Source: Raillietiella orientalis (Eukaryota). Taken from it: 64,000 nucleotides of DNA. The stretch covers positions 9,982,001 through 10,046,000 of the forward strand of contig JAYWIR010000001.1 of NCBI GenBank assembly GCA_036172245.1, read 5' to 3'. The first letter of the stretch is position 1. Every line of letters starts with the position of its first letter. This document shows, piece after piece, positions 1-64,000 of the stretch. Position numbers and translations under genes: made by a program. Under the pieces are notes generated by a model. The model saw nothing but the letters and a program-made list of their open reading frames with translations, did not search any database and was not told the DNA's origin.

Positions 1-3000
1 GAGTTTCCAGCAGCCCTGCTGGTGCTCCAAGAAGAGAAGCAGCGAAGGACGCAGGTCTCACGGTTGGACCGCGCAAGGATGCGATCCTGGAGACATGAGG
101 GGGGGGGGAGCCCAAGATTTTTTCGTCTTCGATCGAGCACATGCCAGCGCAGTCTCAATCACCACGCAAGCCGCTTCACGGTTGACCTCCCTCGCGTGGT
201 CTTCCTCGTGCCTGTTCGTTCCCTCTTCCCGGAAAAACAAGGGCGAATCCCAGGGCTAGCTCCGGGCAAAGTGGCACGCCGGGGTTGACAGGGGGAGGTA
301 CCGCACCTACCGACGCTCCTCCCTTCATCGAGAGCTCCTTTTCCACCGCGAGGGCAGATCAGGGCGCTTCGGGAGGGTGTCTGGAAATCCTCGGTTCCTG
401 CTCGCATCCTACGGCGCTGGAGGATTTCACCGCGAGGCGCGTCGCGGTCTCGGAGGACCCAAGTATTCTCGCGAAGGCAAAGGCACTTTCCTTTCAGGAC
501 TCTCTCGTGCTTTCCGTCCCGCGCCCGCAAACGCGGCCGCTCTGGACCGCCTGGTCGATCTTTGGGGAGCTCGGCTCGGATAGCAGCGTCCCGGTGAATC
601 CTCCCGCAGACGGTGCTGCTTCCTAGCGACCGAGCTGCGTGCGAGGCCGCAGTGACGGAATGGCCCTCTCACGAGATTCCGGCGCCTCCCGTTCTCGCGA
701 GAGATCCGTCGGATCTGCTCCGCGTCGGAGGTTCGAACTCCCGCGGAGACGGGACCCTAGTGGGGGATGGGAAACCGCGGCCCCCCTCGGAGGTAGAAAG
801 CGCATGCAAAAACGAAAACGATCTCTTCCTTGTTCCGCTCCCTCCCTTTCTTTCCCTCACAGCTCCTTCCGTGGCTCTCAGTGCGGAGCCCACCTTGCCA
901 GGGCATCCTCCCTTTCCCCTCTTCCCCTCCTGGAACCCTTGCGCGCGCCTTGGTCTGAACTCATGAGATCCGCGTGTGCGCGCACCTCCTTCGCACGCAC
1001 TCACCGACGGCGGGTTCGTGAAACACGCGCGCCCCTCCGCACGCTTGTGGACTCCACATGCCGCGCTGTGTCGTGCGTTGGGGAGGGTGGGTGCGTGCGC
1101 AGCGGCGCCTTTACGCACCACTGGCCTCCTGCTCGTAGGTACGCTCTTCCCCAGATGGGCAGCTCGGCCCTGATGCTGCTGCTGCTGCTTGCGGTGCAAC
1201 ATCCGAAGAGTAGGAAGAGGACTGCACTGCTCACTAGCTGGATGATGTCCTGCTGGAGGGATGGCGTCCCGGATGCGTGTGTGCCGATCGCTCGCGCACG
1301 CAACCGCTACTGGGGGGGGGGGAGGGGGTGAGGGAAGAACGACGTGCCCTCTTTGTTTTCCTTTGCTTTGGGTGTCCCGTCCATGTGCCCTCCTTCGGCA
1401 GCGGTTTCCGTTTCCCGCCGTCCCCGGTTCCTCAAAGGGAAGATGGCAAGGAGTTCGATCCTTTGATGGCGCAGGAGGTAGTCCGCCTTCACACTCTTTC
1501 CCTCTCTCTGTCCCTCTGACGAAGAGAAGAACTCGGGAAACGGGCGCCTGCGGAATTTCCGCTTGGGATTGCAGCGACTCACCGACCTGTGCCTGTGCTT
1601 CGAAAACCTCTTTCGAGCTAGTTTGCGCCTCGGTGGCGCTCTGGCTCTGGACATCGACCGCAACTCGTCTTTTGCTTCCGCGGCCACGGGTCCCTCGTCC
1701 CCACCCCCCTTTTGGGGGGGAAGGGGAATGAGAGGTGGGGCCTACGGATGCGATTTCATCCGCTCTCTCCTCCGCCTTCGGTCTTTCAGGATCTGACGAG
1801 GGATTTTTCCTTCGCCGGCTCGATTCCCCGCTTCGGATCCTCGAGAACTCCTAGCGCACGCGACACCCTGGGGGTCGTGACGACTCTGGAATCCTGAAGG
1901 ATTCTACGAAGGAAATAAGGAAGCCGAGTGTCGCGGTGGCGACGCGAAGCCAGCGAGACGCCCGCATGCTCCTCCTCTTCCTCCGTCTCCAGACGCCCCC
2001 CCCTTTTCCTCTTCCCTTGTCCCGCCACCGCCTTGGACAGGATACCACCCCGCGGGCAATTCAGCCTGCGGCCTCGGCCGGCGAGTTTCGCTTCTGGCTG
2101 AGAGATGGGGCCTGGAGGCCGAAGGGATGCCTGCTTGCATCGCCCACACCCTCGGGGCTCACGCACGGCTCTTCCGGGCTTGACCTTGGTCGGGCAGAGC
2201 GGCAGCCGCGTACGGGAACTCCCTGCCGACGGGCGCCCCCAGCGCCATCTGCGCGCGAACACCTACGTGTTCAGCTCCGCAGATGTTCGATGTAAAACAC
2301 GAGCCGCTCAGGCAGCAGGAAGCGAGACATTGGATATCCCGGAGCGCTTTATGAGGAACGGGTCTGGGAATCGTCTCCAGGCGCTGCATCGCGGCCGGCA
2401 TCCCCACGCGCGCCGCCTCGCAGCCTCCTTGCGGCAGCGCGAGGAGTGCCGGACGTTCCTGAGTGGGGAGGGAGTCCCGGAGCGATGGATACGCGAGCGG
2501 AATCCCGACCCTGGGAATCACCAACGCCCCTTTCTTCCACCCCCCTCCTTGGCCCTTCCCTCTCTTGGTGCAGCGGCCGGAGCACGTGCCCCGCCCTGGC
2601 TGCGCCATCTGCGAACCTGGAGCCACCCGCATCGCTTGCAGGCTTTTTCCCCAGAAAAGGAGGAGAGGGAGGAGAAGAGGAAAAAAAAAAGAAGTGGGGT
2701 GAGGAGGGGAGGGGGTGAAAGGATGGGAAGAGGCGAGCAGACGCTTTTCTGCTCCTGGCAGCCCCGGTAGCCGCCAGACGCCGGTGGGAGCTGCCGTCTC
2801 AATCCCGGCGTCTCGCGCGTCGAAAGTCGTCCTGCACGCGCGTGCGCCCTCGAGGCCAAAGGAGCAGCGATGCGGAGGGAAGAGGTGGGGACGGATTCCC
2901 GGGAACTCCTCCTCGTCCGAGAGGGGAGACGCGTCTCGATGCGAGCTGGAAGGACTCTGCGCAGGCGCACGCGCTCCGCCTCGGGGTCGCAGCAGCCGCA

Positions 3001-3109
3001 TCGGATTGCGAGGCATCCCTGAAGGAAAGGGGTGCGAGAGACGGAAGATGAGGGAGAGAGAAGCGCGTCCATTTCTTCATCCCCGTGACTTCTGTTCCTT
3101 CTTTTCCAG

Positions 3110-6100
3110 GCCTGCAAGGGCTGCACGTCTGCCATCCCCTGCTACTGCCCAGGGCAACAGGGAGAACCCGGTGAGAAAGGAATCCCAGGATTTCCCGGAT
3201 CCCAAGGGGAGCACGGAGACGTCGGACTTGATGGTGTCGCCGGTCCCAAGGGGGAGAAAGGAGAACAAGGACACTTCGGGATGGAAGGTCCGAAGGGCGT
3301 CAGGGTAACGGCCGGAAGCTCCCAGAGCCACAAGCCCGCAGCCGCGTGTCTTTGCAGGGAGAGCAGGGATTCGTCGGTTTTCCCGGGATGACGGGCATCC
3401 CTGTGAGTGGTTCTTCCCCCCTCACTTCGGAGGCCACATCACTCTTTCCGTGCTGCTATTTTGTAGGGTCTGCCGGGAATACACGGACCAGCAGGCGATC
3501 CCGGTATCCACGGGTGCAACGGGAGCGACGGTCCTCGGGGACTTCCCGGGATTCCCGGTTTCGTCGGAGAGAGGGGAGTCATCGGCTTGGAAGGACTCCA
3601 GGGATTGAAAGGGGATCCCGGGGAAGGCGGATCGCAGTCCCCCGGCCTGAAGGGAGACAGGGGAGAGCCGGGATACGACGGCCCGGAGGTGGGTCTAGGA
3701 GAAAGGCGCGCGAGGGGCGCTTTCCTGCGGGATCCGCTCAAAGATGTTTTTGGAGGCCAAGGAGGGAGCAGCGCTTCCGGTCCTTATCGCCTTGCGCACG
3801 CGGGCGGGCCGGAGATGGCCTGCGGAGAGCATGGGCGCTTGGCAACGGCCCAGCGCAGTGCTTCCTCCCGAACGGGAAGGAAGAAGTGAGGGTGCGTCGT
3901 CGGGAAGAAAAACCCGGGACGAGGAGTCGTCCGAATCACTCTGCCCACCCTTCTGCAGTCCAAGAGAACCGTGGAGAGCAGTTCGCGCGCGCAATACCCC
4001 CCCTTTCCCCTTCAAGAGTGGACGGCAGCGGCTTTGCCATTTCCGACGGGCTCTTCTCATCTACGAAGTCTCTTCTTGGAAGCGGTCTCCGTGGAGTCCA
4101 CCACTGGCGAGGAATAGGACAAGTCCACTTTTTGTGTGAGAGGAAAGGATGTCGGAGCTTCAGCGCTGCTTTCATCTGGGAGAGGAAGGGAACCTAGCAG
4201 CCGTCTTCCTGGCTCGAGACATCCTGCTCTGATTGGAGGAGCTGCGCTCGAAGGCTCCAGAGGGCGCGAGTTCAGCTCAGTTGTTGAAGCCTTGACGTTC
4301 TGCGGCGCTTCGCCTGGATGCTACTGCACTTCCCCGCCGCGCCCTTTCCTGCCGCTGCACCTCGACAGCATCCGAAAGAGGCTGCATGCTGATCCGTAGC
4401 TCAAGATGAGCGCTCGGAAAGCACGCACTTGCGGAGAGGCTTTCAGCCAAGCGTGAGCGGTGGATGCTTCCACGGCGACAAGCAATTCGGAAAGCAGGGC
4501 ACTCACCTCATTCAGCCGCAGGGAACGGGGATGCACGATTAGATAAACCCGCGTCCCTTGAGGTGGAGAAAGACAAGAAAGAGATTTCTCCTCGGCCTTC
4601 TGGATATCGTCAAAGTGAAGGAGGCGTCCTCTGGATCATCGGTCGAATGAAGAAACAAGACCAACGATGTGCACCGCAGCAAGCAGCTGGCAGCAAGCGC
4701 AGATCAGGGACCGTCGTTGAGGCACGCCATGCAACAATGCGGTTGACGTAGCGATTGGGGGATGCCGGCAGGCAATCTCCAGGGAGGGGGTTCGAAGCGC
4801 AGCGCAGACTGCATGACTTCGACTGCGTCACGGTCACTCACTCTCGCAAGAGAAGCCTTGGTATAGGAAAAGAAATGGCCAGAGAGGGGAGACAGCCGCC
4901 CACATCCAGCCACGAAGAGCTTAATTTGGCCCAACAATTGCAAGAAGTCGCCACGGATCTTTGCGCATCTTCCTGCAGTCCAAAAGCGTTTAAAGCATCC
5001 CCCTGCGTGCCCCGGAAGACTTGGGAATCCGGGACACAATCGCGCGGCTCTCCACCAGGCAGGGCATGTTGCGTCCCACTCACCGACTTTGGGATCGGCG
5101 AACTGGAGGTGGGACATCTGCTGAGCTGGTGGGCCCCACGTCCTCCTGAAGAACGTCGGGATCAGGAGAGAAGCGGTTTGGGAAAGTCCAGAGGGAACGG
5201 CAGAACGCTGGAGGTGAGGGAGGGAGAGCCGGAGACCCATGCTGCTGCTCCCCGAGAGCCCCGGGGTGAGTAACGACGATGGGCTATGTCGCGACTGCAT
5301 TCCCTCGCGAACGAAACGCGCCAGGTACTAGGTGGGACCTCTACCTGTAAAGAGCCCCTAGGTGCTGGTCTCTTCACAGGGAGTCGAGGAACGTCAGGTT
5401 CCCGAAAATGTGTCTTCCGGCCGGCCCTTCCCGGCCGGAAATGGGAATGAGAGAAGAGTCCTTTCCCAGAGATGTTCAGGGACTCAGGGAAGCGCAACTT
5501 TCAATGGTGGGCGCCGAAGGAGCGCCAGCTGCGTCGAGAGCCTTCCTTCCGAATCGCGCACTGCCTCTTCCTCCTCCCCCGTCTTTGGAATAGACCAGGA
5601 GGAACGGGCTGTCGGAAGCGACATGCCAAAGGGGCACGGAAGGCTTTCCTGAATGCTCGCGGAGGCATCCTCGAGGGCGGCAAGGACGAGTCCGAGTTGC
5701 CTTTCTCCCTCCGATCCCCGGCTCAGCTCCCTCGAGATTCCCTCCTTCGTCTGAGCTCGCTCACAAGCGTAGGAAGCGCCTCGCGGAGGAAGGGTCCTTT
5801 TGGCGGGAGCGGATCACACAGGAACCTTCTCCCCTTCTCCCTTTGCGTTTCCAGGGTTACGAGGGCATCGCCGGATTCCGAGGGCCAAAGGGACTCCCTG
5901 GAGACACGTTTCCCAAGGTAAGAGGTGCTGGGAGTTACCGGGCCGCTAAGAGGGACCGGTATCCTCAGGGTTCCCGCGGGAACAAAGGGTTCAAAGGGAT
6001 GAAAGGGGAAACTGGAGATGAGGCAGCAGGAATAAAAGGCTTCAAGGGAGACATAGGTGACCAAGGTGCTCCCGGGTTGCCGATCAACGGATACCAGGAG

Positions 6101-9100
6101 CTGACGCTGCCAGAGATCAAGGGCAGGAAAGGAGAAAAAGGGGAACACGGATTCACGGGACCCAAGGGAGTGACAGGAGAGCCAGGCTCGAGGGTGAGCC
6201 TGGGATGAGGTGGCTTTTTTGGAAAGGTGCGAGTGCTTGTCGGCGTTGCAGGGACTTCCTGGAGTCCCTGGGATAAAGGGAGAGATGGGAGACTACGGCA
6301 ACTACGGTCAGAAGGGAAAGCAGGGCAAGCGAGGCCCCAGCGGCTCGCCGGGAGAGAAGGGACAGAAGGGCGCTCCAGGATTCACCGGGATCGACGGTTC
6401 CAAGGGCATAAAGGTACGGCCAAAGGGAGCGAACCTCGCTAGCGATCCTACTCGTTGCCGCACAGGGCTCCTTGGGAGACACCGGTTACCACGGTATACC
6501 CGGAAACCAAGGGGACGAGGGGTTGCCGGGCTTGTACGACCCCAGCCTGACCAAGGAAATTCCTGGCTCTCAAGGGCCACAGGGTCCCATGGGTAAGGTC
6601 CCCTCGACCCTCCCCTGCCCACTCCTAGTTCCCTCCAGGTTATCCTGGACCGAGAGGCCTTCCTGGACTCAACGGAACCACTGGTTTCTCTGGATCCTAC
6701 GGTCCATACGGTCTGCCTGGGCCCAAAGGAGTCAAGGGCACCCAGGGCCCTCCCGGAAAGAGTGAGAAAGGAGAGCCAGGAGGACCCGGTGAGTCCCCTC
6801 TGTGAGACGGAAGGGACCGTATCGCTCGCTCTTCAGGAGACTCCGGGCCCGTGGGGTCCCACGGGGAGCCCGGATTGCCTGGACCGATAGGGTACCCTGG
6901 CCCCCCTGGGCAGCCTGGAGGCACCGTCATCGGTCTTCCAGGAGAAGATGGCATCCCAGGAAGGTCTGGGATTAGGGGGTATCCCGGTGTGCGAGGAGAC
7001 TCGGGAGACCGAGGTAAGGGGGGAGACGCTTTGCAGTCCGGTCCCCATGCCTTCCTCCAGGACTTCCAGGATATCCCGGAGCAGGAAGCGACATGGCCGG
7101 CGGGTGGGGAGCCAAGGGCATGAAAGGGGTCAAGGGCGATCCTGGGAATGCCGGAACCTACGGAGATCTCGGAATCCCGGGTCAAAAAGGACCGAAGGGT
7201 GAAGACTGCGGATTCTGCCCTTCCGGTAGGTGCCGTTTCGGGAAGGAAGGAGGGAATAAAGTTCGTCCCTTCCCGCGGAATGGCGCGCACAGGAAGGCGA
7301 GGGGAGCCCGGCGACAAAGGAGACGCTGGCATTCCGGGCATTCAGGGACCTCCCGGACATCCCGGATACAGAGGGCCTCCCGGACTCAAAGGAGTGAAGG
7401 GGAAGGACGGCCTCTCGGGCATCAAGGGCCAGAAAGGGCAGCTGGGATACGACGGTGAGCGAGGAAGGGGAGGAGGTGGAGAGGCCGGATCCGGGAAAGG
7501 GGTGGTGCTTTCTAGCGGCGGACGGAGACCGGGGCCAGAAGGGCGACGCGGGAGAGCTCTTGCACCCCCCAAACGTTAAGGGACTCCGAGGCTCCCGGGG
7601 AGATCCAGGAAGCGACGGCCTTCCAGGCCTTCCCGGGAGAAGAGGCTTCGGAGGCTTCCAGGGCCTCAAAGGGTTTGTCGGAACAAAAGGAGAGAAGGTA
7701 AGGTGGGGCGGGGGTGCAGCACGCTCCTCCGGCTCGAGGGACAGCGGCATCACGGCCTTCCCCCTCAGGGAGACTTCGGGGATTCGGGAATCTCCGGCAG
7801 CGACGGATCTCCGGGAACTCCAGGCCTGAAGGGGGAGAAGGGGGACGACGTCGGCGTGCTGTACCCTTACCCCGCTCCCGAAGGGGACGAAGGAGACCCA
7901 GGAAGGAGGTATGTGGGGTTGCCTCTTCCGGGAGGAACCATTGGAGGACCACCGTTGTAGAGGACCGATAGGAGAGTCTGGAGACCAGGGGCAGAAGGGC
8001 GAGCCCGGAGAGGGCATCGGTTATCTCCGCTTCGGAAAGAAAGGGGATAGAGGCCCTCGCGGAGACCCCGGTGAGTTCCAAGTGCCCGCTTTCCTGGGAG
8101 AGAGGTTTTCCAGGGTACCCCGGCGAGAGAGGCGATCCCGGCAACGTGGGCCCGGCCGGCGAAAAAGGGCCAGCTGGTTTCCCGGGAGAGCCCGGACTCT
8201 CCTATCCGGGAGAACCCGGCAGGAAGGGTCATCCTGGACAAGTGGGAGACGTAGGACCGAAGGGAGCGGAGGGCAGTCCCGGCCAGTCCGGAACGAGCGG
8301 CTTCTACGTAAGTAGGAAGGATTCCCGCCCCTTCCCCTCACTTCCCCTACGGCGAACCTTTCCAGGGGCGGAAGGGCCACAAGGGAGATCACGGGGACGC
8401 AGGCCACACCTGGTACGTCGGCTCCCCGGGACTTCCCGGGAGGAAAGGGGAGAAAGGAGAGCAAGGTTCGGACGGCATTCCTGGGGCGCGTGGGCCGTCG
8501 GGCGTCCTGGGAACGAGAGGACCGAAGGGACCAAAGGGAAGCCCTGGATTCCCAGGGCTGCTCGGGAGCAAGGTAAGTGCGCTAACCCTCTCGATCCGTC
8601 GACCCCGCTGCCCCTCTCCCGTCGTTGCAGGGTATCGAAGGAGAACCGGGATTTTCGTTCGACGGCGCTCCCGGGCCCCAGGGACCTCCCGGACCGATAG
8701 GATTTCCGGGAATCATCGGGATCGCCGGAAGGAAAGGCGAGTGGACGTCCCTTTCTGGGGAAGAGCGAAGGGCCAGGGCTGCCCTGAGGAGCCCGGCCCT
8801 CCCGGGAGGTCGCTGATGTGTCCCGCAGGTGAACCCGGAGACTTCGGCTCGCACGGCAGGAAAGGATTTCCGGGAACTCCCGGATTTCCCGGACCCAGGG
8901 GACAGGAAGGGGACAACGGCACAGCCGGTTTCCCGGGAAAGCCGGGAATTCCGGGAAGGACGGGATTCCCGGGAGAGAGAGGCGACGAGGGAGAGCCGGG
9001 AGTTCCAGGTAATGCGTGCGTTTCTGCCGGTTTCCTGTTTCCCCCTCTGGAAACGCGATCCGAGAGTGACCTCCCCCCCTCCCTTAAGCGTCCTAGCTCT

Positions 9101-12100
9101 TTCCCCTCCCCTCCCTGTTTTCTTTTTGCAGGCCTTCCCGGAATCATGGGATTTCCCGGAGCTCCCGGCCTTCGCGGGCGGAAAGGTATCGAAGGGGATT
9201 CCGGACAGCCTGGGAAGGAAGGAGCCGAAGGGGATAGAGGACTCAAGGTGAGTCTTCTGGTGGGTGATTTCTGATCGACCGGGCTCTCTCAGGGACCTCG
9301 AGGAGACGTGGGGTTCCCCGGAGTTCGCGGGGATTACGGGGACTTCTCTCCCGTGGGGGACAAGGGAGAACAGGGAGATTCCGGTAAGCGACGTGGGAGG
9401 ATGGCGGGGAACCCATGACCTCCTTCACCCTATTCCAGGACCGCAAGGCTCGAAGGGGTACCGGGGGTTTCCCGGAACAAAAGGATGGAAGGGTGCTCCC
9501 GGAGATCCCGGACGGACGCTGGTCTCTCCGGTCGACATCAAGGGCCAGCAGGGAGAGAAGGGTTTTCCGGGAAGAAGCGGAACTCCGGGGGCACAGGTAA
9601 TCCTGCAGGGGGGAGGGGACTGAGGTTGGAGAGGGACCTTCTGTCGCAGGGGTTCCCTGGAAGTCCCGGATTCCCTGGGCTCAGGGGAGAGAGGGGCGAC
9701 GCGGGAAACGACGGCATTCCCGGAAGGAGGGGCCTCCCAGGATTCCCCGGCCCCAAAGGGAGGCAGGGAGACTTCGGTGATCTTGGAGAATCCCAAAAAG
9801 GAGAGTCAGGAGACGAAGGCGAACCGGGACTCATAGGGAATCCAGGTCTTTCCGTCGCCCTCCAACCGCCCGTTCCCTAATTTTCCCGTTCGGGGAAAAA
9901 AATCAGGAATTCCCGGAGACAGAGGCTATCCCGGAATGCAAGGAAGGCCCGGTGACCGGGGATCCAAGGGAGAAGAGGGAGAGCCTGGATATCCCGGCAC
10001 CGCCCAGCTGGGAGTCAAGGGCAGCCACGGGGACCCCGGACCACAGGGGAATCCTGGAGATCGGGGAGAGCGGGGAGAACCAGGACTTCCCGGCCTGTCC
10101 ATGCCGAAGGTAAGAGGTGGCAGGGGCCGGTCGGCGCCCGACCCGAAGCGTTTCAGGGAGCAAAGGGGGAGCCAGGAACGTACGGGAGACCAGGAATTCC
10201 TGGATTCAAGGGGCTCGTCGGCGAGAAGGGCGACACCGGTCCACGAGGGCTCAGAGGTAAAGGGAGCCTCTCTGGGAAAGATATCCTCCAAGGGTCCGAG
10301 CCCTCTCTGGAGCCCCTCCCTCGGGAGGGGGCAGAGAGGGAGAAGCATCTCCCTCTCTGTCCGGGAGACAGATGGCGCGGCCCGTCGCCAGGAGGGTCGC
10401 CGCCGTCTTTGCCCTGCTGCCAGCTCACCTCCCGGCCAGTCCGGCCTCGGGCCCTGGACAGGAGGAAGGAGGATTTAGGGCGAGAGGGGTGAGGGAAGGG
10501 TCTTCCCTCTCTCTCTCCTCCCCCTGAAGAAGTGGGAAGGAACGAGATTTCACGAGGATTCCGTCGCAGGTGTCAGCGTGAAGGGAGAGCCCGGAGACTT
10601 TGGGAACCCCGGGCTACCCGGGCTGGACCAGAAGGAGGGCCCTCCGGGCCAGAAAGGTGTTCCTGGAGAGTACGGCCTTGATGGCCCCCCCGGACAGAAG
10701 GGCACCCCCGGGATCCCATCGATCGGCCCGAAGGGCATCCAAGGGGACCCAGGTGAGTCAGCGTGCAGTCCCTTCCAGTACGGACCCTTCCCTTCCGCCC
10801 AGGTTCCCGAGGACTTCCGGGGCCTCCTGGACTCAGAGGACTGCCCGGCTTCGTTGGGAAGAAGGGCGTCGCCGGCTCAAGAGGGAAGGAAGGATCACAA
10901 GGACGAGAGGGCTTTTCCGGGTAAGAAAGGTCGGGACGGCGCGCGCGAGAACGCCGGGAGGTTCTCGCTTCCCTGAAAGACTCCCACCGACGACGTGTCG
11001 GCTTCCTGGTCGGGGAGGAACAGCACCAGGAAAGCGGGAGCGTCCCGTCGCCGGGGGGCAAATGAAGAACTCGGAACAGTCCGGCGCGTCGCGTCCCTCT
11101 TCGTGCACTCCCGTCACTTCTGGCCCCACGTCAACCCTCGGCGCCAACTGCTCGTCCGCAGCTCCTCCTCCTCTCCCCCTTCCCCTCACCCGCCCAGTTT
11201 GCACGCACGCCGCCGACTCCTTCCCCGAATCTTATCCCGGTGCGCTTCCCTCCGCGGGGCCGATCTGCCGCTCATCTCGACCGACCCCGGTCGGGAACCT
11301 TGCGTCCAGAAGGGTTGTGGGTCCTCACTGCCTCTTTCATCCAGGAGAAAAGGCGAGAGAGGAGCTCTTGGAGTTGCTGGATATCCCGGAGCAGCGGGCG
11401 TACCTGGCCCGACCGGTGATCCGGGTCCTCGCGGTTTCGACGGTTTCCCCGGCGAGCAGGGCCTGCCTGGAGACACGGGAGACTTTGGCATCCCCGGACT
11501 CACCGGCTTCCCAGGAGAGAAGGTGAGCCCTAGTGGCTCTCTGGGCCCCGGCCCACCTTCCCTGCGCTTTTCAGGGGTGGAAAGGAGACGATGGGGATCC
11601 TGCCCCAATAAATCTCCTTAAGGGAGAGAAGGGCGACGTAGGAGAGAGGGGCTTCCCAGGTGAGCGCGGGCAAGAAGGGTCGTGGGCCTTCCAGAGATCA
11701 GGGCCGAGGGATCGGAGAGCGGCACCTCCCCTCCTGAAAGGTCATCCTTCAAGAGAGGGCCAATTTACGAGCCCCTCGCCCCGACTAGGAAGCGGAGGGG
11801 GGTAGTGTGCTCATCCTCCTGACCACGGTCTTCTCGAAGGACCTCCCGGCCTTCGCGGTTTGATGGGTCTTCCTGGCCCTGACGGCCGGCGCGGAGACAT
11901 CGGCGATCAGGGAGACTCGGGACGCGAAGGAAGCAGAGGCCCTCCAGGGCGCTACGGGGAGAAAGGAGAGGTCGGGTTTCCCGGCCCGAACGGTCCTCGC
12001 GGCCCGAAAGGTGACCCCGTGCCCTCTGGCATGCTCTCTCCGTACCTCTGACCGCAACTGTGCTCAGGCATCCCGGGAATGATGGGAGACGACGGCCCCC

Positions 12101-13214
12101 CGGGTCCACCCGCCAGGTCCCGAGGTTTCTTCTTCACGAGACACTCCCAGAACACCGAGGTGCCCCCCTGCCCCGTGGGCACTAGCAAGCTGTGGGACGG
12201 CTACAGCCTGCTGCACCTGATGGGCAACGAGAAGAGTCACACCCAGGACCTAGGTGAGCTCCGGAGCGAGGCGAAGGGCGCTGTCCCTTTCCTGCGCGCC
12301 AGCGCAAACGCCCCCGCCCAGGGTCCTCGGGGAGCTGTTTGCAGAGGTTCAGCCCCATGCCATTCCTCTTCTGTGACGTCAACGACGTCTGCAACTACGC
12401 GTCCCGCAACGACTACAGCTACTGGCTGAACAGTGACCAGGAGATGCCGATGACCATGGCGCCCATCACGGGAGACGAGCTCAAGAGATACATCTCCCGA
12501 TGCAGTGTCTGCGAGGCGCCCACCCACGCCATCGCCATCCACAGCCAGTCGAGGCAGATTCCCCGCTGCCCCAGCGGATGGTCCCTGCTCTGGGTCGGCT
12601 ACAGCTTCATCATGGTGAGGGGGCGCACGGGATCGGGAGTGGAGTGGGGAAAGAGGCGGGCCAGCAAGAGAACGGTGCCCTCCAGAGTTAATGGAGGTAG
12701 GGAAGAGGCCCCCGGCATGGGAGCGATGAGGCAGAGGGGCGGGCGTGGACGAAGCGGTGGGACGCTTCGCGAGGGAGGAGGGACGGAGCGCTCGGAGGCA
12801 GGACCAAGACGAGTGGACGCAAGGGAGAGGGGGAGGGAAGCAGTCCAGGGGTGGTCTCCAGGACGCACTCCTTCCTGTTCGCGACGGCGCTAAGGGAGAG
12901 ATCTCCGCCTCCCTTCTCTCTCCTTGCTTTTGCAGCACACGGACGCCGGCGCCGAAGGAGGCGGTCAGCCACTTATCTCGCCCGGGTCCTGCCTGGAGAA
13001 GTTCCGATCCGTGCCGTTCATCGAGTGCCACGGACACGGTCGCTGCAACAGCTACGCGACGGCTCTGACCTACTGGCTCGTCACCCTGGCCGAGGAGGAC
13101 CAGTTCTTGAAGCCACGACCGACAACCTTAAAGGCAGGACAGCTGACCGAGCGCGTCAGCAGGTGCTCCGTGTGCTTGCGCAACAAGCAACGCAAGGAGG
13201 TGCCCGTGGCGTAA
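3110..13214 (+). CDS. COL4A1: Collagen type IV alpha chain (alpha1-class NC1; resembles Drosophila viking / C. elegans emb-9), 32 traced exons, 5' signal-peptide exon not located
   Basis: Exons read by eye: 3110-3304, 3358-3402, 3467-3688, 5855-5917, 5969-6193, 6252-6413, 6466-6592, 6639-6788, 6837-7013, 7061-7225, 7293-7454, 7516-7697, 7769-7908, 7961-8070, 8114-8307, 8366-8572, 8631-8736, 8829-9008, 9132-9247, 9293-9383, 9439-9596, 9650-9845, 9907-10109, 10157-10256, 10570-10752, 10803-10920, 11345-11522, 11575-11659, 11840-12010, 12068-12253, 12322-12614, 12936-13214. Total is 5169 nt, divisible by 3. N-terminus [21 protein letters not shown] is 7S-like, followed by interrupted Gly-X-Y repeats and a C-terminal NC1 domain. 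Chain numbering (alpha1 vs alpha2) is less certain than the family call. Confidence 0.95.
12118..13214 (+). other. NC1 (C4) domain-coding exons of the collagen IV gene
   Basis: [11 protein letters not shown]...[15 protein letters not shown]...[39 protein letters not shown]...MPMTMAP...[10 protein letters not shown]...[12 protein letters not shown]...TTLKAG...VSRCSVC. This is the two-subdomain Cys pattern. The MPMTM and TLKAG motifs that carry the sulfilimine Met/Lys pair in collagen IV are present. Confidence 0.95.
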
Positions 13215-13599
13215 GCGCTGCCTGCTCGGCGCGCGGCCCGCGCCCTTCTGCCCTCCTCCCCACCCTCGAGCCACGCCCCCACCTACTTTGTTTGCCACTG
13301 CCTTTCGTCCAGACACTGCCATGCCGCTTGCGGCGCTCCTCCCACCCTCAGGGTGAAGAGCGGGAGGCAAGGGGGGAGGAACAGGAGAGGGAAAGGAATA
13401 GACGAGAACGCACGCGGGAGAAAGGAAAAGGGAAAGTCGACTGTTGTCGGGGGAAGAAGGGAGGGAGAAGTCAGGGGTGGCCTTGGATTCCTCCACTCCC
13501 CCTGCTGCAGGGCCCTGCGCATTCCCGGGTGAGGTGACGGGGTCCGGTGACCAAGCCCTTCCTCCGGAGCTTATCGAGGCGGGGAAAGGCAAGCGGTGG

Positions 13600-14250
13600 T
13601 GGCTTTCCAGGAACGAGACGGTCCTGAGGCGGCGACGACCACTGATATGCATCCTTACCGGCTTCCAGTCCTACTTTCTTTGGATGAAAAGTCTACATTA
13701 CTTTTGAAAGATGCAGAGTTCCTTTTTTGGAGGGAGCTCGTGTACAAAGTGGACGGAAACGAGACTGATAGTGCCGATTCACGGTATCCCTAGCACCATT
13801 CGCGAGTCGAATGTTCCAGGATGCTGGATCTCTTTTGACGGGACATCACTCGTGGTCGTGGGATGTTCTCGTCCATTGATCCTGAGGGAGCAACAGATGC
13901 AATACTTGAGATCTCTTCGAAGAAGCTGGAATGAGGGTTCCGCTAATCCCACGGCGGCTTCTCCGTTTTCAGGGGACCACGGAGGGCAAACAGGAGCGGC
14001 GCGGGTTGTGGAGGTTCTCACTTTTCGAGGAGGTTCACTAGTAGGTGGGGGGGTCAAATTCTTCAGAGCGATCTTCCCTAGCTGCATCCTCGTACCAACT
14101 AAGGTTGTCATCTTCCACGGCCTGTTCCTCGGCTCGCGGTTCAATCTGTTGGCTCCGCTGCAAGATGTTTTGAAACATAGTGAGGGAACGGGGCTGCTAA
14201 CCTGCATGTGCAGGTGGCACAAGTGGAGCACTGGGAGGGGGTTGGGGTAA
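13600..14250 (-). mobile_element. Degenerate pre-RT/RT-start fragment of an RLE-type retroelement
   Basis: Frameshifted minus-strand peptides PSFQLLRRDLKYCI...DVPSKEIQH and TFHPKKV...SSPPQDRL weakly resemble the -1 and 0 motifs (IQxLYRRN.., PFTxxEV..SAPGPD) of R2-group RTs. GC content drops relative to the collagen gene. Confidence 0.35.
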
Positions 14251-14319
14251 GGGCTAGCTGGGCGGAGAAGGTAGAGGTTTGTCAGGGGGCGAAACGCCTC
14301 CAGAGCCTTGGTGGAAGGT

Positions 14320-15729
14320 TGGTATTCGATGTGTTTCGCGCAGATGTCTGGATGGTCTTCTGACGGTCGTGATCATCCTGTCCCTAAGGGATTTCGCATG
14401 CGGCTCGCGCATGTCAAGTCTGGTAAGGATTTCATCGTTCCTCGGATCCTAGGCTCCCAGTATGCCGATGATGAATGCATCCACGTAGGCCGTCCTGCCG
14501 GATTTGTGGAAATACGGGGCAATCTGAGCATGCTCTTTGACTGCTTCTGCCCGCGCAACCCTGAGGGAGTCTCGACGGTTCTCTAAAGGGATGGCAACAT
14601 CGATAAAGGCAACCTGGGAGTCGTCATAGACAAGGTCGGGTCGGAGAGAGGAGTTTGAATCGTCCACTTGGTCGGTTTGCAGTCTGGGCCAGTAAACGCG
14701 CGAGGCTTCGGCCAGTTCCTTAAGAACCACGTTGTAGCGCTCAGCTGTGGAACTGCCAAGGTGGTATCGGCAGTGGGCTAGTACGTGACAGTAAGATTCC
14801 TCGGGCCAGGTGCATCTTCTGCATCTCTCTCCATGTTTTTTCATGCTGAGGATCAGTAAGTTGAGCCGCACGCGGTGGATGAATCTCCAATCTGAAAAAC
14901 GGAGAAACTCGCATCCCTGCAGAAAGCTGTTGAAGGCAGGATGCAGGGAGGCACAGTCCATGATTCGACCCTGATCAGACTTGCTTAGCAGAGTAGATGT
15001 TCTGCCCATCCTCTGCATCGAGCGGATCGTTCTAGCCACTTGCTGACACAGGCAGCAGGTGATCCGTTTGCCAGGAATTAAAATGACAAGGGTGTCATTC
15101 TGGACAGACCAGGACATCGGGAGCCTTCTAAAGGCTTGCTGCACTACTGACCAGATACTATCCTTGGGTCGCCAGAGGGGGCATTAAAAGGGAGCAAAAC
15201 AGTCACCATTCAGGAAGCGAGCAATAATAATGTTTGTTGGGGGAGAGCGGGATTTGCGCCTCACCACTTCACCCAATGAATTGCGCACGAGTTCTTGCAC
15301 CATTGGGTCAAGAACTTGAAAGCAGAGTCCACGTACATGATGGAGCTCTCTTCCCGGAGGATGGTACATCCCATGCCTCCAACAGGAGCAGCTATTATAG
15401 AGGTACTCCAAGAAAGCGGCTTGAGGGAGGGCTTGCCCTATATCGAGATATAGGATTTCAGTGCTTTTCTTAATGATGTTGTCCAGCCGCTTCCAAAAAC
15501 TGAGGGGTTTGAGCTGCGACCGAAGAGAGTGAGTCAGTGAGAAAAAAAAGAAGACCCCGAGAGCATCTAATTTTTGCCAAGAAGTCAGGGCACAGTCAAG
15601 AATCCGTTCCAAGTTCTGAAGAATTTCCTCTTCTCCAGCATCCGATCTCAGGGCGCCGAACCCTACTGGTTCGCCCAGATACTCGTGCACTTCATTGTCC
15701 TGGAGTGGGGGCTTGTATGGGGGCTTCCC
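14320..15729 (-). mobile_element. 5'-truncated, frameshifted non-LTR retrotransposon of the RLE (restriction-like endonuclease) type, Utopia/NeSL-like
   Basis: ORF 15184-15690 gives YLGEPVGF...LTSWQKLDAL (end of RT/thumb). ORF 14449-15144 gives RFSDWRFIHRVRLNLL, the CCHC finger CRRC...ESYCHVLAHC, then RPDLV...FIDVAIPLEN...VDAFIIGILGA, the PD..D endonuclease signature of R2-group elements. The U2 snRNA fragment at the 5' junction fits Utopia. Confidence 0.88.
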
Positions 15730-15755
15730 CTACACTTTGATCTTAGCCAAAAGGC
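15730..15755 (-). ncRNA. 26-nt U2 snRNA 5' fragment (not a complete gene); Utopia target-site remnant
   Basis: Minus strand reads GCCTTTTGGCTAAGATCAAAGTGTAG, matching the conserved 5' region of U2 snRNA up to the branch-point recognition GTGTAG. It directly abuts the retroelement. The rest of U2 is not seen. Confidence 0.85.
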
Positions 15756-15759
15756 AGGT

Positions 15760-17700
15760 GCCGCTGCCTCACCCTTCTGCTGGGCTCCGCTACCCTCTCC
15801 TTACGGAAAGCAACAGCTGTCGTCTCCCTAAGAAGCTCCTGAGGAGATGGTCACGGGAGGCAGAATTTCAGGAAGCGGAAGCCGAGCAGCCTCGACCCTT
15901 TTCTTCGATCCCGGGAGGAATCTTGGGACCAATCTTGGTTTCAGGACGAATCACCCCACAACCCTTCGAACCTTACTGCTTCCGGCTTGGGCTGCGCTCC
16001 CTAAATTTGAGGACGGTGCTCTCGGCGATTGGAAACATCCGGAATGACAATCGTCGAACCAGTCGTAGGGAAGCTGCACGAAGATGGCAGTCCCGGTGCT
16101 AATGACCAAGTTGCACTTTGCCCGTGAACTCTAGGGAGAATGGAACGCCGGACCCTTGATAAAGCGTATGCTTGGGTGCGATCCCTCTCTCGACCCAGTC
16201 ATCTTGCATCAGCTTCCCACAGTCACCGACAGCGGTGCATCCAGGGAACCATCGTGAAGACGTGGAAGAACATCGCCAAGTGAACGGCCGTCTCCATGTG
16301 GCTGGATGCAGATTCACTTTCGCGTGTCACTCGGTGGGAGGTGATTTCAAAGCAGCGGCATCTTCTGCTCTGCACCTCAACAGCTCATCCCTCACCATCC
16401 GTTCCCACCGCCGGAGGACCTCGCGCTGCTTCCTGTCAGCATGTGCCTTATCATCCTGACCCTCTACCGTCACCCACCGCTCCATCATTCAACATCTTCA
16501 AAGACTGCATCTCTGCCTTGTTTCTGCGACGCTCTCTCGCTGAAGTGCACTTTGCTTCTGTACCATCTACCTGAGTGACCCACCCACTCAGCCAATAAGA
16601 AGAGGCAGGCAAATACATCGTCCTAATAAATAATGGCGATCGTCCCCTTGTTAATGAATTCAACGTGGCCACGTCATTGCTCTGCCGCTTGATCCCTCAT
16701 TCGTTTCCAAATGGTGGGACCCACAGGAAGACGATGACGGAGGGCCCGAGTGCTTCTGCCCAGCTCTGGCGATCCTGACCAAGTTTTGCGTCCTCAGGGA
16801 GAACTAAGGAGGGGGGGGTCACGACTTTCTCAGGGCGTACCTTGCAGCACCTCTTCCCCCACGAACAGACGGGAGACCCGCACTCGATTCTCTCCTTCCT
16901 GCCTAGAAGTTCCAAAGGCAGATAGGAGTTTGACCTGTTCTTGCTTCCTCGAGAAGAGGAAGGGAAGGTCTATTCTTCGCCTTCAGCACTGCCCAAGCGG
17001 CGACCGCGTGGCGCCGGTCATAAGCGCCTGGGAGGGCTAATGGGATCATCCGGGAAAAGTGGTTCTGTAGTGCGCGACGACACACGGAATGCCTCCCTTT
17101 GCGGGTCACGCGGAGATCACGTGGGTGGCATGGATTTCTCCGACCACAGGGAGAAGCACATCTCGGGAGACTGCCAAACATCCCCAACGTGCCCAATGGG
17201 AGATTCCCTCCTTCCGAAGCAGGCTGCCACAGGCCGACGGGCCATTGGTCATGGGACCCCTCAGAACAAGGAAGGACGTGGCAGTCGATCAGACCTTACA
17301 TGAACATCGTTGAGAGCAGCGGATGCAGCTGCAGGAACGAAGGGTGCAGGAAAACGAAGAGGCGGTAATAGTGGCGCTCCCTCCGCCTTGCTGACTTTCC
17401 CTTGAGCTTCTGGACGAACCACCTGACCGCATCGGGCAGGAGGCGATGCTCCATTTCCGTTTGCTTTCTGGTTGGCTGTCTGATTCAGGAGGGGCGGGGC
17501 AGCCAACTGCCCGCGAAGGTTTCGAGACGCGAAGGTTTCTATAGCAGCTCGGGAAGAGTTCAAAGGGTCGCCGCGCACCACGGCATCAGGATGGTAGGTG
17601 GGAGGAAAGGCACCGATTCCTCGCAGCGCGTTGGAGGCCGGAGGACGGTCCGTGCGACAGCAGACGAACATACTGCTCGTGACCAGTGCCCTCTAGGCTT
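15760..17700 (-). mobile_element. Possible degenerate N-terminal region of an RLE-type retroelement
   Basis: Broken minus-strand reading frames with Cys/His-containing fragments (e.g. WFPGCTAVGDCGK). Composition is similar to the adjacent element. No decisive motif. Confidence 0.25.
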
Positions 17701-18399
17701 TTTTAGAGTGCACCGGCCACGAACTAGGTAAACAGCAGTGAGTGCCATCTACTAAACTCTCAGAGAACCAAAGGGTGGAGAAGTGAGTCGAAACCTACCT
17801 TTCGCTTAATCTGCAAGGAAGGTGACGAGGTCATCGGAGAGTGGCGGTCAGCCACTCTCCGAGGGATCGTACTCCGATTGCTCCGAGGCAATCAATGGCG
17901 GTCAGCCATTGATTGCCTTTCATCTCAAATAGGAAAACGGTGTGCTGGTTGGTCCTTCCACGAAAAAAGGGAGAGGACAGAGGCGGTAAGAAAAGAGGAG
18001 ATGGAGGACCGTATCAGAAACCAATCCATCACGGAACATGTCCTGAGGCCACTTCTGAGACCGACGACTGCTCTTTCTGAGATCCCGCACTTCCATGCCA
18101 ACCGACAAACCAATGGGAACCAATAAATAGTTTTCTATGAAGGAGGATAGATGGCAGACCTGCCGAGTGCGCTCGCTTGCTCGCATGCCTGGTATACCAG
18201 CGCCTCTTGTTTTGCCGTGACTTCCCCTGACTCAGCAAGCGAGAAGGGTCTGGTGGGCGTCCAGACCCTGCTTTTCGTCCGACCAGGTATTCTGTGCCTA
18301 TGGCAATCCCACTCGAGCTCCACGAGCGTGTCACTCCCGGAGCCCCTCGATTCCTCGATATGGTGATCTCTTAGTCACCAGAAATGGACATGTTCTCCC

Positions 18400-18800
18400 T
18401 CTTCCACCAGGCAGCATCACCAGCCAGAGACCATCGCTAAGGGCTTTTGCGCCTCATTTCCAAATTTTCGCTTGGTCCCGAAAAAAAATTCGGACTCCCC
18501 TACGATCCGAGGGACGACTGCCTATGAATGACGAGATCAGGAAAACCAGGGACGAAAAGCGGGGTCACAAAGAAGCTGGAATCCTTACGATGGGACATGA
18601 TCTACGTGGACCTAGCAAAAGAATGATCTCCTGCTTCCAGGGGCCATCCTTCCTCCACCACTTTCCTTCCCCCGTAGTCCCATCGACCAGAGATGAGGAA
18701 GGCCTTAACATCCTGGGAAATATCTCCCATTTCGGAGGGGTCTCCAGTCACCTTTCCCCAAGGACAACTCTAGGAACACATCTAATCTGGGTGAAAAATC
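18400..18800 (-). mobile_element. Highly degenerate L1/Tx1-like post-RT fragment
   Basis: Frameshifted minus-strand pieces resemble IKYLGV.LG (IRCVPRVVLG) and FLWG.KR...P...GGLG, as seen in the better-preserved copies at 25.9-26.1 kb and 30.4-30.7 kb. Confidence 0.3.
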
Positions 18801-18999
18801 CTGGCTCAAAGAGAAGGAGTCCGACTCGGGGGTCACCGAAAGGTACTCCAGTGTCCTAGTCAGTAGGCTAACCTAGAAATCCCTCAGTAGGGAACATTCC
18901 ATCACCATCCCCAAAGAGCCGGTAACTCCCTAGCTTTTCGACGCGGTATCCTGATCGCCTCTTTCTCGAGTGCACGCAGGAAAACATCGCCATCCCAAA

Positions 19000-19750
19000 C
19001 ACAACAGTCGCGGAAGACTCCCTGCACAGAGCTTCACACATGGCTCCTCGCTTCCTTCAAACCTTCCATCCGAAGACAAAACAGCTCTAAGACTTCATGG
19101 TCTCCAACTTCGCAGTCTGAAATTTTAGTCTGCAAACATCTCTCAGATTCACCTGCAGAAATGTTCTTTAGAGTTTGATGACCGCGATCTTCACACTCGA
19201 GAGCTGACACTGCAAAACTTCAAAGCTTCATAGACCAAGGTTCTCTGGGTCGGAACCTTTACATAGAAAACCTCTACGATGGAAAGCTCTACATAGGATA
19301 ACTTCAAGGTCAAGAATTCCACCACGAGGAGGTCCACGCTGAAAAACTTCACACAGGAGGACTTCGCGGTCAAGAGTTCCACCGAGAGGAGGGGTTTCCA
19401 GAGTTTCACAGTTTTCACAGTGTTTTCTCCAGGGGTTTCACACTTCCACGCGGGGGGGTGGTTTCCCACTCTAGAGTGTCGTGGTTGACCACTGCGCACT
19501 GCGTAGGTTCGCAAACCTCACAATTGAGGGTTCACACCAAGGAACTTCACATTCGCCAACTTCATTCTCGGCGCTTTGCAATCGATCGCTGCGGAGTTTT
19601 CCACTGCGGAAATTCGAGTCAGTGGAAGTTTTCCCACGGGGGGCCTTCACGGCGAGGACGTCAATCCAGGGTGGGTGCCTCCCAGCTTCCCAGGCACTCT
19701 GAGAACTTCAGGCTTGCCCGGGTGAGAGTTTCGCTGGGGCGGAAGCTTCG
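19000..19750. repeat. Degenerate 15-bp-period tandem array
   Basis: Recurring units such as GAAAACCTCTACGAT, GGAAAGCTCTACATA, GGATAACTTCAAGGT, CAAGAATTCCACCAC, GAAAAACTTCACACA and GGAGGACTTCGCGGT. The minus ORF 19191-19514 shows a period-5 peptide: VELLT AKSSC VKFFS VDLLV VEFLT LKLSY VELSI VEVFY. Confidence 0.65.
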
Positions 19751-19949
19751 ATTTGGGAATCCTACATACGGGGATCGCGCAGTTTGAGGGCTGACTACTG
19801 GGAACGCGGCGTTTGTAGCGGATCGCCCGAGGGCACGGACGCTCACTCTGTCGCACAAGCTCGGGGGCTCCATCGCGCAGGGCGCTGAGCCCAAAGGCCC
19901 CTCCTTGGAAGCAACAACACTGGCGCGCGGGGGCGCGGGGCCGCCGCTT

Positions 19950-20700
19950 TTCTGACGGTGGCGTCATTCCTGGGTCTGGAGGGAAGCCGATCCTGCGCGC
20001 TGCTCATCGCCATTCGCGCAAAAAGCCGACGTTGGCTCCCTTCTATTGCGAGGGCGACACATTGGTGTCCAAGAGAGCGCCATGTCCGAGAGGGGGCCCC
20101 ATCCGCTGCGAGGGACGGCGGCCGCTCGACAGGGGCTGCACTGCCCGCACTGGTGCGTGCCGCCGCCGCAAGATGGAAGCTCCATGATCCGACCCCAAAG
20201 GGAATCCAATCTGCACCTCTTTTAGAGGTCGCAGACGCTGGAGGTCGGTCGGCCACCCCTGACCGTTGCGAGTGACGAGGGAACTGTCCCGCGAGAATCT
20301 CGCCGCCTCCTGGGAGTGCGGCGCGGATCCCGGAGTGGGGGGACCGAGGAAGAGGACGGGAAAGGGGTTCCTCCGGAGTCCCGGAGCCCCAAGAGGAGCA
20401 CTTTGGCCACTCCCCATGCGTGATCTCCGGGCGCACGTGCTAACTGCCCCTACCTCCCTCTCGGATCCGATGGAGGTCGTCGTCTCCTTCTTGGAGTGTC
20501 TGTGTCATGGGGGCCACATGGGGTAGCCGGAATCAGTCCCTCAATCTACGCCCTGCTCCGGGGTGATCACAGATGGTCCAGAGATTGTGAAATGGTAGAG
20601 GGGAGACCCCCGTCGATCCGTGGTCTCCTGCGGAGAAATCGCTAGGAGCGAGGAGAGCCAACGCCCTCTTGGGGTCAACCGTAGGGCGTTCACGGGGGGC
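19950..20700 (-). mobile_element. Degenerate APE-type endonuclease relic of an L1/Tx1-like element
   Basis: Minus strand gives VNALR...LLAISPQET (NVxGLR...LQET motif), SIGSEREVGAV (GVA motif), EILAGQF (GDFN-like) and TWRS, in the expected order but broken by frameshifts. Confidence 0.45.
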
Positions 20701-23700
20701 TAGAGCGAACCGTTCCCGGAAACCTTATCCGAGGAAGGGGATAAGAGGATCTGAGACCCGGCTGACGCCACGTGAGGTGTAAGGACTGGGGGCAGAGGAC
20801 CACCGTTGTCAGAGTGACCGGGGAAGGTCCACCAGATCAGCCCAGGACCCTATCAGTACTCAGGGGTGGCAGAAGGCAGAAGCTTCCCTGACGGGAAAGA
20901 ATGGGGGGAGGCGGGGATCCCTTTCCAAGCCTCCAGGACTCCAAGCGCCTCCCCGCCTTCTCCGTATCCCGGTGTGATGGCCTCCGGCCGCCGCCGCGGC
21001 CGTCCTGGCCCCGTGAAGCCTCCAGGGAAGGAGGTAGTGGAGGAAGGAGGCCGTCGTCCTTGGCAATAGGAAAGACCGGGCATCCCACAGCTGCGCCCGT
21101 GGCGATTGGGTGTGGGAAAGGAGAAGGGAAATCAAAAAACGGCGCTCCCGGGTCCCCTCCGGAGGTGGCCGGGTGTGGAAAGCTGCTGTGACTTGGGGTC
21201 AGCGCAGGATCAGGGCAGGATCATTGCGGGTTTGTAGCCGTCCTCTTCCCTGGGTGGTCGGACCTACAGTCGGAGGCGAGGTCACCCCGAGGGACACCTA
21301 GCTTCCGTCAGTAGATTTTCCCGGGGATGGGGGAATCCTGCCCCATGACCTCCCAGCGGGGCCGTCCGACTCCTCCGTCGGACAGCTTTGCGCGCGCCAC
21401 CGCAGGCGGACCTGACGGACCTGAAATTCGCTTCCAGAGTCCCCATCTCCCCACCTACCCCTTCGGCCCGTAGGGAAGGGTTGCATCGTGCGGCAGCCAC
21501 CTGACCTCTCTGCGCGGCGCCCAGCTGCTGGGGGCGGGCGGGAAGAACGGCTCCTGCGCATGCGGCAGAGGTCGCCCTCCCTCCCTCTCTCTGGCGGTCG
21601 CGCGACCCCGGAAAGTCCTCGCCCCCGCACTTTTCCGGAAGGCGACCCGAAATCCCTGGGAAGGGATTTTCTCTCCCTTCCCGCGTGCTGCTTCACCCGT
21701 TCGCCCTCTTGACCTCCGACCTTGACCCTTCCATCTGGAAACCCACGTATTCTGAGGCCTTCACCGGGAGCTTTCCTGCCGGCGGCCGCAGCTCCTCCAC
21801 CCCGCATGCTTAGGACGGCGACCACTAAGAGGTCCAGGGCGCAGTATCACCGCGACCACCTTCCCTTCGGCAGGAAGAGAGGGCGAGGAATCCTGCATGG
21901 GGAAGGGGCCGAGTCTCGGAAGATCCGGGGAGTCCCGGAAAGCTCATAGAGAGCGGGACGGAGAAGAAGGAGGAGGGGAAGGGGTCACGAGGTTTACGCA
22001 GGCAGCGGGTCTCCTCAGAGGAAGAGGCCCGAACGAAAGGGGACTAGTCGTGTCCAGCTGTGGCCCCTTGGGAGGGCGATCGCCCGCAAGTTTCCTCAAG
22101 AAGGGAGGGGGAAGCAGCGGGAATTTTGCGGGCGGGAAGCGGCGATCGAGCGTTCCTCCAGGAGCCTCGGAGGCGTCAGGGTACGGACCCCCGGTCCGGT
22201 GACAGTGTGGCCTGAGGGTTCCTCTTGCTGTCCGGACTTGTGGGGGAACCAGCGGGAACGGAGAGGTGAGGAAGGGAGCTACCCGCGATCTCCCACGAGC
22301 TCCAGGAAGGACTGAATGAACTCCCAAGTTCGGAAAGGGGTGCTGGGGCACGCCCGCGTCACGAAGCTGGCGATAGCACCTCCGCGTCCCTCCGAGATAC
22401 ACTCGATGAGGAGGCTAGGGCCCGCATCGGTGGGTTGCGCCATCGTCGGCGCAGCAGCGGACAATGCGCATCGCCGCCGGGAAAATAACGCGACCGTGTC
22501 CCTGTGCCTCCTCCGCCACAAGCGGCTCCTCCTCCTGTCGCAGTACACTACGGTGTGCTGTACTCTCTTTCCCTCCCTCCCCCCGTCATAGGCCCCATCT
22601 TCCTCTCCCGAAGAGTCTCCGGATGATCCCACCCGTCCTGCGTCAGTTTCTGGAAGGCAGCGGTGGCCTCCTCTCGAGATAATGGGCGTAGGGACGAAAT
22701 TCTCCCCGAACTACGGTGGCAAACCGGGGAACTGCCTATTTCTCCGAACGCATGATGATGATAAGGAGTGAGAATAAGGGAGGAGGAAGAGGAAGGCAGA
22801 GGATGAGGAAGGAGAGAGGAAAAAGAGGAGGAAGAAGAACTGGGGCAAGGTCGGGGAAGAGTATGAGCTAAAGGACTGAAGGAGGAGCCGCTTGTGGCGG
22901 ATCGAAAGCGATTTGGACACTGGCACCGGCTCTCGACCCGATCGGCCGTCTTCCGGCGCTGCAAGCGAGCGCCAGCAACATCATGGAGGAAGTGAAAGCG
23001 GCGGATGACGTGCTCCCGTCGGCACCGCGCTGCCACTCCCGTGGTGCCCACTGCTGGCTCCGCTGTCCCGGCAACCGACTCTGCGAGTTTCCGCTTCCTC
23101 CGCCTCCGCCTCCACCCCCAACTTTCACTTACGTTATGAAACTTTGACGCTCTGGGGCGCTGGTTGGCTCGAGAACCTCCCCTCCCTCTCTTCCCGCGGG
23201 AATCGATGCGCGTTCCTAGCGCTGTCTTCGATTGGGAGGCTCTTCTCCCCTGCTCTCGGGAAGAGAGAGCCTCGAGGGCTTGCGGTCCACAGGGGATGCT
23301 GGGAGAGGACTGCTGACTGCTCTTCCACTCCGAGAGCGCCGCCCGTACTCCTAGCCCGAGGACGGACCGCACGCACCTGAGCAGAGCGCGTCGGTCGCTC
23401 GGGGTGCCTCGCGCCGTGACTCTCCCGCATGAGCGCTCCACGTCGCTTCCGGGCAAGAGCGCCCTCTGGTCCTCCTTCTCCAGGCGCCTAGCTGCCCGAC
23501 TCCGCGCAGGTCAGCATGCATGCGGGTACCCCCGTCGTACTCCCAATGTTCGCTACCCCCCTCGGCTGGGTGCCCCTTACGACCCACCTCTGCAATCCCC
23601 TGTCGACGGAGGGTAACGGGGCCCACAATGTCAGGCCAGTTCTGTAGGTCACCCCTCGTCTCTGACAGCAAATGAGCCCAGAGGGAGTCCCGATGAACCT

Positions 23701-24996
23701 GCGGGAGGTGGACTCGCGGCCCCATTCCAGCGCCCCCATCTTCACGCTCCCATCCGTACGGCACCTGTCAGTAGAACGAGGCGTCCGCAACCCCGAAGGA
23801 ACGAGCAGCACTTCGCGCCCCCAAGCTTCGACCCGCACCTCAGGGCATGGATCGCCAAGCGCGCCGCCCACCGAGTGGAGTGGAGGATCTCGGCTCGGAG
23901 CAGTTAGCATCGCCGCGTCTGGGAAACCCTCTCGTGAGAAGAGCGGGAGTTGCGGGTCCCCTTGGACAGCCGGGCGCAAACGCGCCCCGGTGGGCAGTGT
24001 CGATCCTGTAAGGAATCTCCGCTTGAAGAGGTTTCCATGGGGAAGGAGGGAATTGGGAGTGGATGACCTCGACGCAGTCGACCGTGGGAGGCATCTTCCT
24101 TGTCCGAAATCCAGGGCCTCCTCCCTCTCACGCGCGCGCCAGATTCAGTGTGAGTATCGGGGTGTGCGCGCACTGCAGATCGCGACCCCGTTGCGCAATC
24201 CACTGCCTAATGGACACCGCGGATCGCCCAACAGCACTGCGCGCACGAGCAGGCTCGGCTGAAGGTGTGCCCGGTGCCTTGGTGCAGCGGGCGCGACGGC
24301 AGAAATGAGCATCACGTGACCTCGTTCCGGTACAATCTTGAGCGGAGGTCGGATTGCCTTGCGGAGCATCAGCCATTCTTGAGCTGGAGAAACCGGCTCC
24401 TTCTTTGGGATCCGTCCCTCGGGAGACCTAGAACGGATGGTTTAGAGGCTGGTAATGAGGATTCTCAGTCTCGCAGCAGACAGCTCGCCCACACGCAGCA
24501 GTCACCACAGAGCGCTCCCGCATCGTTACTGCGTCACGAGGATGGCCGGCGAATTGAGCCGCAGGACACGCGACCTCTGGGAACATCGAGCGACCAACAA
24601 GTTACCTGACCACCAAAGCGGGCATCTGTGAGGAAATGAAGATGAGAACCTTTCGAGAAGGCCAACTGGACCCGCTGACCAAGGTCGCCAACCTCTAGGG
24701 GATCCGAAAGGTGAACCCCGTTAGCTGTTGACGCGACTACGTGGAAGACAGATTTACCACCGAACGCTGAGGATGACCTCCTGGTGCCTTACCATGGAGG
24801 CATCCTGGGTGGCTCCAGACTGAAATACTGGACTGGCAAGTTCTGTGGAGTCTTATGGAGACAGAAACTTTCAAGGCCCGTGGAGACAGGTTAAACCCGG
24901 CTCCACGTTTTCACCTGCCCGACTCTGTGCCAGGATTGAACGACGCCGAAGGCGGTGACCGGCCTGCAGGCGAGCGCGAAGACGGAGGCCTCGACG

Positions 24997-26600
24997 TTTT
25001 CACCCGGTCAAGCCGGGGCGTTTATTTAAAAACTTTCGGTATTTGCGGTACAAGGCCCCGCTGCGGCCAATAAAACATAGGGAGCTGCCGGGTTGTCGGT
25101 ACACAGACCGACTTGACACTCCACGTCAGCGGAGGGGGATGGGGAAAACAAAAATAAAAATATAGGAAACTGAAAACACAAAGCCATAGTTCTTTGGAGG
25201 GCCGGGAAGGGATCACTGTCTGATGCGTAGAGTTTCCATCCTTTGCAGGATGCCGACGAGGTCCTTCTGCAGATTTCCCAGGTGGGGCCATCGCGTTGCA
25301 GGGAAGACCCCAGTGCAACAACAGCAGCGCCGTTTCCTGCCACTTGAGGGGGAGTGTGGATGCGTCTCTGAATAACGGGGGCCACTTTAGGTCATCCAAC
25401 GGGATGCCAAGCAGCTCGCCACATCTCTGGATTCCTCGCGGGAGAACGCTTGGGGTCGCGGCGTCTGCCAGTTCCCTCATGGTCCACCCACTTAACTCCT
25501 TCTCCTTGCCCGCTATCCGGCAGGTGACTTGCCACCTCGGTTTCCGGCTGTTATGAAGCGCCCTTCTCAGGAAGGTCAGCGCCGTGGCCAGTGGGGTCGT
25601 CTCCGCCCACGTGCTTCTGGCGGGACACTCGATCATGTTCCGCAGCATGCAGCGGGTGTAGATGCCGGGACGCCGAAGGTTGCAGGATTCTCCACTAGGC
25701 TGGTTTAACTTCGCCCACGTGACAACTGTTTTTTCCAGCCATGCGCTGGAGTTGAGGGGGCTGTAGATCATCCACGCATTCTCCTTCGCCAGGGTGGCTA
25801 TTCGTCCGAGGAGAAGGCCGCATCTTCTTATCTTCCTTCCACGACATAAAAGATGAGATGCAAGTCCTCCCGTTCCGGATACACGTCTGGCGAGGAGGCG
25901 GGCCGGAACACACCAAGGGGTGCTCCACAACTTCGCTGCGATGGCCAAGGTGCGCCATCGCAGCTGGATTTCCAAGCGCTCCAGCGTCAGGAGGCCTAGA
26001 CCACCATCTCGACGCGGAGCGCACAAGTCCATCAAAGGGACTCGGAGCCTCCCCTTGCCCCAAAGGGCGATGCGCAGGAGGTCCTTTGTCCTCTTTTTTA
26101 TCCCTGGACTTGCGCTCTTCGACCGTCTTCCCTCTCTGTGGGAAGGCGCCGTCGGCTCTGGGGCATTTTGCGTGGAAAGGGGGAGGGGAATGCACAGGCA
26201 AACCAGGCGAAGGTGCAGCTCGCCGGTTCCCACGCCTCAGCGATCGGGGTTTCAGAGACGCAGGCAGACCGTCTTCCCTCACGCGAGAAGACGGGAAGGC
26301 AAAAAATGAAGGAGAGGGTGTGGGTGCGGTCTTGGCGTCCGCATCGCCACCTGTCAGAAGAGGACCGCGAAAAGCGGTCGAGACGACGGGTGCGACCCCT
26401 CCCACGAGTTCCGCTGCCAATGCATGCGATGCCAGCTGGGAGAAGGGGGGGGGGTGACCGAAGACTTCTCGCACATCAAAAAAAGAAGAGCTCCCTTCTT
26501 TCAAGCCCCATAACTCCCACGTGGCCGGAGGGAGGAAACGGCACGGCATGAAGTTCGGGGAGCCGGGATCTTCCTGGACCACAGCATCTGATGAGGCGAT
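24997..26600 (-). mobile_element. L1/Tx1-like retroelement, 3' portion (copy A), internally deleted
   Basis: ORF 25022-26233 gives ALWGKGRLRVPLMDLCAPRRDGGLGLL...LPLKWQETALLLLHWGLPCN. An RT-start-like peptide DPGSPNFMPCRF lies near 26550. The conserved 3' terminus reads AATAAACGCCCCGG-CTTGA-CCGGGTGAAAA on the minus strand. Confidence 0.85.
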
Positions 26601-26689
26601 GGATCAGGCGATGGAGCTCTCCGCCTCGGAGGCGAGACTACGGGCCAGAGTGGAGAAGTAGGAAACGGGCGGGATGGGCTCTGCCAGGG

Positions 26690-28155
26690 CAACGGGCTCG
26701 CTCCCAGAAATTCATCTTCCTGGCGGAGCAGCGTGCGAACCTCCTCTCTCTCCCTCCCCCCTCTCCTCCTTCTCCCTTTGCTTTTTGTTTGCCCCACTCC
26801 GGAGAGGATTAGAAAGCGGACGAAGGACCTCATCAGGACCGCTTTTTGTGCAGTCCATGTCGGGACGGTGGTCTCGGCCTCCTCATGCGGAGCCACAGCA
26901 GCTACAGTTGTGGACGCTCGCCTTTGTGACGAAGTCGTGGAGCACCACCTGGTGCGACCTCGCAACTCATTCTCGTCCAGCAGGTCACCGAGAGCATGGG
27001 ACTCCTGTCCTTCCTTGCGCGCTGTCGACGCAACATCTCCCGCTGTGGACTGCAGCTTCGGCGAGTGGCTGCGCTCACCAGGATCAACAGCTGGATCTTC
27101 CGCCGCCCTGCGGACGGTAATGCCTGGTTGCAGGAAGCCGCCCGCGCGTGTGCGAGGAACCAGGGGACATGCACGGGACAGACACAGCGTTCGCTGAGCT
27201 GTTTCCATAACAACAGCTCGCTCCGGGAGATCGCGAAACACCCTCTGAAGTGTGCGTGGGCAAGAAGAACCACCCTTGTTGCAGCGCTGCTCTACCTGAA
27301 GAAACACTTGGGCAGAAGCCTTCCGGCTAGATGGAAGGTTACTGTGAACATCTGTGGAAGAAGGAAGGGACTAGGCATGTGGACGACGGACCAGCTTACA
27401 CTGCGACTCCGAGTGACTCACTCCAAAGACTTTGGCGTTGAGGAGAGCTACTAAGGAAGACCTCCAGAGACCTCCAGTGCTTCTGGACAAACGTACCCTC
27501 CCATTAAAGTGGCAGGAGTCCGCATTGATGATGATGCTGCACTGGGGCTTCCCGTGCAACGCCCTCCGGCATCACTGGACACGGTGTATATGTGGACCGC
27601 AGCTATGGCAGGTGCGGGGAGAGCGATCCCTCGAGCACCTGCTTGTGGGATCGTGTTGCCTTCCGCTCCCTCTGGGAACCCCTTGCCGCGACCCTAGGAA
27701 CCCCCGGCAGCAACTTCAGGGACTCCCTGAAACCCCTCCTCTCTCGCGACGCACTTCGGCCGGCAGTCTCGCCAGCAGCCCTCTGCTGCCTACGCGAGGT
27801 TGAGGAAGTCTGGAGCGACGCAAGGGGAGGGCGGAGCGACAGGAGAGCCACATCCTCTTTACCGTCCGCTTCCTGAGGATGGCAACGGAATGCCCCCCAC
27901 TGTACAATTCCATGAGGCAAGAGCTTGCAGGCATCCACCAAAGGATGCAGACAACCACCCCCAGCAGGACATGACCCCTACCCGCACACCCTCATAGTTT
28001 ATTTATTTTGATTTTCTATCCTGTTGTTTGCCCCATCTCCCCTGGTGCCGGGGTGTACCTCACCGACCCACGAACCGGTAACCCGGCAGGTTTCCGTTAA
28101 ATTACACGTGGTTTGACCACCGGTCCAACCACAGAGACTGTGGTTGAACCGGTTC
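26690..28155 (+). mobile_element. L1/Tx1-like retroelement, 3' portion (copy F), opposite orientation to copy A
   Basis: PLLFVCPTPERIRKRTKDLIRTAF, LPLKWQESALMMMLHWGFPCN and C..RGERSLEHLLVGSC (zinc-knuckle-like), followed by a degenerate version of the family 3'UTR stem-loop at about 28040-28090. Confidence 0.8.
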
Positions 28156-28501
28156 ACTCGTCTGCGCACCTCTGTCCGCACCTTGTCGTCTTCCAGGCTC
28201 CCGCGCGCGGCTCCGCCCTAGCATCAAGAAATCCCTTTCTTTTACGGAGGATCTCAGCGGCTGAGCGACTGGGACGGGTAGCGGAATCCGTGGTCAGTCC
28301 GGAACAGACTTACACTGTCCCCGGGCGAACCATGGAGGCCAACCTGTTCCTCGCCAGCACCTTTTGGCAGTTGCAACAACGCGAGGCTCAGCTAGGTCGG
28401 GGGAGTCCTGGACTCTCCACTGACCGGGGGGAGGGAAGCCAAGGGGAGAAGCGTCTTCCGGAGCCCTTGCGGTCACAGTCGATCTGCGTGAAGCTTTTCG
28501 A

Positions 28502-29422
28502 TTTTCACCCGGATTTCTCCGGGTCGTTTATTAAAAAATAAACTACAGTAAAAATGTCAGCGGCTGCAGCAATGCTGTAGGCAAGCACGAAGAACCACGG
28601 AGCCTGCCAGGTCACCGGTTCGCAGACCGGTACGGTCCACCACGGCAGCAGGGGGGAAGGGGGAAAGATAAAAAACTAAACAAAAAGAAAAAAAGAGTGG
28701 GAGGGTACGGGAAGGGATCATTGTTGCTGCTGGGGCCGCATCATCCTTCTCAGGATGCCGGCAAGCTCTTGCTGCATTTGAGGGGATCCAGGTGGGGCCA
28801 TAGCGACGCCCTCCTCAGGAATTGGGAGGCGAACTGGATGGCATCCTTATCGCGTGGTCCTCCCGTAGCCGTGCTCCATGCGGCGACGATCCCGCGAAGG
28901 CAGCACAATGCTGCTATCGAGGCCGCTGGCTGAAGGACTTCGGCAACGAAGAGGGCTTTCAATGCGTCCCTGGGGTTGCCACAGGGGATACCGATGGCCG
29001 CGGCAAAGAGGAAGCAAATGGGCCGAAAGGCAACACGATCCACTAAGAGGTGGGGGAGGGACTCCCGTTCCCTTCACCTCACACAGTTGGGATCGACCGC
29101 TCCCCAGGTCCAGTGGTGTCGGTGGGCGTTGCAGGGGAATCCGCAGTGCTGCAATAGTAGAGCCGACTCCTGCCATTTTAAGGGGAGGGTGGAAATGTTC
29201 ATAAGAACCGGGGGTCACTTCAGATGTTCAATCGGAACATCGAGCAGCGCTCCCCAGCGCAGAAGTCCATTGGGAGGCGTACTCGGGGTCGCAGCGTCTG
29301 TTAACTGGCCCGTCTTCCACTCTCCCTGCTTCTTCTCATTCCCGAAGATTTTTATCCTAACCTCCCACTTTGCCGCAACATCGCTGTTTTGATCTTCTAC
29401 TAGGGAGGCCAGCGCAGCAGCA
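28502..29422 (-). mobile_element. 5'-truncated L1/Tx1-like copy B with 13-bp target-site duplication
   Basis: Family 3' terminus at 28502-28532 and C-terminal ORF remnants (CGNPRDALKALF...ALCCLRGIV). Flanked by GTGAAGCTT(T)TCGA at 28488-28501 and GTGAAGCTTTCGA at 29423-29435. Confidence 0.9.
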
Positions 29423-29435
29423 GTGAAGCTTTCGA

Positions 29436-29922
29436 TTTTCACCCGGATTTCGCCGGGGCGTTTATTGTAAAATAAACATTTACAAAGACGTGCGGTGGCT
29501 GGACCATTGCTCCAGCCACGCACGAAGAAACACAGAGCCTGCCGGGTCACCGGTTCACAGACCGGTACGGTCCACCACGGCAGCAGGGGGAAGGGGGAAA
29601 AAACAAAAACAAAACAAAAAGAAAAGAAAAAACTGGGAGGGTAAGGGAAGGGATCACAGTTGCTGGTGGGGCCGTTGCATCCTTTGCAGGATGCCGGCAA
29701 GCTCCCTCTGTATTCCTGGATCCAGGTGGGGCCATCGGGACGCCCTCCTCAGGAACTGGGAGGCTGGCTGGATGGCACCCTGGTCGTGTGGTCCTCCCGT
29801 AGCCTTACTCCAGGCGGCGACGATCCCGCGAAGGCAGCACAGGGCTGCTAACGAGGCTGCTGGCCGAAGGGCGTCGGCAACGAAGAGGGCTTTCAGTACG
29901 TCCCTGGGGTTGCCGCAGGGGA
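29436..29922 (-). mobile_element. 5'-truncated L1/Tx1-like copy C with 13-bp target-site duplication
   Basis: Family 3' terminus at 29436-29466 and CGNPRDVLKALF...ALCCLRGIV. Flanked by GTGAAGCTTTCGA at 29423-29435 and 29923-29935. Confidence 0.9.
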
Positions 29923-30740
29923 GTGAAGCTTTCGACTGCGTCGACCAGGATCTCCTTTTGGAGCTTCTGGAACACATGGGATTTCCGGCCGTCTTCCTGG
30001 CCTACCTGCGCTCCTGCTGGCGCTTCGCGTTTATTAACATTAATTTCAGCGGCCGGCATGTGTACGGCGTGCCGGTTCGTCGCGGCATCCTGCAGGGTGA
30101 CAGCCTCAGCCCCCTGCTCTTCAGCATCTTCTTTGAGTTGGTGCTGAGAGCATACAGGGAGACTTTGGCAACCCTGCCGAGCTCATATCTCGGCACGCCT
30201 GCCGTGTCGGCCTATGCCGACGACCTTCTGCTCCTGCTCCCCAGGTCCACCCCGGCATGGGCGCTCGAGGATTTCTTCGAGTTGCTGCGCCGTGGGACAG
30301 GCCTCGAGGTAAACAGGGAGAAGTCGTCGATCATTGAATCGGACTCGTCGCGGGCAGGACGGTCGGACTGGATTCGGTTGGGGATCCCCACGGGCGGGTA
30401 TATCAAGTACCTCGGCGTTCTGTTGGGGGACTTCTGCATCGCAGAAGCCTGGTCCGACCGTCTCCAAAAGGTGGAGTTGGCGATCGGCCCGTTCCGGGAC
30501 GGCAAGTTCTACTTGCAGGAACGGGCTGCGGTGTGGAACGCCTTTGCGACCCCCCTCCTTCGCCCCCTACTTTTTGTGTGTCCCGCCCCTCCCCAAATTA
30601 GGACAAGGACAAGGGGCCTCATAAGAAAAGCCCTCTGGGGCAACCGGAGGCCCCGCGTCCGGCTTAAAGACTTGTGCGCTCCACGCAGGGACGGTGGACT
30701 TGGTCTCCTGACGTTGGAGCGGATGGAAACGCCGCTGAGG

Positions 30741-31550
30741 TTTTTCACCCGGGTGAGCCGGGGCTTTTATTACTAAAACTTTTTACAAGAAAAAAAATTC
30801 TATAATAAAGTCCTTTTCTTTTCACTGTTTTGAATGATTTTTTTCAGCCGTAGCACGTTCCGACTGTCTTGGGGCACTTGTCCTTGCCGACCCGTAGACC
30901 GATAAAGTCCTCCACATTGGCGCAGGGGCGGGAAAAATACAAATAAAACAAAAAAAAGAAAAACGCCTGGGGGGGAAAATGTTTTTTGGGAGGGGAGGAA
31001 AGGGAGGAGATCACGGTACGCCGCGAGGAGGCCTCTGCATCCGGTTTAGGATGCGAACAAGTGCCGGTAAATGTTTTTCAAGTCAGCGCCAACGGGAAGC
31101 CTTCACCAACGAGATGACTACCAAGTGGATGGCATTCCGACTGCTGCGGCCTCTTCTTGACGCGTTCCACTTGTCCAATATTCCTCGTATGCAGCAGAGA
31201 ACTTCAACACACGCGGCACCTGACACGCAGTTCCGCATCAGGAGGAGACGAAAAATAGTTTTAGGGTCGCCCACAGGAACGTTTAGTGCCGAATAGGATC
31301 GATCGCACGTTCGGCGGAGCGCAACACATTCGATGAGTAAGTGGGAGAAGGTCTCCCTTTCCCCGCACTCTGCACAATTGGCATCCACACTCCCCGATGT
31401 CCAGTGAGACAGGAGTTCTCTGCTTAAAAGTCCCCAATGGAGCAGAAGCAATGCCGTCTCCTGCCACTGCAGGGGAAGGGTGCTGTTGTCCCATGACTCT
31501 GAGGGCCACTTCACCTCCACCGGAGGCATGTCGAGCAGCTCGCCCAGCGT
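30741..31550 (-). mobile_element. 5'-truncated L1/Tx1-like copy D (divergent subfamily)
   Basis: ORF 31083-31529 gives LPLQWQETALLLLHWGL...CAECGERETFSHLLIEC (CCHC finger). The 3' terminus reads AATAAAAGCCCCGG-CTCAC-CCGGGTGAAAAA. It truncates the host RT ORF just after GGLGLLTLERMETPLR. Confidence 0.85.
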
Positions 31551-32237
31551 GCAGTCCAGACCGAGGCCACCGTTCCAGTGCTGGCAAAAGGGGAGGAGGG
31601 GTTAAAAGGGGAAAGACGAGATCACGATGAAGGGTTGCCTAGGAGCTGCCCGGCAGGCTGGGAAAAGATACGGGGAAAGGTGGGAGGAAAGGGAAAGGTG
31701 AGCAGAAGCTGCAGATGAGCATTTCGAAGGTAAAGGGTGGAGGGAACGCGGGAACGCATCTTCACGGGATCTGCGCTACCCTGGTGACCCCGATCGGTGG
31801 TGGCGGAGGAGGCGCTTTCTCCTCCACCACGCATCTCCGAAACATCGGGATCCTCTCCTTCGCGGGACCGCGGCAATCCCCCGCTTACGCTTTGCTGCCC
31901 TCTGCCGGCAGCTTCCCGCCAGCGGAAGCCGCGGGCGAAGGCGCGCCGGCGCGGGGGAAGAAGCGTGCCGGACTTTTCGCGTCGTTGGCGTCGAAGGGTG
32001 TCCTCCCGTCTGGAACGCACGAGATCGAGGACCCAGCGGCGGGCGCCCCGCTGCGGACGGTCGACCCTGAAGCCAGGCACGTCGCGAACACCTTCCGGGA
32101 CGTACGGCGACGAGCGCGCCACCACGCGAGCCCGGACCCGGCGCCGAGTTTCACTTTCCTCGCGCTTTCCCGCACCGATGCGCGCGCGCTGAAATTCATT
32201 GCAGCTCCTGACGCGGGCTCGGTCTCGAGGTGAGGTG

Positions 32238-32441
32238 TTGTCACCCGGGTACGCCCGGAGCGTTTATTTAAAACTCTACAAACGTGGTACGAGGCCCCAG
32301 TACGGCCATGGACACCGGACCTGCCGGGACGCCGGGACGCAGCCCGGCGTGACTCTCCTCGGCAGTGGAAGGGGATGGGGGAGAAAACAAAAATAAAAAT
32401 AAAAATGAGAAACAAAAAGATTTTGGAGGGAGGGGAAGGGA
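32238..32441 (-). mobile_element. 204-bp 3'UTR-only retrocopy (copy E) with 13-bp target-site duplication
   Basis: Family stem-loop and terminus are present. Flanked by TCGAGGTGAGGTG at 32225-32237 and 32442-32454. Confidence 0.88.
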
Positions 32442-32648
32442 TCGAGGTGAGGTGAGGGGAGGCTGCGTTGGCGGGGACGTCTGGAAGCGGGAGCGAAACG
32501 AGAAGTTTGAACGGAGGAACGTCGTCACCAGGGTCAACGCGATCCGTCCCCACGCTTGGTTTCCAAGCAGGCGACTTACGACCGAGGAATCCGACTGGGG
32601 CTTGTGCTCCCTTCTCCCCCCCCCCACTCGGGGAGGAGGAAGAGGAAG

Positions 32649-32818
32649 TTTAGAAAATCCAAATGTTCGCGACGTGCCGCGAGAAAGTACGCGAGTCGTC
32701 TATTGTTTCCAAGGGCAACAGTGTTCGGAGCATTGTTGCCGAACACAACAATGCTGTTTCCCGGAGGTAAAAATAGAATTCGACACTCCGCTGCATGCTG
32801 GAGGGCAGGAGCGCAGCG
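32649..32818 (+). repeat. Direct repeat copy 1 (partner at 35551-35768)
   Basis: Shared blocks TTTAGAAAATCCAAATGTTCGCG, CCAAGGGCAACA, AACACAACAATGCT, AAAATAGAATTCGACACTC and CAGGAGCGCAGCG. Confidence 0.85.
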
Positions 32819-35550
32819 GACCTCGCTTTTCTGCTTTGGCACGTGGGCGCTTCGGCGCCGAGCCGAGGCAAAAGAGAGCGTCTTCTGGGAACAAGAGGCT
32901 TCTCGTGGATATGCGGCAGAGGGAAAACTCGGCCGCATATTCGCGAGAGGTGCGGAGCAGCTCGGCTTTATCGGCTTGCACGATTTCCCGTTCCCGCGCC
33001 GTGGGCAGTTGCTGGGGTAGTCCATCACCGGGCACTTGGCGAGCGTTTCGACGAACATGGGGAGGGGGAGGGGAAGAAGCAAAGAAGAGAGAGAGAGAGA
33101 AAATGTATCCCATTTGCGACAGGTGCGTCTCCCTAGAACGCATATCCTTCAGCGTACACCCGCGCGAATACACTGCATACGGACCACGCGCCCAGTCGGC
33201 CGCAGGTGTCACTTCAACTGCGAATCCAAATTTAGCACGGTGGGGGAAGGGGGGAAGAGGTTCACGGGAAAAGGAAGCGCTTATTGCGGCCGTCCGCCGC
33301 CGTCCACGCGGGCAAACGGCCTTTTTTTTTTCATTTCACACGCCGGCCGTTTGCGAAGGCGACCTTCGCGGCTTGTCCGTTGGGCACGTACGGAAAAGGC
33401 GGAAACCAAACACACAGAAGAGGAAGAGGGAAAAAAAACAGTTTTCACTGCAGTTAATGATTCGCTTAACATCGTCGGCAGGGAGAAGTTTTCGGATGCG
33501 GCTCCTCCAGCAGGGGCGGTTCTTCGCTTTGCGGTTTGGCTTCGCGGGCGGAGCGGGAAATGTGGCGCAAGTCTGGAAGGATCAGCACTTTGTGAGAACT
33601 CGAGAACGGGTCGCGGAATGCGTCGGCTCGGGGATTTACCGTCGGCTGCCTGGGTAACGTCCTATCTGGTCCGTTGAACTGACATTATTTGCACTCGGCT
33701 ACTGGGATGATTCCTTCTTGCTCGCCTCCATGTTTCTTTAACCCGGCTTCGTTACAACTTTTATTTTTGTGTGCAGAGCGAGTTGCTTTGGAAGGAAGCG
33801 CACGACGGATGCTTACGTCACGTCGAACAGCCCTGAAGCAAACAAATCATGCAGGCGCGGGTCACACAAGTACACTATAAGGCACGACGCGAGTATGAAG
33901 ATGCGAGTTCGAAGACGCGCACTGCTGAGGTCCAAGACGGCGTGCCACCATTTTGTTTCCAGTTCACGACATTCCATGTACTGTCGAAATGTACTGTGGT
34001 TGTAGCGTATGTACAGCAGACTCGCGGGTAAATTCTCAACGGATACTACACCCCACCAGCAGCTTCTCTTCGTCATGTTTTTTCACCAGTAGTTATGGGG
34101 AGCGCTGTAAATTAAGTTTCTGGCAAAATAAGTGCCAAGAGTGTGTAGCGGTTTGCGTGTTTGAAGGGTATTGCAATGTATAAGATGTAAACGGCTCGCA
34201 AATGTGTTTAGCAGAAGGATGTAATGAATTCCAGAAGTGCGATTCCTCTGCGTCGTACGCATCAGAATGGAAGAGGCGAGTCAAAGAACGCAGTACCGTT
34301 TTGTACACGTGTATAAGAGTACCGTAATGTTTTCGGCAAACACTAAATGAGCCCGTGTTTATTTACTCTTTCCGTTCTTTCAGCGCGCGAGCTCAGAGCT
34401 ACGGGAGCGAGGGGGCTGCGCGCGTTTCGATCGCGCAGGATGTCTTTTGTCTCACGGAAGAGTCTAGAAGATTTCCCCGCTGCAGAACGAACCTCTAGCG
34501 AACTCGACGGCAACCGTTTGGTTCGTTTCCACGTGGGGGTTGGAATTCCGTTGTGCATGGGAACGCGATTCATAACAAATTCGGTCGCTTAATGGCTCGG
34601 GAGCTTCCCATCTATTATTTCTGATTTCATGGTTTTCTACGATCGCTCCGCGTATTTTCCTTACATCAGGGGAAAACGCGAGTCCAAGGCGGCATCCACG
34701 GCTTTGTGATTAAGAGGGGATCACGTGCATCTAATGTAAAAGCGATTCCTGTATGCTGGGATCCACGTGGAATGCATCCCAAAGAGGTGGCTGCTTTGGA
34801 ATGGAACAAAGATAAGCAGATGGTGGAAAAATTCGCTTCAAAGAGATCTGACGACGCAAGAGAAGCATTCCGGGAGATTGTGTAGTCTTCGCCGGTTCCT
34901 GTGCTTGCGACCAGATGTCTTCATCCGATCTCAATTTGTGCTCGAATCGATTTCCTTGGGGAATCGGATTCGGAAGTCACTCGGGGACCTCTGACCTTTA
35001 AAGGGTGCTGCTGCCCTGTGCTGCTTCAACTTTGCTTTTAATTTCGGAAATGCAGGAAACTTGGCTGAGCTCTGCAGCATCCGAGCGAACCAACTGTTGC
35101 CAAATAAATGGAAGCCCTGCCCTCGTAGGCTAACAGAAAAGGTAAAACTTGCAAAGAAATTCGATCCTTCCAAGGGGTTAACTAGGGGGAGCATTCGTGA
35201 GACCGTGTCAACGAGCGTCTCCTCCGAATTGCAGGCCTCCCCAGCGAACAGACTGCATCGTGGTTTATTGCCGTGAAAAGTGTGATGGGAACTGCAGCGG
35301 GGTAGTACCGCTGAACGAAGCGACTCTTCGCTTCCACGCTGGGATTCACCGGGAGCACGGACGAAAGTTTTAACACGTAACCGTTGGCAACTTATATGAT
35401 GCATGTTGAGTGGCGATATCTAGGAAAGATACACATCGAGTCGTTGGTGTTAAAACCTGCCTCCCGGTTAATGGACGGGCGAGAGAGAGGAGGAAACAAA
35501 GAAATAGACAAACGTCAGCATTTAAAATGTAGAAGCTAAATTTTTTTAAA

Positions 35551-35768
35551 TTTAGAAAATCCAAATGTTCGCGGCGTGCAGGGAGAAAGCACGCGCGTCG
35601 CTGATTGTTCCCAAGGGCAACAATGTTCTGAACACAACAATGCTAGCACGCAGCAGAGTGTCGAATTCTATTTTCATCTCCGGGAAACTCACAACAATGC
35701 TCTGGGTTTCCAGGAGATGAAAATAGAATTCGACACTCTGCTGCGCGCTAGTGGACAGGAGCGCAGCG
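35551..35768 (+). repeat. Direct repeat copy 2, containing a 46-bp-arm inverted duplication
   Basis: Same blocks as 32649-32818, plus fold-back arms 35643-35688 and 35706-35751 (44/46 complementary). Confidence 0.85.
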
Positions 35769-38700
35769 TAGTTTTCTTTGGGCTTGTGCCTTTTTGTTTT
35801 GGCGCCTCTCTCTGGCTCCGTTCTTCCTGTTTCCTAGCGACTCGCGGGGTGCACGAAAGCGGAAATCCTGACAAGGGTTCGCTCAGGCACAAGTTTCGCG
35901 ACTGCCGAGGGACCGGAGAAGGTGCGCGTGGATGCTTCCGGTCTAGCGAGACCTTTGTGGGATTTCAGCATCTGCGCGTCTCCTCCTCGAGAAGAAGGAA
36001 AACCTGGGGAGAAGAAATCAAGGTCCCCTCTACGCCTTCTCGTCGTCTTCGTAGCCATGTCCGCGCCGGCAGTGCTCTTCCCTCCCCACTTCCACCTCGA
36101 TGAAGGCGCTAGTTCTCAGAGTGGCTGCCTGAAGTCTATGGGGGAAAGCTCTGCGCCCCAGGAAGCCCGGGCGCCGGTATGCACGGATGTCAGACGTGCC
36201 TTCGATGCACTGCGGGGGTTCTGCAAACCAAGAGGACGTGTAAGACCCCTGGATCACCCAGGTCACGCTTTTCCCCTATCTCCCCTCCGTCGCCTACTCC
36301 CTGCAGCCAGTCTCATCGCTGACGTCATGAGATCGTCGCCCAGGCGGCGACCTGGTAACGGTCTTTCTCGGTGTCCGGGTACAGGCGCAATTCCAGGTCC
36401 AAACACTATAGAGCGGGAAGGGCATCCATCGCATCGGCAGTTTTCGACTTTCCCAGGGAGAAGTTCGGTTTCTTTTCGAGATATCTGGCCAGTGGCTGCC
36501 CCGAGGTCGTAACCGAAGTGCCCTCCGTGGCTCTGTGTGAGCGAGCCGGGATAACCCTACCAAACGGGCATCGTGTTCCTGGCCGTCTCAACGACGGCTC
36601 CTGGATAAGCCGCTCTGGATCGGTTCGTCATGTTGGAGTTTCCCGAACGCCCCAGATGGGATAGGGAAGGGAGAGAGCAGCGTTCCGCGTGGACGCCGCC
36701 GGAGCAGCGACCATGCTGAGTGCTGCGGCCGACCCTCGACTTTAGCGAAGCCACGGTGGGGTTTCTGTGTGCAGCGTGGCTCCCGAGCCAGGGGCCGATC
36801 CTGCGCAGAGCTACCTGCAAACACAGGAACGAGGCCGTCATTCCGGAAGAACCACTGGACCCCAACTTTCCAGCTGCCACCTGTCCTTTCCTGGATCGAG
36901 GCACAGTTTTCGAAGCGCCTAAGGACGAGGAGTAACCATGGAGACGAGGGATCTAGGCGGCTCGGTGGATGGGGTGGGTGCCCCCCCGAAGTCTGTGACC
37001 CCTCCCTCTACAGAAGCAGATCCCTGGGGTCCTGCAGGAATTCTAGGGTCAAGAAGCGTGCCCGACAGACTCCGAGCCCAGCCATTTCACCAGGGGCTGA
37101 AGAGGAGTCTCGAAATCTCTCGCCCCAGGCCCATCTGGCTCGAAGACCCTATCGTAAGATTCCTCTTGCCCAGGGGACAAGGCGGGCAGTTTGATTTGAC
37201 GATTCCCGGCCGTCGGACGCGCAGGAACGCTCGGTGGATTCTCGGAGGGTGCGTTGGTGACGCTTTTTGTATGCCCCAGTGCTACGGAGGTCGACTTTTA
37301 CCGTGACCCAGGAACGGCGTCCATGACTGGCGTCATGCCTGTCGTGACATGCCTTTCGTCCGTCCCTCGAGGCGGGAAGTGCCGGATCGAAGGCAGGGGA
37401 AGGAGGGAGAGATGTGAGTCCCCAGTAGGGGCTAAGAGACACCGCTGTCTCTGTCCCCTCGTGAGAGGCCCGCAGGGGATGACTTTTGGCGGATGAGTGA
37501 GCGTTTCCTGCAGATGGAGACGTCTCTCTCCATCGCTCACTGCGTAGCACCCTATCACCTCCTTCCCCGTCCGCTGACTGAGCCCGTCCTCTGTTCAGGA
37601 GCATTTCAAGAGAGGGAAGCAATGGAGCTCGTCGCGACGCAAGTGACGTCAATCGGTCCTTTGCGCGCGGAGCGGTTCCGCGAGGCGCTCCAGCGTTTGC
37701 CGCCAGCCCTTCCCGCGGATGTGGAAGTTCCGGTCTGTGGAGGACCGCTCTCGCGACCTCTGCGTCTTCGCCGTCCCAGCGGCGAAAGCGCAGCATTGGA
37801 GGGAACGTCCTGGGATTAATGAGCTCGGGCGGCCTTTCTACTCCGCCCCCACATACGTCTCAAGAAAAGCGAGCTGTGCTCTGCTCACTAAGACTCCGGC
37901 GAATCGGCTGCTCTTCATAATCGCCAGCCGGCGTTCCCAGCCCTCATTTCTGTCGACGTTCCGTCTTCTCGGAGCACGAGCAGTGCAGGTGTTGCCGGCT
38001 CTGATCACCCAGGAACCGTGGGAGGGGGAGCTCGAGGCAGTCACCACCAAAGATTTGGATCAACGCCGCTTTTTACAGTCACCACAGGAAGTTTGATGCA
38101 TCCAGAATGCCAGAACTCAAGGATCAGCAGAGTTCAATACTGACTTCCGACAGGATTTTCCTCCAGGGGATGGCTGCTCCCCTCCTCCTTGGCCTCCCTT
38201 ATCGGCAGACTTTGCTAGAAAGCAGGGAGGCATCCAAGATGTCGTCCCAAAACCTCTCTGGCGCAAAAGTCCTGACAGCTCGACATGGAGGAAGCGTCCA
38301 AGAATGCGGAAATGAATGCCCGACAATGCTCAAGTCTTCTACAATGCAAGAGCTTTCCTATCAGATTGCCGCTGCAACGACCATGCTGGAGATTCCCATC
38401 CTCTCTTTTCATCTTGGAGGATCCACTGATGCACCCGGATCCCCGGACGCGCGTGCAGGTTGCCAATGATAGGGAAAGCAGAGGGTAGCTCGGTTCCCTC
38501 GTCTGCAAGAAACCAGGATCTTCTTGCGATCACCGCCCCTTTGAAGAGCACCTCACGACAATGCCCATGGGATCCGTTCCCAGGACTCGTCCCGTCTCCT
38601 CACCCCTATCCCGCCACGGATGTCGTTGCAATCATTCCGTGCAGCTTGCAACGCTCTACCTTCATCCCGTTTCCTGTTTCTCCCGCACTCATTCCTTACT

Positions 38701-39467
38701 CCTTATGGACTTCAGGGGGTTCACGATTTTCCCCCATTTTCTGAGGCGTGCCCATCCACCCCATCTGGCATTTCCGTGCTCGTCCGTTTTTTCTTGGGGC
38801 GTCCGTGCAGCTCCGTGCGGCTCTCATTGGTTCTCACTCGGCTCTCGGTTTCAGGGAAGGAAATTTCCCATTCATTACTCCATCACCATCCATCATTCCC
38901 GCTCGGATAGGTAAGGAGGGTGCCCAACACTCCAACTCACTTCTGAAATTCCTTCTCCCCGCCGTTCCTCTCTGGAGCACCGTGTCCTCTTCTCCTGCAG
39001 TCTTCCAGCTGCCGTTCGCCTCGTGCCCTTTCCTGGAAGACCTCGGATCCCGCGTCTCCATCTCGGTTGCCGCGAAGATCACGGATGCGCGACCCCGTCC
39101 TTGGACGTGACTCACCTTCCCATCTCCTTGCTCTCGCAAGCACGCATTCCTACTCCTCCCCCGATCCCACCTGCTCCCGCAACCTGCGCTGTCTCGCCAT
39201 GTCTGATTAGGAGCGGGAAGCCGAAGGCGCCTGATCACTCCTGGGGCGCTGCGGCAAGCCAAACGGAGACTTTTCCAGAACGAGAAGGGCAGCTTCCGAT
39301 TCCCTCGGTTCGGCATCAGCGTCCGGAGTCAGATGCCACCGTGCTGGAGGGACCCCGAGGGCATGAGCATTCTGTGGAGACCCCACCTGTCCCGTGGTGG
39401 CGCAAACCCAGTGCTCACGCCCGCGCCCCCACTGGGCGCCTTCTGGAGGCCTGAGAAGATCACAGCT

Positions 39468-39473
39468 TTTATT
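39468..39473 (-). promoter_or_regulatory. Candidate polyadenylation signal of the neuroligin gene
   Basis: AATAAA on the minus strand about 80 nt after the stop codon. Confidence 0.45.
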
Positions 39474-39551
39474 GCCTGTTTCTGCTGCCCGCTCTCCCGG
39501 GGGAAGGAGGGGAGGAGCCCTAAGGGTGGAGAGCGGAACCGTGCGACCCAA

Positions 39552-42500
39552 TCACACGGTCATCTCGCGGTAGTAGGGGGAGGAGGCGAGTCCAAGGGTG
39601 GGCGTGGCCTCGAAAGTCGCCGTGAATTCCTTCCTGGGACGGTGGTGCTGCTGCTGTGCCGGGCGGCAGGAGGCGGGCAGGTGGACGGAGATGGACCCGT
39701 TGGGGGGTGCGCAGGGGCCTGTGGGTATGTCGGTCAAGGGGTTCATTTTCATGGAAGGGGTCGCCGGGGCCGGGAAGGCGAGACCGAGGAGCGTCCTACC
39801 GTCGTCGCCCTCCCCGTCCTCGCCGCCGCCGGGGCCATCTCGGGAGCAGCGAGCCGCAGCCTCCGTCGCCCTGGAGACGCTCTTGGACAGCAGGCGGATT
39901 CTATCCCTCTGATAGAAAACGCCCACGAAGATAAGGAGGTTGAGGAAGAGCAGGGAGCAGCCGATGGCTATGGTGGCCACCAGGGCGGTCGAGTTTTGCG
40001 CCACATAGCTGGCGACATCAGGGAAGGGGTCACTGCCGTCGGGGTCTCCTCTTGCCGGATGGGCCCACGGTGGAAGTGCCGTCGGGACATGGGGCAGCGG
40101 GGGCTGGGGACGCGTCTTTACTGCGCCGATGACCTCCTCGGTCCTCTTGGCAGCGGCGGTGGGCGGTGGCCTTCCAGAGGCACCGCTCTCCTCACATGCC
40201 TCCTCCTCCTCCGCTCCCACTGCCGCCTCCGGCTCCTGTTGCTGCAGAGGTGGGGGCTGGTCATGGGTGGCGTTCTCTTCGGGAATCCGGCGGACGGGGC
40301 CGTAATACAGGTCTTCGTCCCCCACGCTATCCAGGGCGTGGTGGGAGAGTGGCAGTAGATCGTTCCCGGAGTCGTGGATGTCCGGGATGAGTTTCAGCCA
40401 AAGGGAGAGCTTGTGGGCCCTGTAGTGGGACCGTACCGTGGGGCTCGCACCTAGGGAAAGGGAACGTTCAGGGAAATGGAGGGCGGAGTGGAGAAAAATG
40501 GGGCGGGAGAAAAAAGTCGGTTTCCTCTCCTTCCTTTCCTTCCCAAGCACTGTTTCCCTCGAACCCCTTTCGGCTCCGGGAGCCCCAGAAGCGCTGAGTC
40601 TGGGATGCCCGGATGCAGGGGATGGGACAGGTGGAGACAGGTGGGAAGAGATGGCTGCAGGATCGTCCTGACCCCTCCCTCCTTCCTCCCCCCTGCAGTG
40701 GAGCAGTTCGACTCCCAGGTCCTTTTCACCCTCCTCGGGAGCGGGACAGAGGGTCGCCCGTCTGGGAAGGGACTGCAGGCAGAGTCAGCGGAGGCTATCC
40801 AGACGCGTCCCTTTCGCCGTTCGCGCGTCTTCCTGTTCGCGCCCGTGCCTTCCGGGCGACCCTCGCGGCGGTTCCACGCCGCTCCTCCTTGACGTCCCAG
40901 TGCAGCACCTTCCCTGGCACGCCCTTCGTGGGCAGTGCCTCGCGACCGCCCGGCGCTCCGGAGGAAGGCACCCGATCACTCCTTCCCTCCACCTGCTCCT
41001 CCTCGGACGTCTGGGAAGCTCAGGGCGCTGGCGGAAAGGAGAAGGAAGACTTCCGGCACCAGAGATCCCGGCGCGGCTTTCTCTGGATGGGGGGTGTCGT
41101 CGATGCCGGCCCCACTTTCCCCTCTTCGCTCTCCCATCCTTTCTTTTTCACTCGGGCTCCCAGGACGCGCTCCTGCCCTTGTTTTCCCGGAGTCCGCCGT
41201 GAGCCGGCCGGCGAGAGTCGGAGGGGAAGAGACGGGACTCACCCAGCTCCAGGTATTTCTGGGTGCCCTGCTCGTAAGGAGGCCACTCGCCGAGCTGTGG
41301 AGGTGCCTTCCCGCTGCCTCCCGTTGCAATGGCAGCCGCCGTTGGGTCCCTGAGGAAGAGCAGGGAGAGAAAAGAGTGAGGGGGTAGGGAGACAGTGGCG
41401 GGGGGGAGAGTAACGGGTGCGCTCGCTGTCCTTTCCCCCGACTGCCGCGGAGGGGAAGTCTCACCCGGTCTTGGCGAAGTTGGTCCAGTAGGTCATCATG
41501 ACCTCTGACAGCAGCGTCCTCTTCCTGGAGCGCTCAGGGTCGGAGTCCTCCGCCGACAGGTGATCTCCGAACAGGTACGGCAGGTCATCTCCGTGGACGG
41601 TCCCCTGACCCTGAAGGGGAGAGGTTCGTCTGCTTGAGGGAAAGAACGGAGGGCCTTTTCCGTCCCCTCCCCAGTTCCGGCCCCTCCGCCTGCTTGCCTT
41701 TCTCTCGTCCACGAGGAGCCCCGGAGGGCATGTGGGCCAGGGGGTGCGCGGGGGCGCTCGCCGGGCCAGGACTACGGGACAGGCGCGCGAAGGCAGACAA
41801 CGGCGGGGAATCCTGGAAGGGTCGGACGAGCCCTGCGGCTGGATCCCGAAGGATTTCCGTCCCTCTAGGAGGAAGAAAGGCGAAGCAAAGGGGAGCTTTC
41901 CGTGCCGCCTTTCCGCTGGATGCAGCATCACGGTCCTGGTGCGAGATTTCCCGGGAAATCCAGGGCTCTCGACCAAGGTGTGCCACGGGAGCACCTTGGA
42001 TTTTCCGGGAAGCCGTCGGTCGGGACTCGCCGATCGTGAGGCTGGAGGGCGGGTCTTCGGAGCTCCAGTTCCGATCGCCGTCTCCGTGGCAACGGCCTCT
42101 CCGGTTCCCGCTTTCCCCTCCTCAGAGGGCTGACCTCTTCGCGCTCAACTCTGGGGCGGAAGCCCCTGAGTCCCGGGGGCCCGACACCCCAGTTTTCCTC
42201 AGCCCGGTGCGCGTTTAGGGCAGGACCGCGGCAGCCTTCCAGTCCAGCTCCGCACACGAACGGGAAACCATGTCAACGGCCGCTCGCCTGCCTGCGGGAG
42301 GCACCACCCCGTCCCTCTGCGAAGCGCCCGCTCCCTCAGGCTTCCCTTTTTCGGGGGTTCGTCAAGGACTGTAGAGCCGGGGGCTTACGAAGTCCTTTAA
42401 AAACTGCCCACGCCATCCAAGGGCGCATGTGCAGTCCTTCAACTGACAGGTGGTGGCCCCGCGAGGGGAGCACCCTACGAATCCAGGAAGGACTCCGGAG

Positions 42501-45500
42501 GAAGGAGACTCGTTACCCTCTCGCTCTTGGTAGGGTCCCCCGGAGGGAACCACTTCTTGCTCATTTTTTCCGGAGGGACCCCCCCAAAAAGATCCACTCC
42601 CTGTTTCCTCTCCTGAAGAGAACCCTGAAGGAATGCGCCCCGATTCCTTCAGAGGGTCGCTTCCCCAACGGCGCCTCTTCTTGAATCCTGGGGAGGCACC
42701 GACTGCCCCAGCTCCGTGGTGTGCGACGGAGAGCGCCCTCCCTCGGAAAAGGGACGGTCTCATCTTTTCAACCGGAGAGGGAGACTCCGAAGGGAACCAG
42801 CGCTCCTCGATGTTCTGGAGGGACCTCGAAGCATCGACTTCCGATACCATCCCATATACGGGCATACGGTTTCCATCGGTGACGTCACATCCGAAGCCTT
42901 CAGACCAACCAGCGCCATCCTGCGGGGGAGACTCGAAATACCCATGGCGTAGCCCCATTTCTCGGCGTCGACCCTTATACCCCGGGCGGAATTCGAACCT
43001 GCGACGTTCGCCGGCTCCGTGTCGGCCAGCGCGGGCAAAAAAAAATAAAAAAAGCCAGGAGAGACCTCTCCCCCTTCTCCCAACGAGGAGATGGTTACCA
43101 TGGGCTCCCCCGGGGCCTACATACATCGAAGCACCCACCTCAGGTCGACCCTCTTGCGTTGTGCAAGAGGCCGGCCTGAAAGGCGCCGAGTCTCTCGAAC
43201 GACACATTGGCGGTCTCGAGCGCTTCACGTCCGCTTCCTCTGGATGCTCCGCTCGCAGTGATCGCCATGGCAGCAGCCTCCAAGCGCCAGTCCGGATGAC
43301 AGGAGAGCTCTGAGGGATGCGGATCCTCGGGGCGGCCGGTCTGCGCGTAGAAGACGGGGGATTGGGTGAACCCAGCGGCCGGAAAGCACGGCGACGGGCC
43401 ACAGAAAGAGGGAAGGGGTGGGGGTCGCTCCCAGCAGGCTCCTGGGACGTTCCTATGTCCGTCTCGAAGGAAAGTGGTGATTGCACTTTCCCTTCCTTTT
43501 GCTTTCCTCGCCGTTGCCACGCGACTGCCGGCGAAGCGCTCGACGTTCTTTCGTCCCGGCCTGTCCGCTATCCCGGAGGGGCGATCTGGAACGAACCTCG
43601 TCCCTCCTCCTCCTCCTTCGTCCCATGCAATTCCTGCAGTTTTCCCCGGACCACTCCTTCTCCTCGCGAAGGAAGAAAGGGGCAAGGGGCCTCTGAGTTC
43701 ACGTAGCCGCGTTCCTATGGACACCGCTCGCAACCCAATCGACCGTTGCTACCTCCTGGACGAGTCCCTGCCGGGAGCGGAGGCAGATCCACCGTGCAAA
43801 CCTGCCATTGGTCAGGATGCCGGCTGTGCCACTGAGGTCTTGCCTGGAGTACGCGCGCCATCTGCCGAACACCTGCTTCTCTCCCTCTCTCTCCTGACGG
43901 AAGCGAGCGGGAGATACCGTCCTCGTGAGGTCCTCCGGGAAATTTCCGCGGGAACTGCCCGCCGTGGAGAGAACGTCCGTGTAGGATAGGCGGCGGGAAC
44001 GCCTTCCAGTGGGATCGCCCAACTTCATCCGGCGGAGGTTTCGGCCTCCGCCGTTGGGGTCTCCTCCCATCCAGGCGGGGAGCAGACGGAGCCGGGAGAC
44101 GAGCAGCTTCCGAGGGGCACAGCTCTCGCGGATCGATAGGGAGCGACCAGGAAGACAGGTGGATTCGCGGGTGCTGGCGTTCCCACAACGTCCCGCCGGT
44201 CCAGCGCAGTGTCACACTTCGAGCTGGCAAAAGCAAAAAGCGGGAGGGGAGGAAGTAAGGGGGGGGGGGAGGGAGGGAGAGAACCGGGTTGCGCGCCTCC
44301 CAGCTCCCGGCCTCTCGCCGCTAGCGGGGCGAGAGCGGTCAGCAGTGGGCCCCGGCTGCCCATCTCGTCGATTCGGGATTTTCCGGAGATTCTCTTTGGG
44401 TTGACCTCGGCTGCCTCCCAACTGCCTGGCGAGCGTAGCTGGGCTCCCGCCGACAATCTCCGCGAACTCCTCCTCGTTCCGAGGTCAAATCAAACTCGTT
44501 AGTGGCCTCGATCGCTCACCGCGGCGGGTCGCTGCTGCCCGTGGTGTTCGGGAAACGGTGAGGGCTGGTCGGAAAGTGGAAGGCAGTGGCACGGGGTGTT
44601 CTCCGCGGTCCGACCTCGCACGCCCTACCGGTGCGTTCGATGCACACTGTTCGCAGGGTCGGATTGTTGTTCGGTGTCACCCTGGTGTTCTTCCTCGAAG
44701 AGCACGCGCTCGCTCTCCCGGGGAAACCGGACTCCTCCACGGATGGCCGCACGCCCTTCCTACCTCCTTCGACAGATCCTCCCCGAAGCGCGGATCGCGA
44801 GCCACTGTCGTAATTCTTCGGATCGCGGTCAGTCAGAAACCTGAGGGATGAGTGAGCTCGGGCCCACCCGAGATTTCCGCAACCTCATCCTTCTTGACTT
44901 CTTCGTGCACCCTTCTTGCCAATGCGGTGGCCTCGCTCGTGCAGTCAGTGCTCCCCCTTCTCCCTCCTTCCCTCTTTTGCGGATGCGAACGGGATGTGCA
45001 GGCCTCGGTTGCTCACTACGTCACCTGGGGCTTCCCTTCGGTCGGCATTTCTCCTCCGAGCGCAGTGTCGCCCCAACAAAGGCCGCGCACGCCTATTGCT
45101 GTTAAGTTTAGAAGGGTCCGCTTAGGCTTTGGCGACCCGGTGTCACCGGCCTGCCCCGGCCAGGACCTCAGCGAAAGGGCAACCTGAAAGACGAAGGTGT
45201 GCATCCGAGAGGGCGTGGCGGGCCTCATCAGTGTTCAGATACCCACGCGGACAGCGGCGAAATCCCACAGCAACCCCTCGACTATTGATTGTCGGCGCTT
45301 CTCCCCAACTAAGGGTTCCTTCCACCGCTGCGGAAGAGCCTGAGTAGTCTGCAGCGACGCTGAGGGGAGAAAAGCAGCAGCGATCGCGAATGAGAAATGG
45401 AAGAGGGAGAAGAACCGGACGAGGACTATCCCTTCGGTGTAACCTAGTGCGATCTCTCGTGAGGTCCCTATTTGGCAGCCTACACTTGTACTGTGAGCCG

Positions 45501-48500
45501 TACGGTTTCGTCACAGCCTGAGCGCTTCCAGTGGATTTCATTTCATGAGGGTGCCAACAATAAAAGGGCGCCAAGGCGAACGCGCGAGCGTCAGCAATGA
45601 AAGGGTGGCGCAGCAAAAAGTGAAAACCAACAGTGCTCAGAGATGCACGAATTAGCACAACTTTATTTTTAATTCCTCCGCCAGCGGCCACTCGCTTCAG
45701 GTGCTTCAGCGAGTGTCGCGAGAGCTATTGGATTACGGATCCCTGGATCTCCGGAGACGCGCGCGCGGACTCTCTCCAGAGCTGCTGCTTGCTGGAGTCA
45801 CGTGACTGGCTCGCTGAATCCCTGGACCCTTTCAGTAAGCGCAAAGGAAAAAGTTGCTTGTGCCGGATGGAACGCGCTCGAGAGCTCTCCAAGGCGCCAT
45901 GGTTTTCCGATCGCCCCCTTTCCCCCCTCCATGCTCCTGTCGCCGGTTTCGAAACCAGCTCCACCCCCTTCCCCCACTCCTTCCCCCTACGAAGAGCGAT
46001 TTCCTTCAGGCCGACTTCCTTCTGTGCGAGTCGCTTCGAGCGTACGGATGGAATTTCTCCTTCATTTCCCCGCACCCCTTCCCCAGCGCGCTGCTGATTT
46101 TGTCTTATTTACAGAGTTCGGGAGCATTGTCCTGCTCGTCGCCCTCAAGGAATCTTCATCGTCCCCCTTTTGCGGCGCTCTCGATGCGGAAGGGGAGGCA
46201 ATGATTCCCCCTTCCCGCGAAAGTTCCTCCGTGCCCCCCTCCCTCCTTTACCTTAATAGGCTTGGCAGGGGGCACATAATGCGCGGAATTCCACGTCTAC
46301 CCACCGGGTACCGCTCTTCGTCGAGATACGCGCCGAAGGGGACAACGGGAACAGTTGGCGCGCCAAAGCAGACGTCGGAGAGCCGCTCGTGGCTAAGGCG
46401 ACGGAGGAGAGCTCCCGCCACAGCTGCTCTGGCCGCGGCCCGAGGTGCCTCGCCTCTCGGAACTTCCTTCCGAGTGGATGGGAGGCTGGGATACGGTGCT
46501 CCCAGTCACCCACCTCCCGGGACACGTGGAGAGGATTCCATGCTTGTGGGAAGGAGCGCCACTCTCTGGAGAGGAGACCTCTCTCCTGCCAGAGAGCTGG
46601 GCTCGCCGTCAGCGCGAAGAGCATCCGGAACAGCTCCCTCCCGGTCGCGGGACAGGACGCGGAAGGGAGCAACCGTCTGGAGAAAGGCGGGCGAGTAATC
46701 CCTCGTTGCTCCCGGGGGCAGTGCGTTCCCCTCCTGCGGTTTCGCGGGAGCCAGCAGGCCGCGAAAGGAGGACACCCGCGGCGATGCCCCGAAGCCCGAT
46801 TTCCTGTTCCGCTCCAGGGAAGCTTCCGGGAAAGGAACGAACGTGGCGCACGATGACTGCCCGTGAGAGGCTCCTCCCCTTTCGCTTAACTCGGGACATC
46901 CCGCGCTTGCCAGAGGCCATCTTCCTTCGAGCAGTGGAGTTTCCCGCACGGCGTCCGAAACGTGACCTTTCCTTCTCCCTCAGTGGAACCAAAGAAAGGG
47001 AAAACAAAAGCAGCGTCCTTAGGCGCCGCCTCGTTTCCTTCTGAGGTTTCTGCGCCGCTATGGCGCCCGCTGCTCTCTGCCTCTTTTCCGTCTTCCCATC
47101 GATCGCTTTCGGGCCCGGAGGATCGACGGAAACCACGAATTCCCTGTGGCGATCACTGCGGGCGCGCAGCCAGGAAGCTTCCCTCCCTCCCGTTTCCCCA
47201 GTGTATATTCCTGATCTCCTGCCGAGCAGCACATCCAGGTAACGCCCACCTTCTCACCAGACCTACGGGATCTCCCCTTCCCGAAGTCCGGAAGACGGTG
47301 ACCGCTTGACCCCACAGCCTCTTCTGGGATCTCCCCGCGACCTCGGAGGGAAAAACTCTGCCTCCTGCAACGCACAGGCTGTTGCCAGGCAACCAGGTGA
47401 AAGCAGGGGCGAGTCTCACCGACGAGTCTGATCAGCAGACCCGCACCCTACCCCCGTCCAGCTTCTTCCCGGCTTCTTCCCCGCTCCCCCTTCGTTCTTC
47501 TCACCGATCTGCTTCCTCCCCTACGACCGGCACCCGCCCCACACCACCACGTGCTCTTTTCTCCCCAAGGTCTGTTGCGGGATGCCCTGCATCCGGGTCC
47601 ATTCAGGGGGGGGCTGCCGTTCCTGCGAGCGGCCCCGAACGCGCCAGCTTCCCGGGACCACGAGTGACGCTTTCCCGACGGCGGCAGCGGCGGCTCTGGA
47701 AGGATCTCCGGAGCGCCGCTTCGGGTGGCCTCCAGCACCCCTTCGAAGCGGAGATGCCTTCGGGTTGTCGGTGCCTTCGAGCAAGAATGGGCCCAGGTTT
47801 GTCAGGTAGTGGGACCGCGGAAGAGAGCGGACCGTCACCCCTAGAAGCGGGGGAAGGGTGGGACCGGGACGGGGCACGCGGAAGGTCATCCCCGTGGATC
47901 GCTGTGTGACGGGGAGCGGCGCTCCCGGCTCAGTCCCTCGCGATCGTGACCAACGATGACCAGCTCGACGACGACGACGACGAAGAGAAAAGATGGGGAC
48001 GGAGAGGAGGGGGAGAACGAAGGCGAGAGGGGAGAAGAGGAGGAGCACAGGAAACGGGCCGCGTCCTCCTCGGAGAAACCGCAGAAGCAAGGTCTTTCGG
48101 CGTTTCCCAAAAGCATCGGGAATGCCTGTTGTTCCCAGAGGAAGAGGAGGAGCACAAAGGCCGCAAGATGCGAGTGGTCATTCACTTCCGGCGTCTTCCT
48201 CGTCTTCCTGCATTTTCACGAGACCTGAAATCCCTCTCTCCTCTCCCTTTTCCCCGGAGGCGGAAGGAGGCTTCAGGAAGGACGGGGTCCGGAGGACGGC
48301 GCATTATGGATGCCTCTCGGAGGAGGAAATCAAGGAAGACTCAGTTCCGGGAGCCGGTTGTCTTCGTTGCTTTGGCGACAGGAGCGCCCTCCTCCCTGCC
48401 TTCGATATGCAGAGCAGAATCCCCACCCGCGCCTCTGGCCGACCCGAGAAGAGGGGTGCCGACCTTAGGGAGGAGAAGTCGAGGAGAAAACTTAACTTAC

Positions 48501-51500
48501 GTGCGTCTTGAGGGGGATGCCCCTCCGAGTCCTTCAGATGGCGATTGAAGGCACTGAGGTTTTCTCTTCCCCCTGTTAAGGAGCAAAAGGCAACATGGCC
48601 GAGTGCAAGCGCATATGGTTCCCCGTGAGAAGCGAGGCAAGGGGGGGAAGACGTCGGTCCAGGACGTAGCATCTGCACCGGAGGAAAGAGGAGGTGCTCC
48701 CTGTGCCGACGTGGGAGACGTCTCCGCCCTCGGAAGCTTCCTGAGTCGCGCTGAAGGGGAGGCCGCGTCCTCCCATCTTCGCCCTGCAACCCGCCGTCGA
48801 AACCGTCCTGAGACCACTGCCCCCGGGAGCTTCCTCGCAGACTCAGAACGTGCAGCCGGTGCTCTCCCTCTTTTGCGATGGGGAGGGGGACCCTCCCTCT
48901 CGTCCGACGCGTTCCTTCCAAAGGACTCTTTCGAGGTCGTCGCGTGACCCTTCCCGGATCCCGAGGCAACGGGAGGAGAAGAACCCCCAGGAAGCTCACC
49001 TGGTCGCGCTCCCCGTCGCCTGGTCCACGGGATAGCACGTACAGGAACACCTTCCTCTCGGGAGGCGGGTTCCGGGAGTAGAAGGTCGCTGTGACGACGG
49101 CAGGCGATGCGTACAGGCAGTCGCTGAGGGCGAGTAGGGCGGTGTCCCTGGTGCCTATAGGGTGCTGCGTGGAGCTCTCCCACTCCGTGTACTCGTTGCT
49201 GACGGCGGCGAAGATCTCCCGCAGGTGGCGCCGGTAGGCGTTCCTGACCAGCGTCCGGAAGACGCGGTCGCGCTTCCGCTCGTCGAACCCGAACCTGAGG
49301 TCGTCCCTGCCGAACAGCGGGTACGCGTCCAGCTCGGAGATGCCCAGGAGCACATCGTAGAGACGAGGTCTCTGCTGCTGCTTGTCCTCCTCCCCTGCCT
49401 CCGTGGAGTCAGGGGAGCCGCGCATGGGCGGGGGACGTCTCTTCCAGCGCTCGCGGTGGTCCCTCTCCACCACCACGCCGTCCACGGAGGGGGCGAACGC
49501 TGGCAGGAATTTCGGGCCTGCGATCCGCGGCTTCATCAGCTCCCTCGCGGAAACGCCCCTCAGACAGCCCACGTCCACGTCGGGTGTCCCGTCCGACGAG
49601 CAGTTCAGGGCTTGGGACAGCTCCGAGGCGTACTGCAAGGGGTCGGAGACGGTGGACCAGAAGCTGTAGGCCGACCCGGACATGAGGATGGCTCTTGAGA
49701 AGAGTCCTGGCAAAAGGATCAGGCTCCTGGCAGAGGTCTAAGTGAGCAAAGGGGGTGGGGAGGAGGAGGAGGAGAAAGGAAAGAGGGATAGGAGAAAAGG
49801 ATCGTCGGAGAGGGAAGTAGAAGAGGGAATACGCTTGGTCAGGATGGGCCAGAGTTGCCTTCATCCATTCCGCCTCTCTCAAGAAGGGAAGGAGTCACTT
49901 CTTTCAAAGGAGGACTCCTGCTGCCGGGGAAATGGAAACAAGGAAAAGGAAAGACCCGTCGAGAGCAGCAGGGAAGAGGAGGATCACAGTGGTGACAGGT
50001 CACTCCTCGGCGACACGGAAAGAGGCAGAGGAAGACGTCTTCACCTTTCTTCTCCTCTCGCTCTCCCATTACCCCCACAGTTCCACCCTTTCGTACCTTC
50101 GGGCACCGCAGGCGACAGCATGAGGAAGTGGACGCAGGCCGCGCCCGTGCCGTGGCCGAGTAGGGTGACATTCCGGGCGTCTCCCCCGAAGGCTCCAATG
50201 TTCTCCTGGATCCAGTGCAGCACAGCTATCTGGTCCATAAGCCCCACGTTGGAGACCACCCTAGCGTGTGGCCTGCGGTTGGCGTTAAGGAAGCCTAGGG
50301 AAGACGGAAGTCCCTAGGTCAACTTCCACGGCATCCTTCCTCTTCTCCTTCCACTCACTCCTTCACCACCCTTCCTCATCCATTCCCAGACGCTGGACAG
50401 AGGGGAGGAAAGGCGAACCCCTCTCCTTCTGGGAGGCAGGGGCCGAGAAGGAGGAGTAACGTTGCACTGCGTCTGTGCAGCTCCCCGCCTTGCCAGCTGC
50501 CAGGTGCGTGTTCTGGAAGATCGGCACGCCGATCCCGCAGCGACAGGGGAGGCCAGGTAGAGGTCGCTCATCGAAGTCGGGGAGTTTCGCGAGCGAATGC
50601 AGCAGACAGGATAAGAGGGACTCTTCCTGAGGGCGGAGGGCGAGCAAGACCGGGATGGCCAGCAGGAAGCGTCCGCAACAGACTCCCTGTCTTCGTGACG
50701 AGAAGCCGGCGTGGTGACCTCGAGCTGCAGCTCCTCTGCACTGCCCTCCCGGGTCTTCAAGAGCACACGGAAGCGGCATGCACGAGGGAACAGCCCAATG
50801 GGTAGCTGACTCTCCCCACTCCCTCGTCAGTCACAATAATCCCCGCTCACCGGAGCTTCGGTTACGTCGCGCGCAGCAAACCGCGCCTACCTCGTGTTGC
50901 CAGCCACAGGGGTTACTGTTACCCCTTCCAAAGCTCCTCACCAGAAGGGAAAGAAGGAGGCAGTGATCACTGCCAGCATCACTCTCGAAAGCGGAATCGA
51001 ACCTGTGACACTGCTGTTGCTGCTGGTGATGACGACGATGGGAAAGAGGGGAGAAGGAAGGAAGGAAGAGAAATGCAAGAAGAGTAGGGAGAAGGAGGAG
51101 AAGAAGGGAGAGAGAAAAAGGAAGGAGGAGAAGGGGAGGAGGAAGGATAGAGGAGGAAGTTGGAGGGGAAGAAGAAAGGGAAGAAAAGGAGGAGGATGGA
51201 GGGAGGAGGAAAGGAAGAGGAAGAGCCGAGGAAGGCGTCAAGTACAGCTCCCGAGAACACCGACAAACGACGACAAATCGGGAGTCAGATGAATGCGGGG
51301 CGGGAAGAGAGACGTCGGATGGCGATGACACTAGTCCGACGTCTCTCCAGATCACAAGGGAAAGAAGAATCTCGAGCCTGCGGTTGTCCAGGAGACCCCA
51401 GCTCCATCCCTCCACCTGGACAACCTGCGCCACCCACCGAAACTGCTGCTGCAGGTCTTCGGGCGGCCTCTGCGCCAAGGAAGAGACTCCCCATCAACAT

Positions 51501-54442
51501 GGGCCCATTTGGCCTTGATGGCCTCGAACTCCTAGCCTCATGTGGCTTCTTCTACAGAAGCGGTTTCGGCTGCGGGACTTCCAAGGGAGCGGCGTGGCCG
51601 TCGATCAGAGACGACTCAAAGGCGTACGCGAGGAGGATGCGTGGGAAAGGAGGGCGGTGGAGGGTAAGAGAAGGACACGAGCGGGTCCCGGATCGGAATG
51701 CACAGGCGCACGGGCGGGCTCCGGGATGAGCGCTTTCTCCAGTCGGTCAGTCGAGGCAGTCGACTCCTTCCATTTTTTTTTTCCTTTCGCCTCTTTTGTG
51801 TATTTGGGCCTAGCCATGTGTCCCGGCGCGCCCTCGAGAAGAGGGAGGCGCCCCAGATCATCCAGGATGCGAAACGAGAGAGCCATCCTTCGCAGGCTGC
51901 GTCCGGAAGGGCACACTTCCCTCCTCCCCCTGCTATCAGAAAGAACACCCAAGAAAGAAAAAGGAGAGAAAAAAAAAGCAGCATGGCAGATCGGGACGTC
52001 TTTGGCCATGGATTCCTGGTCATCCTTCACCGATTCCTTCTCTGTGTCCTGGAAAAACATCAGGAACAGAACGCGGACCATTTGATTTATTCCTTTAATA
52101 TCCGGTCCAGAGCTGTTCCTTCTCCCCGCAGATACCCGCCAAAAATGCACCCCGTGATATATCATGAAGCGCCCCGACTGCATCCGCGGAGTGGGACCTG
52201 GGTGTGCCCCGGCTAGCAGGGAAGTGGGGGAAAAGGAAAAAAACAGGGGGAAATGGAATGAGGGAAGCGCCTGGGAAGACACGTTATCATGCTGAAGAAA
52301 AGTCCCCGGGACCTGGAGCCAAAGATCGACGACAACCGGCGGGTGGAGTCCATTTTTCGTGCCCACGAATAGAAAGAGGGGACTCCAGGAGGCTCCGAGA
52401 GGGAAGAGATCGAGCAGTTTTCCCCCCTCCCCCACTAAAGATACCCTGTCAAGATGCCTCCCGGGAACCCTCCGGGATGGAACGCAGAGAGAGGTCCGGA
52501 AAAGCCAGCAAGGGATGGGGCAGGGCGAAAGATCTCGCCCTTCCAGACTGTGGGTCGGGGAGCTCAGCGGGCAGTGCAGTTCACTGCTGCCAGCCTCCCC
52601 TGGGACGAGGGCAGCGCGGCAAGCGAATAGCGGCTCCCTGCCCTCGCTCCAGAGGCACGCGATGATACCCGCTCACTTCGGTCTCCTTGCCTCAAAGCGG
52701 CCCGTGGAGAAAGCAGATGAGCCCTTCTGACCGTGAAGGGGGCAGGATGATAGGGTAAACAACCGTCGAGGGGGGAGGAGGAGGTGAGGAAAGGAAACCA
52801 GGAGGGAAGAGATTCCTGCAGGCAGTTCCTGTTTGGGGCAGAGGCATGTAGTCCCTCTCCTCCCCCTCCCCTGGAGCCCGTACTCTGCGCGACCTCATGA
52901 AACCAGCGGCTCTCCAGTTGCGGGGAAGGAGCAGAGAAGAAAGGAGAGGTGGAGTGAAGGAGGGGGAAGAGAAGGGATGAGGAGCAAGAGGAAAGGAGGA
53001 CGAAGAAGGGAAAAGGAGGAGGAGGAGGAAGAAGAAAGGACCACTTCCACTTCCTCTTTCTTTCTGCCCTCCTTCCAGCTTTTGCCAACAGGGGTGTCAG
53101 AAAAAGGGGTGGCGGAAGCGATCCCCGTCTTCCAGAGTTCCTCGAATGCAGGCTCGAGATGAGGCATGACGTCGTTTTCTGGGGTATGGGGAAGCGTCCG
53201 TACGACGGTGCTGTCGGCGGGCCGATTGCTAAGCAGCCGCGTGTCTGAAGGGGCTGCTTTTTAACCAAGGGGGAGACATCGTGGCGTCAAAACCAGAAGA
53301 GCGATCGCCTGCTGTGTTGATGTTCCCTGATCCCACTCTGCTTCCCTCATCCTTCATCTCCACGGTGTGCCGGTTCCGCTTCCTCGGTGACCGTTCGGGA
53401 AAACAGATGTCACGGAGCGTTCGGGAGCGCCTCATCCCTCATTTTTCCCAGGCTCTTCCAAGTTGCTTTCCTGCTTCTGCTGCTCCTCCTCCTTCGCCGC
53501 CTCGGCCGTGCTCTCCCCAGCATCTGCTTCAGCCACTGTCTGCATCGTCTTCCTCGAGAAGGAGACGCGGAGCATCGAGGGATCCTCTGGTCCCGCGATG
53601 CAGGCGAGGAGGCGACTTCTCTCGTGCCCGAAGGTCGGGATTTCACAGGGGCGGGGCAGGGGGGGGGCAGAAAGGTGAATGCTGCAAGGGGGGCGAGCGG
53701 AGATTGGGCAGCCACGAAGCAGACGATGCTCTCGCCAAAGAATCAGAGGAGGGCGAGTCCGGTGCTTCATTTTCCGCGGGTTTCTCCTTTGCTTGGTCTG
53801 TCGGCTGCAGTGGTCACTTCGGACAGACTTCTGCATGTGAAGGTTATCTGTGCTCACACCACGGGAAGAAGAAGAAAGAAAAGGAGCAGAAGGAGAAGAA
53901 AGGGATGAGGATGAGGAGGAAGGGGAGGAGTAGGAAGGAAAGAGGAGGAAGGGTGGAGGACAAAAGGTGGAGGAGGAGGAGGTGAGGGAGAAGCGGTTCT
54001 TCGACAACACTCCTTTCAAGCAGCACACACCCAGCAAAAGAAAGGTTCCGTGTCAAGACAGGGGTCCGAGGGACAGGGAGCCTTCTGGCTTCGGAGTGGC
54101 CCCTCCTGGAAGCTGGGGGAGACCAACCCACTCGGAGGCTGAAGAGTGTCTCCTTAGGGTTGAGGACGGTCTCGCGCGTCGTGCGGATCCACCCTCGCCA
54201 GCCTCTCTCGTCACACTGGTGCCTCGCCCTCAAGCGGCGTCGCTGGCGCGGCGGGAGACGCGGCGGGCATCGCATGCTGTCCTCACCTAGTCTTCCCAGG
54301 CGGTAGTTGATGGTAACCACGATGATGCGCGCGTACGATGCCAGAGCGCTTCCCTCGTACAAGTTCCCGCTGCCGTACTCGAAGCTGTCCCCGTGGATGA
54401 AGACCACGATCGGCAGGGGCTCTTCCACCACGTCGAGGTTAC
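39552..54442 (-). CDS. NLGN: Neuroligin (non-catalytic cholinesterase-like adhesion protein), last six coding exons; 5' exons not found in the window
   Basis: Exons: 54442-54287 ([40 protein letters not shown]), 50294-50097 ([37 protein letters not shown]), 49706-49000 ([11 protein letters not shown]...[16 protein letters not shown]), 41610-41465 ([10 protein letters not shown]...[11 protein letters not shown]), 41349-41243 ([13 protein letters not shown]) and 40450-39552 ([48 protein letters not shown]-terminus EMTV*). All introns are GT-AG with compatible phases. Confidence 0.95.
42400..42800 (+). repeat. Dispersed intronic repeat family, copy 1
   Basis: CACCCTACGAATCCAGGAAGGACTCCGGAGGAAGG...GAGGGAACC matches 63620-63700, 60220-60300 and 60610-60690. 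Confidence 0.65.
42980..43036 (-). mobile_element. tRNA-derived SINE-like head (internally shortened)
   Basis: Minus: GCCCGCGCTGGCCG...GTCGCAGGTTCGAATTCCGCCCGGGG. Contains a Pol III B-box-like GGTTCGAAT and shares its start and end with 61201-61292. Confidence 0.55.
53550..53990 (+). repeat. Arm 1 of an intronic inverted repeat pair (partner about 57170-57650)
   Basis: 53719-53827 (GCAGACGATGC...GAGTCCGGTGCTTC...TCTGTCGGCTGCAGTGGT) is the approximate reverse complement of 57327-57434. Similarity continues through CACCACGGGAA and the purine tract. Confidence 0.8.
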
Positions 54443-55319
54443 CTGGAATCACCGCTTGAGACTCCCGTGGGAGAGTTGGCTAGTGACGGAAGCAGAGGAA
54501 AGCGCACAGCATCTGCACCGCGGTCCGCATCCCTGCCGGCAGGGAGGACGGAAAGATTCCGGAGGCCCTCCTAATGAGAACCCGCTGCTCCAGACTCGAG
54601 CGAGTCCGCCGGGTACGCTCCGCGTTCCCTCCCGGAATGGGAACCATTCTAATTGAAACACCGTAAAACACACACGCGTCCCGGGGGAACAGGAATCCCT
54701 CGATCGTGCCGAGAGTTGCAGCCTTCTCAGCATCCCGTATTCCGACCAGGGGATTTTTTTTTTGTGCGTGCGCATGCCTCGCTCAGACCAGAGCGCGGAA
54801 GCGCTCGCGGCAGTCTGGAGTTCCCACGTCTCTCTTCACGCACCTTCGCGGCTGCTTCCGTGTGCGTCCGGAGTCGCGCAGGGAGCTCTGAGCCGCGATC
54901 CACTGTCCTAGCCCGCGCTTCCTGAGGCCACGCGCGATGGCAACGGACATTCGCCGCCGAGAGGCACTCGTGAGGAAGCGGCGCGCGGGTGCCGGAAATG
55001 CGAAAGATGGCTTCCTCACGCCACCGGAATTTCCGTCCGGGACGCGTCAAGAAGGAAAGTTTGGAAGCGCCGCCTTCCGAACACGTCGGGACGACCTGGA
55101 GATCGATCCCGCCTATAAATCGTGCGATCTGCCCATTCTAGGCTCTACGAATTCTCCCGTGGATCAGGGAAAGCTCTGATCTCCACGCGGCTTATCCAGA
55201 ACTTTCCAGAGTGGGAAAGGAACGGCAGCATCTCCTTCGATCGCGTCTGCCTGTCGGGCCGGGACCATGGCAACGAGTGCCGATGTAAGGCATGCGGCTG
55301 CTTTATCTGCAGGCGGGAC

Positions 55320-55665
55320 GAGGGAGGGGGCTGGAAGCGGAGGAAAGGGAAAGCGGGGAGGAAAGAAGGAAGAAAGAGGATACAAGGAGGAGGATAAGGA
55401 AGGAAGGAAGGGAGGAGGAGGGGAAGGGAGGATAAGGAAGGAAGGAAGGGAGGAGGAGGAAGAAGGGAGGAAGAGGAGCAAAGGAGGAAAGGGAAAACGG
55501 GAGGAAAGAAAGAAGAAAGACGAAAGAAGAAAGAGGAAAGAAGAAGAAAAATTAGGACGAGGAGGAAGAGGAAGAAGGAGAAAGGAGAGAGGAAACGGAA
55601 AATGAGAAGGAAGAAAAAAGAAAGAGGAAAGGAGGAGGAAGAGGAGGAAGGAGGGGAAGCAGAAG
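55320..55665 (+). repeat. Long low-complexity polypurine (GA-rich) tract
   Basis: About 340 nt of almost only G and A. Similar tracts lie at about 22770-22845, 51040-51235, 52930-53040 and 53865-53990. Confidence 0.85.
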
Positions 55666-57169
55666 ACCTGACATCCAGTGGCAGGTCAGCTGATTGGACT
55701 GGGCCGCGAAAGTGCAAGTTCTCGGGGACCTTCTAGGAGGAGAGGTGCCGGCGGATCGGCAGCCGCTGCCATGGTCCTTTCCCAACCGGTCGATGCGATC
55801 GAGAGAGATGCAGCAGCTTCTTCCTGGTTCGTGGGATCCGTCGCTGGTCCTCAGCTTCCTCTCCCATCCACAGCAGATCGCAGATCCGAGGTGTGATTTC
55901 GAAACGCTGGTCAACACCTCGGGCTCACGTGAGCTCCCACCCGATTTTGCCGGACCAGAGCTCGGTGGAGACCGCCTCTTCGATGGCTCCGGAGGATCAC
56001 GCGGAGGCGGCTTCCTTCTGTAGCCAACCGCAGGTCGGGGACCGTGCCAATAGCGCGGCTTCCTGACGCTCCCTCCACCGCGCGCTCTGTGCAGCGGTTC
56101 CTAGGGGGAGGAAGGATCGATGGGCGTGTAGCTCTAGCTGACAACCTTTCAACGATCTCTTTGGGTGGAGACGAGTCCACGGCACAGCTGGAGATCCCTG
56201 AAATGTCCTTTTCCGCGGCACCGCGAGCGTCGTTTGCATGGGAGACGGTAGGGGTTCTGTGTTGGTCCCAACATTCTGCGGCGTCTCGTAGTCGTGGCCG
56301 GGGGAAAAGAAGAGAACTCTCCCGGTTCCCCCTGGTCCAGAGGCACGCACATTTCGCTGTTGGATCCCATCTACGGAAGTAGTCACCCTGTTTCCGTCTC
56401 CGCACCAAGTCGCCGCTGTCTCAGACCTCGACGTGCTTCGTAGCAGAGTGACCTCTGCACTTCGCCCTGCGGTGAGGCAGACGAGTGGTCGTTCCTGCGC
56501 TCGGTGGCGTCTCCCTCGCCTAAGGGCGAGCCGAAGAGGAGCTCAGCTTTCCCTTGCCGGACCTTTCGCATCCCACTTTCATCCGAGGTATACTCTCGTC
56601 GCTCGGGGCAACGACCTTCAGGAATCAAGGAAAAAGTGAAGAGAAAAGGATTTTCAGGTGCATGCATCCCCTCCGCAGCGACCTTCGGGTCTCTCGGGAC
56701 CCACGCTCGAAGGAGGAGAGTGCGCTGGGTGTTTTCGATCATACTCCGCCGGGAATGAATGCGGACTTTCAGGGAATGAAACGGAGGTAAGGCGCTGAAG
56801 AGTAACCCGAACATTCGGGCCCGAAGTGGTCATCCTACCCCAGTCCCCGGTCCCCGTCAGCTGGCAGTTCCGGCTCTCCTTTCCCTTGCTTCCTCCTCCG
56901 CAGTTCCTCCCTCCCGAGGGAGATTCGAAAAAAAGAGTCCCAGGAAGCGGGAATCGCTGATGACCCGTCCAGACGCCTTCCGAGCTCTCCTTCCCACTTG
57001 GACAGCGGAGCTCCGGGATGCCCTCGGAATGTCCTTCGAAGTTCCCGTTCCTCGCTGCAGAGCGCGGGTCCGGAGGAGGGATGAAGCATCGAAAAGGAAG
57101 GATTCCATCACACCCTTCTTCCGTGGGTGGTCTTGCGGATACCCGCGGAGCCGCTTCCGCGGCTCCGTT

Positions 57170-57650
57170 TCCTCGTCCTCCTTCACTCTTCTTCTGCTTC
57201 CCCCCCTCTTCCTCTTTCCTTCCCCTTCCCTTCCTCCTCTTCCTCCTCATTCCTTCCTTCTTCTCCCTTCCCTCTCCTCCTACTCTTCCTCTTCTTTCTT
57301 CTTATTCCCGTGGTGCGCGCCGAGATCTTTCCGAAATTACCACTGCAGCCGACAGAGCAAGCAAAAGAGAGACTCGCGGGGAACGAAGCACCGGACTCGT
57401 CCCTCCTCCGATTTGTCGGCGAGGGCATCGTCTGCGACTGCCCTTGGGGCGAGAGGAAAGGAAGAGCAAAGCCGGAAGAGGGATGGAGTCCCTGTTCCAC
57501 GGCGGGAAAAACTTTTCCATTGGTTCGAGCGGAGAGTGGACCAAGGGGGTGGGCCCAGGCAGTTCGTCGCCAGTGTCACGTTTTTTTTGCGGACCCCGGT
57601 GTGGTTCCACAGAGCGGAGGATCCCGCGGCACCGCGAGCTTCATCCCAGC
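57170..57650 (-). repeat. Arm 2 of the intronic inverted repeat pair
   Basis: ACCACTGCAGCCGACAGA...GAAGCACCGGACTCG...GCATCGTCTGC, preceded by a polypyrimidine tract that complements the purine tract of arm 1. Confidence 0.8.
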
Positions 57651-60064
57651 CCGTGTTGGATACCGCGTGGCTGCGGCCCCCGTGCACACGGAAACATCAG
57701 GAGTCGCGGATTCGGATCCTGCCCGGAGAAGGATCGACTCCGAGAGAAGGCGTCCCATCGCACGTGGATGGCGCTGGCAGGCGGCCTCACAGGAAAGAGA
57801 TGAGGGCGGCGAAGAGAGGCGCGCGACCCGGCAGTGAGCGGCGGGGCGATTCCGTGAGCGCCGGTGCGTCGTCGACTGACCGTCGCCCTCGGCGCCCTCG
57901 CGTCCCCGCCCTCGTGTTTCTTTCCTCAGGCACTTTCACGCACGGTCCTGCGTCGAACCTTTCGGAGGGGTCTGGAGAGAATCCAGGAGACTCGAGGGAT
58001 GGAGGGAGGGGAGAGGGGGAAGGACGGGGCGCGAAAGGGGTTAAATTTCGCTTGCCCGACGTCTCCCTGATGAACTTTCTGGAGCTCCCTTATGAGCTCC
58101 CAGGACTGGGATGACCAGCTCTCGCGTTGGGATGACACCTGGCTCCTATGGACTGGACGGCGGAGGGCGTCTCGGACACTCACGCTTAGTCCGAAAACAC
58201 GCCCTCGCTCCTGCGACGCCCTGGGGCATTCTGTAGAAATCCTTGAGTTCTTTCTTTTTCTTCTATCTTCGCTGTTTATATTCCTTGCAGCTGTTTTTCT
58301 TTTTTTTTCTCGTGGTAGGGGCGCCACCATCGGCAGTCCGGCGGGAGGTGAGCGAAGCTCCCTCTTTCCTCCTTACTGCCCTTTTACCGGTCTTCAGCTA
58401 AGGGTTCCGAGAAGGAGGAGGGAATCGTCTAGCAATGCTGAGGTTCGTGGGTAGCCCCTTGCGCATCCGGGAATGGAGGCAAGGGGCTTATCGGGAAGAC
58501 CGACCCCCGGCCAGAAAGAGCAGCCACGCAGGAAGAGGAGGGAGAGAAAGGACTCTCGTTCCCCTTCGAGACCCTGAATTTGGTGGACCTCTAGTGGACC
58601 TACCCTCTCCTCCAGAGCAGCAGATCGCCCTCGTAGAGAACCCATAGCAATGCGCCGAGGCGGGTCACGTTGGGGCGTGGCCAGAAACGGCGCGAAGCAC
58701 TTCCGCGTCGAAGAAGACGACGCACGAGACGACGTCATTTCCCTCCCCTGTCTTTTCCTTTACCCCATCCGTCCTTGAGGGGGGACTTCTTGTGGTGGAA
58801 GGGGGTGGGGGCGGCGAAGGCGGTCTCCGGTCGGCTCCGACGGAAAGTCCGAGAGCAAGCCAACCTCCGCAGAGAGCCGGAACGCAGACGTGCGCTATCA
58901 CGAGCCCGCTACGCGGTTTCCCGCGGGGGCGATCCGATCGACGCCGCTTTCCCCGTCTCCATGGAGACGATCCAAGAAGGGGAGCACGCGCGGCTCATGA
59001 AAATGCATCTCGGAAAGTTGACGGGAGCAGCGGAGCGGGCAGCCTGCGCGTCTCCTCGTCGCAGGAACGAGGGGGAGGAGGGGGGAGAAATCGAAAGATG
59101 GGATGCAGTGGACCAAAACTTTCCCAGATGAAAATGCGCAACCCGCTATCGCCGTGTGTATCATCGGCTGGGGAAGTCCCTCGTCGTTCCCTGCGGGCAC
59201 GAGCGGGAAATCCCGAAGCGACTGATTTCGGATGCCGGAGGGGGCGCCTGTGTGGGGGCGGGTCGGCAGGGCCGACGACCCTCCTTCGGACAGAAAATTC
59301 TCTTCCATACGCTCCGTCAACTGCGTCACGACACAGAGGTCCCTTTGGGGACGCCCGGGACCCTCCCGGGCAGGAGCGCCAAAGACGGCGCGAAGCGAAG
59401 GGCGGGAGAGTCCGTTCGCTTGGGACTCGGATGAGGGAGGCCGTTCGCGGCTGGCTCGGCGGCGAACCACCAGAGAGGGTAGAGCTCTGGAAAGCCTTGC
59501 AGTGCCCCCAAGAGCTGCGCTGGGCGCACCGGACAAGACTGGCTGCCCTGGAAGCAGACTAGCCATCGAATTGCCCCTCCTCCGTCCCGCGGTTCCACCG
59601 CTCCCGGACCGCTCTCGGACTCGCGAGCGCTCCCATGGCGACCAGCAATCCCCGTACCTGCGGGGAAGGGATTGCAGGTCACCATGAGGAGGGGGAGGGG
59701 GGTGGAGAAAACTGAGAGATGGTGACTTGTTCGCCTCCTTCCATGAAGCAGTAGCGACCCTGGATTTCGCGCCGTGGAGACAGAGGGGAGCTCCAGAGCA
59801 TCCAGGAGTCTGGACGGAGCTTCCTTGCCCGGCTGACCATCGGGAGAGGGGAACGGAGGGAGGTAAGCGCGGGTCCTCGGCAGGGGAGCGAACAGGCTGA
59901 ACCGTTGAAAGGGAAAGCGGAGGGGTGCCGGGGAGTTCTGTGGAGGGGGAGCCGAACCGAAACGGAGGAGGAGGCCGGTCGGAGAGGGGCCACGCGGGAG
60001 ACGGCAGGCTATCTCGGGCCCAGGCCACTCCTCGGAAGGGAAGCTGCAGAGCCGGTGGGAGGGA

Positions 60065-60960
60065 TCATCTCCTTTTTCAGTCCTCAAGGAGTGCTGAAGA
60101 GCCGTTCGCCTCCATAGGTAGAGGGGGGGGGGGGAAATCAGGAGGTTCCCCAACATTGTTCACCCCACCCTAGAGGGTGCTCGAGCGTTGACTCTTTAAG
60201 TTAGGGGGTGACACATAGGGACTACCCTTTGGATCCGGGAAGGGCTCCGGAGGAAGGAGTGGTTCCCTCTCGCGCTTGGGAGAGCCCCGAAGGGAACCCA
60301 CCGTCGGTCCTGGTTGTCTCTGGAGGGAACCCGGTCATGGCGATCCGGGACACTCCCGGAAGGCTGACGTGTTCCTTCACCGTAGGATCGTCGGCTCGAA
60401 GAGGGGTGCGGAGTCTCCGCTGTCGCCCGTCCGCCTTCCCCCACGAGAGCGCTGCGGGTACGCGCCTCCCTGCGGCCTCGTTCCTCCACCGGGGCGCCTC
60501 CGCCCCAGGGCTTCCTGAGAGTAGCACTTGCGAGGCGAAGAGGTGCATGCCACTCGAGACACGCTCTGCGACCCTGCAGTTAAAGGGTGACCCCTAACTG
60601 AAGGGTCGCCATTATGGAGCCGGGAAGGGCTCTAGAGGAAGGAGACGGTTCCTCTGGAGCTTGAGAGGGAACCCCAGCGGGAACCACCTCTTCCTCATCC
60701 TCTCCGGAGGGACCCCTAGGAGAAGGTACTCCGCTTCTCCTCAGGAGGAACCCCTGAAAGGGGCCTCTCCCGGAATTTCTTCATGGAGGGCACCCGCAAG
60801 GGAACCACTCCCCGTTTTACTCCTCTGAAGGGAACCCCGAAGGGACGCTTCCCAATTTTCTCTGAAGGGTCCGCTCTCGGAAGGGGGCAGAGCGCTTGCA
60901 TTCCGTAGAGGCAACCCCTTAGGGGGGGTATCAACCACCCCATGGTACGGCTCCACTTTC
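60065..60960 (+). repeat. Dispersed intronic repeat family, two partial tandem copies
   Basis: GTTGACTCTTTAAGTTAGGGGGTGAC, plus CCGGGAAGGGCTC(C/T)(G/A)GAGGAAGGAG at about 60235 and 60620, with many GGGAACC submotifs. Confidence 0.65.
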
Positions 60961-61200
60961 ACTGCTGGAGGGGAATCCCGAAGAACCCCTTGATTCTGGA
61001 AGGACCTCGGAGAGTCAGTTTGCAATCCCGGTCAGTCGACGGGGGCATCCGGCGTCCACCATTGCCGCCGCATCCGAATAGGCCGCGGAAGCACGGAAGC
61101 TTCCCCTGCGGCGCGGTGCCGACCGAAGCCAGCCGAGACCAGCCAGCACCATTCTGTTGGAGAGACTCGAAACCCACGACGCCCCCTTCTCGGCTTGGAT

Positions 61201-61292
61201 GCTCCCCCGGGCGGGATTCGAACCCACGACTCCTGGCACGCCCGGGGTGCAGTGCATGCAGAGACCGCAGTCTCCCGGCCATCGACGCGGGC
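61201..61292 (-). mobile_element. tRNA-derived SINE-like head / tRNA pseudogene
   Basis: Minus: GCCCGCGTCGATGGCCGGG...GTCGTGGGTTCGAATCCCGCCCGGGGGAGC. Has a B box and T-arm, but no canonical acceptor stem or anticodon arm. Confidence 0.6.
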
Positions 61293-62339
61293 TTCCGATG
61301 GGGGAGGGGGGAGGTCAGCTGTAGGCCCGCTGGATGAGCCACTGAGAAGAGCGGGAAGTGCACGGCAGCGCTTCGACCGGCACCGCACCGCAGAGGAAGA
61401 TCCTGCCCTCCGCGCGTCCAGGTCGCGAGCGATTCGCGATGGGCTCCCCAAGGAATGGCTGCGCATCACCCACGCCCTCGGCTGCCGCGGGGCATCCGCC
61501 TTCCCGGAGTGCCGAACAATTATGCGCACCCTCCAGGAGGGGGCCGCCCTCTGCCCGCTTTCTCTTCTCTCCGGTCCTACTTCTCCAGGAGAAGGTCGGG
61601 AGCTCCTGATCCTCCGCGCCAGTCAGTCGGAAGCGGAAGGTCAAGGAAGCCGGGTGCATGTCGCCGCTCCACGTCTACCATCAGTCAGAACCGTCTGCAG
61701 GCTCTACCGTTCCTTCGGCGTCCGCTCTTACGGGACACGCTCTCCCCTCCTCCCCTCTCTCCCCCCCGGCGTCGGAACGAGCGGGTCCGAGGAAGGACCG
61801 GGAGCAGATTCTCGCCTTCTCCTCCCCCCCCTTTCCCTTCCGGCCTTGAGGAGGGAGCATGCTAATGGCGGGCACTACCCGCGTACCCGTCCGTTTGGTT
61901 TCATCGATCGCAATGGGAGGGCGCGCGCAACCGCAGGGGAACCTTCGAACTGAGGGCGCGCGCGTGGAGCGACGCCCTTTGCGCAGACACGGAATCACCG
62001 CAGTGCGCTCCATCGCCCTTCCCTGGTCGCGTAGCGGCCGCCTCCTCAACCCAGTCGTCTGGAAAGCGCCGGTGGGCCGCGTATCCAACGGCCTCACCGG
62101 CGTCCCCGCCACGATCGGATGCCGCTGCTGCTCCACGCCGCTGGCATCGCCACCTGTCGGTTGTAGTGGGACCTCCGTTCCCGTGGCTGGTGGAGGGCGG
62201 AAGGAAGTGGGTTGGAAGGTCGTCGCCTCGACAGGAGAGAAATGACGTTTTTTTTTTTTTTTCTGCTTACCCCCTCCCTCTTTTTTCCGGAAACACCACG
62301 GTGCGGAAGGAAAAGGGGGGTTCCGGGAACAGAGCCGAA

Positions 62340-62735
62340 AAAAAGCGCGTACACGTGACGCTCCAGAGGATAGGGGGAAATCGGGAGACCCGGGACACCA
62401 GCGGCAGTCTCTCCAGAGGAACCGGTGGAAGCACCACCAGGGAGGGAAGCCTCTCTTCCACGGTAGAGCTCTCCCAGTCGGTGGTCCATCCCTACCCCAC
62501 CCCACCCAGGAAAGAAAAAACAGGGATCAGCAAGTTGACTACCCCTCCGTTTCCACGGAACGAAGAAGGGGTGGTTCCTACAGGTCACACCCTTAACTTG
62601 AAGAGTCAACACGCGCACGCACCCTCGGGGATGGAGTGAACAGTGTTGAGGAGCTTCATGACTCCCCCCCCTTACTTCCTCCCTGAGGAGGCGAACGGCT
62701 CTTCAATATTCCTTGAGGACCAGGAAAAAAGAAGA
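62340..62735 (-). repeat. Dispersed intronic repeat family, inverted copy
   Basis: The reverse complement contains GTCCTCAAGGAATATTGAAGAGCCGTTCGCCTCC and GTTGACTCTTCAAGTTAAGGGTGTGAC, matching 60080-60112 and 60187-60212. Confidence 0.7.
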
Positions 62736-63539
62736 GGCAAACGTGAACATCCCTGAGTTCTTTCTCGGCCGCGCGCACGCGCACTTACACCCCCGCTGCT
62801 GCGTGCACCCCTCTCCCTTCCCCCTTTTTTCAAGGGAAAATTAGAGACGGAAGGGGCGAGGGGGAAAATGAGGACAGGGAGCAAGAGCTCGAGGAGAGTT
62901 TAGATCCGCTGCGCCGCATCTCGGGAACCAACCCCGCCCAAGTTTCGCTCCCCGAAGGGAACCCACCGAGAAGAGCCAGTGTCATCTAGCGCCTCCATCT
63001 TTTTCCGGGGATGACCCCGAAGAATCCTCCCGCCACAGCGCCTTCTCCACTCGTCCTACAGGCGGGAAAGGGGTGTTGGGTCCAGGAAGACGACGAGCCC
63101 GAAACAGCAGTGCTCCGGGAGTTCCCCTTCGGCGGAGACCCGCCAGTTTTTTCGACCCCGGGCGCAGGGAGGCGCGCCCGCACTCTGCGTTGCGGCGACC
63201 CCGCGGGTATCAAGTAGCTTCCTCGAGGTTCCTAGGTCGTCTCCCCGCACAGCCGAGCCTCCGGCCCCCGAAGATGGGGAGGGCAGGGTGGGAGGAACGC
63301 GCGGGAAGGGTCCTTTGCGCGCATCCTCCCGCCAATCTCCAAGGGGCACGAACGTCCAGTCAGCCCTGCATCCGGGAACGAGACCACGGGAGGCGGCGGC
63401 TGATGACCAGTTTGAAACCGGCCATTCCCAGGAGACGGCTGCAGATCCCTCCCGGAAGTAACGTCTCAGGTCGAGGTCATCGACTGCGCGTGGGTTGCCC
63501 GCCCACCTGGGAACTCTTGGCCCTTTCTCATGGGGTTCA

Positions 63540-64000
63540 CGGAGCTCCCTAACGCTGCCCATCCTGCCCGAAGGTGCGTGTCGACTCTTCACAAGCTGGG
63601 GCACTCCCGGGGAGGGGATCACCCTATGAATCCAGGAAGGGTTCCGGAGGAAGAAATGCTTCCCTTTCGCACTTGAGAGGGAAATCCCGAAGGGAACCCT
63701 CGTCCTGGTTGTTCCCGAAGGAAACCATCTCCCCCCCAAGGAAACTATCTCCCTCTCTCCAAAAGTGACTTCCCAGAGGGGGCAGCTCCTCTTTCTCTTC
63801 CGAGGGGAACCCGGAAAGAATCTGCCCCTGGAATCTCTTCTCCCGAGGGAATCCTCAAAGGAACCGCTTCCGGTTCCGCAGGGAGCGGCGTGCTTCAAAC
63901 ACTCTGGAGAGGCGACCCCCTGAGGGGGGCATCGACCAGCTTAATGGGTATGTACGCTCCAAGGTGTGGCTCCATCTTCGCGACCGGAAGGGAACCCCGA
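63540..64000 (+). repeat. Dispersed intronic repeat family, copy running to the window end
   Basis: CACCCTATGAATCCAGGAAGGGTTCCGGAGGAAG...CCCGAAGGGAACCC, colinear with the other copies. Confidence 0.65.

Follow-up and report, generated by a model that had tools for sequence, protein, structure and literature searches.

The locus raises the question whether the 3' ends of a group of decayed retrotransposon copies carry a selected RNA signal or only inherited sequence. The window analysed was a stretch of 64,000 nucleotides (64 kb) of Raillietiella orientalis DNA, and all positions refer to it.

The element nest

Positions 24997-32454 of the window were found to be a nest of seven broken copies (A to G) of one divergent L1-like non-LTR retrotransposon family. 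Copies A-E lie on the minus strand (n = 5), F and G on the plus strand (n = 2). All are decayed, and no intact ORF2 was present within the window. RVT_1 was detected with Pfam on the plus-strand fragment of copy G and a weak zf-RVT match on copy D, whose C-terminal ORF2 piece carries CX2CX7HX4C. P0002, the only close relative, had human L1 ORF2p as its best match in solved structures (1e-39), ahead of R2 proteins (7e-17 or weaker); distant relatives have the domain set Exo_endo_phos, RVT_1 and zf-RVT. These matches support the view that the copies represent 3' portions of an L1-like LINE, as originally proposed. The L1/Tx1 placement is based on sequence and structure matches.

Copy A (24997..26140, minus strand), recognised by tblastn of P0002 and the other copies, consists of a decayed C-terminal part of ORF2 with the zinc-knuckle region deleted, a stop codon (25213-25215) and a 3'UTR of 216 nt (24997-25212). 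Copy F (26784..28153, plus) is a decayed C-terminal ORF2 part with its stop at 27972-74. Copy G was recovered as two pieces. The 5' piece (28260..28501, plus), part of a reverse transcriptase belonging to the same family as A-F, ends with the ...VTVDLREAF codons followed by a copy of a target-site duplication; the 3' piece (29922..30741, plus), 72-73% identical to P0002, carries the RVT_1 domain through ...DGGLGLLTLERME and breaks off at copy D. Copy B (28502..29421, minus) comprises a decayed C-terminal ORF2 part (stop 28718-20) and a 3'UTR of 216 nt, and copy C (29436..29921, minus) is 5'-truncated to the final 88 ORF2 codons (stop 29654-56) and a 3'UTR of 218 nt. Copy D (30742..31601, minus) belongs to a divergent subfamily; its C-terminal ORF2 piece is open over 172 aa, and its 3'UTR extends from 31010 to 30742. 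Copy E (32238..32441, minus, 204 nt) is a 3'UTR alone. The UTR of ~216 nt starts with a C/T-rich tract, stem-loop I and a variable region, and ends with AAUAAA, an invariant 5-6 bp CCCGG/CCGGG hairpin and UGA plus 3-4 bases, mostly A.

The 3' terminus

The original observation that all five minus copies end with AATAAA, a CCGG hairpin and GTGA(A/C)AA(A) was confirmed: AATAAA-N4-CCGG-N5-6-CCGGGTGA plus 3-5 further bases, mostly A, was found in 5/5. The fixed-gap version of this pattern gave five matches against 0.09 expected, a number reached in 0/100 shuffles; the motif is present beyond chance. In copy A it occupies 24997..25026 on the minus strand (AATAAA 25021-26, arms CCCGG 25013-17 and CCGGG 25003-07, TGAAAA finishing at 24997). 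AATAAA, the two arms and the end were located, also on the minus strand, at 28527-32, 28518-23, 28508-13 and 28502 (not 28496) in B, at 29461-66, 29453-57, 29442-46 and 29436 in C, at 30766-71, 30758-62, 30748-52 and 30742 in D, in which the motif is intact, and at 32263-68, 32254-59, 32244-49 and 32238 in E. The last bases are GTGAAAA in A, B and C, GTGAAAA(A) in D and GTGACAA in E. Since just 3-5 bases, mostly A, follow GTG in each minus copy, a long A tail is absent. In copy F the AATAAA-hairpin terminus was not recognisable.

Copy C is flanked by the target-site duplication TCGAAAGCTTCACT (29422-35 and 29922-35) and copy E by the 13-bp duplication CACCTCACCTCGA (32225-37 and 32442-54), which directly adjoin GTGAAAA and GTGACAA, respectively. 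These duplications of 13-14 bp fix real ends without a poly(A) tail, as had been claimed for the family. The middle copy of the first duplication, TCGAAAGCTTCAC(T) (13-14 bp, 29422..29435, minus), lies between C and B, and an additional one with one extra A (28488-28501) adjoins copy B. No target-site duplication was found for A or D. Copies B and C occupy an identical 13-bp site within the reverse-transcriptase gene of copy G, and copy D is inserted in the same host copy at another position. This recalls the L1-related Tx1 clade (Tx1L, Keno, Kibi/Koshi, Tx1-Mar), members of which often target defined sites inside other transposons according to the cited sections of PMC4494074. Strict site specificity is nevertheless unsupported because the flanks of A, D and E are unrelated. 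In the same sections, the SINEU elements of crocodilians, for which mobilisation by Tx1-Mar is assumed, are poly(A)-tailed, unlike the nested family.

Across all 10 pairs among A-E, identity in the terminal 32 nt is 0.73-0.88. Between D and both B and C, identity is 0.78 in these 32 nt, 0.50 in the last 265 nt of ORF2 and 0.49-0.51 in stem-loop I. The tail is thus more conserved than coding DNA between subfamilies, the criterion also used by Ohshima for stringent L1 tails (PMC3472496). Stem-loop I is not universally required, because D keeps the tail without it. The terminal hairpin is invariant among the copies and therefore provides no covariation evidence that would favour an RNA structure over a sequence motif.

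The RNA structures could be real and yet serve the transcript rather than recognition by the reverse transcriptase. Situated between AAUAAA and the point of cleavage, the terminal hairpin would then specify the 3' end or shield it, stem-loop I and the pyrimidine tract would have a part in export, stability or translation, and the missing tail would result from priming at the very start of poly(A). AATAAA is invariant (5/5) and lies ~25 nt from the end, the normal cleavage distance, and without covariation nothing links the terminal hairpin specifically to the reverse transcriptase. Pure processing, however, leaves the fixed cDNA start and the short, mostly-A ends after GTG unexplained; poly(A)-primed L1 copies retain long tails. 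Conservation of the tail above coding DNA across subfamilies is also as in stringent LINEs. An Rfam search of 24500-33000 (E <= 1) credibly matched no family, ribozyme or histone stem-loop, nor any other processing element; the sole match, RefA1 (E 0.22), was taken as chance. Even though AATAAA ends the L1 elements of all vertebrates examined in the cited sections of PMC5381506, a role confined to the transcript is considered unlikely. With no ribozyme match in the Rfam search, the earlier idea of self-cleavage is unsupported.

Stem-loop I and covariation

Stem-loop I is a nested hairpin; its internal loop is asymmetric and its apical loop, CUGYGW, is conserved. It was located on the minus strand at 25085..25129 in A (inner hairpin 25094-25113), 28604-28648 in B, 29539-29583 in C and 32321-32365 in E, and on the plus strand at 28045-28089 in F, where the outer stem is kept and the inner stem forms 4/6 pairs. 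In D the inner-hairpin homologue (30885-30904, minus) pairs via G.U pairs only. A second hairpin follows and is strong in C and F only, where the long hairpin of F spans 28119-28153 (plus).

The inner hairpin, ~110 nt upstream of the terminal one, reads GTCGGT-CTGTGT-ACCGAC in A, ACCGGT-CTGCGA-ACCGGT in B, ACCGGT-CTGTGA-ACCGGT in C and GCCGGG-CTGCGT-CCCGGC in E, with degenerate versions in F (ACCGAC-CCACGA-ACCGGT) and D (ATCGGT-CTACGG-GTCGGC), exactly as originally described. The loop CTGYGW is conserved where stem letters vary. At 3/7 pairs of the helix both sides were altered with pairing kept, and in A, B, C and E all inner-stem pairs (24/24) were maintained despite the three double changes. 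Paired cells made up 88.1% of the inner helix, compared with 17-45% when the partner was slid by 1-3 columns. The covariation score of the inner helix was 0.438 vs 0.295 +/- 0.072 and was equalled or exceeded by 24/500 shuffles; that of the whole stem-loop I was reached in 15/500, and the pair-count measures were not significant (101/500 and 168/500 shuffles). For six copies representing about three to four independent lineages, this covariation is suggestive, not decisive. In a toy simulation conditional on three branches with two substitutions each, pairing stayed complete with a probability of 5.5e-5 (Watson-Crick only) or 8e-4 (G.U allowed). RNAalifold, applied to five copies, independently predicted the inner and the terminal hairpin.

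The covarying structure originally described was narrowed to one inner helix of 6-7 bp in six copies, the terminal hairpin and the outer stem being invariant or conserved only. The outer stem CTG(A/C)CG...(C/T)GGCAG is present in A (CTGACG/CGGCAG, one A.G mismatch), B (one G.U), C and E, mostly retained in F and lost in D; it showed no covariation among the copies aligned, and RNAalifold picked a small competing hairpin at its position. When 47-nt segments of B, C and E were folded in isolation, they adopted one identical topology (z-scores -1.8, -2.4 and -3.3); stem-loop I of A, F and D, likewise isolated, was not more stable than shuffles. When the whole 3' region (134-149 nt) was folded, z-scores were -0.68 (A), -2.06 (B), -4.47 (C), -1.20 (D) and -1.38 (E), and the model was fully recovered in C only (1/5).

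In the minimum-free-energy folds of A and E, long-range pairings between CCGG-rich segments won. This would be expected if no structure were selected, the hairpins being by-products of CCGG-rich, GC-rich sequence, the tail a matter of common descent and the three compensated pairs a product of chance or of gene conversion among nested copies. The ordinary stability of A, D and F, the restriction of the strong second hairpin, the equal numbers of G.U and A.C cells in paired columns (7 each) and the small sample, with shuffle support merely near the 5% level, point the same way. Such an origin is hard to reconcile with complete pairing that is improbable under the toy model, with the poor pairing of slid registers and with a constant loop between varying stem letters, and identities of 0.78 in the terminal block vs 0.50 in ORF DNA are the reverse of neutral decay. 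It is regarded as quite improbable.

Given the equal G.U and A.C counts, the sense RNA strand cannot be told from wobble pairs. The inverted repeats might act as DNA elements or through the antisense strand, for example as a protein-binding palindrome or as a first-strand cDNA signal in the G-rich complement of the C-rich tract. The arms are indeed CCGG-centred palindromes, a sense-strand wobble bias is absent, and the complement of the 5' UTR tract is rich in G runs. No positive evidence favours such a role, and the extreme 3' position in an element using target-primed reverse transcription, together with the parallels to RNA tails bound by reverse transcriptase, favours sense RNA. A DNA-level or antisense function is very improbable.

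Relation to known LINE tails

Stringent-type 3' stem-loops showing compensatory changes and conservation of loop bases are known from L1-clade elements of maize and sorghum, and in Chlamydomonas an L1 tail is common to a SINE (PMC3472496). The monocot LINE1-1_ZM group (with ZmSINE2 and ZmSINE3) and Chlamydomonas L1-1_CR (Ohshima 2012, PMC3472496; review PMC3747384) share with the nested family the L1 superclade, a 3'-terminal block far more conserved than the remaining element, compensatory stem changes, conserved loop bases and a presumed recognition of the tail by the reverse transcriptase. Their hosts are plants and a green alga, whereas the host here has animal-type genes; they finish with poly(A) repeats and have tail-sharing SINE partners, whereas the nested family has no poly(A) tail and no SINE with a shared tail was found in the 64-kb window. 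Its covarying hairpin ~110 nt upstream of an invariant terminal hairpin is a further difference.

Experimentally proven tails are those of the L2-clade elements UnaL2 (eel) and ZfL2-1 and ZfL2-2 (zebrafish). In the cited parts of PMC4176376 and PMC5135761, these tails have, like the nested family, a terminal stem-loop, then a short fixed 3' sequence and no poly(A); the stem-loop contains an internal loop or bulge, and both its stem and its loop are bound by ORF2 protein. The same parts give as typical of LINE tails bound by reverse transcriptase a hairpin whose asymmetric internal loop lies a few bp from the apical loop. UnaL2 and ZfL2 belong to another LINE clade, share no sequence similarity with the nested family and, according to these parts, have short tandem repeats such as (TGTAA)n at the end instead of AAUAAA-hairpin-UGAAAA. 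The R1-clade element SART1 and R2 have structured multi-hairpin 3'UTRs on which precise initiation of reverse transcription depends, and the essential stem-loop of SART1 can be central, not terminal (cited parts of PMC5135761; PMC3472496); clades, endonuclease types and targets differ from those here, and SART1 carries poly(A). Vertebrate L1 3'UTRs, as covered in the cited sections of Boissinot and Sookdeo 2016 (PMC5381506), share the pyrimidine tract and canonical AATAAA, C/T-rich tracts followed by AATAAA being described for lizard and frog, and target-site duplications of about 13-14 bp. All of these are poly(A)-tailed, whereas the nested family has a hairpin after AATAAA and stops 3-5 mostly-A bases on, and its duplications, unlike theirs, are not A-rich at the start.

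With a probability of roughly 60%, the conserved blocks are the 3'UTRs of a divergent L1-like non-LTR retrotransposon of the L1/Tx1 superclade with a stringent-type tail recognised by its reverse transcriptase. The Pol II transcript would be cut ~25 nt past AAUAAA, just beyond the terminal hairpin, and the ORF2 protein of the element would act in cis by binding the structured tail, with the terminal hairpin as the core signal and stem-loop I as a second, lineage-specific contact. Target-primed reverse transcription would have a fixed start among the first few A residues; new copies would therefore lack a long poly(A), end ...GGGUGAAAA and be flanked by target-site duplications of 13-14 bp. The stringent-type class is already known, L1-clade cases included (PMC3472496), and the signal is not of the undescribed kind that had been suggested. 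The other part of that interpretation stands: a selected cis-acting 3' RNA signal fits the data because the copies appear to be parts of an L1-like LINE, the tail is conserved above coding DNA and pairing of the inner stem is kept. By analogy, the tail of the family probably works like those of the L2 clade.

Layout and identity of the nested family

The window was scanned against Pfam using 133 stop-to-stop frames, each of at least 165 aa, as input. Retroelement domains were confined to the interval of the nest, namely an RVT_1 domain (E 4.2e-13; frame 29427-30773, plus strand) and a weak zf-RVT match (E 1.1e-4, 23.2 bits, below the cut-off of 27.5 bits; frame 31086-31601, minus strand) in copy D, which has a CX2CX7HX4C knuckle. 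The nest is flanked by two host genes of animal type, a type IV collagen gene (~5.6-12.9 kb, plus strand; collagen triple-helix repeats, C4 domain with E 4.9e-36) and pieces of a multi-exon carboxylesterase-family gene (~41.5-54.5 kb, minus strand). GC content varied between ~0.49 and 0.66 across the window in 2-kb steps.

Copies were mapped by blastn with five putative 3'UTRs and by tblastn with the ORF pieces of the family and P0002, the only close database relative. Seven fragments of one family were located in the nest, and neither search found further members elsewhere in the 64 kb. Five lie on the minus strand: A (24997-26140), B (28502-29421, 920 bp), C (29436-29921, 486 bp), D (30742-31601) and E (32238-32441). 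Two lie on the plus strand: F (~26784-28153) and G, a reverse-transcriptase (RT) fragment in two pieces (28260-28501 and 29922-30741). The coding parts are decayed in every copy; B carries frameshifts and in-frame stops, F is likewise frameshifted, and the zinc-knuckle region is gone from A. Copy G is 73% identical to P0002, and DLCAPRRDGGLGLLTLER is common to A, G and P0002; the plus- and minus-strand copies therefore belong to the same family.

Affiliation of the family was assessed via P0002. Its RT domain was closest to human L1 ORF2p (solved structures, 7e-40 to 5e-39, residues 3-397), whereas R2 proteins matched shorter parts of the RT region, at 7e-17 or weaker. The comparison is one-sided, since solved structures are lacking for the other APE-type clades. 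No other close relative of P0002 was found in the large protein collection, where 93 proteins, P0002 included, were listed at E <= 1e-8; the next best match had E 1.6e-41 and 28% identity, and the identities quoted for the matches ranged from 23% to 32%. Many of the best matches, from ticks, frogs, fish and plants, combine Exo_endo_phos, RVT_1 and zf-RVT. The endonuclease domain PF03372 is present in relatives at 26-30% identity, and PF13966 occurs in distant relatives; the copies in the window all stop short of the 5' half. The ESM Atlas returned generic RT clusters only, with a "Transposon TX1" cluster at 0.88, under the reliable range. Each 3'UTR of the nest opens with a pyrimidine tract resembling that of lizard and frog L1 elements, whose 3'UTRs carry a C/T-rich tract and a terminal AATAAA (PMC5381506). 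Taken together, structure match, domain architecture, knuckle and 3'UTR features make "L1/Tx1-like", as a deep branch, a reasonable designation.

The 3' terminus of the copies

The original prediction had all five minus-strand copies ending in AATAAA, a short CCGG hairpin and a few fixed bases. Alignment confirmed AATAAA-N4-CCGG-N5-6-CCGGGTGA in all five, each ending with GTGA(A/C)AA(A), and the fixed-gap tail pattern was matched five times in the window against 0.09 expected (0 of 100 shuffles reached five). True element ends are proved by the target-site duplications (TSDs) that bound C (TCGAAAGCTTCACT; the copy stops at GTGAAAA) and E (CACCTCACCTCGA; the copy stops at GTGACAA); no TSD was found for A or D. 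The predicted lack of a long A tail was likewise borne out, GTG being followed in all five copies by only 3-5 bases, mostly A, so that a short A run is present. Neither a long poly(A) tail nor an A-rich (TT/AAAA-type) target was seen, the duplications beginning with TCGAAAG... and CACCTCA...; such a tail and target define mammalian-type L1 and are not clade-wide (PMC3472496, Table 1).

Among A-E, each of the 10 pairwise comparisons gave an identity of 0.73-0.88 over the terminal 32 nt. The most divergent copy, D, retained 0.78 in the tail against B and C, compared with 0.50 over the final 265 nt of ORF2 and 0.49-0.51 over stem-loop I, the 45-nt UTR structure treated below. By block, identity was 0.72 in the terminal part and 0.32 in the spacer. 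The 3'-terminal block is thus conserved well above the rest across diverged lineages, with all statistics on the tail and stem-loop taken from six copies of one 8-kb nest. Ohshima's criterion for a stringent L1 lineage, i.e., one whose 3' end is recognised by its own RT, is a non-coding block conserved far beyond the coding part of its copies (PMC3472496). Here the comparison suggests the AATAAA-hairpin-UGAAAA terminus as the core signal, with stem-loop I as an addition specific to a lineage.

No partner SINE sharing the tail was found in the 64 kb; the matches to tail pattern and model were the LINE copies themselves. At the 3' junction of copy A (24990-25004), the 15-mer GGTGAAAACGT(C/G)GAG recurs 89 bp downstream at 24901-24915 on the minus strand with 14 of 15 positions identical. 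The sequence between these repeats is not recognisably of family origin, and the similarity of the 90 nt downstream of A to a further family tail was not above that of shuffles. At 27975-28260 on the plus strand, copy F carries stem-loop I and a long second hairpin, and the AATAAA-hairpin terminus is absent before the coding start of G; its tail has been deleted or displaced, or is different. Copy E (32238-32441) measures 204 nt and begins at the first base past the ORF2 stop codon, its junction being ambiguous by 2 nt because of a GA microhomology with its duplication. Either its 5' truncation fell by chance precisely on the UTR boundary, or E hints at non-autonomous copies made of the UTR alone.

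Stem-loop I and the evidence for its structure

The stop codon (TGA) is followed by the C/T-rich tract (put at ~85-95 nt in the overall UTR scheme), stem-loop I (45 nt) and a weakly conserved stretch of 60-80 nt. The 3' part consists of a T-rich run with AATAAA, the CCCGG/CCGGG hairpin (5-6 bp, with a variable loop of 4-6 nt) and TGA plus 3-4 bases, mostly A. The pyrimidine tracts (25130-25212, 28649-28717, 29584-29653, 30930-31010 and 32366-32441, all minus strand) are ~70-95 nt long and nearly pure C/T, passing from C-rich to T-rich and back to C-rich. Their complement is rich in G runs.

Stem-loop I had been predicted as an inner hairpin whose stem changes between copies and still pairs, enclosed by an outer stem. 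The inner variants were recovered exactly as originally given, with six of six core pairs kept in each of A, B, C and E; the hairpin is degenerate in F (two mismatches) and D (paired through G.U only). The outer stem stood in B (one G.U), C, E and A (one A.G mismatch) and mostly in F; in D it is lost. Folded in isolation (47 nt), B, C and E gave one identical topology with z-scores of -1.8, -2.4 and -3.3, in which a 6-bp outer stem and a 1-nt bulge lead through 3 bp and a one-sided internal loop (6 nt) to a 7-bp inner stem with a 6-nt loop at its tip. A retained the inner hairpin (z -0.24), F the outer stem only, and D neither stem. A second hairpin in the middle region was rejected as a conserved element; it is pronounced in C (z -4.06) and F (z -3.48) alone and falls short of significance in A, B and E.

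Pairing was quantified on six copies. For the whole of stem-loop I, 85.1% of pair cells were standard, against 19-41% when the partners were slid by 1-3 columns, and the covariation score was 0.254 versus 0.179 +/- 0.033, a value reached by 15 of 500 shuffles. The inner helix had 88.1% of its cells paired versus 17-45% when slid. Both sides were changed in three of its seven pairs, the CTGYGW loop is conserved in A, B, C and E, and its covariation score was 0.438 against 0.295 +/- 0.072 (24 of 500 shuffles reached the observed value, n=6). Within these six copies, covariation as expected by the original prediction is suggested for the inner helix; the outer stem is conserved and the terminal hairpin invariant, both without covariation. 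RNAalifold, run on five copies, returned the inner hairpin and the terminal hairpin independently. The outer stem was absent from its result, a competing CCUCC/GGAGG hairpin being chosen instead; the 5' arm of stem-loop I may accordingly switch between two pairings. This small CCUCC...GGAGG hairpin occupies alignment columns 3-20 (e.g., window 29574-29590, minus strand), where it and the outer stem compete for the same 5' arm.

The pair-count measures were not significant (101 and 168 of 500 shuffles). In folds of the whole 3' regions, the model was fully recovered in one of five (C only), and alternative pairings among CCGG-rich segments won in A and E. A rival explanation is that there is no selected structure at all. 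Against it stand the low pairing of slid registers and a toy simulation with two substitutions per branch on three branches. There, a 6-bp stem was fully paired in both tips with a probability of 5.5e-5 (Watson-Crick only) or 8e-4 (G.U allowed), figures that are conditional and ignore that the hairpin was chosen after looking. On the basis of about three independent lineages, the inner hairpin has probably been selected. A DNA-level or antisense role was considered as a further rival. The wobble strand-asymmetry test gave no asymmetry, with seven G.U and seven A.C, so that wobble does not identify the strand.

Known RNA families and relatives were searched in parallel. Rfam covariance models run on 24500-33000, both strands, at E <= 1 gave only RefA1 (22 bits versus a gathering score of 94, E 0.22); this catalogue check, proposed along with the original prediction, matched no known structured RNA family (ribozymes, histone 3' stem-loop, others). 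Run on the window, a covariance model of stem-loop I recovered none but the six copies used to train it (next match 12 bits, E 0.76), and a loose loop-motif search remained at chance level (20 matches versus 16.4 expected). Protein-guided scans of metagenome, genome and viral contigs found no relative. Tail-pattern scans gave 7 viral and 46 prokaryotic loci; the stem-loop I model found nothing credible on these 53, the best (locus L022, 17.6 bits, E 0.013) being a match that overlaps the tail pattern itself.

Insertion into copy G, proposed mechanism and significance

A 13-14 bp TSD, TCGAAAGCTTCAC(T), occurs three times, at 28488-28501, 29422-29435 and 29922-29935. B and C lie between the three repeats, are 84-86% identical and have different 5' truncation points. 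They occupy exactly the same 13 bp, within the ...VDLREAFD... codons of the RT motif of G. Different truncations at a shared site indicate that B and C were inserted independently at identical nick sites. Copy D also lies in copy G, at 30741/30742, directly past the ...GGLGLLTLERME codons. With B, C and D inside it, one plus-strand copy holds three of the five minus-strand copies, forming a self-nested cluster. Defined sites within other transposons are known targets of Tx1-clade elements (PMC4494074), and the layout hints that this family may, in a Tx1-like way, prefer its own RT gene as a target. This preference is only a lead, because the flanks of A, D and E are unrelated to the B/C site.

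The ends, duplications, conservation and stem compensation were read directly from the copies. For processing, ORF2 binding and the start site of reverse transcription, we infer the following course. The transcript would be cleaved ~25 nt past AAUAAA, just beyond the hairpin. ORF2 protein made from the same transcript would bind the structured tail, and target-primed reverse transcription would begin among the first few A residues. The resulting copies would have a fixed-base end, duplications of 13-14 bp and, as usual, a truncated 5' end. UnaL2, ZfL2, SART1 and R2 serve as analogues; in UnaL2 and ZfL2, ORF2 binds stem and loop of the tail hairpin (PMC4176376; PMC5135761). A rival explanation confines the structures to 3'-end formation or RNA stability.

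The signal had been put forward as possibly undescribed, which does not hold for its kind. In a 2012 survey of more than 800 L1-clade families, stringent recognition was shown only for the maize/sorghum lineage and one Chlamydomonas element (PMC3472496). All of these stringent lineages carry poly(A) repeats; a 3' repeat is absent from some algal L1 families (PMC3472496, text and Table 1). In contrast to the maize/sorghum and Chlamydomonas elements, the present family resides among genes of animal type, lacks a poly(A) tail even though its AATAAA is intact, and has an invariant hairpin at the terminus together with a covarying stem-loop upstream.

Our joint reading, to which we assign a probability of only about 15%, is that of an animal-hosted deep L1/Tx1-like lineage (nearest named relatives at most 30% identical) that would have retained or acquired stringent recognition via a bipartite 3' signal and would prefer copies of its own RT gene, giving self-nested clusters. 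Under this same unlikely joint reading, the invariant hairpin between AAUAAA and the cleavage site would fix the first templated base, and the covarying CUGYGW stem-loop upstream would form the second part of the signal. Self-targeting, a part of this joint reading, would account for two independent insertions in one 13-bp site and a third nearby.

If true, the family would be the first described case, in a genome of animal type, of a stringent L1-type element without a tail, and would target itself as well. In annotation, the tail motif can serve as a precise marker of the 3' ends of the family. The ~30-nt terminal hairpin and the 45-nt stem-loop would offer a compact RNA-protein pair for studying template choice by L1-type ORF2. 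L1-clade elements are the textbook "relaxed" retrotransposons, priming on poly(A), and an L1-like lineage that ends precisely after a conserved hairpin, among genes of animal type, would bear on whether the L1 clade was stringent from the outset, with several later relaxations.

Follow-up and report, generated by a model that had tools for sequence, protein, structure and literature searches.

The dimers treated in part of McGurk and Barbash 2018 (PMC5932611) arise by double insertion of transposable elements (TEs), with the target site duplication (TSD) kept in the junction. Among them are R1 arrays and non-LTR dimers whose units differ in their 5′ truncation. A tandem insertion of Utopia-1_NVit in its U2 gene target is reported in one section of PMC4640811. 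In the RHS genes of trypanosomes, ingi/RIME is found at one position across many gene copies, according to an excerpt of PMC7563717, which cites Bringaud et al. 2002. The Zepp and Zepp-like clusters of green algae, as outlined in an excerpt of PMC3446292, are characterised by one cluster per chromosome or by a link to the centromere.

Here we describe a LINE fragment, H, whose reverse transcriptase (RT) sequence is interrupted at one 13-bp site by two antisense LINE fragments, B and C. All positions refer to the window, which is the whole 64-kb stretch of DNA that was analysed. We consider it rather probable that H was already dead when a related lineage of its family inserted into it twice, each time by complete target-primed reverse transcription (TPRT), so that the site was re-used.

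Structure of the locus

The features of the locus are listed in Table 1. The arrangement along the locus is target-B-target-C-target, and the boundaries of inserts B and C are the exact positions of all three target copies. The 13-bp target GTGAAGCTTTCGA is present unchanged in target copies 2 and 3, from which copy 1 (GTGAAGCTTTTCGA) differs by an indel. With at most 1 mismatch allowed, the pattern search for the target recovered both exact copies (chance expectation 0.16; at least two copies in 2/100 shuffles). Copy 1 was missing from the search output because it is an indel variant. Direct reading at all three positions confirmed the preliminary description, in which the 13-mer occurs three times, once with an extra T. 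At this locus the 13-mer is more than a mere recurring word, since its copies mark the insert edges exactly.

Table 1. Positions of the host fragment, the target copies, the two inserts and the neighbouring copies in the window.
Feature	Position	Strand	Length or sequence	Description
Copy E1	24997..26236	-		5′-truncated; 3′ terminus of the same type; 5′ end approximate
Copy E2	26766..28150	+		5′-truncated; different 3′ end; both ends approximate
Host LINE fragment H, 5′ half	28260..28487	+		tblastn with P0001; RT domain 2 (..SPEQTYTVPGR..) to motif A (..GALAVTVDLR)
Target copy 1	28488..28501	+	GTGAAGCTTTTCGA, 14 nt	One extra T; direct reading
Insert B	28502..29422	-	921 nt	5′-truncated; last ~224 ORF2 codons and 3′ UTR
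Target copy 2	29423..29435	+	GTGAAGCTTTCGA	Pattern search
Insert C	29436..29922	-	487 nt	5′-truncated; last 88 codons (open) and 3′ UTR
Target copy 3	29923..29935	+	GTGAAGCTTTCGA	Runs in frame into host RT (EAFDCVDQ..)
Host H, 3′ half	29936..30741	+		RT motif A to thumb; RVT_1 match
Copy D	30742..31600	-		5′-truncated; 3′ terminus adjoins H; 5′ end approximate
Copy E	32238-32441 within 32225..32454	-	204 nt	3′ UTR only

B and C are minus-strand, 5′-truncated copies with a common 3′ terminus and different 5′ ends, as had been proposed, and each 5′ end is flush with a target copy. On the + strand both inserts open with TTTTCACCCGGATTTC, the reverse complement of the element 3′ end. The alignment of B with C covered the whole length of C; 407 of the 485 aligned bases were identical (84%), with 78 mismatches and 3 gap events. 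The coding part of B is one reading frame that is broken by two in-frame stops and a single 2-nt frameshift, which makes three ORF-breaking changes in B against none in the 88 codons of C. The 3′ end of B consists of AATAAA, a GC hairpin and then GTGAAAA.

Host element H

In tblastn, the two halves of H (28260-28498 and 29925-30749) were colinear with the database protein P0001 (residues 154-237 and 231-505), which reads ..AVAVDLRKAFDCVDQELLL.. uninterrupted across the site. The left half ends in ..GALAVTVDLREAF and the right half is EAFDCVDQDLLL. With the halves colinear to an uninterrupted relative, removal of the inserts regains the RT motif V-D-L-R-E-A-F-D-C-V-D, in agreement with the preliminary description. 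The 3′ half is 72% identical to P0001 residues 231-505 and is free of stops and frameshifts. Its Pfam RVT_1 match begins at profile position 77 (E = 2.8e-13 on 29922-30776).

The 5′ half of H has one frameshift and is 5′-truncated at about residue 150 of P0001. H starts immediately after the 3′ end of copy E2, so that the two form a tail-to-internal junction. No endonuclease or N-terminal RT sequence was found anywhere in the 64-kb window. H was most likely dead on arrival, before B and C entered. Because the host was already 5′-truncated, nothing was left to inactivate, and the earlier proposal that the insertions inactivate the host element is moot.

Element family and its relatives

The family encodes an RT of the non-LTR type, as indicated by RVT_1 in H and by relatives with RVT_1, some of which also have an APE-type endonuclease domain. 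The relatives with PF03372 were matched through the RT part only, and all copies in the window are 5′-truncated. Copy D gave a weak match to zf-RVT (23.2 bits, under the cut-off of 27.5). In the protein collections searched, the nearest named relatives of the host RT were at most 33% identical, and only P0001 exceeded 33%. A full HMMER scan with the 88-aa C-terminus of C gave 2 matches, P0023 (63% identical) and P0024, a repetitive protein whose weak match is probably spurious. P0023 and P0001 are each the sole member of their own cluster. When the same C-terminus was compared with the longer proteins of the protein collection, none of the 564 candidates was significant.

The pattern of the 3′ terminus had 0 matches in the genome contig collection and 0 in the metagenome contig collection. 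Protein-guided locus searches gave 111 pattern matches in the metagenome contigs and 32 in the genome contigs, none of which was confirmed. The locus documents a LINE family almost without relatives in the protein collections searched.

Neighbouring copies

Seven fragments of the family lie within 24997-32441 (7.5 kb), and none was found elsewhere in the 64-kb window. The minus-strand copies B, C, D, E and E1 (n = 5) are 921, 487, about 860, 204 and about 1240 nt long and differ in their 5′ truncation. All five carry the terminus TT(T/G)TCACCCGG.. and have CCGGGTGA(A/C)AA and the terminal hairpin in common, at an overall identity of only 47–84%. The 3′ end of the family is defined and structured, without a poly(A) tail. 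An Rfam search of 24000-33500 gave only a single match, at chance level.

TSDs flank B and C (13 bp) and E (11–13 bp). The TSD of E, TCGAGGTGAGGTG (32225-32237 and 32442-32454), is its own, lies in sequence without RT similarity and has the same geometry as the B/C duplication. No TSD was found for D, and the remainder of H is absent. TSDs were looked for and not found at E1, whose flank is unlike those of the other copies, and at E2. H contains or adjoins B, C and D, and the flanks of E and E1 have no family similarity. Copy D is a third antisense copy on H, 0.8 kb from the B/C site, which might point to a genuine preference for copies of the family.

Choice of the insertion site

It had been proposed that the element targets an RT gene, either in its own family or in a sibling family. 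The window did not bear this out. The five minus-strand 3′ termini were found at four distinct sites, only B and C have a common flank, and no common target motif emerged among the four sites. In a sequence-specific lineage one and the same target flanks essentially every copy, which is not the picture given by five termini at four sites. E lies in non-RT sequence, and motif A is uninterrupted in P0001, the only further family member known.

Read as evolved self- or sibling-targeting, the proposal would give the B/C lineage a sequence-specific endonuclease that recognises the coding sequence of motif A in related elements, with repeated insertion there and arrays that disable them. We regard it as improbable. 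The same nucleotide was hit twice, and the occupied copy, H, is the only one in the window that bears motif A. Both hits came from one subfamily, the other subfamilies of the window being located elsewhere, and D also entered H. The Tx1 and R1 clades of APE-type LINEs are known to contain lineages with target specificity (a section of PMC4640811). However, the spread of the 3′ termini and the intact motif A of P0001 speak against such targeting, as does E with its clean TSD in non-RT sequence, although E belongs to another subfamily. With the host truncated beforehand, nothing was inactivated. A 449-aa frame runs from antisense C into the RT, and a comparison of its antisense-C part (residues 1-166) with the protein collection gave 454 candidates, 0 of them significant, so that this chimeric frame offered no match on the antisense-C side. 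No second example was found in the data searched.

That the B/C lineage homes to motif A of its relatives as a parasite of parasites, and that the dimer is one of many arrays, is quite improbable. If recurrent hits on motif A were true, this would be a LINE aimed at the catalytic core of other LINEs and of real interest. Most likely, RT motif A is just the incidental setting of a local hot spot within a small nest of family copies.

Two random insertions could also have met on one nucleotide by pure coincidence, the case having been selected from a very large scan. Very many windows were indeed scanned, and no target motif emerged from the sites in this one. For this window, however, 10 copy pairs × 1/64000 positions × 1/2 orientation give a chance of about 1e-4, and the cut geometry must match on both strands too. 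In Drosophila, double-insertion sites fit the preferred target better than single-insertion sites, according to part of PMC5932611. Coincidence is therefore an unlikely explanation.

Independent origin of B and C

The proposal that two independent insertions hit the same nucleotide was upheld: B and C have the same orientation, the same 13-bp duplication and flush 5′ ends, and they differ by 16%. Their different 5′ ends indicate two separate events. As in double-insertion dimers, a target copy of TSD length is found in the junction and at both outer ends, and the units have the same orientation.

The statistics on whether B and C arose independently are individually modest (p of about 0.03–0.05) and overlap in part: the dN/dS of B versus C is 0.43 over 83 codons, a value as low as this being reached in 4.6% of the simulations with random mutations (n = 2000); divergence is lower in the coding part (31/249 sites) than in the UTR (47/236; Fisher p = 0.027); all 39 target bases are unsubstituted, with P = 0.03 if the B/C divergence had arisen in place; and among 5000 simulations of in-place divergence, the 816-nt host frame remained open and free of indels in 0.8%. 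The differences between B and C look like divergence in active lineages before insertion, not decay in place. Together, the dN/dS, the lower coding divergence, the unmutated targets and the open host frame thus argue for two independent target-primed insertions that re-used one staggered cut.

B and C are 84% identical, versus at most 64% for either with any other copy in the window (six copies compared). They are nearest to each other in the window, and local duplication would give the same picture.

In such a duplication, one insertion would have been followed by tandem duplication of target and insert, a 434-nt deletion and 16% divergence in place. B and C do stand head to tail and are mutually closest among the copies compared. 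Nevertheless, this course is decidedly unlikely: the deletion must stop exactly at the target boundary, and the dN/dS, the more diverged UTR, the three target copies without substitution and the open frame of the older host all run against it. An assembly artefact, with either two one-insert paralogous loci chained or a repeat mis-joined, is highly improbable even in a nest of related repeats, since a mis-join would have had only short exact junction repeats to act on, the longest being about 20 nt (target end with the first bases of the 3′ terminus) and 14 nt, since the two inserts are 16% divergent, and since chained loci still require two same-site insertions in paralogous hosts.

Other candidates were dropped. 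A single event with template switching falls short because only a second staggered cut would give the third target copy. If a pre-formed dimer had been retrotransposed, an identical target would be needed at the source locus as well.

Proposed course of events

For the two TPRT insertions into H, we propose the following course. The + strand would be nicked after ..CTTTCGA, and the 3′ OH would prime reverse transcription of the element RNA, starting at the fixed 3′ end (AAUAAA, a 5-bp GC hairpin and GUGAAAA). Synthesis would stop early in both events, leaving copies of 921 nt and 487 nt. The opposite strand would be nicked 13 nt away, which would lead to the 13-bp target duplication. Because the duplication regenerates the 13-bp target, the site would be open to re-use, and a site suited to the endonuclease would be available for the second event.

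B probably inserted before C, as suggested by one indel and three ORF-breaking changes in the sequence. C would then have entered the right-hand target copy, which would place the sequence required for re-use within the 13 bp and the right flank. We assume that the re-use is due to a preference of the endonuclease. Another candidate cause of the re-use, microhomology of the primer end with the 3′ end of the RNA, was dropped, since the full terminus follows the target in both copies.

Comparison with known systems

The locus is an example of the already documented TSD-separated double insertion. Like the double-insertion dimers and the Drosophila R1 arrays in the part of PMC5932611 that treats them, it has head-to-tail copies, the target in the junction and differing 5′ truncations. 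Unlike the dimers described there, it is built of units that derive from distinct source elements and whose sequences differ by 16%, its site lies in the RT gene of a dead relative, and it is a dimer only. Such dimers are proposed seeds of TE-derived satellites.

The precise re-use of one nick site resembles the target-specific APE-type LINEs (Tx1, R1) and Utopia, as presented in a section of PMC4640811. In those Tx1/R1 families and in Utopia essentially all copies have the same flank, whereas the five termini here lie at four sites. The RHS genes, as described in the excerpt of PMC7563717, are similar in that a coding repeat carries LINE-type element(s) at a fixed position between gene halves, but they comprise many gene copies and the present case is one locus. 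Within this one window, the 5′-truncated copies of one LINE family piled in a small nest may be compared with the Zepp and Zepp-like clusters of green algae (excerpt of PMC3446292). The locus is a clean sequence-level case of target-site re-use by a LINE, in which both events are still legible.

Target copies, inserts and host fragment

Direct reading confirmed the 13-bp repeats that the preliminary description had placed around two 5′-truncated minus-strand inserts, B and C, in a plus-strand host LINE fragment, H. Copies 2 and 3 were exact and copy 1 carried an extra T. The pattern search (up to one mismatch) found two exact copies against 0.16 expected by chance, and at least two matches were reached in 2 of 100 shuffles. 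On the plus strand, B and C share the start TTTTCACCCGGATTTC, the reverse complement of the element 3′ end, ..AATAAACG(A/C)CCCGG(A/C)GAAATCCGGGTGAAAA. C matched the first 487 nt of B at 407 of 485 aligned bases with 3 gap events. B contained two in-frame stops and one 2-nt frameshift, and all 88 codons of C were open. A 449-codon open frame (29427-30776) runs antisense to C straight into the host reverse transcriptase (RT). This frame is a fortuitous read-through, which gene-calling software could take for a gene, and its antisense-C part had no match in the protein collection.

Table. Target copies, inserts and minus-strand 3′ termini of the LINE family.
Feature	Coordinates	Strand	Description
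Target copy 1	28488-28501	+	GTGAAGCTTTTCGA, 14 nt, one extra T; direct reading
Target copy 2	29423-29435	+	GTGAAGCTTTCGA; direct reading and pattern search
Target copy 3	29923-29935	+	GTGAAGCTTTCGA; direct reading and pattern search
Insert B	28502-29422	-	921 nt
Insert C	29436-29922	-	487 nt
Copy E	32238-32441	-	204 nt, 3′ UTR only
Repeats flanking E	32225-32237, 32442-32454		TCGAGGTGAGGTG
E1 3′ terminus	24997	-	+ strand flank before terminus ..GGCCTCGACG
B 3′ terminus	28502	-	+ strand flank before terminus ..GCTTTTCGA
C 3′ terminus	29436	-	+ strand flank before terminus ..GCTTTCGA
D 3′ terminus	30742	-	+ strand flank before terminus ..GCTGAGGT
E 3′ terminus	32238	-	+ strand flank before terminus ..GGTGAGGTG

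The protein collection search found a single close relative of the host RT, P0001 (619 aa, 72% identical); all other matches were at most 36% identical. P0001 is uninterrupted at motif A, the RT motif carrying the catalytic aspartate, and reads ..GALAVAVDLRKAFDCVDQELLLELL.. there. Removal of B, C and two target copies restored motif A of H, as had been proposed, and P0001 was colinear with H without interruption. In tblastn, residues 154-237 of P0001 aligned to 28260-28493 and residues 231-505 to 29925-30749. With permissive settings, the left half (..GALAVTVDLREAF) ended at 28498 and the right half (EAFDCVDQDLLLELL) started at 29925. Pfam RVT_1 was matched right of target copy 3 from profile position 77 (E = 2.8e-13). 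The 5′ part of H had one frameshift, and its 3′ part was an open frame of 816 nt.

The start of H corresponds to roughly residue 150 of P0001 and immediately follows the 3′ end of the plus-strand copy E2; no endonuclease or N-terminal RT sequence was found anywhere in the 64-kb window. H was thus most likely a truncated, already dead copy, and the insertions of B and C disabled no working element, so the earlier claim that the host element was inactivated is moot. The 3′ terminus of D, another minus-strand copy, adjoins H after ..LERMETPLR (junction 30741/30742). The rest of H (about 1.2 kb, remaining ORF2 and 3′ UTR) was absent from the window, 31600-32237 included, and could have been lost in an insertion-associated or a later deletion.

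Independent insertion and local duplication

The suggestion that two independent insertions hit one nucleotide held up, and we consider it very probable. The 5′ ends of B and C were each flush with a target copy. An alternative is a local duplication, after which B and C diverged in place. In its favor, B and C are mutually closest in the window (84% identity, against at most 64% between either and any other copy), and this closeness is compatible with both histories. However, a duplication would require a 434-nt deletion ending exactly at the target boundary. The pattern of differences also argues against it. The dN/dS of B versus C was 0.43 over 83 comparable codons, a value reached or undercut in 4.6% of 2000 simulations that placed equally many changes at random, and coding sequence was less diverged (31/249 sites) than the UTR (47/236; Fisher p = 0.027). 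The three target copies showed zero substitutions and one 1-nt insertion; the probability that all 39 bases stay unsubstituted is 0.03 at 0.09 substitutions/site/lineage. H is necessarily older than its inserts, so its open frame argues against in-place divergence: with the same decay, 0.8% of 5000 simulations left the 816-nt frame without a stop or indel. In a 3′ UTR hairpin, B and C have different bases at both positions of one stem pair, yet pairing is preserved. Each argument for independence is modest alone, and the dN/dS and coding-versus-UTR tests overlap; combined, they make local duplication with divergence in place unlikely. They support a 16% divergence that predates insertion and arose in active lineages.

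An assembly artefact is also unlikely, as the longest exact junction repeats were only about 20 and 14 nt and B and C are 16% different. A single event with template switching was rejected, because the third target copy requires a second staggered cut. By our own arithmetic, the chance of a same-site coincidence is about 1e-4 for this window; this figure carries a multiple-testing caveat, as the case was picked from a very large scan.

Proposed mechanism and 3′ end structure

Read against the accepted model of target-primed reverse transcription, the locus anatomy suggests the following steps. The plus strand would be nicked after ..CTTTCGA, and the 3′ OH would prime cDNA synthesis, starting from the fixed 3′ end of the RNA. 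A nick in the other strand 13 nt to the left would give the target duplication. B would have inserted first, followed by C into the right-hand target copy. We tentatively take this as the simplest order, because the extra T occurs in copy 1 only (copies 2 and 3 are identical), B is broken and C is open. If B was first, re-use would depend on sequence within the 13 bp and the right flank, since B had already displaced the original left flank.

The 3′ end was kept among copies otherwise 47-84% identical. It runs from AATAAA through 2-3 nt and a GC stem (5 bp, loop of 4-6 nt) to GTGA(A/C)AA; no copy ends in a long A tail. This arrangement points to an RT that recognises a structured 3′ end. Stem-loops occupy conserved positions in the 3′ UTRs (28540-28640, 29470-29575 and equivalents in E1, D and E), and stems with both-sided changes occur across the five copies, such as ACCGGT..ACCGGT in B and C versus GCCGGG..CCCGGC in E.

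Other family copies in the window

Besides the five minus-strand termini, the window contains two family fragments on the plus strand, H and E2, the latter at about 26766-28150. The seven are confined to 24997-32441, and the family was not found in the rest of the window. E is the cleanest single insertion. Its target-site duplication (TSD) is 11-13 bp, two bases being ambiguous with the element, which indicates that the family makes duplications of about 13 bp. The surroundings of E lack RT similarity. The search for a TSD was negative at E1, D and E2.

Within 24997-28150, the minus-strand E1 and the plus-strand E2 stand head to head, both truncated near the same part of ORF2, around ..KRTKDLL... 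The E2 3′ end directly before the 5′-truncated H forms a second tail-to-internal junction, on the plus strand. At 28090-28160, E2 lacks the usual family 3′ terminus and ends in a different, longer hairpin, GGTCCAACCACAG..CTGTGGTTGAACC, which makes it a distinct subfamily.

The window has a GC content of about 60% and a CpG observed/expected ratio of 0.86, and is presumably eukaryotic. Pfam domains were found in two ORFs, collagen triple-helix repeats at 8312-9274 (E = 4e-26) and a carboxylesterase domain at 48304-49737 (E = 4e-17). A short repeat unrelated to the LINE family occurs twice (32646-32829 and 35548-35779, 81-85% identical), and 35643-35751 is a near-perfect palindrome of 109 nt.

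Target choice

The preliminary description had proposed a retroelement that targets RT genes in its own or a sibling family. This was not supported, and we regard such homing as very improbable. Flank comparison gave four distinct insertion sites among the five minus-strand termini; the three other sites are unlike the B/C site, and motif A of P0001 is uninterrupted. A single window copy retains motif A, so recurrence is not assessable from the window. That three antisense copies (B, C and D) went to H is not significant, given four sites inside a TE nest. The E1 plus-strand flank (24975-24996) reads R-E-D-G-G-L-D and resembles the family RRDGGLG; the similarity is at chance level (E = 4.3), with nothing colinear upstream. 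TCGA lies within 13 nt before the junction at 3/4 sites (24997, 28502/29436 and 32238) and in 4% of window 13-mers, a lead only, as it was noticed post hoc and at varying junction distances.

In genome and metagenome contigs, the 3′ terminus pattern had no match and a protein-guided search found no related loci. The C-terminus of C had no match among the longer proteins of the collection. A HMMER scan with its 88 residues matched P0023 (87 aa, 63% identical) and one repetitive protein, which is probably spurious. The window copies closest to P0023 were C (62.5%) and B (57.6%). P0023 and P0001 each lie on a 2870-nt contig and may therefore be parts of one element.

Comparison with known systems

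Among LINEs, target specificity is found mostly in the Tx1, R1 and early-branching groups, and occasional tandem copies of Utopia-1_NVit occur in U2 genes (PMC4640811). In trypanosomes, RHS genes contain one or several ingi/RIME elements at a fixed position (PMC7563717), and Zepp forms nested clusters of a single LINE family (PMC3446292). McGurk and Barbash (2018, PMC5932611) describe TE dimers from double insertion at one site, with the TSD in the junction, and treat the distinct 5′ truncations of non-LTR dimers as clear evidence of two insertion events. They also describe duplicated rDNA target between units of the R1 array and P-element dimers at sites better matching the preferred target. 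The B/C locus fits this known kind, the double-insertion TE dimer. It is set apart by the diverged sources of its two units and by the position of the site, which happens to fall within a dead relative's catalytic motif.
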